Shown: positions 1-64,000 of the stretch, in pieces
How the letters are laid out: each line of letters opens with the position of its first letter
Numbering within the stretch: the stretch's first letter is position 1
Assembly (NCBI GenBank): GCA_963717145.1
Contig: OY970325.1
Location: 2,336,001-2,400,000 of the forward strand
Reading direction: 5' to 3'
DNA length: 64,000 bases
Origin: an uncultured Armatimonadetes bacterium
Lineage (GTDB): Bacteria > Armatimonadota > UBA5829 > DTJY01
Notes under the pieces: model-generated
The model's database searches: none
Told to the model about the DNA's origin: nothing
The model's input: only the letters and a program-made list of their open reading frames with translations
Position numbers and translations under genes: made by a program

Positions 1-95
1 ACGCCGAGGTCCTTGATGACGTACTTCGTCTCGGCGCAACTGAGGTTGCCGGCGATGAGGACGGTGAAGATGACTGCGCAGATGAGACGCCGCAT
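1..95 (-). CDS. 5' part of a secreted HAF-repeat-type protein, paralog of the adjacent gene (runs off window edge)
   Basis: Manual translation MRRLICAVIFTVLIAGNLSCAETKYVIKDLG matches AETKYAIKDLG of 123..1124; both have a GGAGGCATCAC RBS context. Confidence 0.8.
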   Translation of the reverse strand, partial: MRRLICAVIFTVLIAGNLSCAETKYVIKDLG

Positions 96-122
96 GGTGA
101 TGCCTCCCATAAAACCGTCGCC

Positions 123-1124
123 CTACTTGGCCGGGGTCCACATGACTGCGTGATTCTTCCCGCCCAGGTCCTGCGCGGACCCGACGATGACGCCCGCGTT
201 ATTGATGGCACCGACCTGGCTGTTGTGCCCTCCGAGGGTCGGCAGAAGCTGCAGGTCGCCGGCCTTGTCCCATACGATCGCGCGATCGGTTCGTAGCTCC
301 GTCGTGCACGTGCCCACACTCAGGCCGGCGTCGTTGATGCAGTCTATCGAAACGGGCATCATACCGTCGAGCATCTTCAGTTCGGTCCGAACACCTGCGC
401 GGATGACGAACACCTTGTTCTCCTCGACCAGGTCGCGCGCGAGGATGGCGTCGGCGGAGATGTCTACTATGCTCTCATGGGCCGTCAGATCGTCCAACCG
501 CGTCACTTTGCCGTCTTCCCAGAGGAAACTCGCCTTCGCGCCGTCCGGGCATCCGACGGTAGCCGCGACGCGGCCCTTTTCGTTGATCACCATCTTATCG
601 ATGCAACTGAATTCCAGCGGCAGCGGGATCTTGGTGATCTTGTCGTCCTGCATGACGAAGACCTGCGAGTCGGGCCTCCCGAATTGATATGCGCCGACGA
701 TCCGGCCCTTGTTGTTGATGTCGTCGAGCCGCGCCTCCTCGTAGCCCGTCTCGACCTCGATCTTTCGCACCGCGCCCTTGGCATAGAGGTAGGCAATTCC
801 AGTGCTCTTCATGGGGAAGCTGCCCAAGTCGTTGATCGGTCCGGTCCAGACCTTGTCAGCACCCTCGGGCATCTTGATCTCGGTCATCTTCCCCTTCTCC
901 CAGAGAAATGGGACCATGACCTGAACGCTCCTGTTCGCCCCCATGCGGCTGCCCCTGCAGGTGCCGACGATCTGCGTCTTGCCGTTGATACCCGTCGCAT
1001 GGCTGCTGAGGAACCCGGGCAGGATGCCGAGGTCCTTGATCGCGTACTTCGTCTCGGCGGTCGCCGGGTCTCCGACGAGCAGGGCGAGGGAGAGGAGAAT
1101 GGTTGCACAGATGATATATCGCAT
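123..1124 (-). CDS. Secreted HAF-family extracellular repeat (beta-propeller) protein
   Basis: Signal peptide MRYIICATILL; YxIKDLG; repeated IN(D/N)xGxIVG; LPTLGG and HAVMW motifs; GGAGG before ATG at 1124. Confidence 0.75.
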   Translation of the reverse strand: MRYIICATILLSLALLVGDPATAETKYAIKDLGILPGFLSSHATGINGKTQIVGTCRGSRMGANRSVQVMVPFLWEKGKMTEIKMPEGADKVWTGPINDLGSFPMKSTGIAYLYAKGAVRKIEVETGYEEARLDDINNKGRIVGAYQFGRPDSQVFVMQDDKITKIPLPLEFSCIDKMVINEKGRVAATVGCPDGAKASFLWEDGKVTRLDDLTAHESIVDISADAILARDLVEENKVFVIRAGVRTELKMLDGMMPVSIDCINDAGLSVGTCTTELRTDRAIVWDKAGDLQLLPTLGGHNSQVGAINNAGVIVGSAQDLGGKNHAVMWTPAK

Positions 1125-1247
1125 TGTGATGCCTCCGCTGGGAAGGATGGTACTACGATTATGCTTCGACATGTGGATACGTCGTTCCTGCCGGGTATGT
1201 TGCCGAACACAAAGCAATGACCGGCACTGAGGCCGGCCATTGCCTTC

Positions 1248-1280
1248 GAGTACGATTACGATTAGGAGTAGGAGTACGAT
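1248..1280. repeat. Degenerate hexamer array (GAGTAN/GATTAN)n
   Basis: gagtac gattac gattag gagtag gagtac gat; related arrays at 36890, 49547 and 57593. Confidence 0.8.
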
Positions 1281-1296
1281 GCGGAGAAACCCCTAG

Positions 1297-2884
1297 CAGC
1301 CTGTCTGAGAATTCCCCGCTATGTGGGTGAGTTTCCCATCTGCGGGGTCGCGCTGGCTGCTGTTCGATAGTGTTTTTCGCCGGATTTCCGGCGAGGGTCT
1401 GTAAAGACCCCTTGTACCTTGATAATCAGCCTGATCCAGGTCATATATCTACGTATCGAAGATCGATTTCCGGTCGCCGTATCGGTATAGCTTCAGCATG
1501 TTGTGCCCAAGACACGCAAGCGTCCACTCCGACTTCGCTTTCGCAAGGCCTCGGAGTAGGAAGCCTCGGAAGTTCCGTGCGCTCTTGATCTGGCCGAACA
1601 CCGGCTCTACCGTCTCCTTCCGCCTCCCGTAGATCTTTCGGCCAAGAGGAGTCAAGAGCTTTGCTCTCTGGCGATCTGCGGCGGATTGCTTTGCCGGATC
1701 AAGGCAGGAAGGCGCCGTCGGCTCTTTGCCATGACGTTGTCTGTCAGGCGGTATATAAGCGTCGATCCCTTGCTGCTCGACCATCTCTATGTTGTCGCTG
1801 CTGAAGTATCCGGCATCGGCGGATACTTCTTCCGGTTTCTTTCCGGTGTTCTCCTTGATTGCCTCGATCATGTCACTAAGATGCGGTGAGTCCGCTGCCT
1901 GGTTCGTGAGATCACACGCCACTACAATCTGATGATCTGCGTCTACCGCAGCTTGTCCGTTGTATGCCTGCACGAAGGCTTTCTTTGCGTCCTTCATTAT
2001 CCGGCTTTCCGGGTCTGTGAAGTTCCGCTGTGCCTTCCCTTCCGGCTCTGTCTTTACGGGCCCCGGCTCTCTGCCGCGAGGCTTCTTCCCGGATGCTTCC
2101 TGCTCCGCCTTCTCTTGGGCTCGCATCGCTTCTTCGGCTGATGCTCGCTCTTTGGCCTCGCGCTCCAGCGCTTCTTTTGCTTCCCTGATCTTGGCGAGCC
2201 GCTTCTCTCTGGTTGCGAGTTCCTCCGGGAGTTCGTCTCCTCGGCGGTCAAGACCATATTCCGCGTCTTCCTGGTCGTCCACAGAAAGACCCTTCGCAAG
2301 GAGCGCCTCGATCTCAGCCTGAAGCTCTTTTTCTTTCTCGACCATCCGAGAGTAGCTCATGGCGGAGTGCTTGCTTGCGTTGGCAAGCAGCTTTGTTCCG
2401 TCTATGGCTATGTGTTTCATCGACACAAGCCCGGCGCTTGCGCATAGCCTGAGCACTTGCACAAACAGGTCCGCAAGGGACTTGAGATGCCTCTTCCTGA
2501 ACTCGCTTATCGTGCGGAAGTCGGGATGATTTCCTGCCGCAAGCACCCGGAAGGCTACATCTTCATACGTGGCCAGGGAGAGCTTTCGAGATGAATACAC
2601 TCCCCGGCACAAACCGTAGAATATGATCTTTGTAAGCATTGCCGGATGGAACGGCGGCGCTCCTCGGGCCTCTTTCTCGTATGAGGCGTATATCGCGGAA
2701 AGGTCGAGACTGTCTACGACATCGCTCACAAAGTATGCGAGATGTCCCTCGGGCAGCCACTCCGACATCAAGGGCGGCAACAGCAATATCTGGTCAGGTT
2801 GATAAGGAAGGTATGGCTTGCTCATACCCGTATTTTACTACATACCTGGCACCTTGCGCCAGAGGTTATTTCATGGACAGGCTG
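1297..2884 (-). mobile_element. IS1182-family insertion sequence, apparently complete
   Basis: Inverted ends CAGCCTGTC / GACAGGCTG; CTAG on both flanks (1293-1296, 2885-2888); one transposase ORF; more AT-rich than flanks. Confidence 0.9.
1449..2825 (-). CDS. IS1182-family DDE transposase
   Basis: GAPPFHPAML, PDFRTISEFR, IAIDGTK, NFTDPESRIM, SADAGYFS, RKETVEPVFGQIK motifs. Confidence 0.95.
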   Translation of the reverse strand: MSKPYLPYQPDQILLLPPLMSEWLPEGHLAYFVSDVVDSLDLSAIYASYEKEARGAPPFHPAMLTKIIFYGLCRGVYSSRKLSLATYEDVAFRVLAAGNHPDFRTISEFRKRHLKSLADLFVQVLRLCASAGLVSMKHIAIDGTKLLANASKHSAMSYSRMVEKEKELQAEIEALLAKGLSVDDQEDAEYGLDRRGDELPEELATREKRLAKIREAKEALEREAKERASAEEAMRAQEKAEQEASGKKPRGREPGPVKTEPEGKAQRNFTDPESRIMKDAKKAFVQAYNGQAAVDADHQIVVACDLTNQAADSPHLSDMIEAIKENTGKKPEEVSADAGYFSSDNIEMVEQQGIDAYIPPDRQRHGKEPTAPSCLDPAKQSAADRQRAKLLTPLGRKIYGRRKETVEPVFGQIKSARNFRGFLLRGLAKAKSEWTLACLGHNMLKLYRYGDRKSIFDT

Positions 2885-4876
2885 CTAGCCCAGCGCTTCC
2901 CGTGCGGCCTTCGCCCGCGCGACGTTCTCGGACCAGAAGCCGAGGAACTGGTTGAGCGTCGGCGGGACGTAGATCGAGGTGATGTAGTCCTCGGGCGCGA
3001 CACCGTCGGGCTCGAAGGCCTTCACCCAGTCCGGCCAGATTCGGAGGAGCGTCCGATGGCGCGTGTCCCAGATCGAGCCGGGGACAGGCGTGCCGTCGCG
3101 GTTCATGTCGTCGTGCAGGGTCCTCCAGGACTTGATCTCGGGGCCGCCGGACTTCGCCAGATCGAGGTACATCCGCTGGATGTTGCCGAAGTCGGTCGAG
3201 AACGGCACATCGAGCAGGTCGGTGTTCTGGTGGAACTTTCGCTTTGAGGCCGTGAGCAGGCGGTTCTGCTCCGAGCCGAACTTGTAGGCGATCCACGCAG
3301 CCGCCCGCTTGGTGCAGAGGCTTCCCGCGTGATCGATGGCGTCCTCCTCGGCCTCGGGATCGAAGTCGATTCCGGCTCGGGCGACGGCCGCCTTGAACTC
3401 GGGCGAGTTCAGGGGCGCTTCGGTCAGCGCCTTCGGGACGGCGGGCTTGATCTCGGTCTTGAACGGCGAGTCGGCGGGGAGCGCGTCGAGCAGCCGCTCG
3501 ATCCGATACACGCGGATGGCGTCGTTGAAGCGCCCGATCATCGACGTGATGACCGAGCCGCCGCGTCCGTCGTCGACCTTCTCGCCGGTCCGCGACTCGT
3601 ATAGCTTGATGCCCTCGTCCACGGCCACCCAGGTCGCGACCATCTGGGCGACTTCGTAGCTCAGGGTCATGTTGGTGAACATCCGCTCGTGGAGGGCGTC
3701 AGGATAGTCGGGATGGAAGCCGGCGTTGAACGCGCGGACGATCCCCAGCGCGCATGGACCGGTGCACGAGACCTTGAAGTGGTTGTTCGCCTTGCCGACC
3801 CTCGGAGCGGCTTTCGATGCATACGGCTCTCCTGCCCCTTCGAGCAGGATGTCGTCGAAGAGCTGGACGCGCTTGCCGAGGATGTCGTAGATCTCGCCGC
3901 CCGCGCGGACGCACTTCTCCTCCTCGTCGTGCCAGTCGGGCCGGAGCTGGAACGCCACGCGCCCGAGGCCCTGCATCAGGAAGACCTGTCGGAGGCCAAG
4001 CATCGCGTCCACGACGACCCATTCGGTGAACTTCGTCGCCGCCCAGTCGTCGGCCTGGTTCTTCTCGATCTGCTCCTTCGCGATGATGGCTCGGACCGCG
4101 CTCCATTTGTTCGGGAACCGCTTGATGAACGCTGCGGCCTCTTCCCCGTGGATGTTGGCCTTTCCGTCGAGGTCGTCCTCGCCCATCACGGCGATCGCCG
4201 GGTTCGTCGTGCCGCCGAGACTCCCGATCTTGCGGCACCGAGCGGCCTGGAGTCCGTAGTCGTTGAAGAACTCGGTCTTGGTGAGTCCCTTCTCCCACGC
4301 GAGGAACAGCTTCACGTAGTACGTCTCGGGCTGATAAAGGGCGGCGAAGCACTTCAGATGCTCGGCGATCGTCGCATACGGATCGCTGCCGGACACGCGC
4401 TGCCAGTCGTTCGCCCATGCGATGAAGAGGTTGTCGCCCTTGTTGACCGCGAGGTCCTCCGACTTGATCTCATCGAGGACCGCCTTCGCGGCATCCGGAG
4501 CGGCGGCCTCCCATTCGATGAGGAGCTTCTCGCCGTTCGCCCTGATCTGATCGATGACGGGTGCGGTCAAGGTGTTCTCCCCGTGGAGCGCCTCGGACTG
4601 GAGGTTGTGGTGCAGTTCGACGATCGACGAGAGGGAATCGGTCACGCCCAGGAGGAATGAGACGCACTTCTTCCGCGTCGGGAGATTGGCTGACTTGAAC
4701 GCTTCGTCCAGGCCTGCGGTCACATCTTGGAACCGGGCGGCGAAGTCGGTCGGTCTGGTGAAGAAGAGCAGCTTCTGGCGCGCGAGTTCGACGTCCCAGC
4801 CGGGCATCATTCCGTCCGCACAGCGGTGGCATCCGAGCACGAGGCAGCATATCGTTTTCGTTGCGGGATCAGACAT
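2885..4876 (-). CDS. Divergent transaldolase-superfamily protein with ~200 aa N-terminal extension
   Basis: Ordered motifs GTTNP, VAFQL, FKV (Schiff-base Lys position), NMTLSY, SMIGRFND, LLTASKR. Confidence 0.7.
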   Translation of the reverse strand: MSDPATKTICCLVLGCHRCADGMMPGWDVELARQKLLFFTRPTDFAARFQDVTAGLDEAFKSANLPTRKKCVSFLLGVTDSLSSIVELHHNLQSEALHGENTLTAPVIDQIRANGEKLLIEWEAAAPDAAKAVLDEIKSEDLAVNKGDNLFIAWANDWQRVSGSDPYATIAEHLKCFAALYQPETYYVKLFLAWEKGLTKTEFFNDYGLQAARCRKIGSLGGTTNPAIAVMGEDDLDGKANIHGEEAAAFIKRFPNKWSAVRAIIAKEQIEKNQADDWAATKFTEWVVVDAMLGLRQVFLMQGLGRVAFQLRPDWHDEEEKCVRAGGEIYDILGKRVQLFDDILLEGAGEPYASKAAPRVGKANNHFKVSCTGPCALGIVRAFNAGFHPDYPDALHERMFTNMTLSYEVAQMVATWVAVDEGIKLYESRTGEKVDDGRGGSVITSMIGRFNDAIRVYRIERLLDALPADSPFKTEIKPAVPKALTEAPLNSPEFKAAVARAGIDFDPEAEEDAIDHAGSLCTKRAAAWIAYKFGSEQNRLLTASKRKFHQNTDLLDVPFSTDFGNIQRMYLDLAKSGGPEIKSWRTLHDDMNRDGTPVPGSIWDTRHRTLLRIWPDWVKAFEPDGVAPEDYITSIYVPPTLNQFLGFWSENVARAKAAREALG

Positions 4877-5023
4877 CAGGGAATCCTCCATTGCGAGTCA
4901 AAGAGTCATATTCTACGATGCTGCGGGAATGCTTTTCTTTCCCGCAGCAGAGCCCTCGTACATACGCTGCATGCTGATGGAAAGAAAAGCATTCCATCAG
5001 CATCGCAACGTCCTGTGAAGTGG

Positions 5024-6340
5024 CTACTCCATCGTGTGCTTCGGGATCGACTTGTCGTTGCGCGTCCTCGTGGCTTCGGCTTCCATCTTGTCCACACACT
5101 GCTGCGGGGTGATCTCGCCGTTCAGAAGCGCCGCGAGGGCGTCCTCCGTCGCTTTGCCGAGCGCCTTGTACCAATCGCCGTAGTCGCGGTACCAAGTCTC
5201 CTTCGCCTCGCGCATGCACTTCGCGGGCTCGACGAGATCGGGCGGAAGGTTGACATCGTCGCTCCCGATGATCGACATCAGGGTGTTCTTCTTGACGACG
5301 AACTCCTTGGCCATCTTGAGCGATGTCATGAACTTGTAGAAGTCGGCGGCCTCGTCGGGATGCTTCGCCTCCTTGGGGACGATCCAGGTCTCGATGCCGG
5401 TCGAAGTGACCGTCGGATCTCCCTTCCCGCCCTTGATGACCGGCGGGTTGAAGTACTGCATGCGGAATCCCTTGGGGATCTGGGTCTTCATCTCCGACCC
5501 GAGCCACGTTCCGCAGGGAATCATCGCCGCGTTGGCGAGGACGAACTCCATCTGCGACTCGGTGTGGCTCATCCCCATCGCGCCCTTCTGGAAGTACCCC
5601 TTCTTCCGCATCTCGTCGATCATCTGGGCCGCCTTGAGGAACGCCGGGTTCTTCCATGCGCCTGGGACGAGGTTCTGCGCGTCCTTGAAGACCTGGAATC
5701 CGCCGGCGCTGATCGCCCACGGGATGAACATCCCCTGGAGCATGTACTGCGGGTACTTGCCCTGGAAGGTCATGGGCGCGATGTTCTTCGCCTTGATCTT
5801 CTCGCAGAGGACGAGAAGCTCGTCGTAGGTCTTCGGAGGCTTCCATCCGTTCTTCTCGAACATGCCGACGTTGTACCACCAGCCGAACACGTTGTTGTTA
5901 TACGGCATGATGTAGTAATGGCCGTCATACTTGCCCTTGTTCAGCAGGCTGGGGATGAACGTGTCCTTCCACTTCTTGTCCTGGTCGAACGCCTTGGTCT
6001 CGAGGTACTTGTCCATCTCCATCACCTGGCCGTCCATGACGAGCGCCCAGGTGTCCATGCCCCATCCCGGCCACGTCAGATCGGGGGGATCGCCTGCCAC
6101 GAATCGCGGACGGAGTTGCTCCCAGATTCGCGGGTTGCCCCAGACCTTGATCTTGATGTCGGGATGGATCTTCTCGTACTCGCGGGCGGCGTACTCGAAG
6201 AAGTCGAGGCCGTATCCGCCCTGGAAGACGGCGACCTCCAACTCGATCTTGCCGCCGGTCGAGCCGGACGGCTTATTGGCGCATCCGACGAGAATGCAGA
6301 GCGCCAGAACGATGGCGAGTATCAGCAGTATCTTTCTCAT
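5024..6340 (-). CDS. Carbohydrate ABC transporter substrate-binding lipoprotein (NgcE-like)
   Basis: Lipobox ILVGC; LEVAVFQGGYG; LRPRFVAGDPPD; PKTYDELL. Confidence 0.85.
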   Translation of the reverse strand: MRKILLILAIVLALCILVGCANKPSGSTGGKIELEVAVFQGGYGLDFFEYAAREYEKIHPDIKIKVWGNPRIWEQLRPRFVAGDPPDLTWPGWGMDTWALVMDGQVMEMDKYLETKAFDQDKKWKDTFIPSLLNKGKYDGHYYIMPYNNNVFGWWYNVGMFEKNGWKPPKTYDELLVLCEKIKAKNIAPMTFQGKYPQYMLQGMFIPWAISAGGFQVFKDAQNLVPGAWKNPAFLKAAQMIDEMRKKGYFQKGAMGMSHTESQMEFVLANAAMIPCGTWLGSEMKTQIPKGFRMQYFNPPVIKGGKGDPTVTSTGIETWIVPKEAKHPDEAADFYKFMTSLKMAKEFVVKKNTLMSIIGSDDVNLPPDLVEPAKCMREAKETWYRDYGDWYKALGKATEDALAALLNGEITPQQCVDKMEAEATRTRNDKSIPKHTME

Positions 6341-6418
6341 GAGTGCTTCATCCTCCGAAGGAATGTGTTCGTGGTAAGGTTTCAACCGGGCGGCGGGGAA
6401 ATCCTTCGCCAACAGGGT

Positions 6419-6512
6419 GTAGGAGGGATTTTCCGGGATGATTGTGCCCGGTAATCCCGAATAGATGTGATCGGGATTACCGGGCACAATCATCCCGGAA
6501 AATCCCTCCTAC
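6419..6512. repeat. GTAG-type REP doublet (REPIN-like): perfect 42-bp arms, 10-nt spacer
   Basis: GTAGGAGGGATTTTCCGGG...AATCCCGA and its exact reverse complement; each arm has an internal hairpin. Confidence 0.85.
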
Positions 6513-7687
6513 GATGCCGGCTTGGGCGAGACCTGCCAGTAGATCAGGCCCGCGATCAGGATCAGGCTCGAGAGAACCGCGAACGCGGCATACGGCGCTC
6601 GGAGTGAGATGAACTGAGCGGCGATCCCGCCGACGAACCCGCCGGAGATGTTCCCCGCGGCGACGAGCGACTCGTGGATGCCCGAGTTCTTCCCCATCTT
6701 CGTCCGCGCCTGGAGTCCGTAGTACAGCGCCTGAGTGTACGCAATCCCGAGGGATATCCCCTGGATCAGGAACGCGGCGGCATAGAGCGCCTTGGACTGG
6801 ACGAGCGCGATCGCCAGCCCGGACACGATCGCCATCAGGAGCGCCATCACCAGCGGCCAGAGCTTCCCGCGCCACCAGGGGCTCGCGCCCGCGATGAATA
6901 TGCCGACCGCCTGCCCGACGAGCATTGTGCCGAGCAGGAGTCCGATCGCGCCGTCCGAGTACCCGAGCGTGTAACCGAGCTTCGGGAACATGCTCCTGAT
7001 CGCCGAATACCCGAAGAATCCGACGAAGTGCGCCGACCTGGCTATCATCAGCAGTGGCCCGGGCCCTTCCGTCGATGAAGAGAGAAGCATCGGATCGATG
7101 CCCTCCCCGTTCTCCTGCGCACCGCCCGAGACATGCATCCGCGACCATGCGCGGACGAACCAGATCGAGCCGGCCGCGAGAAGCGCTCCGACCGCGAACG
7201 GCCACGCCTTGTGCGCCGCGAACAGATAGCCGGCGACGAGCGTGCATGCCGATCCGCCGATGGTCCAGCCGATGTTGAACGCGGATAGGTTCTTTCGAAG
7301 CTCGCCCTTGGCGCTGTTGTCGCCGATGAACGCCTGCAGGGACGGGTAGAACGCGCCAACGGAGATCATGAAGAAGAAGTAGTAGACGAAGATATGCGCA
7401 TTGTTGGCGGAGAACGCCAGTCCGATGGCGGTCAGAGTTGCCAATGCCGCCGCCGGGATGATGACTCTCGTGCGGCCGACCTTCTCCGAGAGCAGCCCCG
7501 TGGTCATGCACACGGGCAGGCGCGCCCCCTGGGAGATCGACCACATGTTGCCGAGGAAAAGCGGGCTTGCGCCGAATCTGATGGCGAGCAGAGGCACGGC
7601 GGTCTGCACGAAGCCGATGCAGCCGTCCATGAGAGCAGGTATCGCGAAACTGAAACCGCGCGTGCGGGTGGATGATGACTTGTCCAT
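6509..7687 (-). CDS. MFS transporter
   Basis: About 12 hydrophobic segments; GLLSEKVGRTR motif A. Confidence 0.9.
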   Translation of the reverse strand: MDKSSSTRTRGFSFAIPALMDGCIGFVQTAVPLLAIRFGASPLFLGNMWSISQGARLPVCMTTGLLSEKVGRTRVIIPAAALATLTAIGLAFSANNAHIFVYYFFFMISVGAFYPSLQAFIGDNSAKGELRKNLSAFNIGWTIGGSACTLVAGYLFAAHKAWPFAVGALLAAGSIWFVRAWSRMHVSGGAQENGEGIDPMLLSSSTEGPGPLLMIARSAHFVGFFGYSAIRSMFPKLGYTLGYSDGAIGLLLGTMLVGQAVGIFIAGASPWWRGKLWPLVMALLMAIVSGLAIALVQSKALYAAAFLIQGISLGIAYTQALYYGLQARTKMGKNSGIHESLVAAGNISGGFVGGIAAQFISLRAPYAAFAVLSSLILIAGLIYWQVSPKPAS

Positions 7688-7731
7688 GAGTACGAGTGAT
7701 TGTTCATCGCGGCGCCCTCATAGTCCTACAC

Positions 7732-7961
7732 GGGGTGCATTCGAGCTGAGTGGGTGGCGACCGTCTCTCGTTATGCCACCAGAGTGGCTACTCGAGACTA
7801 GACGGTTGGGGCTTGGGAGCCTCGGCAGACCACCCAACCGTTCTCCTCGAGACTAGACGGGGTTAGGTCCTGGGAAGCCTGGCAGACCACCCAACCGTTC
7901 TCCTCGAGTAGCCACTCTGGTGGCATAACGAGAGGCCGGCCCACTCTGGGGAAATGCACCC
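7732..7961. mobile_element. MITE-like element, copy 1
   Basis: Terminal IR GGGTGCATT/AATGCACCC; flanking direct repeat TCCTACAC (7724-7731, 7962-7969); ~31-bp internal IR; homolog at 43846-44022. Confidence 0.8.
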
Positions 7962-8051
7962 TCCTACACACCAGGTCTTGACTCGTGATGGAGAACGCTG
8001 TATTCTTTTGTCAGACAGACTGATCCATTTCACATTTGCGAGGCAACTACC

Positions 8052-8165
8052 ATGGGAGACAAGTCACCGAAGAAAGAAAACAAAGCACAGCCGAAGAAGG
8101 ATCTCAAAGAGAAACGCAAGGACAAGCAGGAGAAGAAGGCTGCTGCAAAGACCTGGAGTCCGTAG
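8052..8165 (+). CDS. Small Lys-rich protein, 37 aa (not in ORF track)
   Basis: MGDKSPKKENKAQPKKDLKEKRKDKQEKKAAAKTWSP, preceded by GAGG. Confidence 0.55.
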   Translation: MGDKSPKKENKAQPKKDLKEKRKDKQEKKAAAKTWSP

Positions 8166-8175
8166 CGGAATCCGC

Positions 8176-9333
8176 TTGAGAACGCGAACGTGCACCGTGC
8201 TGATACTTGCATGCCTCTTCTCGGTCGCCTGGGGAGCCGACCGAGAAGTCATGCGCACGGATATGTTCGATCACATCCGCGGTGGGTGGACCGGCATGCT
8301 CATCGGCGGGATCGAGGGGCTACCCCACGAGTTCAAGTACAACGATGCGCCCCGTGAATCGCTCCCCGAGTTCACCTTCCTCAAAGACGGCGCGCGGTCC
8401 GACGACGACAACGATATCGAGTGGATGCACATCTACTACATGGACCGTTACCGCACGCTCCTGATCCCCTACCCCAAGATCGTGGATATCTGGAAGGCGA
8501 ACATGAACGCCGGGATCTGGGCCGCCAACCGCCAGGCCCGCAAGCTCATGGACGAGGGCATCGTCCCTCCCGCCACCGGGGATCCCGCGCGGAACAGCTA
8601 TGCGTCGTTCAACCTCTCCGGCCAGTTCTGCATCGAGTCATACGGCATGATCGCACCGGGCATGCCACAGTTGGCGGGGGAAATCGGTCTCCACTATGCG
8701 CAGATCAGCGTGCGGGGCGAGCCGCTCCAGGCGACCCGGTACTGGACGGCGCTGATCAGTCAGACGATATTCAGCGAAGAGCGGATCCCCAGGCAGATCG
8801 TCGATGCGCTCCTGGCGGTCGATCCGTCGAGCGCGATGGCGGAGGTCGTGAGGGATGCGATCAAGGCGCACGACGACAATCCCACCGACTGGAAGGCGGC
8901 GCGTCAGTCGATCCACGACAAGTGGTTCGTCGAGCGGAAGTGGAATACGAACTCGACTCCGCTCAACGGCGGGGCGGTCGTCCTGGCGCTGCTCTATGGC
9001 GACGGCGACTTCTACAAGACGCTCCAGTACGCGATGGCTCTGGGATACGATGCCGACTGCAATGCGGCAACCGCCGGCGCGGTGATCGGCTACCGGATCG
9101 GGTTCAAAGCGATCGAGGCGCTCCCGCAGTTCCGCATGCCGGACACCTACCGGAACGCGACGCGTCCCTCGCTGCCGGCGGAGTCGAAGGTATCCGACCA
9201 GGCCGAGACGCTCCTCCGGGTCTGCGAGCGCGCCATCCTCCGCAACGGCGGCCGCCGCGTCACCATCGACGGCCAACCCGGATACCGCATCAAGCTCCAG
9301 CAGCCGAGGGTTATCCAGCCGCTGGAGAAGTAG
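8176..9333 (+). CDS. ADP-ribosylglycohydrolase-family protein, probably exported (start approximate)
   Basis: GGWTGMLIG, SDDDND, LLYGDGDF, GYDADCNAATAG; signal-peptide-like N-terminus. Confidence 0.8.
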   Translation: MRTRTCTVLILACLFSVAWGADREVMRTDMFDHIRGGWTGMLIGGIEGLPHEFKYNDAPRESLPEFTFLKDGARSDDDNDIEWMHIYYMDRYRTLLIPYPKIVDIWKANMNAGIWAANRQARKLMDEGIVPPATGDPARNSYASFNLSGQFCIESYGMIAPGMPQLAGEIGLHYAQISVRGEPLQATRYWTALISQTIFSEERIPRQIVDALLAVDPSSAMAEVVRDAIKAHDDNPTDWKAARQSIHDKWFVERKWNTNSTPLNGGAVVLALLYGDGDFYKTLQYAMALGYDADCNAATAGAVIGYRIGFKAIEALPQFRMPDTYRNATRPSLPAESKVSDQAETLLRVCERAILRNGGRRVTIDGQPGYRIKLQQPRVIQPLEK

Positions 9334-9348
9334 ACGAGTACTGCACTT

Positions 9349-10303
9349 ATGACATCAGACACAGAATTCGAAGAACTGGTCGAGAGGCTGAAGAGCGAGG
9401 ATGTCGAGGTGAGCGCCCGGGCTGCTGGGTGCGCTCGGACAACTGGGCGATCCTCGTGCAGTGGAGCCACTCATAGAGGCTATGCAGCGGGAAGAAGGCT
9501 ACGATCGCGGATGGGCGATTACTGCGCTCGGATTGATTGGTGATCGACGTGCCACCAGCGTCCTGTTGAGGGAGCTGTACAGCGATGACACCGAGGTCAA
9601 TGACGCCGCGGCGGAGGCGCTCGGCTTGCTGAATGATCCGGACTCCTTCGAGCCGCTGATGCAGGCTATGACAAACGGTCCGGTGCATGCAAGGAGCAGT
9701 GCCGCGTATGTCCTGGGGGAACTGGGCGATCCCCGAGCCATCGATGCCCTGCGCTCGGGCTTGCGTGATGCGACAGGCTATGTCAGCATATGCGCGGCGA
9801 GAGCGCTCGCCAAGATCGGCGGGCATGCCACGATCGACGCACTGATCGATGCCCTGGAGCACGGCGTACCAAAGACCAAGGAGTCGGCGGCAAAGGGATT
9901 GGAGATCCTGAAGGCACAGAAGGCAGTGGACGCTCTTGTCATCGCGCTCCGGGACGAGCATCCCGACGTGCGGAAGGCTGCAGCATCGGCGCTAGCGGAG
10001 ATCGGCGACCTTACGGGCAACGCGGCACTCCTTGCTGCACTCGAACGCAGGGATGTTGCGGCAGTCCTCGGCGGATACGACTACTTCATCCGGCAGGGCA
10101 TTCCCGGCTCGGAGCCGCTCCTGATCGAGGCTCTCAATTGTGCCGGCCCGTGGGGCACTGGCTGGATGGCACAGTGCTTCATCTCCTCCGGCAATGAAGC
10201 CCTTGCCGAGGCTGGACGCCAGTACTTCCGAGAGAACAGCATCAGTAACGTGAAGAGCAACCGCGAGATACCGATTTGGGCAAGCGCACGCGGGCCAGCG
10301 TAG
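9349..10303 (+). CDS. HEAT-repeat (PBS-lyase-like) protein with a 1-nt frameshift near 9428
   Basis: Repeated AAxALGxLGDPRAxxxL; removing one G at 9427-9429 joins SARAAG to ALGQLGDPRAVEPL. Confidence 0.8.
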
Positions 10304-10441
10304 TCCAAGTGGCTGCGATCAACGCTTCCACGCCCAACACTCCACCACTCCCTCACTCCCCGATGTTTGCACCGGTGAGGGATCAGGATATGAATCTACG
10401 ATACGATGATTCCCCTGATTTCTCCGCCAAGGAGGCGCATT

Positions 10442-11960
10442 ATGTCCAAGAAGAAACTCACCACCAATGCCGGCGCACCGGTCGCCGACAACCAGAACAC
10501 CATGACCGCCGGGCCGCGAGGGCCGGTGCTGCTGCAGGATGTCTGGTTTCTCGAGAAACTCGCCCACTTCGACCGCGAAGTGATCCCCGAGCGACGCATG
10601 CACGCCAAGGGTTCCGGCGCGTACGGAACCTTCACCGTTACCCACGATATCACCCGCTACACCAAGGCCAAGATATTCTCCGAGGTCGGGAAGAAGACCG
10701 AGATGTTCACCCGCTTCTCGACCGTCGCCGGCGAGCGCGGCGCGGCCGACGCCGAGCGCGACATTCGGGGCTTCGCGATGAAGTTCTACACGGAGGAAGG
10801 CAACTGGGACCTGGTCGGCAACAACACGCCGGTGTTCTTCCTGCGCGACCCACTCAAGTTCCCGGACCTCAACCACGCCGTCAAGCGCGATCCGCGAACC
10901 AACATGCGCAGCGCGGGCAACAACTGGGACTTCTGGACGTCGCTGCCCGAGGCGCTGCACCAGGTCACCATCGTCATGAGCGACCGGGGCATACCGTACT
11001 CCTATCGCCACATGCACGGGTTCGGCAGCCACACCTTCAGCTTCATCAACGCCGCGAACGAGCGGTACTGGGTGAAGTTCCATTTGAGCACCCAGCAGGG
11101 GATTCGCAACCTGAGCGACCAGGAGGCCGAGGCGATCGTCGGCAAGGATCGGGAGAGCCATCAGCGCGACCTGCTGGAGAGCATCGACAAAGGGGACTTC
11201 CCACGCTGGACCATGTTCATCCAGATCATGCCGGAGCAGGATGCCGCCGACTACCATTTCCACCCGTTCGATCTCACCAAGGTCTGGCTGCACAAGGACT
11301 ACCCGCTGATCGAGGTGGGCGTGATGGAGCTGAACCGCAACCCGGAGAACTACTTCGCCGAGGTCGAGCAGTCGGCGTTCAACCCCGCCAATATCGTGCC
11401 GGGGATCGGCTTCTCGCCGGACAGGATGCTCCAGGGAAGGCTGTTCTCCTACGGCGACGCACAGCGCTACCGCCTGGGGGTGAATCATCACCTGATCCCC
11501 GTGAACGCGTCGCGCTGTCCGTTCCACAGCTACCATCGTGACGGCGCCATGCGGGTGGACGGCAACCACGGCGCAACCCTGGGCTACGAGCCGAACAGCT
11601 ACGGCGAGTGGCAGCAGCAGCCGGAGTTCGCCGAGCCGCCGCTCAAGCTGGAGGGAGACGGCCGATCACTGGAATTACCGCGAGGATGACGATGACTACT
11701 ACACCCAGCCGGGTCTGCTCTTCCGCCTGATGGGCGCCGAGAAGCAGGCGCTGCTCTTCGGCAACACCGCCCGGGCATTGGGCGACGCGACGGACGAGGT
11801 CAAGATCCGCCACATCGGCAACTGCCTCAAAGCCGATCCGGCCTACGGCAAGGGTGTGGCCGATGCCCTCGGCATCTCACTCGGCCCGCTCGCGGACGAG
11901 GCCAAGCGCCTCGACGCGATGTCCGAGGAGGAAGAGGACATCGAGTCGCCCACCCGGTGA
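10442..11960 (+). CDS. katA: Monofunctional heme catalase (small subunit) with a frameshift near 11657
   Basis: [38 protein letters not shown]-terminus DDYYTQPG...DPAYGKGVA lies in another frame. Confidence 0.92.
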
Positions 11961-11972
11961 GAAGCTATAATA

Positions 11973-12018
11973 TGGAGTGCGGAAGCGGAAGTTGTGCAGA
12001 CTCCGCTTCCGCACTCCA
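11973..12018. repeat. REP-like palindrome TGGAGTGCGGAAGCGGA...TCCGCTTCCGCACTCCA
   Basis: About 17-bp arms just downstream of the catalase stop. Confidence 0.7.
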
Positions 12019-12325
12019 CATGCAATGCCGTTCGGGAGGGAGCTGGACTCCCTTCCGCCGTACGCCCCGGGGCTTGTACTCCCGATCCCCACAGGCAGGA
12101 AACCGCCCCTATGCCAACCAACTCGACACGCGGTTCGCCATCCGCCCCACTCTGCACACCCCGCCGCTGCCCGCCCCGAATCCTCTCACCGCCTAATGGC
12201 CAGCCCATCAAGTGGGACGGAGAGTCCGAGTCGATGGGGATTCGGTAGTGACTTCCCGCGGACAATGATATAGAATGGGGAGAGAAACGGTGTCCGTCTT
12301 CCGTCCACTGCAAGGAAGGGAACCT

Positions 12326-13933
12326 ATGGCTTGCCAGAGAAGTAAAGAACAGATCTCGGAGATCATGCGCCAAGTCAAGTCCCGCGACACGTCACCCGAG
12401 GTCACGTTCCGCAAGGCTCTATGGGCCCGTGGAGTCAGGTATCGCCTGCACGATTCCGGATTGCCCGGCAAGCCGGACATAGTGATCCCGCGTGGACGGC
12501 TCGTAGTGTTCATCGACGGCGACTACTGGCACGGCAACCAATGGCAAACGCGCGGGCACACCTGTCTGGAAGATCAGTTCGTCCGCAGTCCGCGAGCCGT
12601 ATACTGGGTGAACAAGATATCCGGGAACATGCGAAGGGATCGAGAGAACACGGCCCGTCTGCTATCAGAGGGATGGCGCGCTCTACGTTTCTGGGAGACC
12701 GACATCGTGACAAGTCTGGACCGATGCGTTGAGATGACAATCAGCACCGTCTATGAGGATGCTCGATTCTCGCTTGCAAGCAAGCTGGCAGAGCGGAGTG
12801 TGGCTGAGTTCTTCGCCGGCATCGGGCTTATGAGGCGTGCGCTGGAGGGCAGGGGATGGAGGGTGACGTTCGCCAACGACATGGACCCACAGAAGTACGA
12901 AATGTATGGTGACAACTTCCCCGATGCTCAGGAGCACTTCAGTCTCGATGATGTCCACCAACTACCGGCTGACGAGGTGCCGGATGTGAGTCTCGCCACG
13001 GCATCGTTTCCCTGCAACGACTTGTCCTTGGCGGGCGGCATGAAGGGCTTGGCCGGCGAGCACTCCGGTGCTTTCTGGGGCTTCATACGGGTGCTCACGG
13101 ATATGGGCGATCGGCGGCCACCTCTGGTTCTGCTGGAGAATGTTGCGGGATGGCTGAGCTCCCACAAAGGCAAAGACTTCGCCGACTCCCTCCAGGCGTT
13201 GAACGATCTGGGCTATCTGTGCGACGCATTCATGCTCAATGCGTCGGACTTCGTTCCCCAGAGCCGCCCCAGAATGTTCGTCGTCGGTACGCATGAGTCC
13301 CTGCGCCATGCTCGAGTAAACGAGCTCTACCGCTGCTACGAGTCGAAGCTCAGGCCAAAGGCTCTATCCGACTTCATCGAATGTCACCCGGAGATCCGAT
13401 GGACGATCAGGAATCTCCCCACACCTCAGTCTCGCCACCCGCGTCTCGATGAGATCATCGAGGACCTACCGACCAGCAGCCCCGAATGGTGGAGTCGTAC
13501 TCGGGCTGAGTACTTTCTGAACCAGATGAGCGACAGGCACTCCATCATTGCCAAGAAGATGATTGATGGCAGCGAGTACACGTACGGCACGGCCTTTCGT
13601 CGGGTACGGAAGGGTAAGTCCATGGCCGAGCTGAGGATAGACGGAACTGCTGGATGCTTGCGCACTCCGCGGGGCGGCCACGGGCGACAGATTCTCTTCA
13701 AGGCCGGCAAAGGCGAGTACCATGTGCGGCTTCTGACACCAAGAGAGTGTGCGCGTCTGCAGGGGGTGGACGAGGGTTATGTCATTGATGTTCCGAGTAA
13801 TCAGGCTCTCTTTGGTTTCGGTGACGCTGTGTGTGTCCCCGTGGTCGAATGGATCGCCGATCACTACTTGAATCCTCTGGTGACTGCTGCAACGCATGGC
13901 GTTACCCTCTATCCTCAGGCAATGGAGATGTGA
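12326..13933 (+). CDS. Fusion of Vsr very-short-patch repair endonuclease (N) and C5-cytosine DNA methyltransferase (C)
   Basis: Vsr motifs: MRQVKSRDTSPE, LPGKPDI, FIDGDYWHG, NMRRDREN, LRFWE. MTase motifs: EFFAGIG, FPC, ENV, QSRPR, LTPRECARLQG, FGDAV. Confidence 0.9.
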   Translation: MACQRSKEQISEIMRQVKSRDTSPEVTFRKALWARGVRYRLHDSGLPGKPDIVIPRGRLVVFIDGDYWHGNQWQTRGHTCLEDQFVRSPRAVYWVNKISGNMRRDRENTARLLSEGWRALRFWETDIVTSLDRCVEMTISTVYEDARFSLASKLAERSVAEFFAGIGLMRRALEGRGWRVTFANDMDPQKYEMYGDNFPDAQEHFSLDDVHQLPADEVPDVSLATASFPCNDLSLAGGMKGLAGEHSGAFWGFIRVLTDMGDRRPPLVLLENVAGWLSSHKGKDFADSLQALNDLGYLCDAFMLNASDFVPQSRPRMFVVGTHESLRHARVNELYRCYESKLRPKALSDFIECHPEIRWTIRNLPTPQSRHPRLDEIIEDLPTSSPEWWSRTRAEYFLNQMSDRHSIIAKKMIDGSEYTYGTAFRRVRKGKSMAELRIDGTAGCLRTPRGGHGRQILFKAGKGEYHVRLLTPRECARLQGVDEGYVIDVPSNQALFGFGDAVCVPVVEWIADHYLNPLVTAATHGVTLYPQAMEM

Positions 13934-14878
13934 ATGGCTGATCAACAGGAAGTGGTCGCGCAAGCTGCAATGGCCGTTGTGCAGGAATGGTTTGAATCCT
14001 GCAGGCGCGGCAAAGAACCCTCACGCAATACGATTGCCGTTGGTATGACTGTCCTGGACTGGCTGCGCGAGACATGCCCGCTTCCGAAGGCGGAAACCCT
14101 CGCCGAAGGTGGGGAGTTCAGACGAGTACGCTCTGGTCTGTCAAGATTGTTTGCCAAGTACGGTATTCCCGCCAACTTCCTCAAGGAGGCAACCGGGCGT
14201 CAGGCGAGTCCTGATGCTCAGCGACTGCTGGACATGCTGGAGGAAGGTAGAATCTTTGCCCCACTGTCTCACAAGCAACGAGACGCGCTGCTGCTCAGTC
14301 TGTTGGCCGTTCTCATAGACGAGGCAAACAAATGGCTTGGACGTCAGAACCTCAAGGTATCATGCAGCAGGGAGTCTTCTCCTGGGGCATGGGTCGGCGA
14401 GATTCTCAGCGAGGCAAAGGGCAAGTCTGGGGGCAGGGTCGAGCAGCATCTCGTGGGTGCAAAGCTAGCTAAGGCCTACCCGGACGCCGATATTCCGGCG
14501 CTTCCTGGAGCCGCCGCAGATGTGCAGACTGGACGCGCGGGCGACTTCCAGGTGGAAACCACGGTATATCACGTGACCGCCGCGCCGGGTGACGCCGTAG
14601 TGCAGAAGTGCGAAGCCAATCTGCGGGCAGGTCTGCATCCCGTGCTTCTGGTGCCGGCGAAGCAGAAGCTGGTTGCAGACGGTATCGTCGACCGCCTGGA
14701 GTTAAGCAGCAGGATCTGGGTCATATCGATCGAGGATTTCCTCTCCGTGAACATCCTGGAGATGTCGCATGGCAGGCGTCAGGAGTTCATAACGACTCTG
14801 CGCAGCATTGTGGAGGAGTACAACCTCAGGATAGACGCCGCCGAGACCGACAAGTCGCTCAAGATCGAGATAGAGTGA
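13934..14878 (+). CDS. DUF4928-like protein, putative restriction endonuclease partner
   Basis: GRVEQHLVGAKL and AADVQTGRAGDF..YHVT motifs; starts immediately after the MTase stop. Confidence 0.6.
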   Translation: MADQQEVVAQAAMAVVQEWFESCRRGKEPSRNTIAVGMTVLDWLRETCPLPKAETLAEGGEFRRVRSGLSRLFAKYGIPANFLKEATGRQASPDAQRLLDMLEEGRIFAPLSHKQRDALLLSLLAVLIDEANKWLGRQNLKVSCSRESSPGAWVGEILSEAKGKSGGRVEQHLVGAKLAKAYPDADIPALPGAAADVQTGRAGDFQVETTVYHVTAAPGDAVVQKCEANLRAGLHPVLLVPAKQKLVADGIVDRLELSSRIWVISIEDFLSVNILEMSHGRRQEFITTLRSIVEEYNLRIDAAETDKSLKIEIE

Positions 14879-15044
14879 AGGAACGGGTAAGGTATACCGA
14901 ACAGACACTGTCTTCGCAGTACTATCGGATCGTGTACCTGGGTTTGATCACGCCTGCACGTCGGTCGAAGAGTCAGATCCGCCTCAGCAACTGCCTGAAC
15001 TTCGCCACACCGGTGAGCAGAGATGGCATCGCTGACCCCATGCC

Positions 15045-16163
15045 CTAGAGCGTCCCATCCAGCAGCCGTTTCTTCGCGTCCATGTAGTAGCAGAAGTTGT
15101 CCCAGGAGATGTCCGGCGGGACGGTGTGGTCGACCGTCGGGATGTAGCCGCCTTCCTCGATGAGCGGCAGAAGCTCGCGGAGGTGCGCGTCGATCGCCGC
15201 CGGTCCCTTCGCAATCTCGCGCTTATCGACCCCGCCCCAGAGCCGCAGGTCGCGCCCGTACTCCTTCCGCACGCGGATGGGGTCCATGCCCGACGCCCGC
15301 TCCAGCGGCCAGTGGACGTCGATCCCCGCGTCCATCATCGACGGGATCAGCGCGTCCGTCGTGCCGTCGCTGTCGAGGCAGACGTACCGCACGCCGTGCG
15401 ACTTGAGGAACTCGACCAGGCGCTTGAGCGGCTTTGCAATGAACTCCTTGAACGTCCCCGGCCCGATGAGCGGAGTGCCCTTCCCGGCGAAATCCTCGTT
15501 GAGGTTGAAGTAGTCTATGTCCGTCTCCGCCAGTATCGGCCGGGCGACCTCGATGGTGAAGTCGGCGTAGAACTCCATCATCTCGTGGCAGAGGATCGGG
15601 TCATCATACCACATGTAGGAGAGGTTCTCAGTGCCCACCCACTCGCGCGCCCTCCAATAGAACCCGGCGGCATTGCAGTTCCGGGCGAGGATGAGAACGT
15701 GCTCGCGGTTCTTCCATCGTTGAACATCAGCCTTCCAGTCCTGCGGATACCTGGCGTCCAGATGCGCCTCGAAGCGCTTCTGCATCTCGCGGAAGTCGGC
15801 GAGGTTCTTCACGGGGAAATCGAGGTACGTATCCATGCACATCCGGCCACCGCCGATACTGCCCTCGATGAGCCCCAGGCGCGTTCGACCCCTCTCGTCC
15901 ACGATCGTCTCGTACCGGTCGGTCCGCTCGATGAGCTTCGACTCATAGCAGGGGATCATGTCGAAGTTGACCGGGATGAACTCACGCCTGTCAAGGTTGA
16001 ACGGCCCCGGTCCCTGCCACCAGTCGAAGCGCCCGCCCTCGTGAGGCGCGCCCTCGGCGTCCCACCGCGCGATCGTCTGAGGCCAGATGCCGAGTTCATG
16101 GTTCGGCACCTTGTCCTTCGGCTGATACTCCATCACCGCCAAAAACCGTTCCCGCTCGTTCAT
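15045..16163 (-). CDS. Uroporphyrinogen decarboxylase (UROD/MtaA-like) family protein
   Basis: MNERERF start, NEDFAGKG.PLIGP, DSDG, LWGGVDK, GGYIPTVDH. Confidence 0.85.
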   Translation of the reverse strand: MNERERFLAVMEYQPKDKVPNHELGIWPQTIARWDAEGAPHEGGRFDWWQGPGPFNLDRREFIPVNFDMIPCYESKLIERTDRYETIVDERGRTRLGLIEGSIGGGRMCMDTYLDFPVKNLADFREMQKRFEAHLDARYPQDWKADVQRWKNREHVLILARNCNAAGFYWRAREWVGTENLSYMWYDDPILCHEMMEFYADFTIEVARPILAETDIDYFNLNEDFAGKGTPLIGPGTFKEFIAKPLKRLVEFLKSHGVRYVCLDSDGTTDALIPSMMDAGIDVHWPLERASGMDPIRVRKEYGRDLRLWGGVDKREIAKGPAAIDAHLRELLPLIEEGGYIPTVDHTVPPDISWDNFCYYMDAKKRLLDGTL

Positions 16164-16209
16164 TGTGTCCCCCTCGCACTTGCGTTGAACTGCCGAAATG
16201 CAACCCAAC

Positions 16210-16294
16210 GGGTGTCATTCTGAGCGCAGTGAAGAATCTGGCTACCAGGGATGCTCAAAGCGCCAGATTCTTCACTGCGCTCAGAATGACACCC
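16210..16294. repeat. REP-like palindrome TGTCATTCTGAGCG...GAAGAATCT with perfect 33-bp arms
   Basis: 16210-16242 is the exact reverse complement of 16262-16294; followed by an (ACTCCCAY)n array. Confidence 0.85.
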
Positions 16295-16389
16295 ACCTAC
16301 TCCCACACTCCCATACTCCCACACTCCCTGTTTGACCTCCTCAGAGGTCTTACCGATTTCTCGTCGAACAAGGACAGTGGAGGAAGCCC

Positions 16390-17268
16390 ATGTTCATAGA
16401 CATCCACACCCACGTTACCCTGCGGAAGACCGTGACCCGGCCCGACGGGAGCATCCATACCACCGCCGAGGAACTCATTGCCATGCTCGACGAGGCCGGG
16501 ATCGACAAAGCCGTCCTTCTCCCGCTCATCAGCCCCGAGCACATGGTCCATCAGATGACGACCGACGACATCCTCGATGTCACGACGAAGTATCCCGACC
16601 GGTTCATCCCTTTCTGCAACATCGACCCCCGGGCGCTGACGAACTCGCCCGCCGCCAACTTCACGCCGCTCCTGGAATACTACAAGTCTCAGGGCTGCAA
16701 GGGGATTGGGGAGATCACCGCCAACCTGCCGTGGGACGATCCACGGGTGGAGAACCTGTTCAAGCACGTCGAGAAGGCGGGCCTGCCGCTCATCTTCCAC
16801 ATCGCGCCTCGGTCCGGCGGGTGTTACGGACTCATCGACGACCTGCACCTCCCAAAGCTTGAGGGCGCGCTCCGGAAGTTCCCGAAGCTGAACTTCATCG
16901 GCCACTCGCAGCCCTGGTGGTCGGAGATCAGCGCGGACGTGACCGATGAGACGCGCAATGGATACCCCAAGGGGCCGGTGACGCCGGGCCGCGTGCCGGA
17001 GCTTCTGCGCAGATACCCGAACATGTACGGCGACATGTCGGCGGGCAGCGGGTTCAACGCCGTCAGCCGCGACCCGGAGTTCGGCTATGCGTTCATGGAG
17101 GAGTTCCAGGACAAGCTGCTCTTCGGGACGGACATCTGCCGTCCGGGCCAGGAGCTTCCTCAGCCCGACTTCTTGCGGCGGATAGTCGCAGAGGGCAAGA
17201 TCTCCCGCGCCGCCTACGAGAAGATCACCTGGCAGAACGCCAATAAGCTGCTGGGCTTGGGATTGTAG
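16390..17268 (+). CDS. Amidohydrolase_2-family metal-dependent hydrolase
   Basis: IDIHTH, KGIGE, LIFH, FIGH, LLFGTD, NANKLL. Confidence 0.9.
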   Translation: MFIDIHTHVTLRKTVTRPDGSIHTTAEELIAMLDEAGIDKAVLLPLISPEHMVHQMTTDDILDVTTKYPDRFIPFCNIDPRALTNSPAANFTPLLEYYKSQGCKGIGEITANLPWDDPRVENLFKHVEKAGLPLIFHIAPRSGGCYGLIDDLHLPKLEGALRKFPKLNFIGHSQPWWSEISADVTDETRNGYPKGPVTPGRVPELLRRYPNMYGDMSAGSGFNAVSRDPEFGYAFMEEFQDKLLFGTDICRPGQELPQPDFLRRIVAEGKISRAAYEKITWQNANKLLGLGL

Positions 17269-17282
17269 ACACGGAGGACGTT

Positions 17283-18352
17283 ATGACGCCCAAAGAACGC
17301 GTGAGGATGGCGGTCAACCATATCCAGCCCGACCGCTGCCCGATTCAGACCTACCTCGAGCCGGAGGTCCGCGCCGTCATCGAGGATTACTTCGGCGGAC
17401 GGCCGGCGGAGGACGTCTTCGAAGTCGATCTGCGCTACGTCGGGCCGGGCAGGTGGGCCAAGACGAAGCAGCCCGCGCCGGGAAGCGGCATCGAGCACTA
17501 TGACGAGTGGGGCACCGGGTTCGCCCGAGTGCGCAACAGTGCGGGCGGCGAGTACCTGGAGGCGGTCGAGAAGCCGATCGCCAACCTCTCGACCATGGAT
17601 GAGGTCGTGGCCTATCCCTGGCCGAGCCCGAATGACTTCGACTACTCGACCATCCCGGAGCAGATCGAGAAGGTGAAGGATTACGCCGTATGTGCCGCCG
17701 GGTGCTGGCTGCCCGACATCATCAACGGGACCTCCTTCATGCGCGGCATGGAGAAGGTCCTCATGGAGATCGCGCTCGAGGACGAGGTCGGCGTGGCGAT
17801 CATCGACCGCCGGGTGGACTATGCCTATGAGTTCTGCAGGCGCGTTCTGGAAGCGGCTGGCGGCAAGGCGGATATCCTCTGCCTCGGCGAGGATCTCGGC
17901 ACTCAGAAAGGCCCGGTGATCAGCCCCGCGTGCTTCGACTCCTTCTTCCGACCCCGCATCCAGCGGTTCATCGATCTGGCCCACGACCACGGCGCGTTCT
18001 GCATGCTCCACTCCTGCGGCTCGACCCGAATCCTCCAGCCCAAGCTGATCGAGATGGGCCTCGACATCCTCGACGCCGTTCAGCCCGAGCCGGTGGGGAT
18101 GGACCCGGAAGGGCTCAAGCGCGACTTCGGCGACAAGCTGACCTACTGCGGCATGATAAGCACCCAGGGACTCTCCCGAACGGCACGGTCGATGAGTGTC
18201 GGGCCGAGGCGCGCCATCGCCTCGATGTCGTCGGCAAGGGCGGCGGGTACATCTTCTCGCCGGCCCACTGCATCCAGCCCGACACGCCGCTGGAGAACAT
18301 CCTGGCGATATACGAAGAAGCAACCGGGAAGAGGCTGATACGTGATGAGTGA
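17283..18352 (+). CDS. UROD/MtaA-family protein with a frameshift near 18168
   Basis: MTPKERV, DEWG, MRGME, GEDLG, HSCG; C-terminus GGYIFSPAHCIQPDTPLENI lies in another frame. Confidence 0.85.
18291..18337 (+). repeat. 47-bp direct repeat, copy 1 (3' end of the UROD-family gene)
   Basis: 42/47 identical to 23961-24007. Confidence 0.9.
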
Positions 18353-18400
18353 TGAGATGAAGCGAGACGGACGCGGGTCTGCAGAGGGATTGCCGAAACC

Positions 18401-18429
18401 TTGACATTTCTTGGCAAATCGGTTATAAT
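18401..18429 (+). promoter_or_regulatory. Consensus sigma70 promoter
   Basis: TTGACA-17 nt-TATAAT upstream of the large surface-protein gene. Confidence 0.8.
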
Positions 18430-18551
18430 TCGGTCACAAGCTCATTGTAACACCAACCTGTCACCGCAGTAGTTGGGCGATGCAACGGGCTTTTTGTCTG
18501 TGATGACCACATGCGGGAATGGATGCCCACGTTTGATATGCCTACTGAGAG

Positions 18552-21500
18552 GTGATTACTGCTATGATTCACCGAATGGGACTACTCCTCACATCCATCA
18601 CTGTCTGTATCTTGCTCCTGTCGGCGATTCCGTGCCATGCCGGATTCCTCGACATCAGCGCCGGTCTGCCCGGTGCGCGGCATAGCAGCGTCGCGTGGGG
18701 CGACTACGACAACGACGGCGACCTGGACCTCGCACTCGCGGGAGATACCGGCGCAGGGTACATCTGCAGCATCTACGCCAGGAGCGGCGGCGCCTTCTCG
18801 TTGGCCATTTCGCTGACGGGGGTTACGGACAGCAGCCTTGCCTGGGGCGACTATGACAACGACGGGTACCTCGATCTCGCCGTCGCAGGGAACACCGGGA
18901 GCGGCTGTGTCTGCAAGGTCTACCGCAATATTCTCTCCGGATCGAGCAGGACGTTGTCCGAGGCGGCATCCCTGGCAGGAGTCTGCGACGGCAGCCTGGC
19001 CTGGGGCGACTACGACAACGACGGTGACCTCGACCTTTCCGTGGCAGGGAGCGGGACCGCCGCCGTGTACGAGTACGATAGCGGCGCCTTCACCAACATC
19101 AACGCCGACCTGCCCGGAGTCAGCCTTTGCAGCCTCGCGTGGGGCGACTACGACAACGACGGTGACCTCGATCTTGCCCTGGCAGGCAGCACCGGCACCG
19201 AGCGCATCAGCAGGATCTACCGGAACACCAACGGCACGTTCGCCGATATCAGCGCCGGCCTGACCGGGGTGGCCAACTGCAGCCTTGCGTGGGGCGACTA
19301 CGACAACGACGGATTCCTCGATCTCGCATTGGTGGGAGAGACCGTCGCCGGCAGCGCGGGCGTCTGCACAGTATACCGCAATGTCGCTGGCGGTTCAGAC
19401 AGGACGTTCTCTCCGATGGCCTCTCTGACCGCAGTGTACTACGCCAGCCTTGCCTGGGGCGACTACGACAACGACGGAGATCTCGATCTCGCCGTGTCAG
19501 GCCGCCGGGCCGGCACCGTCTCCCAGCTCACCTGCGTCTACCAGAACAGCGGCGGCTCGTTCAGCGCAGCCCACACCGTGACCGGGGTATGCTGGTGCAG
19601 CATCGCCTGGGGCGACTACGACAACGACGGAGATCTGGACCTGGCCACGGCAGGCTGGGGTTACGAAGGCTCATCTTGGCAGTATATGAGCCGCATCTAT
19701 CGCAACGACTCGGCCGTGCTCAACACCGTACCCTCAGCGCCGGCAGGCTTGTCGGCGACCGTCAACGCAGACGAACTGACCATGAGCTGGAGCGCGGCGA
19801 CCGACACCCAGACCCCTGCAGACGGCCTCTCCTACAACATCAGGGTCGGCACTACCCCGCTGGGCGGCAACATCTTCTCCGGCATGGCTTCGTCCCTTGG
19901 TCTGAGGAGGCTGCCGGCAACCGGCAATGCGCAGAAGAAGCTGACGTGGACAGTCAAGGGCCTGTCTGCCCCGCAAGTATACTGCAGCGTGCAGGCCGTT
20001 GACACCGCCTTCGCCGGATCTCCGTGGAGTAGCAGCGCCACGGCATATCAGTTGCCATGTTCGATCGCCGCCTGGGGAAGCAACACCTCCGGCCAGTGCA
20101 GCGTGCCGTCTCCGAACTCCAGGTTCGTGGCCGTTGCCGGGGGACACTCTCACAGCCTGGGACTCAAGTCAGACGGCTCGATCGCAGTCTGGGGAGGCGC
20201 CACCAACGTGCCATCTCCCAATTCCGGGTTCGTGGCCGTTTCCGCAGGAGTAGATTACAGCCTGGGACTCAAGTCAGACGGCTCGATCGTCGCCTGGGGA
20301 GTGAACAACTACGGCCAGTGCAACGTGCCATCTCCCAACTCCGGGTTCGTGGCCGTTGCCGCAGGATGGGGTCACGGCCTGGGGCTCAGGTCGGATGGCT
20401 CGATCGCAACCTGGGGAGACAACGAGGAGGGCCAGTGCAGCGTGCCGTCTCCGAACACCGGGTTCGTGGCCGTTGCCGCAGGATGGTATCACAGCCTGGG
20501 GCTGAGGTCGGACGGCTCGATTGTCGCCTGGGGACAAAACCTCTCCGGCGAGTGCAACGTTCCGTCTCCTAACTCCGGTTTCGTGGCTGTTGCCGCGGGA
20601 GGGTGGCACAGCCTGGGACTGAGGTCAAACAGTTCGATCGCCGCCTGGGGAAACAACTACTACGGCCAGTGCAGCGTGCCGTCTCCGAACACCGGTTTTG
20701 TGGGCGTTGATGGGGAATATGGGCACAGCCTGGGGCTGAGGTCGGACGGCTCGATCGCTGCCTGGGGATGGAACAACGTTGGCCAGTGCAATGTACCGTC
20801 ACCGAACGCCGGGTTCACGGCCGTTGCCGCGGGAGGGCAGCACTGCCTTGCGTTGGTCGAGCCCGGCGCCCTTCGTGTCACCATCCAGCCGTCGGAAGCA
20901 GCCGCCGCTGGCGCTCAGTGGCGGCGCTTGGGTACTAGTACCTGGTACAGCAGTGGAGATATGGAGAGTAGTATCCCCACCGGCGACTATACGGTGGAGT
21001 TCAAAGACATCGCCGGATGGGACAAGCCGACGAACACTCCCGTGAGTATTACCTACGGACAGACGACGCAAGCCGCCGTAACGTACATCCCGCATCCTGG
21101 CGCCCTCCAGGTAACCATCCAGCCCTCTGGGGCTGTCACGGCGGGCGCGCAGTGGCGGCGTGTGGGAACAAGTACATGGCTCGACAGTGGGGCCACAGAG
21201 AGCAGCATCACCGTCGGCGACTATACGGTCGAGTTCAAAGACGTCGCCGGATGGGACAAGCCTGCGAACACCCCCGTCAGCATCGTCTCAGATCAGACGG
21301 CGGAAGCCGGAGGAACGTACGTCCAGCGTCCCGGCGCGCTCCGGGTCACCATTCAGCCATCGGAAGCAGTCACCGCCGGCGCACAGTGGCGGCGCGTGGG
21401 AACGAGTACATGGCTCAACAGCGGGGCCACAGAGAGCAGCATCCCCGTCGGCAGCTATACTGTCGAATTCAAGGACGTCGGGGGATGGATCGAGCCTGCG

Positions 21501-23816
21501 AACACCCCCGTCAGCATCGTCTCAGACCAGACGACGCAAGCCGCAGGAACGTACATCCGGTCAGGAACGCTTCAAGTGACCATCGTGCCTTCGGAGGCAG
21601 TCACGGCGGGCGCGCAGTGGCGGCGCGTTGGGACGAGTACCTGGCGCAACAGCGGGACATATGAAGGTGGTATACCGTACGGGCAGTATCTGGTCGAGTT
21701 CAGGGAGATCGGCGGATATGTGAAGCCCAACAACATCCCGGTTGCCTTCAGTACAAGCTCGCTGTGCCGTATCATGGCGGAATACCGATCGCCTGGTTTG
21801 GTAGTCGCCTGGGGCGGCAACGGTGACGGCCAGTGCGATGTGCCGTCTCCGAGCACCGAGTTTGTGGCCGTTGCCGCAGGGCATTCTCACAGTCTGGCGC
21901 TCGGACTGGACGGCTCGATCGCTGCCTGGGGAAGGAACGACAACGGCCAGTGCGACGTGCCGTATCCGAACGCAGGTTTTGTGGCCGTTGCCGCAGGAGT
22001 CGCCCACAGCCTTGGGCTGAGGTCGGACGGCTCGATTGTCGCCTGGGGATCAACTACCAGCGTGCCGTCTCCGAACTCCGGGTTCGTGGCCGTTGCCGCA
22101 GGAGTCGCCCACAGCCTTGGGCTGAGGTCGGACGGCTCGATTGCCGCCTGGGGATCGGGTGCCAGTGTGCCGTCTCCGAACGCAGGTTTTGTGGCCGTTG
22201 CCGCAGGAAGCGTCCACAGCCTGGGACTCAGATCGGATGGCTCGATTGCCGCATGGGGAAGTAACACCTACGGCGAGTGCAGCGTGCCGTCTCCGAACGC
22301 CCAATTCGTGGCCGTTGCCGCAGGAGGCCATCACAGCCTGGGGCTGAAGTCGGACGGCTCGATCGCTGCCTGGGGATACAACGTGCACGGCGAGTGCAAC
22401 GTGCCGTATCCGAACACAGAGTTCACGGCCGTTGCCGGAGGAAGTTGGCACAGCCTGGGACTCAGGTCAGACGGCTCGATCGCCGCCTGGGGATTCAACG
22501 ATGACGGCCGGTGCAGCGTGCCGCCTCCGAACACAGAGTTCACGGCCGTTGCCGCAGGAAACACGCACAGCCTTGCACTGGTCAAGCAGGGTGCCCTTCG
22601 AGTGACCATCGAGCCACCGGAAGCAGTCACTGCGGGCGCGCAGTGGCGGCGCGCAGGAACGAGTACCTGGCTGAACAGCGGAGCCACCGAAAGCAACATT
22701 CGCGTAGGCAGCTATTCGGTCGAGTTCAAGGATGTCGTGGGATGGATCACGCCTACGCACATCCACGTTAGCATCGCCGCCGACCTGACAACGGAAACCG
22801 CAGGAACCTACATCCCGACAGGCGCCCTTCGGGTTACCATCCAACCCTCGGGAGCAGTCACTGCGGGCGCGCAGTGGCGGCGCGCAGGAACGAGTACCTG
22901 GCTGAACAGCGGAGCCACCGAAAGCAACATTCCCGTAGGCAGCTATTCGGTCGAGTTCCGGTATGTCGTGGGATGGATCAAGCCTGCGAATATCGCCGTG
23001 AGCATCACCGCCGCTCAGGCAGCGGAAGCCGCCGGAATGTACGTCCCGACAGGCGCCCTGCGGGTTACCATCCAACCCTCGGGAGCAGTCACTGCGGGCG
23101 CACAGTGGCGGCGCGTAGGCACGAGTACATGGCGTAACAGCGGAGTCACGGAGAGCAGTATCCCTGTTGGCGACTACACCATCGAGTTCAAGGACGTCGC
23201 CGGATGGGTTAGGCCCGCGGGCACTCCAGTCAGCATAGCGTCGGGTCAGACCACCCAGGCCGCCGGTATGTATGCCGCAGCAGTGACCCTCGGCGCGGCG
23301 AAGGGATCAGCACACGGGACGTCTGTGAGCTTCAAAGACGGGATAGTCACGGCTGTTGTTGATGGCGGCATCTACGTCGAGGCCGTTGACCGAAGCGCTG
23401 CGGTACGAGTGACCGGCGCAACATCGGTCGCTGTTGGTGACAAGGTAGAGGTCACTGGAGTAATGGACAGGACCGGTATCGAACCGGTCATATCTGCGAG
23501 TGTACTCCGAATCATGGAAGCGGGCGCGGGAGTCCCAACACCGCTGTATGCAGGTGGCCGCGACCTGCTTGCCGAGCCCGACTCGATAGGGAAGAGGGTG
23601 CATGTCTGCGGTCAGGTGGGGCAGGCGCTGTCCGGTTCCTTCCTGGTGGATGACGGCTCGGGCAAGCCATCGAGATGCATCATGCCGGACGGAGCATCGT
23701 TCAACACTTCAGCCACGTTCGTATTGGTGACGGGCGTCGTCTCAGTCGAGTTGCGGGAGGGCACGCCCCAGCCGGTGATACTGATCCAGGCCGCCGGTGA
23801 CCTGGTCTACCCGTAG
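18552..23816 (+). CDS. Large secreted modular protein: FG-GAP propeller, Fn3-like domain, two RCC1-like propellers, 7 PEGA/Ig-like repeats, shared C-terminal domain
   Basis: 7x WGDYDNDG; 14 RCC1-type WG...AG..HSL repeats; 7x GAL(R/Q)VTI.P...GAQWRR; signal peptide. Confidence 0.85.
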   Translation: MITAMIHRMGLLLTSITVCILLLSAIPCHAGFLDISAGLPGARHSSVAWGDYDNDGDLDLALAGDTGAGYICSIYARSGGAFSLAISLTGVTDSSLAWGDYDNDGYLDLAVAGNTGSGCVCKVYRNILSGSSRTLSEAASLAGVCDGSLAWGDYDNDGDLDLSVAGSGTAAVYEYDSGAFTNINADLPGVSLCSLAWGDYDNDGDLDLALAGSTGTERISRIYRNTNGTFADISAGLTGVANCSLAWGDYDNDGFLDLALVGETVAGSAGVCTVYRNVAGGSDRTFSPMASLTAVYYASLAWGDYDNDGDLDLAVSGRRAGTVSQLTCVYQNSGGSFSAAHTVTGVCWCSIAWGDYDNDGDLDLATAGWGYEGSSWQYMSRIYRNDSAVLNTVPSAPAGLSATVNADELTMSWSAATDTQTPADGLSYNIRVGTTPLGGNIFSGMASSLGLRRLPATGNAQKKLTWTVKGLSAPQVYCSVQAVDTAFAGSPWSSSATAYQLPCSIAAWGSNTSGQCSVPSPNSRFVAVAGGHSHSLGLKSDGSIAVWGGATNVPSPNSGFVAVSAGVDYSLGLKSDGSIVAWGVNNYGQCNVPSPNSGFVAVAAGWGHGLGLRSDGSIATWGDNEEGQCSVPSPNTGFVAVAAGWYHSLGLRSDGSIVAWGQNLSGECNVPSPNSGFVAVAAGGWHSLGLRSNSSIAAWGNNYYGQCSVPSPNTGFVGVDGEYGHSLGLRSDGSIAAWGWNNVGQCNVPSPNAGFTAVAAGGQHCLALVEPGALRVTIQPSEAAAAGAQWRRLGTSTWYSSGDMESSIPTGDYTVEFKDIAGWDKPTNTPVSITYGQTTQAAVTYIPHPGALQVTIQPSGAVTAGAQWRRVGTSTWLDSGATESSITVGDYTVEFKDVAGWDKPANTPVSIVSDQTAEAGGTYVQRPGALRVTIQPSEAVTAGAQWRRVGTSTWLNSGATESSIPVGSYTVEFKDVGGWIEPANTPVSIVSDQTTQAAGTYIRSGTLQVTIVPSEAVTAGAQWRRVGTSTWRNSGTYEGGIPYGQYLVEFREIGGYVKPNNIPVAFSTSSLCRIMAEYRSPGLVVAWGGNGDGQCDVPSPSTEFVAVAAGHSHSLALGLDGSIAAWGRNDNGQCDVPYPNAGFVAVAAGVAHSLGLRSDGSIVAWGSTTSVPSPNSGFVAVAAGVAHSLGLRSDGSIAAWGSGASVPSPNAGFVAVAAGSVHSLGLRSDGSIAAWGSNTYGECSVPSPNAQFVAVAAGGHHSLGLKSDGSIAAWGYNVHGECNVPYPNTEFTAVAGGSWHSLGLRSDGSIAAWGFNDDGRCSVPPPNTEFTAVAAGNTHSLALVKQGALRVTIEPPEAVTAGAQWRRAGTSTWLNSGATESNIRVGSYSVEFKDVVGWITPTHIHVSIAADLTTETAGTYIPTGALRVTIQPSGAVTAGAQWRRAGTSTWLNSGATESNIPVGSYSVEFRYVVGWIKPANIAVSITAAQAAEAAGMYVPTGALRVTIQPSGAVTAGAQWRRVGTSTWRNSGVTESSIPVGDYTIEFKDVAGWVRPAGTPVSIASGQTTQAAGMYAAAVTLGAAKGSAHGTSVSFKDGIVTAVVDGGIYVEAVDRSAAVRVTGATSVAVGDKVEVTGVMDRTGIEPVISASVLRIMEAGAGVPTPLYAGGRDLLAEPDSIGKRVHVCGQVGQALSGSFLVDDGSGKPSRCIMPDGASFNTSATFVLVTGVVSVELREGTPQPVILIQAAGDLVYP

Positions 23817-23888
23817 TACCAACCGCCTTCCAGATGGTCCGACGCAGGTCGGGCAGAGCCGGGGAGCCAATCCCATATTTGAAGAGTG

Positions 23889-23921
23889 AGGCAGAGCAGT
23901 TGTATAATTGCTCTGCCTTTT
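23889..23921 (+). terminator. Probable intrinsic terminator
   Basis: AGGCAGAGCA...TGCTCTGCCT stem followed by T run, downstream of the large gene. Confidence 0.55.
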
Positions 23922-23960
23922 GTGTTACAGTGGCTCTCGTCAGCGGCGGTAGCGCGCAGA

Positions 23961-24040
23961 TGGAGAACATCCTGGCGATATATGAGGAAGCGACGGGCAA
24001 GAGGCTGTTCAAGACGCTTCACGATGGGAACGACCCTTGA
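23961..24040 (+). pseudogene. Orphan duplicate of the UROD-family gene 3' end (ENILAIYEEATGKRL...)
   Basis: Direct repeat of 18291-18337 with only synonymous differences; no upstream gene body. Confidence 0.75.
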
Positions 24041-24117
24041 AACTGGGTGGGTGGGCGGGTACAAACTCCGGAAACGGCAGAACATCGGAGTTTGTACCCG
24101 CCCACCCACCCAGTTTC
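24039..24117. repeat. REP-like palindrome with perfect 32-bp arms
   Basis: GAAACTGGGTGGGTGGGCGGGTACAAACTCCG and its reverse complement. Confidence 0.85.
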
Positions 24118-24146
24118 CCAGTATGATCAAGCGATAGGAGAAGCGC

Positions 24147-25565
24147 ATGACTACAGAACTAGAGACCCCAAGCACCGAAGCAACCGAAAAACTGAACCTG
24201 AAATACGTCTGGACCATATCACTCGTCGCCGCGCTCGGCGGCCTGATGTTCGGCTACGACTGGGTGGTGGTCGGAGGGGCGAAGCTCTTCTACGAGAAGT
24301 TCTTCCATCTCACCGACCCCAATCAGATCGGATGGGCCATGAGCTGTGCCCTGGTCGGATGCCTGATCGGCGCATTGGCCGCGGGGGCGCTGAGCGACAA
24401 GTTCGGGCGCAGACGGCTGCTGATCGCGGCGGGGTTCATCTTCATCTACTCCTCAGTGGCGATCGCCCTCACGCGGGATTTCAATGCATTCGTGCTCTAC
24501 CGGATACTCGGCGGAATCGCCATCGGTCTGGCCTCCAACCTCTCGCCGGTCTACATCGCCGAGATCGCGCCCGCCCACATGCGAGGCCGACTGGTCGCGG
24601 TCAACCAGCTCACCATCGTCATCGGAGTGCTGCTTGCACAACTGGTGAACTGGCTCATCGCTCAGCCCATGGTTCCCGGTGCGACCGACCAGGCGATCCT
24701 GGCCTCGTGGAACGGGCAGATCGGCTGGAGATGGATGTTCGGCGCAACCGCCGTTCCCGCCACGCTCTTCTTCGTACTATCGTTCCTGATCCCGGAGAGC
24801 CCCAGGTGGCTGGTCAAGAACGGCAGCGACACCCGCGCCATGCATGTCCTGGAGAAGATCGGAGGGGCATCATACGCCGCGCGATCGCTCGTCAGCATCA
24901 AGGACACTCTGGTCAACGAGATCGGGAAGGTGAACTTCCGCGACCTCCTGCAGCCGAAGACGATGCGGATCATAGTCATCGGGGCGACGCTCGCCGTGCT
25001 CTCGCAGTGGAGCGGCATCAACGTGATACTCTACTACGGCCAGGAGGTCTTCACGGCGGCGGGCTATAAGGTCTCGGACATCCTGTTCAACATCGTCATC
25101 ACGGGCGCGGTGTTGCTCGTCTTCACGTTCGTCGCCATCGGAACGGTCGACCGAGGCGGGCGGAAGATACTCCTGCTGATCGGTTTGGCTGGCCTCACCA
25201 TCATCCACTCGGCCATCGGGTACTGCTTCCGCATCGAGAGCCAGGGCCTGCACGTCCTGATCCTCATCATGGCGGCGGTCGCCCTCTATGCGATGTCCCT
25301 CGCGGCGATGACCTGGGTGGTGCTCTCCGAGATATTCCCCAACCGCATACGTGGGGCGGCGATGTCGATCGCAGTGTTCGCGCTCTGGGCGGGCAATTTC
25401 GGGCTGACCTACTCGTTCCCGCATCTCCAGAAATCAGTCGGCGCGTCAGGCGCATTCTGGGTCTACGCGGCGATCTGCGGCGCAGGGTTCATCTTCGTCT
25501 CCCTCTGCATCCCCGAGACCAAAGGCAAGACCCTCGAGGAGATCGAACGGGAACTGGTCGACTGA
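24147..25565 (+). CDS. Sugar porter (SP family) MFS transporter, XylE/AraE-like
   Basis: GGLMFGYD, DKFGRR, YIAEIAP..RG, PESPRWL, SEIFP, PETKGKTLEEI. Confidence 0.95.
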   Translation: MTTELETPSTEATEKLNLKYVWTISLVAALGGLMFGYDWVVVGGAKLFYEKFFHLTDPNQIGWAMSCALVGCLIGALAAGALSDKFGRRRLLIAAGFIFIYSSVAIALTRDFNAFVLYRILGGIAIGLASNLSPVYIAEIAPAHMRGRLVAVNQLTIVIGVLLAQLVNWLIAQPMVPGATDQAILASWNGQIGWRWMFGATAVPATLFFVLSFLIPESPRWLVKNGSDTRAMHVLEKIGGASYAARSLVSIKDTLVNEIGKVNFRDLLQPKTMRIIVIGATLAVLSQWSGINVILYYGQEVFTAAGYKVSDILFNIVITGAVLLVFTFVAIGTVDRGGRKILLLIGLAGLTIIHSAIGYCFRIESQGLHVLILIMAAVALYAMSLAAMTWVVLSEIFPNRIRGAAMSIAVFALWAGNFGLTYSFPHLQKSVGASGAFWVYAAICGAGFIFVSLCIPETKGKTLEEIERELVD

Positions 25566-25773
25566 TGCAGCTCGCGACCTGGCCTCAGGCGGATTGGAGC
25601 AGGATCAAACCGTTCCGCCACCCCGTCCGCCGAATTCGAGTTTGCAAAGAGCAAGTTGCCTAAGTCATTCCACGCATACCGCGAAGGATGATACTGTTTT
25701 TTCTACCAGGGATTGAGGATTCGTCGTCCGACGTTGGATATTCGCTGATTGATCCCGGGGGTGTCCGGCCAAC

Positions 25774-27330
25774 TCAACGGGAGTGGCCTTCCGAAACGGT
25801 GCTGGTCTGGGAAGGCGAGGAAGGCGAGAAAGGTGAGTACGGTGCTCTTTCCTCTGCCACCAGCAAGTCAGGGGCAGTCTGCGCGACATGGATATCGGCC
25901 AGCGATAGCTGCTGATCATCAGCGGACCTGCCGTAATGCTCCAACAACCGACGAACTGCCGTGGATGGCTTCGTACCGTTCCTGTGCTTGAATCTATGGT
26001 CAAGAAGAAGTCCAAGGAACTCATCCCGTTGGGTGTCAGACAGATCGCTAAGCTCCCGCCACCAGCGCTCGGTCGTCCCGTTGTTCTTATGGGTCCTTCG
26101 ATGGATGATGTAGTCTTCCGGCATCAGCAGAATCTTATGGAACTCGGTCACGTCTGCACCAAAGGCTGCGTTGAAGAAGTCTAGGCGGTGGGTGACGGCG
26201 CCGTATGTAGGTATTAGAATACACTGTATTGCTCGGAGAGATTTGCGATTCCAGTTTCTTCCTACATTTCCGGGTGTACTTGTTAAGCGATCCTTGCTCT
26301 GCAGATCAACATAGCGCATTGGAAACGAAAACAGCTGGATGCCCAAGTCCTGATTGAGCTCGACGTTGAGCTTGAGCCGCTCATAAAGGTCCTCAGGCCT
26401 GTCATGATAGTTGTAGAGCACATAGTTCGACAGCCTGCGAATTCCATGCTTCACCGCAAGCCGAACCTTCGATTCGTATAAGTCCTTGTCTGCGATGCTG
26501 TCGAAGGCGAGACGTAACGGCTGGATGGCAATCTCGCTGAGAAGCCCTGCATTCGTGTCGGACAGCAGCCGCATATCTACCCCTTGGTTGAAATCGACTC
26601 TGCGGCGCAGGGATATGGTCTGCCCTGCTTTGCCTTCACGCTTGAGGACCTCTCCCCGACCGAATCCGGAGAGCTTGATCTGTTCTACAATATCGGCAAA
26701 GCGCGTCGAAGCGAGTACATTGTTATCGAGTAGAACAAGATCTCTCTTCTTCCCATATCGCTGGTCTATCTCGGCCATGTGGTCAGCCAGGGGGATGTAG
26801 TCTTTGAACTCGGGCTCTATCTTGTGTACGGCACAGAACGAGCAGCGTCTGATGCAGCCACGAGTAGCGTATGCAAAATACGCGTCAGAGACCGGATACT
26901 CAACTGTATCCAAGAGGCTGTAATCGGGTAGCAGCGAATCAATCAGGCCGTCATCCTCGTATCCCAGCTTGCCGTTCTCATCCAGGAGCTGCTCTACTAC
27001 TCGGCAAGAGACCGATGTCCTGATATCATTGGCCATGAGGGTTGCCATAACTCCGCCGACTACCAGATTCTCGGCTGCGGGCTCTTTCACACTCTGCTGA
27101 TAGTACTTGAGTGCCCCTATGGTGTGAGCCCAATGGTAGGTGAACAAGCTTGAGACATAGACTCGGTCCCACTTCTCTTGGCGGTCGCGCTTCGTCGGGT
27201 CCAATCCCTTCACGAATTCGACGTGGTCACCTTTCCCCCTGTGATACTGGGAGATCTTCATCAGACCCAGCGGAGGGTACTTCTGCTTGTAGGCGGGATC
27301 GACGAGAAGAACATGTCGCTGGTTATGCAC
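25774..27330 (-). CDS. Radical SAM enzyme with a B12-binding-like N-terminal domain
   Basis: VLLVDP...YPPLGLMKIS; VVGG; PDY; TRGCIRRCSFC (CxxxCxxC); LLDNN; DFNQG. Confidence 0.88.
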   Translation of the reverse strand: MHNQRHVLLVDPAYKQKYPPLGLMKISQYHRGKGDHVEFVKGLDPTKRDRQEKWDRVYVSSLFTYHWAHTIGALKYYQQSVKEPAAENLVVGGVMATLMANDIRTSVSCRVVEQLLDENGKLGYEDDGLIDSLLPDYSLLDTVEYPVSDAYFAYATRGCIRRCSFCAVHKIEPEFKDYIPLADHMAEIDQRYGKKRDLVLLDNNVLASTRFADIVEQIKLSGFGRGEVLKREGKAGQTISLRRRVDFNQGVDMRLLSDTNAGLLSEIAIQPLRLAFDSIADKDLYESKVRLAVKHGIRRLSNYVLYNYHDRPEDLYERLKLNVELNQDLGIQLFSFPMRYVDLQSKDRLTSTPGNVGRNWNRKSLRAIQCILIPTYGAVTHRLDFFNAAFGADVTEFHKILLMPEDYIIHRRTHKNNGTTERWWRELSDLSDTQRDEFLGLLLDHRFKHRNGTKPSTAVRRLLEHYGRSADDQQLSLADIHVAQTAPDLLVAEERAPYSPFSPSSPSQTSTVSEGHSR

Positions 27331-28302
27331 TCATGCCTCCTCACCGAAGAACTCTTGTGTTGCCCCGACGTTGTCAACTGGTTCTTCTGTTTCCCAATCT
27401 CCACACGGTTCCCGCACAATCGTTTCATCGGTTGCTCTTGAACTCATGCCCAAGAGGAAATCACGGGCCGTCTGTGTCTCCTTTGGAAACGCAAGGCGTC
27501 TGGGGTCGTACCTACACAGTATCGTAAAGTGCAGCATCGGACTGCCGGGTGTGTGGCCCACATACTTCACCATAGGAAGAAAATGCGTGCTTATCGCCCG
27601 CCCATTGCAGTAGTCCCTCATCATAGTAAAGACAAATGCCTTTAGATGAGCGGAACTCCTAACCATCTGCTGCTGTCCATCGCCACCCCGTGCGAGAGGT
27701 GGCAGTCCTTGCAGATAAGTGTGGGTCGCCTCAGGCAAGTCGGCACGGTTTGCCAATTCGTCCAGTATCGCGATCTTGCAGTCCTCGCGAATCGTGAGCA
27801 GGATCACAAAGCGTGGGTCTCCCCCATTCCGCAGCAGATCCTCCTGAATCGACGTTAGACTCCTCAATGCCGCAAAACGCAGGCATTTCTCGCCACCTGG
27901 CTGTTTTATCTTTCCCGTGATGGCATTGCAGAAATCGAGGTTGAACAAGGTGACGACCTCATCAAGCCCAAATGCCTCGTTGTTGTCATCCCTGCCAGAC
28001 AGGAACGCGCTTTCCAGGTACCCCGTAAACACCCTGCTCGGGATCCCTGTTCTCCGCAAGGTAGCTGTGAGGTCGATTAGGTTCTGACGGGGATTCCGTA
28101 ACCGTCTGTCCTCAAGCTCAAACGCTATGACACGTCTGATCATGTTCCGCCAGAGCAAGATATCCAAGGCCTCCGGGCCGGGCAGTCCGCAGTATAGATA
28201 GTCTCTGTGGAATTGGTCACGTATGGCCTGAAGAACTGGGGTATTCCATACCGACCGGACGGTCTCTTTTCTGGGGGAGTTAGTTGACGCAGCGGCAGAC
28301 AT
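27331..28302 (-). CDS. Hypothetical protein, putative SAM-dependent Rossmann methyltransferase fold
   Basis: YCGLPGPEALD glycine loop, VIAFE acidic strand end, LFNLDFC, KY.G...SPMLHF; abuts both neighbours. Confidence 0.5.
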   Translation of the reverse strand: MSAAASTNSPRKETVRSVWNTPVLQAIRDQFHRDYLYCGLPGPEALDILLWRNMIRRVIAFELEDRRLRNPRQNLIDLTATLRRTGIPSRVFTGYLESAFLSGRDDNNEAFGLDEVVTLFNLDFCNAITGKIKQPGGEKCLRFAALRSLTSIQEDLLRNGGDPRFVILLTIREDCKIAILDELANRADLPEATHTYLQGLPPLARGGDGQQQMVRSSAHLKAFVFTMMRDYCNGRAISTHFLPMVKYVGHTPGSPMLHFTILCRYDPRRLAFPKETQTARDFLLGMSSRATDETIVREPCGDWETEEPVDNVGATQEFFGEEA

Positions 28303-29909
28303 CAGGCTCGCTCCTCCAGATACTCCCGAAGTGCCTCCAGCTCAGCGGTGTACTGATCTGGCGACAAATGCGGTTTGACAAGACGATCATCAATATAAGC
28401 AACAGCAAGCCTCATCGGCTCCGTGACGACAATATCGAGGGCTTCCAGTGCATCGGTCAACGTGCGCGGACGGTCCTCCCTATGCGCGGTCTCTTCTTCT
28501 GTCGGCTCCTCGCCCTCGCGATCAGCCACTCGGTCAACTAGGTCTCTCGGCTTCACCTTCTTCTTCTGGCTGAGAATGCCCTGGATACCCTTCTCAGCTT
28601 CGTCCAAGACCTCGACAGCCTGCTCAAGACGGTCTTTCCTATCCTTCGCCAGGATGGGCTTATATAGGCTGAGCGCTTTCCTGATGTTGGCCAACTCCAC
28701 AATGAGCTTCATGAGTTCATCAACGTCGGTCCTGACTTCAGGCAACAACTTGTTGATCGCAAACACACGGGGCTGCGCCTCGTCGAGAACCTCATAGGCC
28801 TTCAGCTGATTCTGAATCTTGGTACCCCATGTCTGCAGTTCGGAGATGACTTCAGACAGCGCAACCCTGAAGCGCCCGCGAGTTTCGTTGTTCTCGAAAT
28901 CAGATCGGGCAGCATTGGGAACTAGGTCCCGATGCTGGGCAATGACCTCGCCTGTCATTCGACGATACAGGACCGTCTTGCTGAAATATGGCTCGAGGTA
29001 CTCCCGGTTCGCGATGGAGAAGCCGTACTTCTTGACCAAGAGCCCCCGAAGCTCTCTATCACTCAGAACCGTCCTTGCATCGTTGAGGCATGCCCAAACG
29101 AAGCCAAAGTGCTCTTTGGTTTCTCGATCAGTAATATTGGATATTCTCGGCTCGAACTGGCCACCGTGGACAAACACATCGTCGGTGTATGGTCGGTACA
29201 ATGGCGACGCCTGAGTACCTACGCGCAGGACGAGGTCCACTACCCTGTAATCTGTGTCCTTGAATTTCTTGGTGATCACGTCGCGGTATCTGAAATCAGG
29301 AGCGAATGGAAGAGGGACCGTGTTGCGCAGGTAGGCTCTGACTGCACCCAAGTCGGCCAACTGCCTGGATACGGCCGCTCTGACACCTATCATCATAACG
29401 AGCGTGCCTGGACGCTGCAATGGTGCTTCTTGGTCGTCGTCAACTGCCACCGCCTGGCTCATCATCTTCTCGAGATGGAGGCTGCTTGGTCGGCCTAGCT
29501 TACGCTTCTCTTCTTCGTCCTCCAGCATGTCGCGAACATCGCGGAACGCCACCGTGATGATTGAGGCAGAGCCGTCCTCGTGTCGAGTATGGATCTCCAG
29601 GTTATCGCAGAGGTTGAAACTGCTGTAGATACCGATTCCCCGAAAGCCCACATTGTCCAAAGGGTTCTTGTCCGACATTCCCAGTCGGATTGCACTTATA
29701 GCGCCATCTCGGGTCATGCCGATTCCGTTATCTCGGACCGACACCACGTCCTTGGTCAGCTCTATCTCAATGCGCGATGCTTTCGCGTCGATAGAATTCT
29801 GGATGTACTCCCTAAGGGCATCAAGCGGATCCCTGTATAGCCCACTGGTAAGTGCAGGGAATAGCTCGGCTCCGATGTCCTCCGGGGCAAAACGTCTTAT
29901 TGGACTCAT
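28302..29909 (-). CDS. GHKL (HSP90/MORC-like) ATPase with helical/coiled-coil C-terminus
   Basis: LREYIQNSIDA, VRDNGIGM, VGFRGIG, GT; S5-like region with VPNAARSDF; GGAGG RBS. Confidence 0.88.
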   Translation of the reverse strand: MSPIRRFAPEDIGAELFPALTSGLYRDPLDALREYIQNSIDAKASRIEIELTKDVVSVRDNGIGMTRDGAISAIRLGMSDKNPLDNVGFRGIGIYSSFNLCDNLEIHTRHEDGSASIITVAFRDVRDMLEDEEEKRKLGRPSSLHLEKMMSQAVAVDDDQEAPLQRPGTLVMMIGVRAAVSRQLADLGAVRAYLRNTVPLPFAPDFRYRDVITKKFKDTDYRVVDLVLRVGTQASPLYRPYTDDVFVHGGQFEPRISNITDRETKEHFGFVWACLNDARTVLSDRELRGLLVKKYGFSIANREYLEPYFSKTVLYRRMTGEVIAQHRDLVPNAARSDFENNETRGRFRVALSEVISELQTWGTKIQNQLKAYEVLDEAQPRVFAINKLLPEVRTDVDELMKLIVELANIRKALSLYKPILAKDRKDRLEQAVEVLDEAEKGIQGILSQKKKVKPRDLVDRVADREGEEPTEEETAHREDRPRTLTDALEALDIVVTEPMRLAVAYIDDRLVKPHLSPDQYTAELEALREYLEERA

Positions 29910-30201
29910 GTCGGTTCCCTCCAAATGAAGCGGCTGATAGGCCAGCGAATATCAAGCCGGCACCAGGATAACCAAGAATACCATCATAGACCCACGTCAT
30001 GCAAGAACACTGGGAAAGGGGTCCGGCTGCCCGGCTCGTGAAAGAGACACGCGTCCGGTGGGTAAACCTCGCCACGGCCACTTGTGAAGAGGTCACGGCG
30101 TGAAGTACCTGTTCCGGCGATCATCATCCATGCAATCGTGGACGGAGGGTGACATCGCTCCCGATGCACCGGGTGATCTTCTCGGTCATCACCCACCATG
30201 C

Positions 30202-32944
30202 TCAGAGCGGGACGATGTCGGTCTGCGCGAGGACGAGGAGGCCGGGGGACTCGATGAGGGCGGTGAGCTTGACACGGGCGCCGATGCCCGGGCGGGTGAC
30301 GGTGGGGAGGTATGAGACCGGGAGGCCGCCGGGGATGGGTGAGCCGTCGTCGAGGTAGAACTTGCCCGTCCCGTGCGCGGAGACCTCTCCGATCACCCTC
30401 ACCATCAGCCCGACGTTGTTCAGCCCGATCCCCCAGGGACTCCCCTTCTGACCCGCGACCGGCGGCCCGGCGGAGTAGAAGTAGTCCAGTCCCCCGATGT
30501 CCCTCGCGATAAGGAGCGGCGCGCACGGGATCTCCGTGCTGCCCGTAGTAGTGACAATCGCGTCGGTCAGCTCGCGGGTGTCGGCGTTGGTGCTCAATCG
30601 GCCCGCGAGGGTCAGCGTCGTGCCGGGCGTGATCGAGGGCAGGCTGCCGACGCCCTTCGTGACCTTGATGCCGACCATGTTGCCGATCTGGCGCACGGCC
30701 ATGGTGTCGGAAACCGGCGCATGCGTAAGGACGAGGTTCGGGATCTCGACCCACTTGCCGTCCGGGAGCTTCTTCGCCTCCGCCAATGTGAGCGGGCCCT
30801 GGGCGACCCTGATGCCGTCGGACGCCATCACGCTGCTCCACTGATTGTGCGGATTCCGCGCCTTCGCCAGAACGTAGTAGGTCAGCCCGCTCGTGAGCGT
30901 CATGCTTCTGGTCCCTGAGTCGTGGCTCCGAGCCATCCGCCACCGGGGCTGATGATGCCGGCCTCACTGGGGGTGCTGCTGATCGCATACATGTACTGGA
31001 TGACGCCGGACTCGGGGTCGGATGCGCTCCATGTGCCGTGGACGCTCCCCGTACCGGTCTGGTACGCGCCGTCATCGAGGACGGACAGCATCACCGGGGG
31101 CGTGGCGACCTCGGCTATCGAGGCGTCATCCGCATAGGCCCAACTCGGCCCGATGCCGCCCTCGTTGTACTGCCCGAACTTGAAGAAGATGGAGATGCCG
31201 CCTGAGGTGGCGGTGACGGTCGTGTTGTAGTGCAGCCAGGCATTCTGCCCGCCGCTTTCGAGCTTGGTGTAGATGACGCTCGCCGCCTCGCCGTTCGAGG
31301 TCTGGCCGGTGAGATCGTATCCGACCTCGGCCCACGGACCCGCATCGGTCGACTGGAAGCGGACCCATCCGTCGAGGACGTACTGACGCCCGGGAGTGAC
31401 CCCACCGGCGGCCTGACATATCCCGCCATGTACGCGCAGGCGGTCCGCCCTGCCCCACTGCTGAGCGTGGCTCCCGGCGTGGAGGGTGGCCGTGGAGTCG
31501 GAGAAGGTGATCGAATTGACCAGCCCGAGGTCCACGACTTCCATCCGGTCGCGACGCCGCTTCCCTGGAATCCGCCCTCGAAGTTGCCGTTGGTCAGCAT
31601 GTTGTCGCCGATCCTGGTGAGCACGAAATCCTGCGTGGTCGAGCCGCCGGACGCGACGTTGACGCCGGAGATGGTCTGGTAGCAGTACGACAGCTTTGAG
31701 GCGGTCATCTGGTATGTGCCCGGAGCGACATCGGGGATCGTGTAGTAGCCGCTGCCGTTGGTCATGGCTGAGTATCCGCCCGTGCTCGTGACGATCTGCG
31801 TGTTGGTCATGATCTGGCCGCCACGAGTTCTCGCATAGCCGCTGATCGTGCCGGGCACAGGTGGCGGCTCGGGCCACCGGTATGCCTGAGCCACCGCCGC
31901 ATCGAGGTCGCTCAGTATCTGGCCCTTGTACGCGCTGCCGTCGATGTTCCATCCATCGCACCCGTTGCACCATCGGTACATGTTGACGCAGCGGAAGACC
32001 GGCTTCCCGCTGGTGACGGCGGTCTGGTTGTAGCGGTTGATCTCGGCGAAGATCTCCTGCATCCAGCCGGGCTCGTAGTGGCTGGCCCCGTTCTCCGGAT
32101 GCCCGCCTTTCCAGTAGTAGACGCCGTTGCACTCGGTCGCATAGAGCGGCAGGTGATAGAGGTCGCTCGGGATGCCGTAGTCGATCCAGTCCTTGTAGAC
32201 GTAGAAGCTGAAATACAGGTCTCTGCCGCCCGCATTGACCTTCCAGTTGCTGTGGATGTCGTTGTACGTGTAGCCCCTGGAGTTGATGTGCAGGGCCATG
32301 CCGTCGATGCCGCCGCTCGTCTTGATGGCGGTGAGCATCTGGTTGAGGTAATCGACCCAGTTGAGCGGGCAGCCGTCGTGGGTCCATTGGTCGAACACGC
32401 CGGGACCGTACGGGCCGCCGAACGGTCCGAGCGCCTGAGAGACGACCTTGTGGGACGGCCTTACCGCTTTGATCGCGTTGTAGACGAGCCGGAAGCAGTT
32501 GGCGTAGTCCTGAGGCGAAACGTAGGGCTTGTTGCCACCGTCGGGAGGCCACTCGACCGCCAGATTGGTCTCGTTGCCGATCACCCATATCTCGCAGCCG
32601 GGTGAGTTCTGCACGAAATTGGCGCATCTCTGGGCGAAATCGGCGTAATATGCGCGGAGAGGGATCGTGCCGACATCGCTGTATCCGTTGTTGATCCGGC
32701 AGACGACGGTGTGGCCCTGGTTCGAGAAGCCGGTGAAGTTGACGCCGCTCTGGTCGCCCGGATTGTGTCCGACCGCGACCGTGGAGGTGAGCCATCCGCC
32801 GGTGACGGTGCCCTGCTTGACGTGATTCAGCCACTCGGTTGGCGCAGGATCGGTGTCGTGGATGCCGTATATGAACGGGCTCTCGGCGGCGGATGCGCCG
32901 GAAGCGATCAACAGCAGGATTGCCAGGATGTAACGAACTCGCAT
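30202..32944 (-). CDS. Secreted clan-A glycoside-hydrolase-like modular protein, split by frameshifts near 31520 and 30914
   Basis: Signal peptide; IGNETN and YATECN glutamate motifs; carboxypeptidase-regulatory-like, CBM-like (LTNGNFEG) and Fn3-like segments; three track ORFs join end to end. Confidence 0.7.
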
Positions 32945-33034
32945 GTATTACTCCAAGAAGGTTTCCCCACCCCTTAGACTATCACACGAGCGCCGGGATG
33001 ACAATCGGTAAATATACCTGGAGTTGCGTGGACC

Positions 33035-33129
33035 GACCCCTCCCCAGCCCTCCCCGCAACGGAGAGGGAGCGCCCCCGCCGGCAAGAGAGGTGCTCCCTC
33101 TCCGTTGCGGGGAGGGGCGGGGAGGGGTC
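33035..33129. repeat. REP-like palindrome CCCTCCCCGCAACGGAGAGGGAGC...GCTCCCTCTCCGTTGCGGGGAGGG
   Basis: Long near-perfect inverted repeat between genes. Confidence 0.8.
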
Positions 33130-33138
33130 TTCCGGTCG

Positions 33139-34923
33139 TCAGTGGGTCGGAGTATGTGGTGACAGCTCGACCTTGTCGGCGGCGAGTTCGGCGGCGCGCT
33201 CCCTCGCGAGGGTACGGCGATCCTCCTCGGAGAGGCGCTTGAGTTGCGCGGTCAGGGGCACACTGCGGGGAGTGCCGTCCGAGAGCACGAGATTGAACTG
33301 AAGGCTGTTCACGGGGTCGCCCTTCTTCGCGATGCGGATCGTGCACTTCCGCAGACCCGCCTCGTCTTCCTTTACCGCCATGACGTTCGCCCAGTCGGTG
33401 AGCCGTGCGAACTGGTCGGCATCCAGCTTCGAGACGGACAGGCCTTCCGGGGTGCACGCCTGATCCTCGAACGCCGAGCCGAGCATCCGCACCATCCGCC
33501 CGGTCCGGGGGAACCACCTCGCCTGCCATGCTTGAGGGATGAACCGGAATCCTCCCCAGTACGTCTGCCGGTCGCGAAGGCATGCGATGTCGAGCAGATC
33601 GTCGAGCGAGAGTCCGCCGGTCTCCGTCACCCTTCGCCACCAGTGCTCCTGGAGAGTCATCGGCGGCTCCTCCGGCAGCGGTCGGAGGAACCATTTGTTC
33701 GCGCGGAACCGGAGCGTGCCCTCCTCTACCTGGCAGGAGTAGTCCATCCTGACACATACATCGCGGACGAGCTTGTCAAGCGGTTCGTCCGTGTATTCCG
33801 GCAGCGGGTCCTCCTGGAAATACCAGTTGGCGATGACATTCACCTTCCCCCGCCGGGCGACAGCCTCCAGGGCGTGACCGAGCAGGATATCGCCGCCGTG
33901 GTACAACTCCTTGCGGTCGCTCTTGACGGTGACGAGGGTCTCGGAAGTGAGCGGATCGCCCTCTACTCTCCCCGGCGGCGCTTCCGGCAGGTTGAGGAAA
34001 TCGGACTCGCCCTCGGTGTAGTGGGGCCAGCCGTTCATGCATCTCCACGCGGGTTCGTCTCCCCGGGCGGGCAGCGACAGGTACAGAGTGAGGTGAGGCG
34101 CGCCGAAGACGCTGGGCCGCCAGTGCTTGAACCGCACCATCGACTTCTCGATCTCGGCCAGGGTGTAGGGCACAAACGCCGGATCTTGTGTGACATACGC
34201 GTTGAGGGTCTTGAGGACTCCCGTCTTCATCTCCGCCGACAGCTCGGCATAGCTCCATCCCATGCCGACGTCGTTGATGCAGCCGCGAATGGTCTCCTTG
34301 TCCATGAGGTTGATCAGCCGGAGCAACTCCTGCTTCGACGGGTCCGATGCGGTCTTGTACAGGCGCGGGTTGGTCTGAGCCATCCGCGCGAGTTCGGCCG
34401 GATTGTCGAGCGTTTTCGTGGCCTGGTCAATCGCATCGAGGAGCGCCTCGACCTTCGCTGCTTCCTGGTCGCTGCGAACCTGCTCCCTGCGCTTGGCGTG
34501 GACCAGGTCTTCGAAGAGTTCGTAGGTCCACGCGTCCTTCTGACCCTTCGCCAGCCAGAAGTAACCGTAGAGCGCGGAGATCTCCGACATGACATCGCGG
34601 AGGGGCGTCTGTTGGAAATAGACGATTGGCCGTTCGCCCGAGATTTCCTTCGCCACGACGAGACTGACGCCGGTCGCCTTCCGGAGGTCCGCGAACAGGT
34701 CCTTCATGTTCGTGCTCTTGACGGCGATGTCCACCTTCACATCGAGGCGCTTGTCCTGGTCGAACTCCGCCGGCATCTTCGGCGACGTCTCGTCGAACGG
34801 CGAGTAGAGCTTCGGCGCCTCGGCGGATGCCTGCTCGGTCGCCGCGTAACATGCGGCGGTCAGGAGCACGAGGCATGCTGCGGCGTGGAGAACGGACCGG
34901 AATGACTTCGAAACGCTGAACAT
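33139..34923 (-). CDS. Secreted hypothetical protein with secretin-N/STN-like domains (paralog B)
   Basis: Signal peptide; DKRLDVKVDIAVK..MKDLFADLRKATGV; long identical blocks shared with 34968..36743. Confidence 0.7.
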   Translation of the reverse strand: MFSVSKSFRSVLHAAACLVLLTAACYAATEQASAEAPKLYSPFDETSPKMPAEFDQDKRLDVKVDIAVKSTNMKDLFADLRKATGVSLVVAKEISGERPIVYFQQTPLRDVMSEISALYGYFWLAKGQKDAWTYELFEDLVHAKRREQVRSDQEAAKVEALLDAIDQATKTLDNPAELARMAQTNPRLYKTASDPSKQELLRLINLMDKETIRGCINDVGMGWSYAELSAEMKTGVLKTLNAYVTQDPAFVPYTLAEIEKSMVRFKHWRPSVFGAPHLTLYLSLPARGDEPAWRCMNGWPHYTEGESDFLNLPEAPPGRVEGDPLTSETLVTVKSDRKELYHGGDILLGHALEAVARRGKVNVIANWYFQEDPLPEYTDEPLDKLVRDVCVRMDYSCQVEEGTLRFRANKWFLRPLPEEPPMTLQEHWWRRVTETGGLSLDDLLDIACLRDRQTYWGGFRFIPQAWQARWFPRTGRMVRMLGSAFEDQACTPEGLSVSKLDADQFARLTDWANVMAVKEDEAGLRKCTIRIAKKGDPVNSLQFNLVLSDGTPRSVPLTAQLKRLSEEDRRTLARERAAELAADKVELSPHTPTH

Positions 34924-34967
34924 AATGGCTGACCCCTTTCACACAAGAGAGAACACGGCTTGGCTTG

Positions 34968-36743
34968 TTACTTTCCCTCCGCTGACAGCTCGACCTTGTC
35001 GGCAGCGAGTTCGGCTGCCCGCTCCTCCGCAAGGGTGCGGCGGTCCTCCTCGGAGAGGGTCGCGACTCGCGCGGTCATGGTTATGGTGCGGATCTTGCCG
35101 TCAGGGAGCGTGAGCATGAAGCGGATGAGGTCTACCGGAACACCGCTCTTCTCGATACGGATCACGGACCCCATCAGCACTTCCTTCTCCCTGACCCCCA
35201 TGACGCGCCCCCACTCTTCGAGCTTGGCGAGCTGCTCGGAGCTCAGCCTCGAGACTGCCAGGCCTTCGGGGGTACCCGCCTGATCCTCCAGAGCCGGGCC
35301 GAGCGTCCGCACGATCCTCGCGGTCGTTGGGAACAGCCGGGCCTGGTATGCCTGCGGAATGAACCGGAAGCCGCCCCAGAACGTCTGCCGGCCGCGGAGA
35401 TTCGCGATGTCCACCAGGTCCTCCAGCGAGAGCCCGCCGGTCTCGAAGATCCTGCGCCACCAGTGCTCCTGGAGCGTCATCGGCGGCTCCTCCTGAAGCG
35501 GCTGGAGGAACCACTTGTTGCATCGGAACCGGATCGTATTCCCCTCAACCTGGCAGGAGTAGTCCATCTTGAGGCACGCGTCCCTGACGAACTTGTCCAG
35601 CGGCTCATCCTCGCAGAGGGGGAACGGTGTCTCCTGGTAGTAGTAGTCGGCGATAACATTCAGGTTCGCCTGCTTCGCGATCGCCTCCAGCACGTCTTGG
35701 GCAAGGATCGCACCGTAGTGGAACACCTCGTACTTCTTCTCGACGGTGATCTTCACGTCCTTCGAAAGCGGATCGCCGGTCACTTTCCCCGCGGGCTGTT
35801 CGGCCATGCTCAGCAGATCGGGCTCTCCATCCTGGTAAGCGGGCCAGTCTTCGTACAGCTTCATCCCGCCGGTCCCGTCCGCCTTCGCCGGGAAATGCAC
35901 TATGAGAATGAGGTGCGGAGGAGTGAAGACGCTTGCCCGCCACCGCTTGATCTGCACCCGGGACGAACCCAGGCTGTCGGCGGTCACCGGCGGGAAGTTC
36001 TCCGGAGTGCCCCCAGGCCCCATGTTGACGAAATCGACGACTCCGGCCTGCATCTCGGGCGAAAGCTTGGGGAAATCCCACCCCATTCCCAGGTCGTTGA
36101 CCAGAGTGCGAAGGAATCCCCTGTCTATCTGCCTGACGACGTTGAGGACTGCTCTCTTTCGAGTCACCGTCGCCGATGCATAGAGGCGCGGGTTGGTCTG
36201 CCGCAGCCGTTCAAGGGCCGCATCGTTTCCCAGGACCTCCGTACACATGTCGATGCACTTCATTAGCGCATCGACCTGCGCCGCTTCCTGGTCATTGCGC
36301 ACCTGCTCCCGTCGCTTGGCGTGGACCAGGTCCTCGAATAGCTCGTAGGTCCAGGCATCTTTCTGACCCTTCGCGAGCCAGAAGTAGCCGTATAGGACGG
36401 ATATCTCCGTCATCACATCGCGCAGGGGAGCGCCATGGAAGAAGACGATCGGACGCTCGCCTGAGAGTTCCTTGGCGACGACAACGTTCACGCCGGTCGC
36501 CTTCCGAAGGTCGGCGAAGAGGTCCTTCATGTTCTTGCTCTTGACGGCGATGTCGACCTTCACGTCAAGGCGCTTGTCCCCGGCGAACTCCGCCGGCATC
36601 TTCGGCGACTTCTCATCGAACGGCGAGTAGAGCTTCGACTGTTCCGCTGCTGCCGGCTCATCGGCGGAGAAACAGGCGACCTGAGACAGTAGGATGATCG
36701 CAAAGAGAATCAGACGGCATGAGTTTCGAGCACCGAGGAACAT
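34968..36743 (-). CDS. Secreted hypothetical protein with secretin-N/STN-like domains (paralog A)
   Basis: Same motifs as neighbour; shared LYGYFWLAKGQKDAWTYELFEDLVHAKRREQVR and EEPPMTLQEHWWRR. Confidence 0.7.
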   Translation of the reverse strand: MFLGARNSCRLILFAIILLSQVACFSADEPAAAEQSKLYSPFDEKSPKMPAEFAGDKRLDVKVDIAVKSKNMKDLFADLRKATGVNVVVAKELSGERPIVFFHGAPLRDVMTEISVLYGYFWLAKGQKDAWTYELFEDLVHAKRREQVRNDQEAAQVDALMKCIDMCTEVLGNDAALERLRQTNPRLYASATVTRKRAVLNVVRQIDRGFLRTLVNDLGMGWDFPKLSPEMQAGVVDFVNMGPGGTPENFPPVTADSLGSSRVQIKRWRASVFTPPHLILIVHFPAKADGTGGMKLYEDWPAYQDGEPDLLSMAEQPAGKVTGDPLSKDVKITVEKKYEVFHYGAILAQDVLEAIAKQANLNVIADYYYQETPFPLCEDEPLDKFVRDACLKMDYSCQVEGNTIRFRCNKWFLQPLQEEPPMTLQEHWWRRIFETGGLSLEDLVDIANLRGRQTFWGGFRFIPQAYQARLFPTTARIVRTLGPALEDQAGTPEGLAVSRLSSEQLAKLEEWGRVMGVREKEVLMGSVIRIEKSGVPVDLIRFMLTLPDGKIRTITMTARVATLSEEDRRTLAEERAAELAADKVELSAEGK

Positions 36744-36889
36744 GACACTTACCCCTTTCATCGGAGTCCGTGGATCGACGATAGAGCGACCGCCGGTATG
36801 ATAGCAGTTCGACGTTCACGTGGAGTATCCTCTCAGACTGGCGCGCAGGAATACGGGGCGCGGTCGCAGAAGGTAAAGGCAATGGTTTT

Positions 36890-36923
36890 GAGTAGGAGTA
36901 TGAGTAGGAGTATGAGTAGGAGC
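36890..36923. repeat. (GAGTAG GAGTAT)n array immediately before glmU
   Basis: About 5.5 hexamer units ending 5 nt before the ATG. Confidence 0.8.
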
Positions 36924-36928
36924 GGAAA

Positions 36929-38305
36929 ATGCCGGATATGATTGGGATCATCCTCGCCGCCGGGAAGGGCACGCGCATGAAGTCGAAGCTGCCGAAAGCC
37001 CTCCATCCGATATGCGGCAAACCGATCACCCGCTGGGTGATCGACGCGTGCAGAGACGCCGGGGTCGCGGACTGCGTGGTCGTGATCGGTCATGGCGCAG
37101 ACCAGGTCCGTGAGGGACTCGGCAGCGATGTCAGATATGCGGTCCAGGAACCGCAGCTTGGGACGGGTCATGCGTGCATGATGGCCCTCAAGGAGATCGA
37201 TGCCACAGAGGGCAATGTCCTGGTGGCGACCGGCGACACCGCTCTCCTGCGAATGGAAGTCCTCAGGCAACTGGCGGATGAGCACCTGAAGAGCGGCGCC
37301 GATGCTACCGTCCTCACCACCGTACTCGCCGATGCGAGTCACTACGGCCGAGTCATACGCGCTTCGGATGGCTCCGTGCAGGGCATAGTCGAGGCGAAGG
37401 ATTGCAGCCCGGAGCAGTTGGCGATTCGTGAGATGAACTCCGGGATCTTCTGCTTCAACCTGCCGCTGCTCCGAGAAGCCCTGACGCGAATCGAGCCGGC
37501 CAACGCTCAAGGAGAGTATTACCTGACCGACGTGATCGCCCTGATGGCAAACGATGGTCGCAGGGTCGGCGCGGTGATCTCCGATGACACGGATATCGCG
37601 CTCGGCGTCAACAATCGAGTCGATCTGGCGCACTTCAACGGCGTCATCCGGCGGCGCATCCTCGAGCGGCTGATGCTCGACGGCGTGACGATCATCGATC
37701 CGACCTCGACGTATCCCGACTATGACGTGCAAGTTGGGCCTGATACGGTGATCCACCCGATGACCGTCCTGGAGAAGGGCTGCAGGATCGGCGAGGGATG
37801 CGTAATCGGGCCGTCGACCCGCATGGTGAACGTGACTCTGGGGAACGAGGTGACGGTGCTCTCCTCGAATCTCGTCGACAGCACGGTCGGCGATGGGACG
37901 CACATCGGACCGTTCGCCAATATCAGGCCGGGATGCCGGATCGGGAGGAACGTCAAGATCGGCGATTTCGTCGAGGCGAAGAACTCTGAGATCGGCGATT
38001 CGGTATCCCTGGCGCACCTGGCCTACGTGGGCGACTCGACTGTCGGCGATCACGCGAATATCGGCGCGGGCACGATCACCTGCAACTACGACGGCCGCGT
38101 TAAGAACCGGACCACTATCGGCCGGAATGCGTTCGTCGGCTCGAACTCCACCCTGGTCGCCCCGGTCGAGATCGGCGAGGGCGCGTATGTGGCCGCCGGA
38201 TCGGTCATCACGGAGAACGTGCCGGCGGATGCCCTCGGGCTTGGCAGGAGCCATCAGACAGTCAAAGAGGGCTGGGCGAAACGGCGTCGAGAGGAATCAC
38301 CGTGA
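36929..38305 (+). CDS. glmU: Bifunctional UDP-GlcNAc pyrophosphorylase / GlcN-1-P acetyltransferase
   Basis: ILAAGKGTRMKS..PKALH, QLGTGHA, GEYYLTD, hexapeptide repeats, TCNYDG. Confidence 0.98.
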   Translation: MPDMIGIILAAGKGTRMKSKLPKALHPICGKPITRWVIDACRDAGVADCVVVIGHGADQVREGLGSDVRYAVQEPQLGTGHACMMALKEIDATEGNVLVATGDTALLRMEVLRQLADEHLKSGADATVLTTVLADASHYGRVIRASDGSVQGIVEAKDCSPEQLAIREMNSGIFCFNLPLLREALTRIEPANAQGEYYLTDVIALMANDGRRVGAVISDDTDIALGVNNRVDLAHFNGVIRRRILERLMLDGVTIIDPTSTYPDYDVQVGPDTVIHPMTVLEKGCRIGEGCVIGPSTRMVNVTLGNEVTVLSSNLVDSTVGDGTHIGPFANIRPGCRIGRNVKIGDFVEAKNSEIGDSVSLAHLAYVGDSTVGDHANIGAGTITCNYDGRVKNRTTIGRNAFVGSNSTLVAPVEIGEGAYVAAGSVITENVPADALGLGRSHQTVKEGWAKRRREESP

Positions 38306-38877
38306 AGCTGATCGTCGGTTTGGGCAACCCGGGCAGGCAGTACCACGGCACTCGACATAACGTAGGCTTCGAGGTGTTGGAAGTCCTGTCGAAGGCGCAC
38401 CGCATCCCGATCAAGGCGCGTCGGAGCAGAGCGGTCGTCGGCGAGGGAACGATCGGCGGACAAGAAGTCGTCCTTGCCAAGCCGCAGACGTTCATGAACC
38501 TGAGCGGCGAGGCGGTCGGCGCGCTTGCCCGACGGTATCGGATCGCCCCTGAGAACATTCTGGTCATCTACGACGACAGCAATCTCCCGCTCGGGAAGCT
38601 GAGAATCCGCACGAAGGGTTCGGCGGGCGGCCACAACGGAATGAAGTCGATCATCCACAGCCTCGGGAGCGATGAGTTCCCCCGAATCAGGCTGGGGATC
38701 GGATCGCCGGACCGACGCGAGATGATCGATCACGTGCTCAGCAAGTTCAAGCGGGCGGAGATTCCTGTCGTGCGAGATGCGATCCAGCACGCGGCGGAGG
38801 CGGTGGAGATGTATCTCTCCGAGGGCCCCGAGCCGACGATGAATCGGTTCAATACGGGGGTCGGGAGTGAGGTGTAG
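38302..38877 (+). CDS. pth: Peptidyl-tRNA hydrolase
   Basis: LIVGLGNPG..Y..TRHNVGF, KPQTFMNLSG, GGHNGMKS. Confidence 0.98.
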   Translation: MKLIVGLGNPGRQYHGTRHNVGFEVLEVLSKAHRIPIKARRSRAVVGEGTIGGQEVVLAKPQTFMNLSGEAVGALARRYRIAPENILVIYDDSNLPLGKLRIRTKGSAGGHNGMKSIIHSLGSDEFPRIRLGIGSPDRREMIDHVLSKFKRAEIPVVRDAIQHAAEAVEMYLSEGPEPTMNRFNTGVGSEV

Positions 38878-38931
38878 ATCTGAACCCGGAGCGTGTGCGA
38901 CTGTCGCTGAGCATGCTATAGGCGATGACAT

Positions 38932-39834
38932 ATGACTGACAGACCGGAAGATAACCAGCTTTGTGTGCTAGTATACGGTGGATGCTTCATTCCCAACTAT
39001 CTGGCGATGGAGTTGTTCTTGCGGGCCTGCAAGATTCCGTTCAGGGTACTGTCAGACGACGATATGGAGAGTTTCACTTTCCAGTCGAATCACAGGCTTT
39101 TCGTTTTTCCCACAGGACACTGTTTCGTCGATACCCCTGAGAATGCAATGGGTGGAAAGAAGGGAAGAGAGAATCTGAAACGCGCAGTGGCCAATGGCAT
39201 GAGCTACATGGGAATATGTGCTGGAGCGTTTGCAGCCACACAGAGATCCTATGCCCCGATTGACGTTGCCCTGGGCCTGGTTGGAATGCGCCACCGTTGG
39301 CCGAACGAGATGGGAGTTGGAGTGCAGTTCTTGACTGTCAAGGTTGCCCCGGACCTGGCGCGGGCAGCCGGCCTGGACCGGGATCTACTGCGCATGTGGT
39401 ATCATAACGGTCCGATCCTATCTGCCGGCACGACGACTGATCATCAGGTTCTGGCTGCGTTCCAGCCTAGCAGAGCAGAAAGGAAGATGGCAGGAGCGTT
39501 CTTCTTGAAAGGGAAGCATCTCTTGCACACACCTGCGGTTGTTGCCGTGAGATACGGAAACGGTCGGGTTGTTCTGTGTAGTCCCCACCCGGAACTCGGC
39601 GATATGGGAGTTCGTGATTATCAGAGCCTTATCAGGCAGTGGCTTGCAGATAACGGCTTCACTGATACCGAAGATGATCCGTTGCAGCCAGGAATGCCGG
39701 CTCATCGCAGATTCATGGATAGCCTTGGGGGGAAGCTGATGGAACCTGTCAGAAGAAGTCAGAACTGGAAATTCCTACTAGCCATCGTCGCTGACTTGGT
39801 GGAGACTCAGGGTGGTGGCCGCATGATTCTGTAA
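38932..39834 (+). CDS. Stand-alone BPL_N-like class I glutamine-amidotransferase-fold protein
   Basis: YMGICAGAF, YHNGP, YGNGRVVLCSPHPE. Confidence 0.7.
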   Translation: MTDRPEDNQLCVLVYGGCFIPNYLAMELFLRACKIPFRVLSDDDMESFTFQSNHRLFVFPTGHCFVDTPENAMGGKKGRENLKRAVANGMSYMGICAGAFAATQRSYAPIDVALGLVGMRHRWPNEMGVGVQFLTVKVAPDLARAAGLDRDLLRMWYHNGPILSAGTTTDHQVLAAFQPSRAERKMAGAFFLKGKHLLHTPAVVAVRYGNGRVVLCSPHPELGDMGVRDYQSLIRQWLADNGFTDTEDDPLQPGMPAHRRFMDSLGGKLMEPVRRSQNWKFLLAIVADLVETQGGGRMIL

Positions 39835-39938
39835 GGGTTGGAGGGCACGGTACCCAGGTTGGTTGCTTAGCCAGTGGCGGGGTATTAGGTTCCCAGCACT
39901 CCGATACTCCAATACTCCATTTTTCGTTTCTCGCTTGC

Positions 39939-39967
39939 TTGACAATCAGGAGACGCCGTGGTATATT
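39939..39967 (+). promoter_or_regulatory. Sigma70-type promoter with extended -10
   Basis: TTGACA-17 nt-TATATT with TG at the extended position. Confidence 0.65.
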
Positions 39968-40079
39968 CGCTGAGAGTTTCGGAGACACAGTCCCGACTCC
40001 CACCCGAGGATTCGGGACACCACCCGCATTGACCGGCAAGTCATGGATGATGCGACCCATAATCCGGGAGGTGAATCCG

Positions 40080-40337
40080 ATGGAGAAAGCACAAGCACGG
40101 GCCGAAATCAGCCCGGCAGTCGCGATGCTTGTCGTGATTCTGGTTCTGTCCATGGCGATCGGGATGGTGCTGTATTGTCTGCAGCACAACTCGGTTGGAA
40201 TCGCGGCGACAGGGTCGAGTCTGATCAGGGGACGGGCGATCAGCCCGCTGTCCCGAGGAGCGACAGGCATGGAGGCGCGGTCCAATCCCGATGCGCAGCA
40301 GAAGGCCGGGTCTCAAGCGGCGACACAGAAAGATTGA
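40080..40337 (+). CDS. Small single-TM hypothetical protein
   Basis: GGAGGTGA RBS; EISPAVAMLVVILVL hydrophobic helix; upstream promoter and downstream hairpin. Confidence 0.6.
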   Translation: MEKAQARAEISPAVAMLVVILVLSMAIGMVLYCLQHNSVGIAATGSSLIRGRAISPLSRGATGMEARSNPDAQQKAGSQAATQKD

Positions 40338-40364
40338 TTTTCGCAGAGTTCTGAGGTATGACTG

Positions 40365-40394
40365 AGGGTGCAGACACGTGCTGCACCCTTTTTT
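40365..40394 (+). terminator. Intrinsic terminator
   Basis: AGGGTGCAG...CTGCACCCT followed by TTTTT. Confidence 0.7.
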
Positions 40395-40419
40395 CATCTC
40401 ATGGCATGTAGGAGGGGGA

Positions 40420-41052
40420 ATGCAGTATTCTCAGCCGATCAGGGGAGTATACGTCATCACCGACTCGGTGCTTCGACCCGATCGGTCGCACATTGAAGTC
40501 GCCCGCGCGGCCATCGAAGGCGGCTCGAAGATCATCCAGTTGAGAGACAAGAACGCCTCCGACGCCGAACTGATACCGATCGCCAGGGAGATCCGCCGGA
40601 TCGCTTCCGAGGCAGGCGCGATCTTCATCGTTAACGACCGCATCGAGGTCGCGCTCGCGTCCGAGGCTGACGGGCTGCACATCGGCCAGGAGGATATGCC
40701 GCTTGTGGAGGCGCGAAAGCGTTGGCCCGACCGCCTCCTGGGCGTCTCGGTCACGACTTTCGAGCAGGCGATCGAGGCTGTGCGTGACGGCGCGGACCAC
40801 CTCGGAGTCGGCCCGATCTACTCGACCTCGACCAAGCTGGATGCGGCCGAGGTCACCGGGCTCGATCTCATAGGACGCATACGTCGCATATCTCCTATAC
40901 CCATCGTGGCGATCGGTGGGATCGGGCTCTCGAACATCGTGGAGGTCGCCCGAGCGGGCGCGGATTCTGCGGCGGTGATCTCGGCGGTGGTGTGCGCGGA
41001 TGACATGGTGGCGGCAACGCGGGCGCTGGTCGAGGCGTGGAATGCGAAATGA
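40420..41052 (+). CDS. thiE: Thiamine-phosphate synthase
   Basis: IQLRDK, FIVNDR, GLHIGQEDM, GPIYSTSTK, VAIGGI. Confidence 0.95.
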   Translation: MQYSQPIRGVYVITDSVLRPDRSHIEVARAAIEGGSKIIQLRDKNASDAELIPIAREIRRIASEAGAIFIVNDRIEVALASEADGLHIGQEDMPLVEARKRWPDRLLGVSVTTFEQAIEAVRDGADHLGVGPIYSTSTKLDAAEVTGLDLIGRIRRISPIPIVAIGGIGLSNIVEVARAGADSAAVISAVVCADDMVAATRALVEAWNAK

Positions 41053-41058
41053 CCGGTT

Positions 41059-41925
41059 CTACCCCGCGCGGCGGGCGATGACGGTGCGCCATTCGCCTTC
41101 CGAGGTGGTCTCGGCGATATCGAAGCCCGCATTCCTGAGCGCCTGCTCGACATCAAGAACCAGTTCCTCGATGATCCCTGACGCGATCAGTATGCCTCCG
41201 GTCCGGAGCACGCCGGCCATGACATCGACATTCTCGATGATCGTCCGCCCGATCAGATTCGCGGTCATCAGGTCGATCGACTGCCCGACGAACCGCAGGT
41301 TGTCGGTCTGATGGACTTCGATCCTGTCATCGACTCCGTTGGCCACCACGTTTTCCCTGGCGACCCGGACGGCAGTCTCATCGACATCGAAGGCGATCAC
41401 GAGGCCGGCCCCGAGCATGGCAGCCGCGATGGCCAGGATGCCTGAGCCGGTACCGAAGTCCACGACCCTGCTGCGCGGCCTGAGGTATTTCTCGAGCGCG
41501 ATGATGCAGAGCCTGGTCGTCGGGTGGAGGCCGGTGCCGAAAGCCATTCCGGGATCGAGCACGATCACCCGCTCGCCCTGCTTCGGGGCATATTCCTCCC
41601 ACGGCGGCCTGATCACGATCCGGCTGCCGGGCTTCGTGGCATGATAGAACGCCTTCCACGCCTCCGCCCAGTCCTCATCCTCCGCGTACTTGACGGTGAT
41701 CTCGCCGGGCCCTGAATCGAGGCCGAAATCGGGCAGTTCGCGAACCCTGCTGCGGATGACGAGCAGACGCTGCTCCAATTGGTCGTCCACGGGCAGGTAG
41801 CACTTGACGACGACAGGGGCTTCGCCTTCGATGGCAACGCCCCCGCATCCGGTCTCCATCATTATGTTCGACACCGCGTCTTCTGCCTGCGGTGTGGTGG
41901 TCACTTCGATATCAGCCCAACGCAT
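41059..41925 (-). CDS. prmA: Ribosomal protein L11 methyltransferase
   Basis: EDWAEAWK, LDPGMAFGTGLHPTT, DFGTGSGIL; downstream of dnaJ. Confidence 0.95.
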   Translation of the reverse strand: MRWADIEVTTTPQAEDAVSNIMMETGCGGVAIEGEAPVVVKCYLPVDDQLEQRLLVIRSRVRELPDFGLDSGPGEITVKYAEDEDWAEAWKAFYHATKPGSRIVIRPPWEEYAPKQGERVIVLDPGMAFGTGLHPTTRLCIIALEKYLRPRSRVVDFGTGSGILAIAAAMLGAGLVIAFDVDETAVRVARENVVANGVDDRIEVHQTDNLRFVGQSIDLMTANLIGRTIIENVDVMAGVLRTGGILIASGIIEELVLDVEQALRNAGFDIAETTSEGEWRTVIARRAG

Positions 41926-42013
41926 GGCGGCCTCCGGCCGAGTACAAAGAATCGGAAGTACAAAGTACAAAGACAGCAAGAGCCGATCCTGTCGTCGGGG
42001 GATCGGTAGAGCC

Positions 42014-42069
42014 GTAGGGGAGGCCCTCAACGGCCTCCCGCTGGGCGGGCGTAGAAGCACCGCCCCTAC
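42014..42069. repeat. GTAG-type REP doublet, degenerate
   Basis: GTAGGGGAGGCC...GGCCTCCC...CGCCCCTAC between dnaJ and prmA. Confidence 0.65.
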
Positions 42070-42073
42070 GGTG

Positions 42074-43219
42074 TCATTTTCCCAGCAGCTTGTCGATGAA
42101 GCCGCGTCCGCCGTCGGGATTGACCTCGATGCCGCTGGCCTTGGCGTATTCGGCGAGGAGCTTCTTCTGCTCGGCGCTCAGCTTCTTAGGCACTTCCAGA
42201 CGCACGGTCACATGCTGATCGCCCCTGCGACCATTGTGCAGGTTCGGCAGACCCTGGCCGTCGAGCCTGAACGACTCGCCCGGCTGCGTCCCATGAGGAA
42301 TATGGAGATTCTCGACTCCCCCGCCGATCGTCGGTACCTCGATCCGGTCGCCAAGTGTCGCCTGCACCAGGTTGATCGGAATCTCGGAGAAGAGGTCGTC
42401 GCCGTTACGCTGAAAGACATCGTGCGGCTTCACATACGTGACAACGTACAGGTCGCCGGCCGGACCGCCTCTCGCGCCGGAGTCTCCCTCGCCTCGAAGA
42501 CGCATCCGACTGCCATCCTCTATGCCTCCGGGAATGCGGATGGCCCGCTCGCTCGATTTGCGCGCCCTGCCCTCTCCGCCACAGACCTGACAGGGATCCT
42601 TGATCATGAAGCCTCGTCCCCGGCAGACGGGACATGGGACAACTGAGGAGATCGATCCGAGGATCGTGTGCTGGCTGTGTCTGACCTGACCGGCGCCCTG
42701 ACAGTGAGCGCAAGTCTCGGGCGCGGTTCCGGGGCGGACCCCGGAGCCGTCGCAGCTCTCGCAGCGCTCGTACTTCGCCAGCCGAAGGGTCTTCTCGACG
42801 CCCGTCGCGACCTCTTCCAGCGTAAGGGTCAAGTCGTAGCGGAGGTCCGCGCCGGCCTCTCCCACGCTTCTCCTGCCGGACGCACCACGCCCCTGGCCGC
42901 CGAAGAACATCTCGAAGATGTCGCCGAACCCACCGACGTCAGCGAAGCCGCCCTCGAACCCGAAGCCCGAGCCGGGACTGCGTCCGTTGGTATTAAGACC
43001 CTCGTGGCCGAAGCGGTCGTACGTCCCTCGTTTCTCGGGATCGCTGAGGACTCCATACGCCTCGTTGATCTCCTTGAAGTGGTTTTCGGCTTCGATATTG
43101 CTCTGATTGACGTCCGGGTGGTGCTTTCGAGCCAATCGGCGGTAGGCTTTCTTGATGTCCTCCGCCGATGCGCCCCTCTCCACGCCCAGAATCTCGTAAT
43201 AATCGCGCTTCACATGCAT
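42074..43219 (-). CDS. dnaJ: Chaperone DnaJ
   Basis: J domain with HPD, G/F-rich region, four CxxCxGxG repeats. Confidence 0.98.
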
Positions 43220-43245
43220 GTCTTGCTATCAGCAGTCGAGGAAAA

Positions 43246-43738
43246 CTACTCCTCCACCCCCCGGTCGCCATTCTCAGGAATCGACAGCAGATCCTCGGGG
43301 TTCAGTTCGCCCTCGCCTTCCTCGTCCTCTTCCTCTTCTTCTTCCTCTACCTCATCGTCGCCGAGTTCCTGGAGTTCCTCGATGCCCAACTCGAGGATGC
43401 CGGCTTCGGCCTCTTCCTCTTCCGGCTCGATCTTCAACAACTCAGAGACAGGAGACGGTTGAGGTCGCTCGATCGGCCCGAGTCCGCGTCTCTCCCGCTC
43501 GGCGGCCTCGACCTGCTCGGCGGAGGGCAGGATGACGTTTACCTTGCCCGCTGCGATCTCTTCCATCGCGATCACGATGGGGTTGGTGGACTCGCTGTCC
43601 ACCATTATAGGCGAGCCCTCTCTGATCTGCTTCGCACGCTTAGCAACCGCGATAACTAATGAATATTTGCTGCCCACTTTTGTTCTCCACTCCGTCAGCC
43701 GACAGATTGAACGGCGTCGGCGAAATATGACCTTTCAC
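43246..43738 (-). CDS. rpoZ: RNA polymerase omega subunit with long acidic tail; probable frameshift at 43678-43681
   Basis: SKYSLVIAVAKRAKQI, P..IAMEEI..GK; removing one base from the A4 run joins GTG(43738)-KGHISPTPFNLSADGVENK to VGSKY. Confidence 0.85.
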
Positions 43739-43845
43739 CTGAGTGACACAACGAAAGCCTGTTACCTGCGCCACGAACCAGATGTCTCGGCAATATTACA
43801 TTATAGTTCCCAAGATCGTCTGATGTCAATGGCTACACGATGAAT

Positions 43846-44022
43846 GGGTGCATTTCCGCAGAGTGGGTCAGCCTCTCGTTATGCCACCAGAGTGGCTACT
43901 CGAGGAGAACGGTTGGGTGGTCTGCCGGACTCCACAGTCCCCAGCCCCCGTCTGGTCTCGAGTAGGTTTCTCTGGAAACCATAACGAGAGACGGTCGCCA
44001 CCCACTCAACTCCAATACACCC
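43846..44022. mobile_element. MITE-like element, copy 2 (opposite orientation)
   Basis: Reverse-complement homolog of 7732-7961 with one internal unit; ends GGGTGCATT / AATACACCC. Confidence 0.75.
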
Positions 44023-44052
44023 AGAGAAATCGCACGGCAAGCAAACTTTCAC

Positions 44053-44082
44053 TTGACATCATCGGCGGGCGGGCGTTAGAAT
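44053..44082 (+). promoter_or_regulatory. Sigma70-type promoter of the B12 operon
   Basis: TTGACA-18 nt-TAGAAT just upstream of the riboswitch. Confidence 0.6.
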
Positions 44083-44104
44083 ACGGTGGTTCACAACCTA
44101 ATAT

Positions 44105-44277
44105 GTGCCAGTCGGGTATTTTGGGAAGCCGGTGAGAATCCGGCGCTGCCCCGCAACTGTAACCGCCGACGACGCGCGCAATACGCCACTGTCCTTCAAA
44201 AGGCCTCGAAACAATCATTCGAGGCCGGGATGGGAAGGCGCGCGCTGAGGATGACGCGGAAGCCAGGAGACCGGACC
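44105..44277 (+). ncRNA. Cobalamin riboswitch (boundaries approximate)
   Basis: GGGAAGCCGGTGAGAATCCGGCGCTGCCCCGCAACTGTAA, GCCACTG, GGGAAGG, B12 box AAGCCAGGAGACC; lies upstream of B12 genes. Confidence 0.95.
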
Positions 44278-44431
44278 CGTGCTGGATCACGACACCACTT
44301 CGCGGGAAATGTGGTGCGGGTCAGTCGGCTTATCGACCATACTCTGCACCTCTGTCACGCAACGTGGCAGAGGTGTTGTCGTTTATGGAGCAGGTCCGAT
44401 CCCCGTGCCACGGAAAAAGGAGGGTCGGACA

Positions 44432-44998
44432 ATGCTATTCACCGGTCAAGGCGATGCAGGCTACACCAGCGTTATCGGCGGCGCGTCGCTCCTCAAATGC
44501 GACGTGCGCCTGGAAGCCCTCGGCGCCCTCGACGAAGCCCAGGCACACCTCGGTCTGGCGCGCGCCCTGGCGAGCACTCCAGCGGCGGACAGCCTCAAAC
44601 GCGTGCAGTCGGATCTGCGTCTCCTCATGGCAGACTGCGCCACTGTTCACAGCGAGGACACCGTTGTGGGAGACATCTCCAGGCTGCCATCCGCGCCCCG
44701 ATCGTATCTGACCGAGCAGCATGTGATGCGTCTCGAGGATGAGTTGGCATCCTGGGAGAAGAGCTTGGGCGGATTCCATCAACTCACGATCCCCGGCGAC
44801 ACACTGCTTGGCGCCCATCTGCATGTGGCGCGGACCGCGATTCGGCGGGCTGAACGTCAGGCGGTCGCCCTCGATCAGACCGGCGGCATCGACGGCCCGA
44901 CCGTCCTCACCTATCTCAACCGGCTGTCGTCGTGGGTCTATGCGCTGGCCACGATTGCGGAGTCCGAGAACGCCCTCCCTGCGGAGGTCGTGACATGA
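44432..44998 (+). CDS. pduO: PduO-type cob(I)alamin adenosyltransferase
   Basis: FTGQGDAGYT, EALGALDE, HVARTAIRRAER, YLNRLS. Confidence 0.9.
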   Translation: MLFTGQGDAGYTSVIGGASLLKCDVRLEALGALDEAQAHLGLARALASTPAADSLKRVQSDLRLLMADCATVHSEDTVVGDISRLPSAPRSYLTEQHVMRLEDELASWEKSLGGFHQLTIPGDTLLGAHLHVARTAIRRAERQAVALDQTGGIDGPTVLTYLNRLSSWVYALATIAESENALPAEVVT

Positions 44999-45066
44999 GA
45001 TCGGACCGGGCTGCCTGTGAACGTCTTCCGAACAACACAACGCAAAGGAGTATGACAGAAGCAACC

Positions 45067-46962
45067 ATGTTCAAGTTCCACCACTGGGGCGCCCTGATCG
45101 CCCTTGGAGCACTGCTGATCCTGCCCGTGAAGGCACAGGTCGAAACGACCGAACCGGCGGACATACCCGAGGAAGTAGTCGTCGTCACCGCTGAGAAGAC
45201 TGCTCAGCCGGCAAGCGAATCCATTGCATCCACCACCGTGGTCACCGCCAAGCAGATAAGAGAGCAGGGGGCACAGACCGTCGCCGATGTGCTGCGGCTC
45301 GTTCCGGGAGTTACTCTGCGACAATCGGGACCGATGGGATCCAACGCCGCCGCATCAGTTCGCGGAACCGGCGCCAACCAGGTCCTTGTATTGATGGATG
45401 GACAGCGAATCAGCAGCCCGGCCTTTGCAAACGCGGACATGTCGAAATTCCCAATTGCGAACGCAGCCCGAGTCGAAGTGATCCGCGGCCCGGTATCGAG
45501 TCTCTACGGTTCGCAGGCCACCGGCGGAGTCATCAACATCATTACGAGAAAGCCGACCGGCTCAGGGGGGAACGCGACGTTTTCGCTCGGCGCGAATGAT
45601 CGGGCAGACCGATCGCTTTCCTTGAACGGAGACGATGGGCGGATCTCGTGGCAGTTGGCAGGCGATTTCCCCGAATACTCCGGCCAGCGACCGAACAGCG
45701 ATTACTCTGCAACCAACGTGTCCGCAAGCGTCGGACTCCCGGCCGCAGAGGGATGGGAGATGTCACTCAGGGGCGAGAGCTACCGAGATTCGCTGGGACT
45801 GCCGGGCGCAGATCCAAGCCATAATGGCCGTGCTGACCTGGACGATCATATGTGGTGGGATAGGACGAATGTCGGCCTCTCACTGGAGAAAGAGATCGGC
45901 AGCGGTCGCTTTGAACTGCAGGCATACCGAATCGACCAGAAGCTTCACAACGAGGCGCCCGGACTGGACTTCTTCACAGGCGATCCAGTGGTGTTCGATT
46001 CGCGGATCAGCGGAGTCGCGGATGCTGTGGATCTTTCCTACCATGCGGCCAGGGGCGCACATGAACTGGTCTTCGGCGGGGAATACAGGAAGGACAAGTA
46101 CAGGGATATCGAAACCGGTCCCTATGGGGACACTGATCAGCAAGAGCACGTTTCGAACAACGCGCTGTTCGTGCAGGACCGCTGGAATATCAGTGAGAAG
46201 ACTGATGTTGTGTTCGGGGCTCGCATGGACTACCACTCGACGGCGGGGAGCAAGATCACCCCGCGCATGGGCGTCAACTACGCCATTGCCTCCGGTACCC
46301 GCATCAGGGCTTCGTATGCCGAGGGCTTCCGGGCGCCGAACTTCGTGGAGTTGTACTATCCGGCCACTTTCGGGCCAGGGTACAGCGGAAACCCGGACCT
46401 CAAGCCGGAAAAGAGTCGCCAGTATGAGATCGGCCTGAATATGCAGCATGGGAGCGATGCCCTTGACTTCACCATCTTCAACACAGCGGTAAGAGACTTG
46501 ATCCAGGCGACTTCCAGCACGCCACATGAGAACATCGGCCGGGCTCGCCAGCGCGGATTCGAGTTATCATGGGCGCGTCGGCTCACCGATTCCTCGAGCC
46601 TCAGCATGTCCTACACCTACGTCGATGCGAGTGATCTCGCAAAGGACGCGCGACTCCTGAGAGTGCCTCACAACCACGTAGCGGTGGCGATTTCAGGTCT
46701 CGTGAAGTCATGGAGGGTCGGCTTGACGGGCCGGTGGACAGACGACAGGCCGGACACGTCCTTCGACCCCGACACGTTTGCCTCGTCCAGCGTGATGGTC
46801 CCCGGGCGGGCGATCCTCGACCTTACGCTCACCAAGCAGGGTACCGGACGGACCAATCCGTACATTGTCATCCGCAACCTGTTCAATACATCATATGAGG
46901 AAGTGTACGGCTACCCGGCGGAAGGGATCAGCATCGAAGCCGGCATGCGCACGGGGTGGTAA
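45067..46962 (+). CDS. btuB: TonB-dependent receptor, probably for cobalamin
   Basis: EEVVVVTA TonB box, plug domain RVEVIRGP.SSLYG...GGVINIIT, GNPDLKPE, terminal W; riboswitch context. Confidence 0.85.
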   Translation: MFKFHHWGALIALGALLILPVKAQVETTEPADIPEEVVVVTAEKTAQPASESIASTTVVTAKQIREQGAQTVADVLRLVPGVTLRQSGPMGSNAAASVRGTGANQVLVLMDGQRISSPAFANADMSKFPIANAARVEVIRGPVSSLYGSQATGGVINIITRKPTGSGGNATFSLGANDRADRSLSLNGDDGRISWQLAGDFPEYSGQRPNSDYSATNVSASVGLPAAEGWEMSLRGESYRDSLGLPGADPSHNGRADLDDHMWWDRTNVGLSLEKEIGSGRFELQAYRIDQKLHNEAPGLDFFTGDPVVFDSRISGVADAVDLSYHAARGAHELVFGGEYRKDKYRDIETGPYGDTDQQEHVSNNALFVQDRWNISEKTDVVFGARMDYHSTAGSKITPRMGVNYAIASGTRIRASYAEGFRAPNFVELYYPATFGPGYSGNPDLKPEKSRQYEIGLNMQHGSDALDFTIFNTAVRDLIQATSSTPHENIGRARQRGFELSWARRLTDSSSLSMSYTYVDASDLAKDARLLRVPHNHVAVAISGLVKSWRVGLTGRWTDDRPDTSFDPDTFASSSVMVPGRAILDLTLTKQGTGRTNPYIVIRNLFNTSYEEVYGYPAEGISIEAGMRTGW

Positions 46963-46988
46963 CTCCCCTGCTCGCAGAGGAGAGTCTG

Positions 46989-47017
46989 CTTGGCGTTCTT
47001 GGCATCTTGGCGGTTCC
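46989..47017 (-). repeat. (CGCCAAGA)n short repeat element
   Basis: Reverse complement GGAACCGCCAAGATGCCAAGAACGCCAAG nearly matches 57549-57577. Confidence 0.7.
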
Positions 47018-47107
47018 ATTGCGGATGTCGCCGCCGTGCAGAAAAACCCCCTCGGCCCGGAGGCCGGTCCCCCTTCGTAAGGGGGACATCTTGAAAGACA
47101 GGCACTC

Positions 47108-47650
47108 ATGGCGGATATCACTCTCATAACCGGAGGATGCAGGAGCGGGAAGAGCAGTCACGCCCAGAAGATGGCTGAGGATCTGCCCGGCCCGAGGGTG
47201 TACGTCGCCACATGCCCGCCGGTCGATGACGAGATAGAGTCACGCATCAGAAAGCATCGGGAGGGCCGCGACCCCATGAAGTGGAACACGGTCGAGGAGA
47301 CGCTCGACATTCCGTCAGTCCTGCGGAGCGAATCGGGACGGAGGGTGTTTCTCGTTGACTGCCTGGCGTTGTGGGTGAGCAACCTCATGTACGCCGCTCA
47401 GGTCGAGGGGCGCGACCTCACCGAGGAGGATATGGCGAACCGATGCGGAGAGTTGCTCGATGCCTGCGCCGAGATTGATGCCCGCGTCATCTTCGTCACC
47501 AACGAGGTCGGCGGGGGTATCGTGCCGGAGAACGCGGTGGCCCGACGCTATCGAGACCTGCTCGGACGGTGCAACCAGATTCTGGCACAAGAAGCGCGCA
47601 CGGCGATCATGATGGCGTGCGGCATACCGATCATCTTGAAAGAAGGTTAG
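47108..47650 (+). CDS. cobU: Adenosylcobinamide kinase / cobinamide-phosphate guanylyltransferase
   Basis: ITGGCRSGKS, RIRKHR..R, LVDCL, VTNEVG.GIVP. Confidence 0.95.
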   Translation: MADITLITGGCRSGKSSHAQKMAEDLPGPRVYVATCPPVDDEIESRIRKHREGRDPMKWNTVEETLDIPSVLRSESGRRVFLVDCLALWVSNLMYAAQVEGRDLTEEDMANRCGELLDACAEIDARVIFVTNEVGGGIVPENAVARRYRDLLGRCNQILAQEARTAIMMACGIPIILKEG

Positions 47651-47655
47651 ACAGC

Positions 47656-48720
47656 ATGTCCCTGCTACGGAAGACTATCGATTCGATAACACCACAGGAC
47701 GCGGAATGGCGCGCAAAGGCCGAGGAGCGGCTCTGCAAGCTGACGATGCCGCAGTGGGCGCTCGGGCGGCTGATGGACCTGGCGATCGATCTCGCCGGGA
47801 TCACACGCTCGCTCAACCCGCCGGTCCGGGAGCGGACCATCGTCGTCATGGCGGGCGACCACGGCGTGGCCGCCGAGGGTGTCAGCAAATACCCGCAGGA
47901 GGTGACGCTCCAGATGCTCGCCAACTTCGCGGCGGGCGGCGCGGGTGTGAATGCGCTGTGCCGAACCTGCGGCGACCGGGTGGTCGTCGTAGATATGGGG
48001 GTTGCCGGCGACACGTCCGAGATGGTGGCCTCAGGACAAGTGCTGGCGAGGCGGATCGGTTCGGGGACGGACAACATGGCGGTCGGGCCGGCAATGAGCA
48101 GAGAGGATGCCGTTCGCTCGATCGAGGCCGGCATCGAGATCGCGTATGAACTGGCCTCATCGACCGACATTTTCGGCGCGGGCGAGATGGGGATTGCCAA
48201 CACGACGCCGAGCAGTGCAATCATCGCCACTCTAGACAGCTCGAACGCCGTCGCGGTCGCCGGTCGTGGCACGGGTCTCGACGACGATCAGTTGAGGCGC
48301 AAGATCGAAGTCATCGAGAGAAGTCTGGCGACAAACCGCCCCGACCGCGAGGATGGGCTCGACATCCTGTCGAAGGTCGGCGGGTTCGAGATCGGCGGGA
48401 TCGCGGGCCTGATGCTCGGCGCGGCATCGCTCAGGAAGCCGATGCTCGTAGACGGCTTCATCTCGACCGCGGGCGCATTGATCGCGTGCAAGCTGGCTCC
48501 GTCGGCGGCGGACTATCTGATCGCCGCGCACTCCAGCGCCGAGCAGGGGCATCAAATCGCGCTCCGTCTGCTCGGCAAGGAGCCGCTGCTCGATCTGGGA
48601 TTGCGGCTCGGCGAAGGCACGGGGGCCGCGCTCGCGATGAACCTGGTCGACGCCGCCGCTCGGGTGCTCACTGAGGTCGCCACGTTCGAGGACGCGCAGG
48701 TTTCAGAGGCTGTGAGGTGA
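47656..48720 (+). CDS. cobT: Nicotinate-nucleotide-dimethylbenzimidazole phosphoribosyltransferase
   Basis: AGDHGV..EGVS.YP, GEMGIANTT, GGFEI, LRLGEGTGA. Confidence 0.96.
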   Translation: MSLLRKTIDSITPQDAEWRAKAEERLCKLTMPQWALGRLMDLAIDLAGITRSLNPPVRERTIVVMAGDHGVAAEGVSKYPQEVTLQMLANFAAGGAGVNALCRTCGDRVVVVDMGVAGDTSEMVASGQVLARRIGSGTDNMAVGPAMSREDAVRSIEAGIEIAYELASSTDIFGAGEMGIANTTPSSAIIATLDSSNAVAVAGRGTGLDDDQLRRKIEVIERSLATNRPDREDGLDILSKVGGFEIGGIAGLMLGAASLRKPMLVDGFISTAGALIACKLAPSAADYLIAAHSSAEQGHQIALRLLGKEPLLDLGLRLGEGTGAALAMNLVDAAARVLTEVATFEDAQVSEAVR

Positions 48721-49472
48721 GACCATTCTTCGCAGCGATCCGATTCCTGACGGTCATGCCGATACCGGAGTCATGGGCCGGCGGGGAAAAGGACCTCGCC
48801 CGAAGCACGCCGTTCTTCCCGGCGGTCGGATTGCTGATCGGAGCAATGATGGCGTTGGCGGACTACGGATTGCGCTGGGTGCTGCCGACGTTTCCTGCGA
48901 GTGTGATCGTGGTCATCGGCATGATCGCGATCTCGGGAGGCCTGCACCTCGACGGTCTGGCGGACACGGCGGACGGCGCGCTGAGTTCGCGGCCAAGGGA
49001 GCGGATTCTGGAGATCATGAAGGACAGCCGCACAGGGCCGATGGGCGTCGCGGCGGTGGTCTGCGTGGTCAGCCTGAAGATTGCGACATTGAGCGCCGTC
49101 CCTGCGCCGTTTCGGTCTGCGGCCATCCTGCTGATGCCGGTTGCCGGGCGGTTTGCCATAGTGATGATGATGTCCGTGCTCACCATCGCCAGGCACGAGG
49201 GGAGTCTTTCGTCGGTCTTCCTTCGAGATCGGTCAGCGCTGCAGATTGTGGTGGCAGTGGGGGTGCTTCTTGTGGTAGGCTGGATCGGCGCGAGTTGGAT
49301 GGGACTGACTGCGGGCGCGTTCTCGATCGCTGCGGGCCTTGTGTTCGCGGGCTACGTCCGAGGGAAGATCGGCGGGTTCACGGGCGATACCCTGGGAGCG
49401 GCTTGCGAGTTGGCGGAGATCGTTCCGGCGCTCGTGGCGGCAGCGTGGGCGCATGGGTTTGTCTCACCGTAG
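48717..49472 (+). CDS. cobS: Cobalamin (5'-phosphate) synthase
   Basis: FLT.MP, GGLHLDGLADTADG, IMKDSR.G, GGFTGDTLGA. Confidence 0.95.
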   Translation: MRPFFAAIRFLTVMPIPESWAGGEKDLARSTPFFPAVGLLIGAMMALADYGLRWVLPTFPASVIVVIGMIAISGGLHLDGLADTADGALSSRPRERILEIMKDSRTGPMGVAAVVCVVSLKIATLSAVPAPFRSAAILLMPVAGRFAIVMMMSVLTIARHEGSLSSVFLRDRSALQIVVAVGVLLVVGWIGASWMGLTAGAFSIAAGLVFAGYVRGKIGGFTGDTLGAACELAEIVPALVAAAWAHGFVSP

Positions 49473-49495
49473 GCGGGTGCGAGTATAGGCAGGAT

Positions 49496-49546
49496 CCCTG
49501 ACGACTCCCGACGTCGGGGCCGGCCCGACGACGGGAGTCGTCAGGG
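49496..49546. repeat. Inverted repeat/hairpin between cobS and exbB
   Basis: CCCTGACGACTCCCG...CGGGAGTCGTCAGGG. Confidence 0.7.
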
Positions 49547-49556
49547 GAGCAGGAGT

Positions 49557-50135
49557 ATGAGTATGAGTATGAGTCTTGGGCAGATGGTGCATGATCCGGT
49601 GCTGATCGTCCTGGCGCTTGGGTCGCTGGTATCGTGGGCTTTGATCGCCGATTCCCTGATCGCGCTGATCCGCTCGGCACGGGCGGACATGCGATTCGCG
49701 CATGGCGACCGAACCTCGACCTCGCCTCTGTGCTGCCTCCACAGCGAGGTGCAGAGGCACGACGGTACCCCTCGCGATCACTTGCTGACAGTGCTCGATA
49801 CCTCTATGGTCCTCCAGCGACAGAAGCTGGAGCGCGGGCTTCCCCTTCTCGGCGCGATAGGCAGCACGGCTCCGTACGTCGGGCTGCTCGGGACGGTCAT
49901 CGGGATCATTCAGGCATTCCAGGCCATCCAGGCGCAGAACAACATGAGCCCGTCGATCGTAGCGGGAGGAATCGCAACGGCGCTCATCGCAACGGCGATG
50001 GGCCTCGCGGTGGCGATCCCGGCGGTGGCGGCGCACCATCTGCTATCGTCTGCGATCAGCCGGCGGACAGCACAATGGGAGGCAATCGCGGCGGAGTGGC
50101 TGGCCGTCCTTCGGCGGGAAGGAGGCCGAACGTGA
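49557..50135 (+). CDS. exbB: MotA/TolQ/ExbB proton-channel protein (start uncertain)
   Basis: IGSTAPYVGLLGTVIGII.AF, GIATALIATAMGLAVAIPA. Confidence 0.9.
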   Translation: MSMSMSLGQMVHDPVLIVLALGSLVSWALIADSLIALIRSARADMRFAHGDRTSTSPLCCLHSEVQRHDGTPRDHLLTVLDTSMVLQRQKLERGLPLLGAIGSTAPYVGLLGTVIGIIQAFQAIQAQNNMSPSIVAGGIATALIATAMGLAVAIPAVAAHHLLSSAISRRTAQWEAIAAEWLAVLRREGGRT

Positions 50136-50602
50136 GTCTCTCCCGCTCGCGTAGGACCGAATCAGCGCCGAGGGTCGAGATCAACGTCGTCCCGCTGGTG
50201 GACGTATCGCTCGTGCTTCTGATCATCTTCATGGTCACAGCGACCTTCATCAAGGGCGCGGGCATGAGCATCCAGCTACCATCTTCGTCGGCGGCGCACG
50301 TTTCACAGCAGGCAAAGCGGGAACTGGTGATCGGCATCGATGCGACCGGCGGCTTCCTTTGGGACGGAGCACCGGTCAGCGACTCCGAACTCGCCGGCCT
50401 GCTCGGAAACGATGCACGGGAGAGCGGTATCGAGAGCAGAATCACCATTCGAGGCGACTCCCGGGCGGAGCACGGTCGGGTGGTTCGAGCGATGACTTTG
50501 GCACAGGAAGCCGGGTTCTCGCATCTTGTCATCGCGGTACGTCCTTCGATACACGCCCAGAGGCGCACTCAGGAGGAGGCAAGTGGGGATGCACTCCGCT
50601 AG
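50132..50602 (+). CDS. exbD: ExbD/TolR protein
   Basis: EINVVPLVDV.LVLLIIFMV, IRGD; GTG overlaps the exbB stop. Confidence 0.9.
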   Translation: MSLSRSRRTESAPRVEINVVPLVDVSLVLLIIFMVTATFIKGAGMSIQLPSSSAAHVSQQAKRELVIGIDATGGFLWDGAPVSDSELAGLLGNDARESGIESRITIRGDSRAEHGRVVRAMTLAQEAGFSHLVIAVRPSIHAQRRTQEEASGDALR

Positions 50603-51461
50603 TCGCTGGAACAGCCGAATGCTGAGCATCGGGATGTCCCTGGCGATCAACTGTGCGATCGTCGGCATCCTGGCACGCGTACTTGCCGCTCCCTCAGGGC
50701 CGGCCGAGACGCGAATCGAAGTCGAACTGGAGCACGTCTCCGTGGCTCAGGTCAGGCGGGATGAGCCTCCGAAGCTCATGATCGCGCGGGTCAGTTCCGC
50801 TCCTCAACCGCGGCAGACGAGTACGACTGCTCCACCGCCTCCGAGGGAGCAGCGCCCACAATCGCGTCTATCCCTGCCCAGGCTCGATCTCTCCGCGTTC
50901 TTCGGCGCTCATCCACCCGATCCCGGACCGGCGACGAGCCGCTCGGACAGCGAGACATCCACAGGCGGCTCCATCGAGGGCGGGACGGGGCCCGGCGTCA
51001 CCGGGGGCACGACCGGCTCAGGCCCGGGCGCTGCTTCTTCGCATGGTGACGGCACCGGCACGACTCTCGCCGGCCCGAGCGGTTCCGGCGGGACAAAGGA
51101 TCCACCGACCGCCGTCGCGGGCAATCGCGAGGAGGTCCGGAAGGGCGAACCGACCCCGGTGAAGCCGGAGAAACCTGCTCCCAGAGGTGAGAGCCGCGAC
51201 GTGAAACCGGCAAAACAACCCCGGCCGGCGTACCCGAGTGACGCAAGAGATGAGGAAATCGAGGGCGCCGTGACGCTGATCGCGGTGGTCGGCGCGGACG
51301 GCAAGGTCTCGGAGGTGAGACTGGAGAAGGGCTTGGGCGACCGACGGCTCGATCGGGCCGCGGAGAATGGGGTCAAGCAGTGGACCTACAGTCCGGCGCT
51401 CAGAGACGGAGTTCCGGTGAAGTCAAATGTACGCGTGCGAGTGGAGTTCCGACTGGAGTAG
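50589..51461 (+). CDS. tonB: TonB energy transducer
   Basis: N-terminal TM helix, Pro/Gly-rich linker, PAYP..AR...EG.V, LDRAA...W.Y.PA. Confidence 0.88.
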   Translation: MHSASRWNSRMLSIGMSLAINCAIVGILARVLAAPSGPAETRIEVELEHVSVAQVRRDEPPKLMIARVSSAPQPRQTSTTAPPPPREQRPQSRLSLPRLDLSAFFGAHPPDPGPATSRSDSETSTGGSIEGGTGPGVTGGTTGSGPGAASSHGDGTGTTLAGPSGSGGTKDPPTAVAGNREEVRKGEPTPVKPEKPAPRGESRDVKPAKQPRPAYPSDARDEEIEGAVTLIAVVGADGKVSEVRLEKGLGDRRLDRAAENGVKQWTYSPALRDGVPVKSNVRVRVEFRLE

Positions 51462-51471
51462 CGGCCGAAGG

Positions 51472-54078
51472 TCAGCTTTGTGCATATGGAACGATCATGG
51501 CCAGGTTCGGCTTCAGCGACTGTACCCAGTAGCCGTGCCATGGACTGAACTGAGCGGCGTCATCCCACTGAGTATCGATATAGCACAGCGACCCACTGCT
51601 GCTTTCCCAGTAATACAGCCCCCCATCAAGCCAGCCGCGACTGGCAGCCTCGGCCATGGACAGCATCTCGATCCCATCGGTGATACAGCAGCCACTTACC
51701 GCGGTGGGAGAAGCAAACGGATGCCCCACGATAGCATAGCCCGCGACCGGCAGGCTGATCCACACGTCGGTGTCAGGATCGTCCCTTATGACCTGCGTGA
51801 CGATATTGTGGGGCTGAGTCACCTGCAGCCAAAACCCGATGCCGACGCAGAGAGCGGGGAAGGCCTCAGGTATCCATGCGCTGTATGTATACATGCTCTG
51901 CGTCAACGGATCCCATGCGTGCAATCTGCCCTCGATCTGGGTGTACGGAAGCGCAGAAGCCGCCGTGGGATTGGTTGGGATGCCCGGTATGGAGAGGAGA
52001 TTCCACTCGGGCATAACGGTCCCGGGGGATGTGCTGAGCTGAGTGAATGGCAGGTTGTAACTGATATCAGCTGGGGTCCGGGGCCTGAGTACCGGCCTCA
52101 GGTTGGCGACCTCCAACTCGAGGGCACTGATGCCGGTGACCTCGACCCAGCTTCCAAGGCCGGGCATGCTCGGTGTCTCCGTCATGCCGGCGAAGGACAC
52201 CTTGAGACGTCCGACGACCGCTCCTGTCGGCGGCTTGATGCTGCGATCGGCGATGTAGAACGCACCGGTGGCGAGCTGCTGCACCTGACCCCATGTCCTG
52301 ACCAGAAGACCTGTGCTCGAGGGCCCTACCCCCAAGCTCGATGACCCAGGCCCCGCGTATTTGCCGCGATTCCCCATATCCCGGTTGATGAGCCCGATCG
52401 GCATCGGGACCTCGCCGGTTCCCACATGTGCGAGGTAGGTACCCTGTATGACCTGCTGGCCGTCGATGAGTCGTCTCTCTCCCTCGATATCGACGAGTTC
52501 ACCGGCTTGGGCAGTCGTCGTACCGGTGACCTTGACCCCGGCCGCTCGATCGAGTTCGGAAACGTAGATGCAGTCAGTGAATGCGGCCGTCACTATCTTG
52601 GACGTCAGCCTGATGAGTCTTTCCTCTTCGGTTCCGCTCAAATCGCCGATCCTGGATACATCCTGCGGCGTATTGAGGACGCGCGCCTGTATCCTCGCCG
52701 CGCCCTGAGTGTAAACAGGGCTGTCCTCCCATGCGATGGCCTCGATCGTATACGCGCCATCAGGATAGCCGCTCGTGTCCCACTCAAACTCATACGGCGC
52801 TGAGGCGCAAACCGCGACCGGCTCATCGTCGATGTAGAACTCGACCTTCTGCACCCCAGAGGCGTCCGTCGCATTAACGAAGACATGGATCGCACCATGC
52901 AGCGGCGGGTCACCCTGAGGATCAGTGAACGTCACGACCGGCGGCGTGGCATACGGGGCCATCAGCGGGTCGCCGATGGTTACCGCCTTCCAGTACAACT
53001 CGGGGGTCGCAGCCATGAAGCTCTCGGCAAGGTTGTAGCCTTTCAGGTAGCGGTCGAACAACACGCCGGGATAGGTGACCAAGTTGACATTCGGCTCGGA
53101 GACATAGCCGTTGCCCCCACTGAGGCCCTGTGGAATGAGGTCGGCAATGAGTGACTGACCGGCGGATGGCGGATACGTGAAGGTGCGACCACTGTAGGAC
53201 ACGAAGGAGTCGGCTATGGACCCGGGCACAAAGTGGTTCGACGTGTATGCCGCCTGCGTGAAGGAGTAGCTCTCGTTGCTGCCCCAACTGAAGTATCCCA
53301 TGACTCCCTGCTGGCCACCCGCGAATTCTCGGATTCGCGCGTCGAAATCGGCACTGCTGTAGTACGTCTGGTGTCCCCCGGATATGACCGCATTGTTCGC
53401 CTGACGCAAGCGATTGTTGATGTGAGCATAAACCGAACTCATGTCCGCACCGTCGAGCACGAACAATCCCTCCAGGGGCTGAACGATGAGAGCATCGTCT
53501 ATCATGCGATAGACATCCGTTTCGGAGTACGCGTCGAGGCGGGTCACAGCATAGAAGCTGCGACCCGAAAAATCCAGCCCATGGGTGAAGTACTGCTCGG
53601 GAGCGACGGGCAAAGCGGTCGGTCCATAGGGATTGACCAGCGGCGGACGGGTACCAAGGTCGAAAATGTTCACGGGTGGGTAGGTAATTGACGGCTCGCC
53701 GACACACGTCAGGATGCTGGCCACCGAAACAGGTCCTAAAAAGTAGGAGTTGTCGTAAGTCGCTTTGAGAGGGATGCCCTTGGTCAGCACGATGTAGTCT
53801 ATCCGCTCAGGCAAGGGATGGTTCGCGAGGAAACTGCGGACGGGCGCAACTATATTGGTTTCGCATTCAGTAAGAGATACCTGTTCGGCAGTGGAACACC
53901 TGATGCGGCAGACATTGGATGCCGGAATTGCCCGTCTCTGCTGATAATACGTCCCTATGGCCTGCGAGACCGGGCTGTTATCGTTGATGACGACCACGAC
54001 GTTCTTCGGGCCACCTCCTGCCAGGCAAATGCCGAGGCAGCACAGAGTAAGGGCAGTCGCCAGTGCCGGTATATGCAT
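51472..54078 (-). CDS. Secreted TIGR03790-like protein with Ig-like and shared C-terminal domains
   Basis: VVVINDNSPVS..IG.YY..R, YIVLTKGIP, VTRLD, GYFSWGSN, GYVSEP, IGDPL; next to PEP-CTERM genes. Confidence 0.75.
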   Translation of the reverse strand: MHIPALATALTLCCLGICLAGGGPKNVVVVINDNSPVSQAIGTYYQQRRAIPASNVCRIRCSTAEQVSLTECETNIVAPVRSFLANHPLPERIDYIVLTKGIPLKATYDNSYFLGPVSVASILTCVGEPSITYPPVNIFDLGTRPPLVNPYGPTALPVAPEQYFTHGLDFSGRSFYAVTRLDAYSETDVYRMIDDALIVQPLEGLFVLDGADMSSVYAHINNRLRQANNAVISGGHQTYYSSADFDARIREFAGGQQGVMGYFSWGSNESYSFTQAAYTSNHFVPGSIADSFVSYSGRTFTYPPSAGQSLIADLIPQGLSGGNGYVSEPNVNLVTYPGVLFDRYLKGYNLAESFMAATPELYWKAVTIGDPLMAPYATPPVVTFTDPQGDPPLHGAIHVFVNATDASGVQKVEFYIDDEPVAVCASAPYEFEWDTSGYPDGAYTIEAIAWEDSPVYTQGAARIQARVLNTPQDVSRIGDLSGTEEERLIRLTSKIVTAAFTDCIYVSELDRAAGVKVTGTTTAQAGELVDIEGERRLIDGQQVIQGTYLAHVGTGEVPMPIGLINRDMGNRGKYAGPGSSSLGVGPSSTGLLVRTWGQVQQLATGAFYIADRSIKPPTGAVVGRLKVSFAGMTETPSMPGLGSWVEVTGISALELEVANLRPVLRPRTPADISYNLPFTQLSTSPGTVMPEWNLLSIPGIPTNPTAASALPYTQIEGRLHAWDPLTQSMYTYSAWIPEAFPALCVGIGFWLQVTQPHNIVTQVIRDDPDTDVWISLPVAGYAIVGHPFASPTAVSGCCITDGIEMLSMAEAASRGWLDGGLYYWESSSGSLCYIDTQWDDAAQFSPWHGYWVQSLKPNLAMIVPYAQS

Positions 54079-54435
54079 TGTGCAACGCGCGCGGCTACGC
54101 ATCGGTAGACTACTTCCTCGCTCAGAATTGTGGGACTCTCATCCCCTGAGCGTGACCGACCGGATGACGCGCACTACGCGACTCTCGAATGGGCACTGAA
54201 GTATGAAGAGCTGGCTGGACGCCGCGATTGAGTACGCTTACCTGGCAAGACCTGTCGCCCGACGGCGGCTGTGTGACGGGGGGATAGCACACCGGTGTAT
54301 TCGGAGCGTCTGTTCTCCATCTCCAGACAGCAATGTATGGAATATGAAGAACAGACGCTCCATTGCAAAACGCGGATTTCTCTTTCCTTACGTTTGCGGA
54401 CAGCTTTCTGCTGTCTCTATCTTACCGTGGCTGGG

Positions 54436-55008
54436 CTATTTCTTGCGTCGCCTCACCAGAGGCATGAGTCCGCCGACCAAGCCACCCAGAGCGAGGAGCG
54501 AACTCGGCTCGGGAATCATCGCCGGACCAGGAACCACTCTCTCATGTATCGCTGTGCTGATCGGACCGCCATCCATGGTCACCACAAGCCCTTGTTCGAT
54601 CGGCGCGCTATTCGGCACACGTAGGGTGAACCGGCCCGTCCACACCGTATTGGAAGGCACTACGTCGGCGGTAGTAGGCGCCCGCCAAATGGCGTTGTCC
54701 ATGCGGGTAGGCACCCACTGCCTAGCCTGGGTGGACTTGCCCCACAGAGCGGTGTTGTACAATGGTGACAAAGAGCCACCATCCGCTCCGAGCGTCCAAG
54801 GGAAGTACACCCCGAAGTTAGGCACCTTAGCCTGAACAATCAACTGTCCGAATGGGAAAGTGCTGTCGACCGTGCAATCTATCCGGTAGGTGTATGTAAA
54901 AGTAGTGGGGTTGAAGCCCTCATACGTCACTTCCGGGAAAACCGAAGTAGCAGACGCAACACTACCGCACATCATCACGCAGATAGCCAGAAATACTAGT
55001 CTTCTCAT
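54436..55008 (-). CDS. PEP-CTERM (exosortase-sorted) protein
   Basis: Signal peptide; IPEPSSLLALGGLVGGLMPLVRRRKK. Confidence 0.9.
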   Translation of the reverse strand: MRRLVFLAICVMMCGSVASATSVFPEVTYEGFNPTTFTYTYRIDCTVDSTFPFGQLIVQAKVPNFGVYFPWTLGADGGSLSPLYNTALWGKSTQARQWVPTRMDNAIWRAPTTADVVPSNTVWTGRFTLRVPNSAPIEQGLVVTMDGGPISTAIHERVVPGPAMIPEPSSLLALGGLVGGLMPLVRRRKK

Positions 55009-55062
55009 ATCTTGTCTCACCTCCTAGTTCCTTCGTAATCACTCTCAAATAAGCCCACGACT

Positions 55063-55617
55063 CTACTGCCTCATGCGCCTGAGCGTCGCCACGGCTCCAA
55101 ACAAGCCGGTCGCCAGTACCAGGAGTCCGGACGGCTCAGGTACTGCCGGCACCTGAAGGTCGTAGGTCCAAGCGGGTGCGCCATAGTCGGTAGGTCTGGC
55201 TATTACCGTACCCATAACAGGGTGCGTATTCGGCACGGTAAGGTTGAAGGTTCCCACCCACGCCGGCATCTCGTACATCTGGAGCACCGGACCGGGCGGG
55301 ATCCCAGGCGAGATCCACTTGTACGCAACGTATGTCGGCTCACTCCACCAAGGCTGGGCGTTGGTCCAAGGACCGAACGAGAAATTCTCGATCGGATCGT
55401 GGATCGTGTACGGCGAGGTGGCGCCTACGAATGCATCCACCTCCAGTTCGCCGAAACCATACTCCACATCGTATCCCTGTGTCACCTGATACGTGTAGGT
55501 AAACGTTCCGGGATCGAAGCCCAGATACGCGACGAGCGGCGGAGCGCCAAGCGCGGCTGTAGCGCACAGCAACACGAGAACAAACGAGGCGACCGTGAAT
55601 CTGAGATAATTGGACAT
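55063..55617 (-). CDS. PEP-CTERM protein, paralog of the neighbour
   Basis: VPEPSGLLVLATGLFGAVATLRRMRQ; shared Y.GF.P.TFTYTY and W.G.F.L.VPN motifs. Confidence 0.9.
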   Translation of the reverse strand: MSNYLRFTVASFVLVLLCATAALGAPPLVAYLGFDPGTFTYTYQVTQGYDVEYGFGELEVDAFVGATSPYTIHDPIENFSFGPWTNAQPWWSEPTYVAYKWISPGIPPGPVLQMYEMPAWVGTFNLTVPNTHPVMGTVIARPTDYGAPAWTYDLQVPAVPEPSGLLVLATGLFGAVATLRRMRQ

Positions 55618-56083
55618 GCTGTACTCACCTCCTTGTGGAGCGGACGTGTACACACACCATTCCTTACCTGACAGGCTATGCCCGATAGGCCAGGGACGGC
55701 ATCTGGAACAAACCAACAACGACCGTGATAAAAGGGGATGAGGAGTTGAGGGAATGCTGCGAGTAAAGGCTGGATGCCTTTCCCTCTTCTTCTCCTTCCC
55801 AAAGCCGGACCTTTTCCGTCGGTAGCCATCACGCCGAAACATTTCGTGCGCACAGCCTTATCGCGGAAGGTCCCATCCTGTCAGCAGGTAGACAACACCT
55901 GGGAGCATCGGGCGAGCAGGTTCATATCTAGGGAAACCTGTTCTCCCATGCCACCATGTGCAGTATAAGCCCGGAACGGCTTCCTGTCAAGCAAAATGAC
56001 TGGAATTCCCGAAAAACTGGTAATAATACCGGGTATTGCATGGTTGACAAACTGGAGAGCGGGGATCCCTACGAGCCGCGCGG

Positions 56084-56112
56084 TTGACTTTCATTGGTAG
56101 ATTCCATATACT
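56084..56112 (+). promoter_or_regulatory. Sigma70-type promoter
   Basis: TTGACT-17 nt-TATACT. Confidence 0.6.
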
Positions 56113-56165
56113 TTCACTGGTTCGCCCTTTGCGCGTTCCTGCTGTAATAGTCCCGGAGGTTAGCG

Positions 56166-56792
56166 ATGCAGGCTCAGATAGACATACGGACGGTTTGGAA
56201 TAGGGTAGTGGATGAAGTCAAGCACCAGGTCATCCATCCGACACTATGGAAGGCGCTCGAGGCGGGGGTCGCGGTTACCGTCGAGAACGGGCAGTTCATC
56301 GTCGGCTTCCCCATGGGCACCTTTCATCTGAGCGGCAATCTGATGTCGCTGGACCATAGGAACGTCATCGAAGCCTCCATCGCCAAGCACGCGGGCCAGC
56401 GTCTGTTGCTGCGGATCATCGAAGGCGGGACACTGGATGACTGGGACGCCGTAAAGGTCAAGGAAGCCCATGCCGCCTCCCTCCGCGAGGCCGCAGCCCT
56501 CAAGTCGCTGGACGAAACAAGTGCCGTCAGGGTTTGGGATCAACTGCTCGATCAGATCGGCCGCAAGTATGCAACTCTGCCCCTCCGTCAGCTTCCGCAG
56601 TCACGTGCGGCCTACATCGCGGAGGCCCTGCGGATGATCTCGGATGCGATGGACAAGGTCATCGCACCGGGCAAGGAGCCTGACGAACTGACCCAGAGGG
56701 CCATCGGCCGAGTCATCGAGAAGGTGGCGAACCTCGTTGAGGTGCCCTCCACTCTCCTCGCTTTTGAATTGATCCGGGCGAGGCGCAAGTAA
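56166..56792 (+). CDS. Hypothetical protein with a DnaA-N/DnaX-C-like N-terminal domain
   Basis: W..V...K pattern followed by A.AV.VENG.FIVG; GGAGG RBS. Confidence 0.55.
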   Translation: MQAQIDIRTVWNRVVDEVKHQVIHPTLWKALEAGVAVTVENGQFIVGFPMGTFHLSGNLMSLDHRNVIEASIAKHAGQRLLLRIIEGGTLDDWDAVKVKEAHAASLREAAALKSLDETSAVRVWDQLLDQIGRKYATLPLRQLPQSRAAYIAEALRMISDAMDKVIAPGKEPDELTQRAIGRVIEKVANLVEVPSTLLAFELIRARRK

Positions 56793-56795
56793 CCC

Positions 56796-57542
56796 ATGGG
56801 TAGACGGCTCAATCGGAAGGCACTCCCATGTAGTGGCCGCACCTCAGTACCGGCTTCCCCCGGATTCACCCTGATCGAGCTTCTCGTAGTGATTGCCATC
56901 ATCTCACTGCTTGCCGGTATCCTCATGCCCATACTCGCCGCTGCAAGGGAAAAGGGCCGTGGAGCATCATGCCAGTCCAATCTGAAGCAGATCGGCCTGG
57001 CATTCGATCTCTATCTGGACGACGACCACGACAACTACCCATGCAACGGCGACCCGTTCCTCTGGATGGGCCGCAAGTGGCGCTGGCCGCTCAAACCATA
57101 CCTGGCGCTGATGGGGGAGCAGGACGGCACTCCGATGAAGTCCAAGGGCGGAGGCAGGAACGTTCTGCTCTGCCCGAGCGACCGGCTGGCGGCTCAGAAG
57201 TGGGACGGCACTTCCTACTCGTACTCCATGGCTTTCTATCACTCGCCGGACCAGATCAACTCGCTCACCAAGATCGAGGACACGTGGACGAACGCCCTGC
57301 CCTGCCAGACTCAGAACCAGTCGTCCGTGAAGTTTCCATCCTACAAGGCGCTGGTCACGGAATGGCTGAGCAACCATGAGCCGCCTCACGTGGCGTGGAA
57401 CAGTTGGCATGGTGGCCGGGTCTACCTGTTCGCTGACGGTCACTGCAAGTACCTGAAGGCGACCGAGATCAAGCCCGGCAACGACAACTGGCCCGATATC
57501 AACCTGACGCGCAATGGAATTCGAGGGAGGGATGTGGAATGA
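56796..57542 (+). CDS. Prepilin-type N-terminal cleavage/methylation protein (DUF1559-type)
   Basis: [32 protein letters not shown]...YLFADGH. Confidence 0.9.
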
Positions 57543-57580
57543 GGATTGGGAACCGCCAAGACGCCAAGATCGCCAAGGGG

Positions 57581-59689
57581 ATGGGTCAGAGGCTCATACT
57601 CGTACTCCTAATCGTAATCGTACTCGGAACGTCAGCCATCGGAGGTGCAAGCGTGGAACAGTCTATCGCGGATCTGTCGAAGATCATGGGAGTGCCCGCA
57701 GACTCCATCACGATCAACCATCGCCCGGATCAGCCGCATACTTCATTCCAGACTCCGACCGGCTACATGCCCGAGAACGACATCCGCACGGACGCGGTGA
57801 TCGTCTACTCGGCGGGGAAGGATCAGATCGCCACATGGAAGGAGAAGGGCTACTCGATCCAGACGATGTACGGCTTCCGGACCGGCGACGACTACATCAA
57901 GGATCACAAGGACGAGGGACAGACGGCGGCGGACGGCACGATCCTGACCTGCGGGCCGGGAAGCTACTATATGGTCCCGACGCAGAGCCGGATCGACGCC
58001 GCGATCGCGTTCTATCGCGAGGCAATCAAGAACGGCACGCAACTCGCAGTCCCGGAAGAGCCGGAGTTCTTCGCCCGCGCGGGATACTCCGACTCGTTCA
58101 AGCGCGAGTGGCAGGACTACTACAACACGCCGTGGGTCGATCCGACATCATCCATCGAGGCGCGATACAAGTCCGAGCGGCTGAAGGCCTACATGGAGTG
58201 GCGCATGGTGAAGTCGATCCTCCAGGACTCCAAGGCGCAGAACCCGGCGGTCGTCGGCGCGGTCGCGGCTCACAGCCCGGTCAGCTACTTCATGTGGGAC
58301 ATCGTCTATCCGCATTTCCAAGTCATGCAGTTGCCGGAACTCCAGGAGATGATCGGCCAAGTGTGGACCGGCACTGCGAGAAGTGGCTGCAAGTACGAGG
58401 GTGTCGTCGCCGAGCGGACCTTCGAGAACGGCTTCCTGGAGTACTCCTCGCTCTACAACCTCATGCGCGGGACCGGCAAGCGGCTCTGGTTCCTGATGGA
58501 CCCGCTGGAAGACAACCCCGACCGCAGCATGGAGGACTACCAGTCGAACTACGTCAAGACGCTCGTCGGCTCGCTGATGTTCCCCGGCGTCGATGAGTTC
58601 GAGGTCATGCCCTGGCCGACACGGATCTTCGGCCGCGTGCCTCAGGAATTTGCGACCGAGATCATGTCGATCGTGACGATGCTCGGCGACGTCCACAACC
58701 AGAAGGAGTTCGACCTCGACGCCGGAACCGAGGGCATCGCGACCTTCGTGGCGGACTCGATGGGCTGGCAGCGCGGCGAGCCGAGCAAGAGCAACTACGA
58801 CTGCTTCTACGGCCTGACTCTCCCGCTCATCATGAAGGGCATCCCGGTCCAGGTGGCGCAACTCGAACGGACGCCTCAGCCGAAATACCTCGATCCCTAC
58901 AAGGTTCTGCTGCTCTCCTACGACATCATGAAGCCGATGGACAAGCGGTACAACGAGTCGATCGCGAAGTGGGTCAAAGGCGGCGGGGCGCTCATTCTCT
59001 TTGGCGGCAAGGATGCGTACAACGATCTCCCCATGTGGTGGAAGGAAGGAGGCTTGGACTCGCCACACGATCAGCTTCTTTCGCTGGTGAAATGCCCTGC
59101 TCAGGATGGGACGTACAAAGTCGGTAAGGGAACCGTGATCGTCGAGACCAGGCCGGGAAGCTACTTCGCCGAGTCGAAGGGATCGGCGGAGGAGCTTCGG
59201 GCGATCGTGGCCCAGGCGTGCGGAAAGGCGGGCGTTCCGTACAAGGAACAGCACTACATGATGGTCCGGCGCGGGCGATATATCGCCGCCCGGTCGTTCG
59301 ACAGGCCGGCGACAATCCGTGGAAAGTACCTCAACGTCCTCGATCCGGCGCTCGGATTCGTGACGAACCCAGAAGTCGCCGCCGGGGACCTGGCGGTCTA
59401 TGCCGACGTGAGTGAGATGCTCGCGGACGACAAGCCGCGGGTGATGCTCTCGTCGTCGCGCGTCGAGGCGAAGTCGGAATCGTCGGCCCTGACCTCGGTC
59501 CTTCTCTCCGGCCCGCTCGGTACGCGCGGAGTCGTCCGCTTCTCGACCTCAGGCAAGACCCCGAGGCTGATACAGGTGCTCGACACCGCCGGAAAGCCGC
59601 TACCATTCGAGCAAGCATTCGAGACGGAGACGCTACTCATCACCCACGACGGCCTCCCGGATGGCGTCGTCGTGAAGGTGCGCTGGTAG
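57581..59689 (+). CDS. Secreted glycoside-hydrolase-like hypothetical protein
   Basis: Signal peptide; EEPEF candidate acid motif; GATase-like trimerisation segment (WVKGGGALILFG). Confidence 0.5.
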   Translation: MGQRLILVLLIVIVLGTSAIGGASVEQSIADLSKIMGVPADSITINHRPDQPHTSFQTPTGYMPENDIRTDAVIVYSAGKDQIATWKEKGYSIQTMYGFRTGDDYIKDHKDEGQTAADGTILTCGPGSYYMVPTQSRIDAAIAFYREAIKNGTQLAVPEEPEFFARAGYSDSFKREWQDYYNTPWVDPTSSIEARYKSERLKAYMEWRMVKSILQDSKAQNPAVVGAVAAHSPVSYFMWDIVYPHFQVMQLPELQEMIGQVWTGTARSGCKYEGVVAERTFENGFLEYSSLYNLMRGTGKRLWFLMDPLEDNPDRSMEDYQSNYVKTLVGSLMFPGVDEFEVMPWPTRIFGRVPQEFATEIMSIVTMLGDVHNQKEFDLDAGTEGIATFVADSMGWQRGEPSKSNYDCFYGLTLPLIMKGIPVQVAQLERTPQPKYLDPYKVLLLSYDIMKPMDKRYNESIAKWVKGGGALILFGGKDAYNDLPMWWKEGGLDSPHDQLLSLVKCPAQDGTYKVGKGTVIVETRPGSYFAESKGSAEELRAIVAQACGKAGVPYKEQHYMMVRRGRYIAARSFDRPATIRGKYLNVLDPALGFVTNPEVAAGDLAVYADVSEMLADDKPRVMLSSSRVEAKSESSALTSVLLSGPLGTRGVVRFSTSGKTPRLIQVLDTAGKPLPFEQAFETETLLITHDGLPDGVVVKVRW

Positions 59690-59786
59690 GGAACGTGGCG
59701 CTGTCCCGTTCCGCTCTCTGTCGCTCATCGGTTCAGTGGGTGCAGCTTTCCACCAGAGCGGAACGGCACGGCGGCACGTTCCCTAC
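59686..59786. repeat. GTAG-type REP doublet (REPIN-like)
   Basis: GTAGGGAACGTG...CCGTTCCGCTCT and AGAGCGGAACGG...CACGTTCCCTAC. Confidence 0.8.
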
Positions 59787-59880
59787 CCGTTTATCCGTTC
59801 TCCATTGCGCGCCCGCAGGAAAGCCCCCTGCCTCCGATGAACACTCCAATGACCGATCTCACTCCGGAGGCACGATCCCT

Positions 59881-62800
59881 ATGCGCAGAGTCGCGCTCAC
59901 CACACTGATCCTCATCCTGGCATGCGGCATGGCGACAGGACACACATTCTTCGGCGGCTATGACGCAGGGTCACAGGCAGTCCACGTGGCGAAGGGCCCG
60001 GCGCTGACGGGCGACCTGAGCGATCCTCTGTGGCACAAGGGCGGCCTCTGCAGGATCACGTACAAGTATGACGGCTCCGGCAACGCCAAGGAGCAGACCG
60101 AGGCCCGATTTCTGTTTGACTCCGAGAACCTCTACATCGGCGCCAAGTGCGATGAGCCCCTCCTCTCGGCGCTGAACCCGCAGATCAAGGACCGTGACGG
60201 CCTGGTCTGGACGGACGACAGCATCGAGATCCTGTTCGACACTGCAGACGCCCACCATGCATGCTACCACTTCATCGTGAACTCGATCGGCACTCTGTAT
60301 GACGAGAAGTGCCTCGCCGATGAGCGGACCGACCGCGCGTGGAACAGCAATGCCAGGGTGAAGGCCGGACGCGTCGACGGCGCATGGGTCGTCGAGATGG
60401 CAATCCCGTTCAAGGACCTCGGCATCACCCCCACCCCGGGACTCATCTGGGGAGTCAACGTCTGCCGGTCGAGATTCGTCGGCGAGAAGGAGCTGACCTC
60501 ATGGTCGTGGACTCCAGATGGCTTCGTCCAGCCGAAGAACTTTGAGCATCTGTTCTTCGTAGATGCGAACAATCAGACCACCTCGGGATTCATGCTGATG
60601 TCCTGGGGCAATCTGGACGCCGATGGATCATTCGGCGGCGATAACATCCTCAGGTGTAAGGCATGGACGCCGGGCGACCCGGTGGACCTCAACATCGCAT
60701 TCAGCTCGATGGTCGACGGCAAGATCAACGTCAACGAACGGCGGAAGATCAACGTGACGAGCCAGGCATCGACAGACGTGGATATTCCTTACTCGCCCTC
60801 GGATTCGCCGAACGAGACCTTCGATGTCAAGGTCACCTCGGGGACGGAGATCGTCTTCCATGCGACCCATCCCTCGACGGCCATGCCTCCGAAGCCCAGG
60901 GTCTGGCAGATCACTGATCCTCTGTTCACCGAATTGCTCTCGAAGAACCCTCCCGGCCTGCAGAAGGACGGATCGATCTACTGGTTCCACAGCGGAAATG
61001 CGTCCGAACTGCGCCCGTTCGCGAAGGAATACGGCCTCCGGTACTCGCTCGACGAGGCGTTCAAGGAACTCGCGGACAACAAGCTGATGCCGATCGTAAT
61101 GACCGCCCAACTGGCGAACCCCGAATGGACGCAGATGGCCGACAAGTATGGCGTGAAGGTGCTCCTCGAGCCGGATTACCGGCCTTCGTCCGCGAAGGGC
61201 GTGCCGGCGGTCGACGGACTGCCGTACATCCTCGATCCCCGGAGCAGAGAGGTCTACCTGGAGAACCTGGCGGACACGATCGCCATGTCCCGCCCGCGCA
61301 TCTGGGGCATCTATACCTACGATGAACTGAACGACTATGCGACTATGCAGGGAGTGCGGTTCTTCTCCGAACAGAAGGATTCCTACCCGTTCATACTGGA
61401 GGCGGATGCGGAAGTCAAGGAGACCTTTGGCTACGGGAAGTACGGATTCCCGGAATCGCCGACGGACGAGAACCCGTTCCGCTGGATCGCATATCACAAG
61501 TGGGTGAACAGCAAGCTCCTCGACTGGCAGAAGGTGGTCTACGAGACCGTCCGGAAGCTCGCGCCGGAGATCAAGGTCATCTCGATGGACCCGGTCGCGG
61601 GCCACAAGCCGTATGACCTCGACCGCATCGGCCCATACGTGGACATCGTGACCCATCAGCTTTATCCGTCCTCCAACCCGAACCGCCAGGAGTTCGGATT
61701 CGTGACCAAATTCGTCGCCGACCTGACCGGGAAGCCCGTGTGGCCCTGCGCGCACGTCGAGAACTACGCCTACGCGACGACCGCCGAGGAGACCCGCGAG
61801 CTGATGAGCCAGGTGATGCGGAACGGCGGCAAGGGATTCCACCTCTACATCCCGGACGTTCGCGGCGGAAGCGTCACATCAGGCGACACCAAGCTGACGA
61901 AGTACGGCAGCCCGGAGCGCTACCGGGCGATCACCGAGATACTGAAGACCACTCGAAGCATGAACGAGGTCGCGATGCCGACCGCCGACTGCGCGATCAT
62001 GTACTCCGAGGACCACTACCAGTCGTTCCCGGGCAAGCACTACGTCTTCCCGAATGAGCCGGAGTTCGCTTACACACTGCTCGGGCCGGTCGCGGGGACG
62101 TGGTTCGACTTCATCAGCGACAACATGGTGGCCGATGGGAAGGACCTCTCGAAGTACAAGGCGATCTTCGTCCCGGCGGCGAAATACGAGCGCCGGTCGG
62201 TCGTCGAGAAGCTGCTGAAGTACCTGGAGAACGGGGGGCAACTCATCCTGGGCAGCCCGGACTGCTTCACCTATGCGCCTGATGGATCGAGCCTCGAGGA
62301 TCTGAGACAGGAGTTGAGTCCCAGGAAGAACATGATTATCTTTCAAGCGAACCCATTCACCGAGGCGAACGTCGGCGACGAGAAGGTGAAGTCCGAGTTC
62401 AAGGAGCTAGTGAAGGGCTTTGGGGTCAAGACCGACCGGGATATCTGGCGATTCAAGTTCCCAGAGTTCAAGACCGTCTACCAGCCCGACCCAGGCGGCA
62501 AGTGCCTCACGGGCAACTTCATCAAGTGGCAGCAGGAGCGCCCACTGGACGTCCTGAATATCTCCACCAGCTCCTATACGTATTCGGTGGGCCCGGTTGC
62601 GGTCGCGGACCAGGGCGGCGATGCATTGACCGACCGGAAGCTCGCGCCGACTGTGAAGAAGACAGACTTGAGGCCGGAGGACTTCGTCGCCTCGTGGAAA
62701 ACCGAGCAGCCGACGAGCGTGACGTTCGATTTCAAGAAGCCCTACCCCATCAGCAGGGTGCACCTCTGGTATTCGGACCAGCTCCCGGCGCTGACCATCG

Positions 62801-62985
62801 AGGGGAGCATGGACGGCAAGACGTGGACGACTCTCGCGGACAATCCGAAGCAGTCGCCGACGCAGGACGTGCTCGACGTGGAACTGCCCTGCAAGGGCAC
62901 CTACCGCTATGTGCGGTTCTCCTTCGGCCCACGTGATCCGGGGCAGATGATGACCCTCGTCGAGTGTGAGGTGTGGGCAAAGTGA
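59881..62985 (+). CDS. Secreted modular protein: CBM9-like, GH-like barrel, F5/8-type-C-like domains
   Basis: LTGDLSDPLW, FDSENLYIG, WTDDSIEI, WVVEMAIPF; C-terminal GSMDGKTW and YRYVR. Confidence 0.65.
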   Translation: MRRVALTTLILILACGMATGHTFFGGYDAGSQAVHVAKGPALTGDLSDPLWHKGGLCRITYKYDGSGNAKEQTEARFLFDSENLYIGAKCDEPLLSALNPQIKDRDGLVWTDDSIEILFDTADAHHACYHFIVNSIGTLYDEKCLADERTDRAWNSNARVKAGRVDGAWVVEMAIPFKDLGITPTPGLIWGVNVCRSRFVGEKELTSWSWTPDGFVQPKNFEHLFFVDANNQTTSGFMLMSWGNLDADGSFGGDNILRCKAWTPGDPVDLNIAFSSMVDGKINVNERRKINVTSQASTDVDIPYSPSDSPNETFDVKVTSGTEIVFHATHPSTAMPPKPRVWQITDPLFTELLSKNPPGLQKDGSIYWFHSGNASELRPFAKEYGLRYSLDEAFKELADNKLMPIVMTAQLANPEWTQMADKYGVKVLLEPDYRPSSAKGVPAVDGLPYILDPRSREVYLENLADTIAMSRPRIWGIYTYDELNDYATMQGVRFFSEQKDSYPFILEADAEVKETFGYGKYGFPESPTDENPFRWIAYHKWVNSKLLDWQKVVYETVRKLAPEIKVISMDPVAGHKPYDLDRIGPYVDIVTHQLYPSSNPNRQEFGFVTKFVADLTGKPVWPCAHVENYAYATTAEETRELMSQVMRNGGKGFHLYIPDVRGGSVTSGDTKLTKYGSPERYRAITEILKTTRSMNEVAMPTADCAIMYSEDHYQSFPGKHYVFPNEPEFAYTLLGPVAGTWFDFISDNMVADGKDLSKYKAIFVPAAKYERRSVVEKLLKYLENGGQLILGSPDCFTYAPDGSSLEDLRQELSPRKNMIIFQANPFTEANVGDEKVKSEFKELVKGFGVKTDRDIWRFKFPEFKTVYQPDPGGKCLTGNFIKWQQERPLDVLNISTSSYTYSVGPVAVADQGGDALTDRKLAPTVKKTDLRPEDFVASWKTEQPTSVTFDFKKPYPISRVHLWYSDQLPALTIEGSMDGKTWTTLADNPKQSPTQDVLDVELPCKGTYRYVRFSFGPRDPGQMMTLVECEVWAK

Positions 62986-62995
62986 GCTTAAGTCG

Positions 62996-63077
62996 ACCGA
63001 CAACGAATATCAAACGAATGAACGTATACCATCAGCGACGGGTTCATTCGTTTATTCGTTTGATATTCGTTGTCGGT
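62996..63077. repeat. Inverted repeat built from AACGAAT units, overlapping the next gene start
   Basis: ACCGACAACGAATATCAAACGAAT ... ATTCGTTTGATATTCGTTGTCGGT. Confidence 0.8.
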
Positions 63078-64000
63078 GCTCTGGCGGTCTGCCTCCTCCT
63101 GGCCGGATGCTCGACCCATAGGAAGCCCGCGGAGACCCGCATCAAGTGGTGGGTCTTCCCGATGTGGAACGGCATCACCGGCACGGAAAAGAACGCCACC
63201 GCCGAGGACTGGCCGCGCCTTAAGATCAAGGAGTTCGAGAAGACGCACCCCGGCGTGAAGATCGACCTCGAAGTGCTCACCTGGCAGGGAGGCAGCCAGA
63301 AGCTCGACCTCTCCGTCCTGTCGGAGACCTATCCCGACATCTGCTACCTCGCCGCCGTCAACCTGCGCAAATACGCCGACCAGGGCGTCCTCGAGCCGAT
63401 CGATCCGTACCTGACCGACGCCGACCGCGCGGATGTCTACCCCAACGTCATGGACCTCTGCCGCTATCAGGACAACACCTACCTCTGGCCGTGGCTCTGC
63501 AACGCGCTCGTCATGGCGATCAACGTCGACATCTTCAAGGAGCGACACGTCGAGCATCTCATCCCCAAGCCGCCTGAGCGCTCGTGGACCTACGACCAGT
63601 TCATCGAGGCCGCGAAGGCATGCACCTTCGACCGGAACGGCGACGGCAAGACCGACGTCTACGGCTATGCGCTGTACGGCATCCCGCTGAGCGTCGAGTA
63701 CCAGATGCTCACCCTCGTACAGGGCTTCGGCGGGCAACTCTACAGCGCGGACGGGACGCAGTTCACGCTCAATTCTCCGGAGGGCGTCCAGGGGATGCAG
63801 TTCCTCGTCGATCTGCTCGATAAGCACAAGGTCGTGCCGCCCGGACCGGCGGGGACTCAATCCGGGCAGGTCGGCCAGATGTTCATGAACCAGGAGACCG
63901 CCACGATTTCGTCCGTCTCGGGTGTCATCAAGTCGATCAAGAACTCGGCGGCGCGCGGGGAGTTCCCGCTCTTCAATGCGATCCTCGTGCAGCCGCCTCA
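63018..64000 (+). CDS. Sugar ABC transporter substrate-binding lipoprotein (runs off window edge; not in ORF track)
   Basis: Manual translation: lipobox LLAGC, KEFEKTHPGVKIDLEVLTW, YPDI, GVLEPIDPYL, WTYDQF. Confidence 0.85.
   Translation, partial: MNVYHQRRVHSFIRLIFVVGALAVCLLLAGCSTHRKPAETRIKWWVFPMWNGITGTEKNATAEDWPRLKIKEFEKTHPGVKIDLEVLTWQGGSQKLDLSVLSETYPDICYLAAVNLRKYADQGVLEPIDPYLTDADRADVYPNVMDLCRYQDNTYLWPWLCNALVMAINVDIFKERHVEHLIPKPPERSWTYDQFIEAAKACTFDRNGDGKTDVYGYALYGIPLSVEYQMLTLVQGFGGQLYSADGTQFTLNSPEGVQGMQFLVDLLDKHKVVPPGPAGTQSGQVGQMFMNQETATISSVSGVIKSIKNSAARGEFPLFNAILVQPP

What the first reader, a model, noticed from the sequence alone, without database searches (positions are those of the whole stretch)
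25774..29909. Candidate undescribed defence/DNA-modification operon: MORC-like GHKL ATPase + putative methyltransferase + B12-type radical SAM enzyme
Seen: three minus-strand genes with tight coupling (TGATG overlap at 28302; TGA directly followed by GTG at 27331/27330). They are visibly more AT-rich than the flanks and sit between unrelated sugar-utilisation genes. Gene 1 has all GHKL motifs but no kinase partner and no evident nuclease domain. Gene 2 has Rossmann MTase-like motifs, with an unusual NLDFC where DNA MTases carry the catalytic motif IV. Gene 3 has CxxxCxxC after a YPPLGL B12-binding-like domain. Established: prokaryotic MORC/GHKL ATPases occur in restriction-modification-type loci, and cobalamin-dependent radical SAM enzymes methylate unactivated atoms. 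Inference: a horizontally acquired system that installs or senses an unusual nucleic-acid modification for anti-phage defence. I do not recognise this triad as a named system.
Basis: partly seen in the sequence, partly recalled or inferred. Interest (0 to 1): 0.88.

Follow-up and report, generated by a model that had tools for sequence, protein, structure and literature searches.

The report
Radical-SAM, Hsp90-like ATPase, methyltransferase-fold gene cassette
Three tightly linked, horizontally acquired genes form one version of a widespread, unnamed, mix-and-match gene system built around a radical SAM enzyme. It probably marks or polices DNA to fend off phages and plasmids, but nobody has tested it.

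Summary
Three translationally coupled minus-strand genes lie in a low-GC island (GC 0.54 against 0.63-0.64 in the flanks).

- **Gene 1** is a Bergerat ATPase. Profile comparison shows it is Hsp90-like (N-domain plus middle domain with the catalytic Arg loop), not MORC/MutL-like.
- **Gene 2** has a class I methyltransferase fold. Its best structural match is tRNA methyltransferase Trm1, and it belongs near the uncharacterised PP_RS20740 family.
- **Gene 3** is a radical SAM enzyme with a cobalamin-domain-like N-terminus. Actual B12 use is unproven.

The genes co-occur well beyond chance. The ATPase sits directly upstream of gene 2 in 29 of 33 loci from many phyla, and the radical SAM gene is present in 28 of 33.

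The radical SAM enzyme is the hub of a much larger modular family. In other genomes it sits beside PbeA/PbeC-type nuclease-helicase and ABC ATPase modules, SNF2 helicase with ParB-like proteins, DGQHR (DndB/DpdB-like) proteins, or the ATPase alone. Short solitary copies are common in phage contigs.

PADLOC-DB 2.0.0 has no model for genes 2 or 3, and no held paper names the triad. The nearest printed mention is one line in a 2026 preprint.

Best reading (untested): a restriction-modification-like DNA-marking system with the radical SAM enzyme as writer.

The parts
28302..29924 (-). Gene 1: Hsp90-like GHKL (Bergerat) ATPase, 540 aa, with a helical C-terminal third of unassigned fold. Alternative ATG start at 29909.
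   Evidence: ORF. Pfam HATPase_c_3, 1.9e-15. hhalign against an HtpG profile: probability 97.9, E 3.7e-13, query 7-377. Against MutL only query 33-132 aligned. PDB profile hits are HtpG/TRAP1, MutL and MORC3, N-terminal part only.
29787..29810 (-). GHKL N-box EYIQNSID (E39, N43, D46).
   Evidence: Translation. Invariant in 20 homologues.
29631..29732 (-). GHKL G1 box DNGIG (29718-29732) and G2 box GFRGIG (29631-29648).
   Evidence: Translation. Invariant columns D65, G67, G69, G93, G96, G98.
28893..28919 (-). PNAARSDFE loop. R340 aligns with the Arg of the Hsp90 middle-domain loop LPLNVSRE.
   Evidence: hhalign alignment. P336 and R340 invariant. The catalytic role of that Hsp90 Arg is recalled, not tested here.
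27331..28302 (-). Gene 2 (MID): 323-aa class I methyltransferase-fold protein, PP_RS20740-like.
   Evidence: No hit in the local Pfam copy or in PADLOC. AF2 model pLDDT 90.9. VIA: Trm1 3axt_A, Z 14.4, rmsd 4.1, 228 residues aligned. Atlas neighbours carry PF28273 PP_RS20740 in 26-47% of members. 312 cluster representatives among 1.84 billion match at E<=1e-3.
27928..27942 (-). NLDFC motif, on and just after beta-4 (the motif IV position of Rossmann methyltransferases).
   Evidence: In 115 members: D123 100%, L122 95%, N121 93%, F124 85%, C125 80%.
28177..28188 (-). GLPG loop after beta-1 (the motif I position, putative SAM-binding loop).
   Evidence: G39 97% and P41 93% conserved.
25774..27330 (-). 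Gene 3: radical SAM enzyme, 518 aa. It has an N-terminal cobalamin-binding-like Rossmann domain (about 1-130), a radical SAM barrel, a helical C-terminal domain, and a disordered tail from 468.
   Evidence: AF2 pLDDT 86.4. VIA Z-scores: AprD4 18.2 (354 aligned), MgmA 17.5, MiaB 15.5, RimO 15.1, TsrM 14.5. Foldseek. More than 5127 homologues.
26833..26856 (-). CIRRCSFC, the CxxxCxxC [4Fe-4S]/SAM motif (C159, C163, C166).
   Evidence: Present in 107 of 107 family members.
25566..30201 (.). Low-GC island bounded by the sugar transporter gene (ends 25565) and the next minus-strand gene (starts 30202). No integrase, tRNA or flanking repeat was recognised.
   Evidence: Composition. Repeat scan. No DNA match for the island in 20 relatives.

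Best explanation
The three genes are one compact, horizontally moving version of an unnamed modular family of conflict systems whose hub is a radical SAM enzyme.

Most likely mechanism (inferred, not shown): a restriction-modification-like logic.
- The radical SAM enzyme (gene 3) uses its [4Fe-4S] cluster and SAM, possibly with cobalamin, to place an unusual mark on the host's own DNA. It is the 'writer'.
- The Hsp90-like ATPase and its obligate methyltransferase-fold partner (genes 1 and 2) form the host-side module. This module reads or acts on unmarked or foreign nucleic acid, with ATP binding and hydrolysis serving as the switch or clamp. In related loci the same slot is filled by PbeA/PbeC nuclease-helicase and ABC ATPase modules, or by SNF2/ParB-like modules.

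Shown: the genes, motifs and folds; their coupling; their recurrence across phyla; the swapping of partner modules; and the solitary phage-borne copies of the radical SAM enzyme.

Inferred: DNA as the substrate, the writer/reader division of labour, and the defence role.
For: 1. Recurrence. In 33 loci found with a gene 2 profile, the ATPase lies on the same strand less than 700 nt upstream of gene 2 in 29 of 33. A radical SAM homologue is in the locus in 28 of 33, and directly downstream in 18 of 33. Of the five loci without it, L011 (2.5 kb) ends 20 nt after the gene 2 match and L009 is a 5.4-kb contig. A complete genome of the same phylum (G150) has the same order in a GC trough of 0.40-0.43; identities are 36%, 31% and 56%.

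2. Hub behaviour. In the best 80 loci: GHKL in 42, ParB-like in 35, SNF2 helicase in 33, DGQHR in 24, PbeA/PbeC in 12, PIN_8 in 7, gene 2 in 3, and none of these in 10.

3. The partners are DNA-directed families linked to defence or modification. PADLOC: PbeA 4.5e-217, PbeC 3.3e-168, ZorD/DpdE-like SNF2 6e-46, DpdB 5.8e-11. NCBIfam: DGQHR TIGR03187 4e-34. PMC10853773 (passages read) describes PbeA as an HKD nuclease plus helicase and PbeC as a CxC ABC ATPase. It says such systems usually carry a DNA-modification component. In these loci the radical SAM gene sits in that place.

4. Module swapping. On a tree of 107 radical SAM proteins the partner labels need 34 changes (minimum 7). Gene 2 linkage needs at least 10. 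The window's enzyme nests (SH-like support 97) among Pbe-linked enzymes.

5. Phage asymmetry. At least 531 IMG/VR contigs encode relatives. Of the best 80, 68 carry none of the partner modules. GenBank phages carry short solitary copies; in phiCT453B the gene lies between the replication genes and terminase. The MCV1 copy is 47% identical to a short enzyme that follows GHKL and gene 2 in L004. Gene 2 was not found in phage or plasmid records, nor in IMG/VR. Phages commonly carry orphan writers but not restriction parts (established knowledge).

6. Mobility. Twelve plasmid records hold full-length copies, including conjugative pNL1 and pR132505, annotated 'DGQHR - radical SAM - ATP-binding protein'.
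Against: - No biochemical or genetic datum exists for any member.
- The triad has no recognisable nuclease.
- The nearest folds of gene 2 are tRNA/rRNA methyltransferases. The radical SAM enzyme's nearest folds act on a sugar (AprD4), a protein (MgmA) and tRNA (MiaB), so RNA or protein substrates are not excluded.
- Among 133 neighbouring ORFs of gene 2 loci, the listed top-25 families showed few known defence genes: 4 SNF2, 2 AbiEi, 2 type I S. They also showed transposases (3 DDE_Tnp_1, 2 IS110, 2 Mu) and many housekeeping genes. No control set was scanned.
- The GHKL ATPase also pairs with a PIN_8 nuclease. [quoted passage not shown] That pattern fits a switch-plus-effector design as well.
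- The GHKL and gene 2 pair occurs without the radical SAM gene in some loci (L001, L003, L010, G680).
Confidence: 0.45

Rival explanations
1. Switch-plus-effector (abortive infection) system. The Hsp90-like ATPase holds its partner enzymes inactive and releases them on infection. The methyltransferase-fold protein and the radical SAM enzyme then modify tRNA, rRNA or nucleotides and stop growth or phage replication.
For: - The same kind of ATPase pairs with a PIN_8 nuclease.
[quoted passage not shown] It treats HSP90-like NTPases as switches.
- Gene 2's best fold matches are tRNA/rRNA methyltransferases: Trm1 Z 14.4, RlmO 11.8.
- MiaB and RimO are among the radical SAM enzyme's fold neighbours.
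- The triad has no nuclease.
Against: - Solitary radical SAM copies are common: 10 of 80 genomic loci with no partner module, and 68 of 80 viral loci. That is unexpected for a toxic effector.
- The hub's other partners are DNA-tracking or DNA-modification-associated proteins: DGQHR, ParB-like, SNF2, PbeA/PbeC.
- The radical SAM enzyme is the slowest-evolving part: 56% identity against 36% and 31% in G150.
Confidence: 0.25
2. Not defence. An accessory DNA or RNA modification or repair module of mobile elements, for example epigenetic marking for plasmid or ICE maintenance, or radical repair of a DNA lesion in the manner of spore photoproduct lyase.
For: - It is carried on conjugative plasmids beside ParB-like genes.
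- Spore photoproduct lyase appears among the Foldseek hits, though weakly (E 4.5e-4, TM 0.22).
- A mutated allele of PP_RS20740, the namesake of a related family, improved tolerance to furfural in P. putida (PMC9630843, passages read).
- The flanks of homologous loci are often housekeeping genes.
Against: - Distribution is sporadic (2 of 301 genomes of the phylum), with rapid partner swapping.
- It is linked with nuclease-helicase modules (PbeA) and PIN nucleases. These are hallmarks of conflict systems and not of repair.
Confidence: 0.15
3. A small biosynthetic or protein-modifying cluster. A cobalamin-type radical SAM methylase plus a SAM methyltransferase tailor a peptide, protein or metabolite, with the ATPase as chaperone.
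For: - Radical SAM enzymes with a cobalamin-type domain and methyltransferases are typical tailoring enzymes.
- The top fold matches include MgmA (a protein glutamine methylase), TsrM, TokK and CysS.
- The ATPase is Hsp90-like.
Against: - No precursor peptide, transporter or other biosynthetic gene recurs beside it.
- The recurrent partners are DNA-acting proteins.
- Copies occur in phage early or replication regions.
Confidence: 0.07

Closest known systems
'PAACC + HSP90 chaperone + Radical SAM enzyme' three-gene neighbourhood (bioRxiv 10.64898/2026.10.19.760177, section 'PAACC systems'; section and passages read, figure and supplement not seen)
   Same: A three-gene conflict-system context that pairs an Hsp90-like ATPase with a radical SAM enzyme. 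It is the only printed mention found of such a pairing.
   Different: The third gene there is a predicted cNMP-cyclase-like domain. Here it is a Trm1-like methyltransferase fold. The preprint gives one line only, with no analysis of the radical SAM hub. Whether its radical SAM and HSP90 genes are the same families could not be checked.
Dnd / PbeABCD (CxC ABC ATPase-DndE) phosphorothioate-type modification-restriction systems (PMC10853773, passages read)
   Same: The same modular logic: a modification component with interchangeable restriction modules. PbeA, PbeC and a DndE-like small protein sit directly beside close relatives of the window's radical SAM enzyme.
   Different: The window has no Pbe or Dnd gene. 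The putative writer is a radical SAM enzyme, not DndACDE or a cytosine methylase. That paper does not mention this enzyme ('radical SAM' occurs there only in relation to DndC).
Dpd 7-deazaguanine DNA modification system (DpdA/DpdB plus helicases)
   Same: DGQHR (DpdB/DndB-like) and DpdE/ZorD-like SNF2 proteins flank many radical SAM hub genes. By analogy, a DGQHR protein assists a DNA-modifying enzyme (recalled knowledge).
   Different: No transglycosylase or preQ0 genes are present. The window's cassette has neither DGQHR nor SNF2.
MZA and Tiamat (defence systems with GHKL ATPases MzaB and TmtA)
   Same: A Bergerat ATPase in a defence context. PADLOC gives weak N-terminal hits to TmtA (3e-07) and MzaB (3e-05).
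   Different: Only the ATP-binding lobe matches, and no MzaA/C/D/E partners are present. The same genome has a separate MZA-like MzaB-C-D locus elsewhere.
Hsp90/HtpG chaperones
   Same: The N-terminal ATPase plus the first part of the middle domain align, including the Arg loop.
   Different: NCBIfam HtpG score is 20 bits against a cut-off of 371. The alignment stops at residue 377 of 540, and the C-terminal third is a different helical region.
Radical SAM enzymes with a cobalamin-type N-domain (MgmA, TsrM, TokK, CysS, OxsB) and AprD4
   Same: Two-domain architecture: a cobalamin-binding-like Rossmann domain plus a radical SAM barrel.
   Different: No sequence-level family membership. PF02310 is not matched, and the BchE NCBIfam hit is 12 bits against 481. 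The best match, AprD4, is (recalled) not cobalamin-dependent. An extra helical C-terminal domain is present.
Trm1 tRNA (m2,2G26) methyltransferase and other amino-methyltransferases
   Same: Best fold match for gene 2 (Z 14.4, rmsd 4.1, 228 aligned). An acidic/aromatic motif (NLDF) lies at the motif IV position.
   Different: 8% identity. No PDB chain matches by sequence. The motif I loop is GLPG. The substrate is unknown.
Prokaryotic viperins and Ophion (radical SAM enzymes in anti-phage defence; Ophion: bioRxiv 10.1101/2025.09.30.679545, passages read)
   Same: A radical SAM enzyme in a defence system.
   Different: The partners differ (Ophion has PHP and PRTase). No PADLOC hit to the window's enzyme at E<=0.1. 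The domain architecture differs.

Membership tests
GHKL / Bergerat-fold ATPases | N-box (ExxxNxxD), G1 (DxGxG) and G2 (GxxGxG) ATP-binding motifs | tested here: met
   Pfam HATPase_c_3 at 57.6 bits against a cut-off of 25. The motifs are invariant in 20 homologues and were read in the window.
MORC / MutL-type GHKL ATPases | S5-fold transducer domain after the ATPase lobe, with a catalytic Lys | tested here: inconclusive
   hhalign against a MutL profile aligned only query 33-132. PDB profile hits to MutL and MORC3 cover at most residues 31-189. No structure model of gene 1 was made.
Hsp90 / HtpG family | N-domain plus middle domain with the catalytic Arg loop | tested here: met
   hhalign against an HtpG profile: probability 97.9, E 3.7e-13, 302 columns, query 7-377. 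PNAAR aligns with LNVSR.
Hsp90 / HtpG family | Full-length match including the C-terminal dimerisation domain (curated HtpG model) | tested here: not met
   NF003555 scored 20 bits against a cut-off of 371, and NF010683 26.5 against 455. The hhalign alignment ends at HtpG position 371 of 634.
Radical SAM superfamily | CxxxCxxC cluster motif in a partial TIM barrel | tested here: met
   CIRRCSFC. Motif present in 107 of 107 members. Fold Z 18.2-14.5 to radical SAM enzymes. Pfam PF04055 gave only 22.7 bits against 29.5 for the window protein, but most homologues carry it.
Class B (cobalamin-dependent) radical SAM enzymes | N-terminal cobalamin-binding domain | tested here: inconclusive
   The fold resembles cobalamin-binding domains (AerR Z 10.6, MetH and corrinoid proteins Z 8-9), but receiver domains score alike. 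PF02310 is not matched. The host has CobS and at least 8 PF02310 proteins.
Class B (cobalamin-dependent) radical SAM enzymes | Bound cobalamin and methyl transfer | not testable with these tools
   Needs purified protein.
Class I SAM-dependent methyltransferases | Rossmann-like seven-strand fold | tested here: met
   Foldseek gave at least 500 hits, all listed ones methyltransferases. VIA Z 14.4-10 to methyltransferases.
Class I SAM-dependent methyltransferases | SAM-binding motif I and catalytic motif IV | tested here: inconclusive
   A GLPG loop and an NLDF(C) motif lie at the right positions but are non-canonical. No sequence-level match to any PDB chain.
PP_RS20740 family (NCBIfam NF047698; Pfam PF28273) | Score above the curated cut-off | tested here: not met
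   NF047698 scored 18.2 bits against a cut-off of 200. PF28273 is not in the local library. It is pre-computed on 5 of 22 homologues and on 26-47% of the nearest Atlas clusters, so gene 2 is a distant relative and not a member of the equivalog. A true NF047698 member (G680) also has a GHKL gene directly upstream.
Named defence systems in PADLOC-DB 2.0.0 (including MZA, Tiamat, Pbe, Dnd, Dpd, viperin) | All core genes match the system's models | tested here: not met
   Genes 2 and 3 gave no family at E<=0.1. Gene 1 gave only weak N-terminal hits. Newer libraries such as current DefenseFinder were not available.

The most novel reading that the evidence does not exclude
This radical SAM family is a new class of DNA 'writer'. 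It would install a radical-chemistry mark, for example a C-methyl or other carbon-centred modification, on DNA as the self-label for several interchangeable restriction modules: the Hsp90-like ATPase with its methyltransferase-fold partner, PbeA/PbeC, or SNF2/ParB/DGQHR. Phages would carry short orphan copies to counterfeit the mark. The Hsp90-like ATPase with its Trm1-like partner would then be a nuclease-free reader or restriction module of a new type.
Probability: 0.3. Interest if true: 0.9.

Novelty: new variant of a known kind. Interest (0 to 1): 0.72.

Why it matters
If the radical SAM enzyme modifies DNA, it would add a new chemistry to the few known epigenetic self-marks used in immunity (methylation, phosphorothioation, 7-deazaguanine). 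It would also explain a large enzyme family that is so far annotated only as 'radical SAM' or 'cobalamin-binding domain' protein. Relatives were found in at least 596 species-representative genomes and at least 531 viral contigs.

It would give bacterial Hsp90-like ATPases and the uncharacterised PP_RS20740-like proteins a role. It would also provide a clean case of restriction modules being swapped around one writer.

The cassette is small (4.2 kb, three genes), so it is directly testable by expression.

Tried and rejected
- **Complex prediction.** Complex prediction on the ATPase plus gene 2 gave no verdict (score 0.00), so it says nothing about binding.
- **Sequencing runs.** The look-up of sequencing runs listed no run, so expression could not be examined.
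- **Single-protein scan.** Scanning genome contigs with gene 2 alone found no relative; the profile scan was needed.
- **Metagenome scan.** The scan with the radical SAM protein gave only 7 loci, none closer than 52% identity. These were not analysed further.
- **Gene 2 by sequence.** No PDB chain matches gene 2 by sequence. No match in 50,697 phage or 72,556 plasmid records, and none in IMG/VR by pattern scan.
- **NF047698.** It did not match the window's genome, the three genomes holding L105, L016 and L090, or the 14 control genomes.
- **PF28273.** It is not in the local Pfam, and the cluster look-up gave no names.
- **Island boundaries.** No flanking direct or inverted repeats mark the island. 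The promoter and terminator scans were uninformative.
- **Earlier notes.** Look-ups by place and by sequence returned nothing. The six-word look-up also returned nothing, but a two-word look-up found two related notes.
- **Literature.** Ten searches were run. None found a paper that describes radical SAM + GHKL/Hsp90 + methyltransferase-fold or radical SAM + DGQHR systems, apart from the one line cited. Krishnan et al. 2020 (NAR 48:10045), which first described the CxC ABC systems, is not held. It may mention this enzyme. Supplements and figures of the cited papers were not seen.
- **Rejected readings.** MORC-like identity for gene 1 is rejected in favour of Hsp90-like. The Cys of NLDFC as an essential nucleophile is rejected, because it is only 80% conserved and is replaced by Thr or Asp in some members.

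Full report
**Observation.**
The window holds three co-directional minus-strand ORFs:
- 28302-29924, 540 aa
- 27331-28302, 323 aa
- 25774-27330, 518 aa

The first two share base 28302 in a TGATG stop/start overlap. The second ends in TGA, followed immediately by the GTG start of the third.

GC content is 0.542 over the three genes, against 0.626 and 0.640 in the flanks. The upstream neighbour is a sugar porter (Sugar_tr, 1e-106). The downstream neighbour has only CarboxypepD_reg and DUF5722 hits. No flanking repeats, integrase or tRNA mark the island.

**Gene 1.**
Pfam gives HATPase_c_3 at 1.9e-15. The N-box, G1 and G2 motifs are invariant in an alignment of 20 homologues that precede gene 2 homologues and were read in the window.

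PADLOC gives only weak N-terminal hits (TmtA, MzaB, a type II restriction enzyme). NCBIfam gives only sub-threshold hits (sacsin-like, MutL, BbrUII, MzaB, Hsp90).

- Profile-profile comparison with MutL aligned just the ATP-binding lobe: query 33-132, probability 95.
- Comparison with an HtpG/Hsp90 profile aligned 302 columns (query 7-377, probability 97.9, E 3.7e-13). This placed the invariant PNAAR(S)D loop on the Hsp90 middle-domain LNVSRE loop.

The protein is therefore Hsp90-like, not MORC/MutL-like. Its last third (about 380-540) is charged and probably helical by eye, and is unassigned. It does not reach the curated HtpG cut-offs, so it is not an HtpG orthologue.

**Gene 2 (MID).**
There was no hit in the local Pfam copy or in PADLOC. 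A word-index search found 22 other homologues, five of them carrying the newer Pfam family PF28273. An exhaustive profile search found 312 cluster representatives at E<=1e-3 among 1.84 billion, so this is a rare family.

The AlphaFold model is confident (pLDDT 90.9) and has a class I methyltransferase fold:
- Foldseek hits are generic methyltransferases with TM 0.3-0.44.
- The exhaustive VIA search puts tRNA m2,2G methyltransferase Trm1 first (3axt_A: Z 14.4, rmsd 4.1, 228 aligned; 2dul_A: Z 12.1). Many RNA and DNA methyltransferases follow at Z 10-12.
- No PDB chain matches by sequence.

GLPG follows beta-1, and NLDFC sits on and after beta-4, the motif IV position. In 115 full-length family members Asp123 is 100% conserved, Leu122 95%, Asn121 93%, Phe124 85%, and Cys125 only 80%. 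The acidic/aromatic pair, not the Cys, is therefore the likely functional core, as in amino-methyltransferases (recalled).

The protein Atlas names PF28273 'PP_RS20740'. The NCBIfam equivalog NF047698 is missed by far (18 bits against 200). One true NF047698 member, found in 1 of 401 Pseudomonadota genomes, also has a GHKL gene directly upstream with overlapping stop and start, and no radical SAM gene. PP_RS20740 itself appears in the held literature only as a hypothetical protein mutated during furfural adaptation (PMC9630843, passages read).

**Gene 3.**
CIRRCSFC is the radical SAM cluster motif. The model (pLDDT 86.4) has these parts:
- an N-terminal Rossmann domain
- the radical SAM barrel
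- a helical C-terminal domain
- a disordered tail

| Match (VIA) | Z |
|---|---|
| AprD4 (354 aligned) | 18.2 |
| MgmA | 17.5 |
| MiaB | 15.5 |
| RimO | 15.1 |
| TsrM | 14.5 |
| TokK | 13.1 |

The N-domain alone resembles cobalamin-binding domains (Z 8-10.6), but receiver domains score about equally. Foldseek agrees. PF02310 does not match it, although the genome has at least eight PF02310 proteins and CobS. 'B12-type' is thus a fold-level resemblance only. Only the three cluster cysteines are invariant, so a MiaB-type auxiliary cluster is unlikely.

**Co-occurrence.**
A profile scan with gene 2 over species-representative genomes gave 33 loci. By their record titles they come from Planctomycetota, Chloroflexota, Bacteroidota, Ignavibacteriota, Fibrimonadales, Cyanobacteriota, Clostridia and proteobacteria.

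- The ATPase lies on the same strand less than 700 nt upstream of gene 2 in 29 of 33 loci.
- A radical SAM homologue is in the locus in 28 of 33, and directly downstream in 18 of 33.
- Of the five loci without it, L011 (2.5 kb) ends 20 nt after the gene 2 match and L009 is a 5.4-kb contig.

Bacteroidota carry a six-gene form: two unknown genes, two paralogous ATPases, gene 2, and a 650-690-aa radical SAM enzyme. A complete genome of the window's phylum (G150) has the same three-gene order in a GC trough. There the radical SAM protein is 56% identical, but the ATPase is 36% and gene 2 only 31% identical.

The gene 2 profile matched only 2 of 301 sampled genomes of the phylum, counting the window's own. 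The island's DNA was not found in 20 relatives. The radical SAM gene is single-copy in its genome.

**The radical SAM enzyme is a hub.**
The best 80 loci were kept. ORFs were clustered and representatives annotated, giving these partners among the 80:

| Partner | Loci (of 80) | Annotation |
|---|---|---|
| GHKL ATPase | 42 | in 40 cases directly after the radical SAM gene |
| ParB-like | 35 | |
| SNF2 helicase | 33 | ZorD/DpdE-like |
| DGQHR domain protein | 24 | TIGR03187, 4e-34; DpdB 5.8e-11 |
| PbeA / PbeC | 12 | 4.5e-217 / 3.3e-168, with a small DndE-like protein |
| PIN_8 protein paired with another GHKL | 7 | |
| Metallo-beta-lactamase | 4 | |
| The two unknown Bacteroidota genes | 4 | |
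| Gene 2 | 3 | |
| None of these | 10 | |

Conjugative plasmids pNL1 and pR132505 carry 'DGQHR - radical SAM - ATP-binding protein' with PIN-like, helicase and ParB-domain neighbours.

On a FastTree of 107 radical SAM proteins the partner labels need 34 changes (minimum 7, shuffled mean 70). Gene 2 linkage needs at least 10. The window's enzyme groups (SH-like support 97) with enzymes that sit beside Pbe modules. So the window's cassette looks like a Pbe-lineage radical SAM gene that has been joined to an ATPase-plus-gene-2 pair.

**Phages.**
- Eighteen GenBank phage records encode relatives. Most are short (about 290-360 aa: N-domain plus barrel, without the C-terminal domain).
- In phiCT453B the gene lies between the replication/recombination genes and terminase.
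- The Marinitoga camini virus 1 copy is 47% identical to the short enzyme that follows the ATPase and gene 2 in locus L004.
- In IMG/VR at least 531 contigs encode relatives. Of the best 80, 68 have none of the partner modules and 12 have them.
- Gene 2 was not found in phage or plasmid records, nor in IMG/VR.

**Interpretation.**
The recurrent partners are proteins that track, cut or help modify DNA. In the Pbe-type loci the radical SAM gene occupies the place where, according to PMC10853773 (passages read), such systems usually carry their modification component. Phages carry the radical SAM gene alone.

These facts fit a writer of a DNA self-mark with interchangeable host-side modules. The ATPase-plus-gene-2 pair would be one such module. 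I put this at 0.45.

It is not shown. The arguments against:
- The cassette has no nuclease.
- The nearest folds act on RNA, protein or sugar.
- The flanks of homologous loci are mostly ordinary genes, with few defence genes and some transposases among 133 neighbours. Only the 25 commonest families were listed, and no control set was scanned.
- The ATPase's other partners (a PIN nuclease here, and a cyclase-like domain in the preprint's HSP90-radical SAM neighbourhood) fit a switch-plus-effector design (0.25).
- Non-defence modification or repair (0.15) and biosynthetic tailoring (0.07) remain possible.

**Comparison with what is known.**
PADLOC-DB 2.0.0 has no model for genes 2 or 3. Ten full-text searches found no description of the triad or of the radical SAM hub.

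The nearest mention is one line in a 2026 preprint. [quoted passage not shown] Ophion is a different radical SAM system. Krishnan et al. 2020 could not be read, and figures and supplements were not seen.

Two earlier notes of this scan (e1-2377113, e1-3350166) describe the same kind of system in other genomes. My independent tests agree with them.

**Verdict.**
This is a real, conserved, mobile three-gene cassette. It is a new variant within an unnamed, widespread radical-SAM-centred modular family that most resembles modification-based defence systems.

Noticed in passing
window 24036-24117: A stretch of about 80 nt just upstream of the sugar transporter gene matches a dozen or more other places in the same genome on both strands (78-90% identity). 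It looks like a palindromic REP-like dispersed repeat.
   Followed up: no
window 30900-32944 (-): Two long ORFs in different frames overlap almost fully: 31115-32944 (609 aa) and 30900-32834 (644 aa). The first has CarboxypepD_reg and DUF5722 hits. This may be a frameshifted gene or a sequencing error, or it may be spurious high-GC ORFs.
   Followed up: no
G000:C1:516361-521650 (outside the window; locus L160 6361-11650): The same genome carries an MZA-like defence locus (MzaB 1e-68, MzaC 6e-129, MzaD 2e-26, all below the NCBIfam cut-offs) in another lower-GC stretch.
   Followed up: partly
G000:C1:4718781-4725155 (loci L161, L162): Two neighbouring Hsp90-family genes (617 and 638 aa; NF003555 at 2.8e-87 and 2.1e-78, below the cut-off). 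None of the 20 relatives searched had an HtpG match at E<=1e-30.
   Followed up: no
window 48735-49424 (+): A CobS (cobalamin synthase) gene lies in the window itself (PF02654, 3.6e-51). The host probably makes or completes cobalamin.
   Followed up: no
window 33139-34923 (-) and 34968-36761 (-): Two tandem paralogous genes (594 and 597 aa) with signal-peptide-like starts and long identical stretches. The first has no Pfam family; the second was not scanned.
   Followed up: no
window 18552-23816 (+): A 1754-aa ORF built of repeats. By eye it has FG-GAP/VCBS-like 'WGDYDNDGDLDL' units, RCC1-like 'GHSHSLGL..DGSI.AWG' units and repeated 'GALRVTIQPSEAVTAGAQWRR' modules. These labels are recalled and were not tested.
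   Followed up: no
loci L005, L083, L098 (Dehalococcoidia): Two ATPase-containing modules sit in tandem: 'radical SAM - ATPase' and 'ATPase - gene 2' in one locus, each enzyme with its own ATPase paralogue.
   Followed up: partly
loci L002, L004, L006, L019, L021, L032: A short (375-403 aa; L032 not measured) and divergent radical SAM type follows the ATPase and gene 2 in some Planctomycetota, Chloroflexota and Bacteroidota. In the tree it forms a separate deep branch, and L004 is close to a phage copy.
   Followed up: partly
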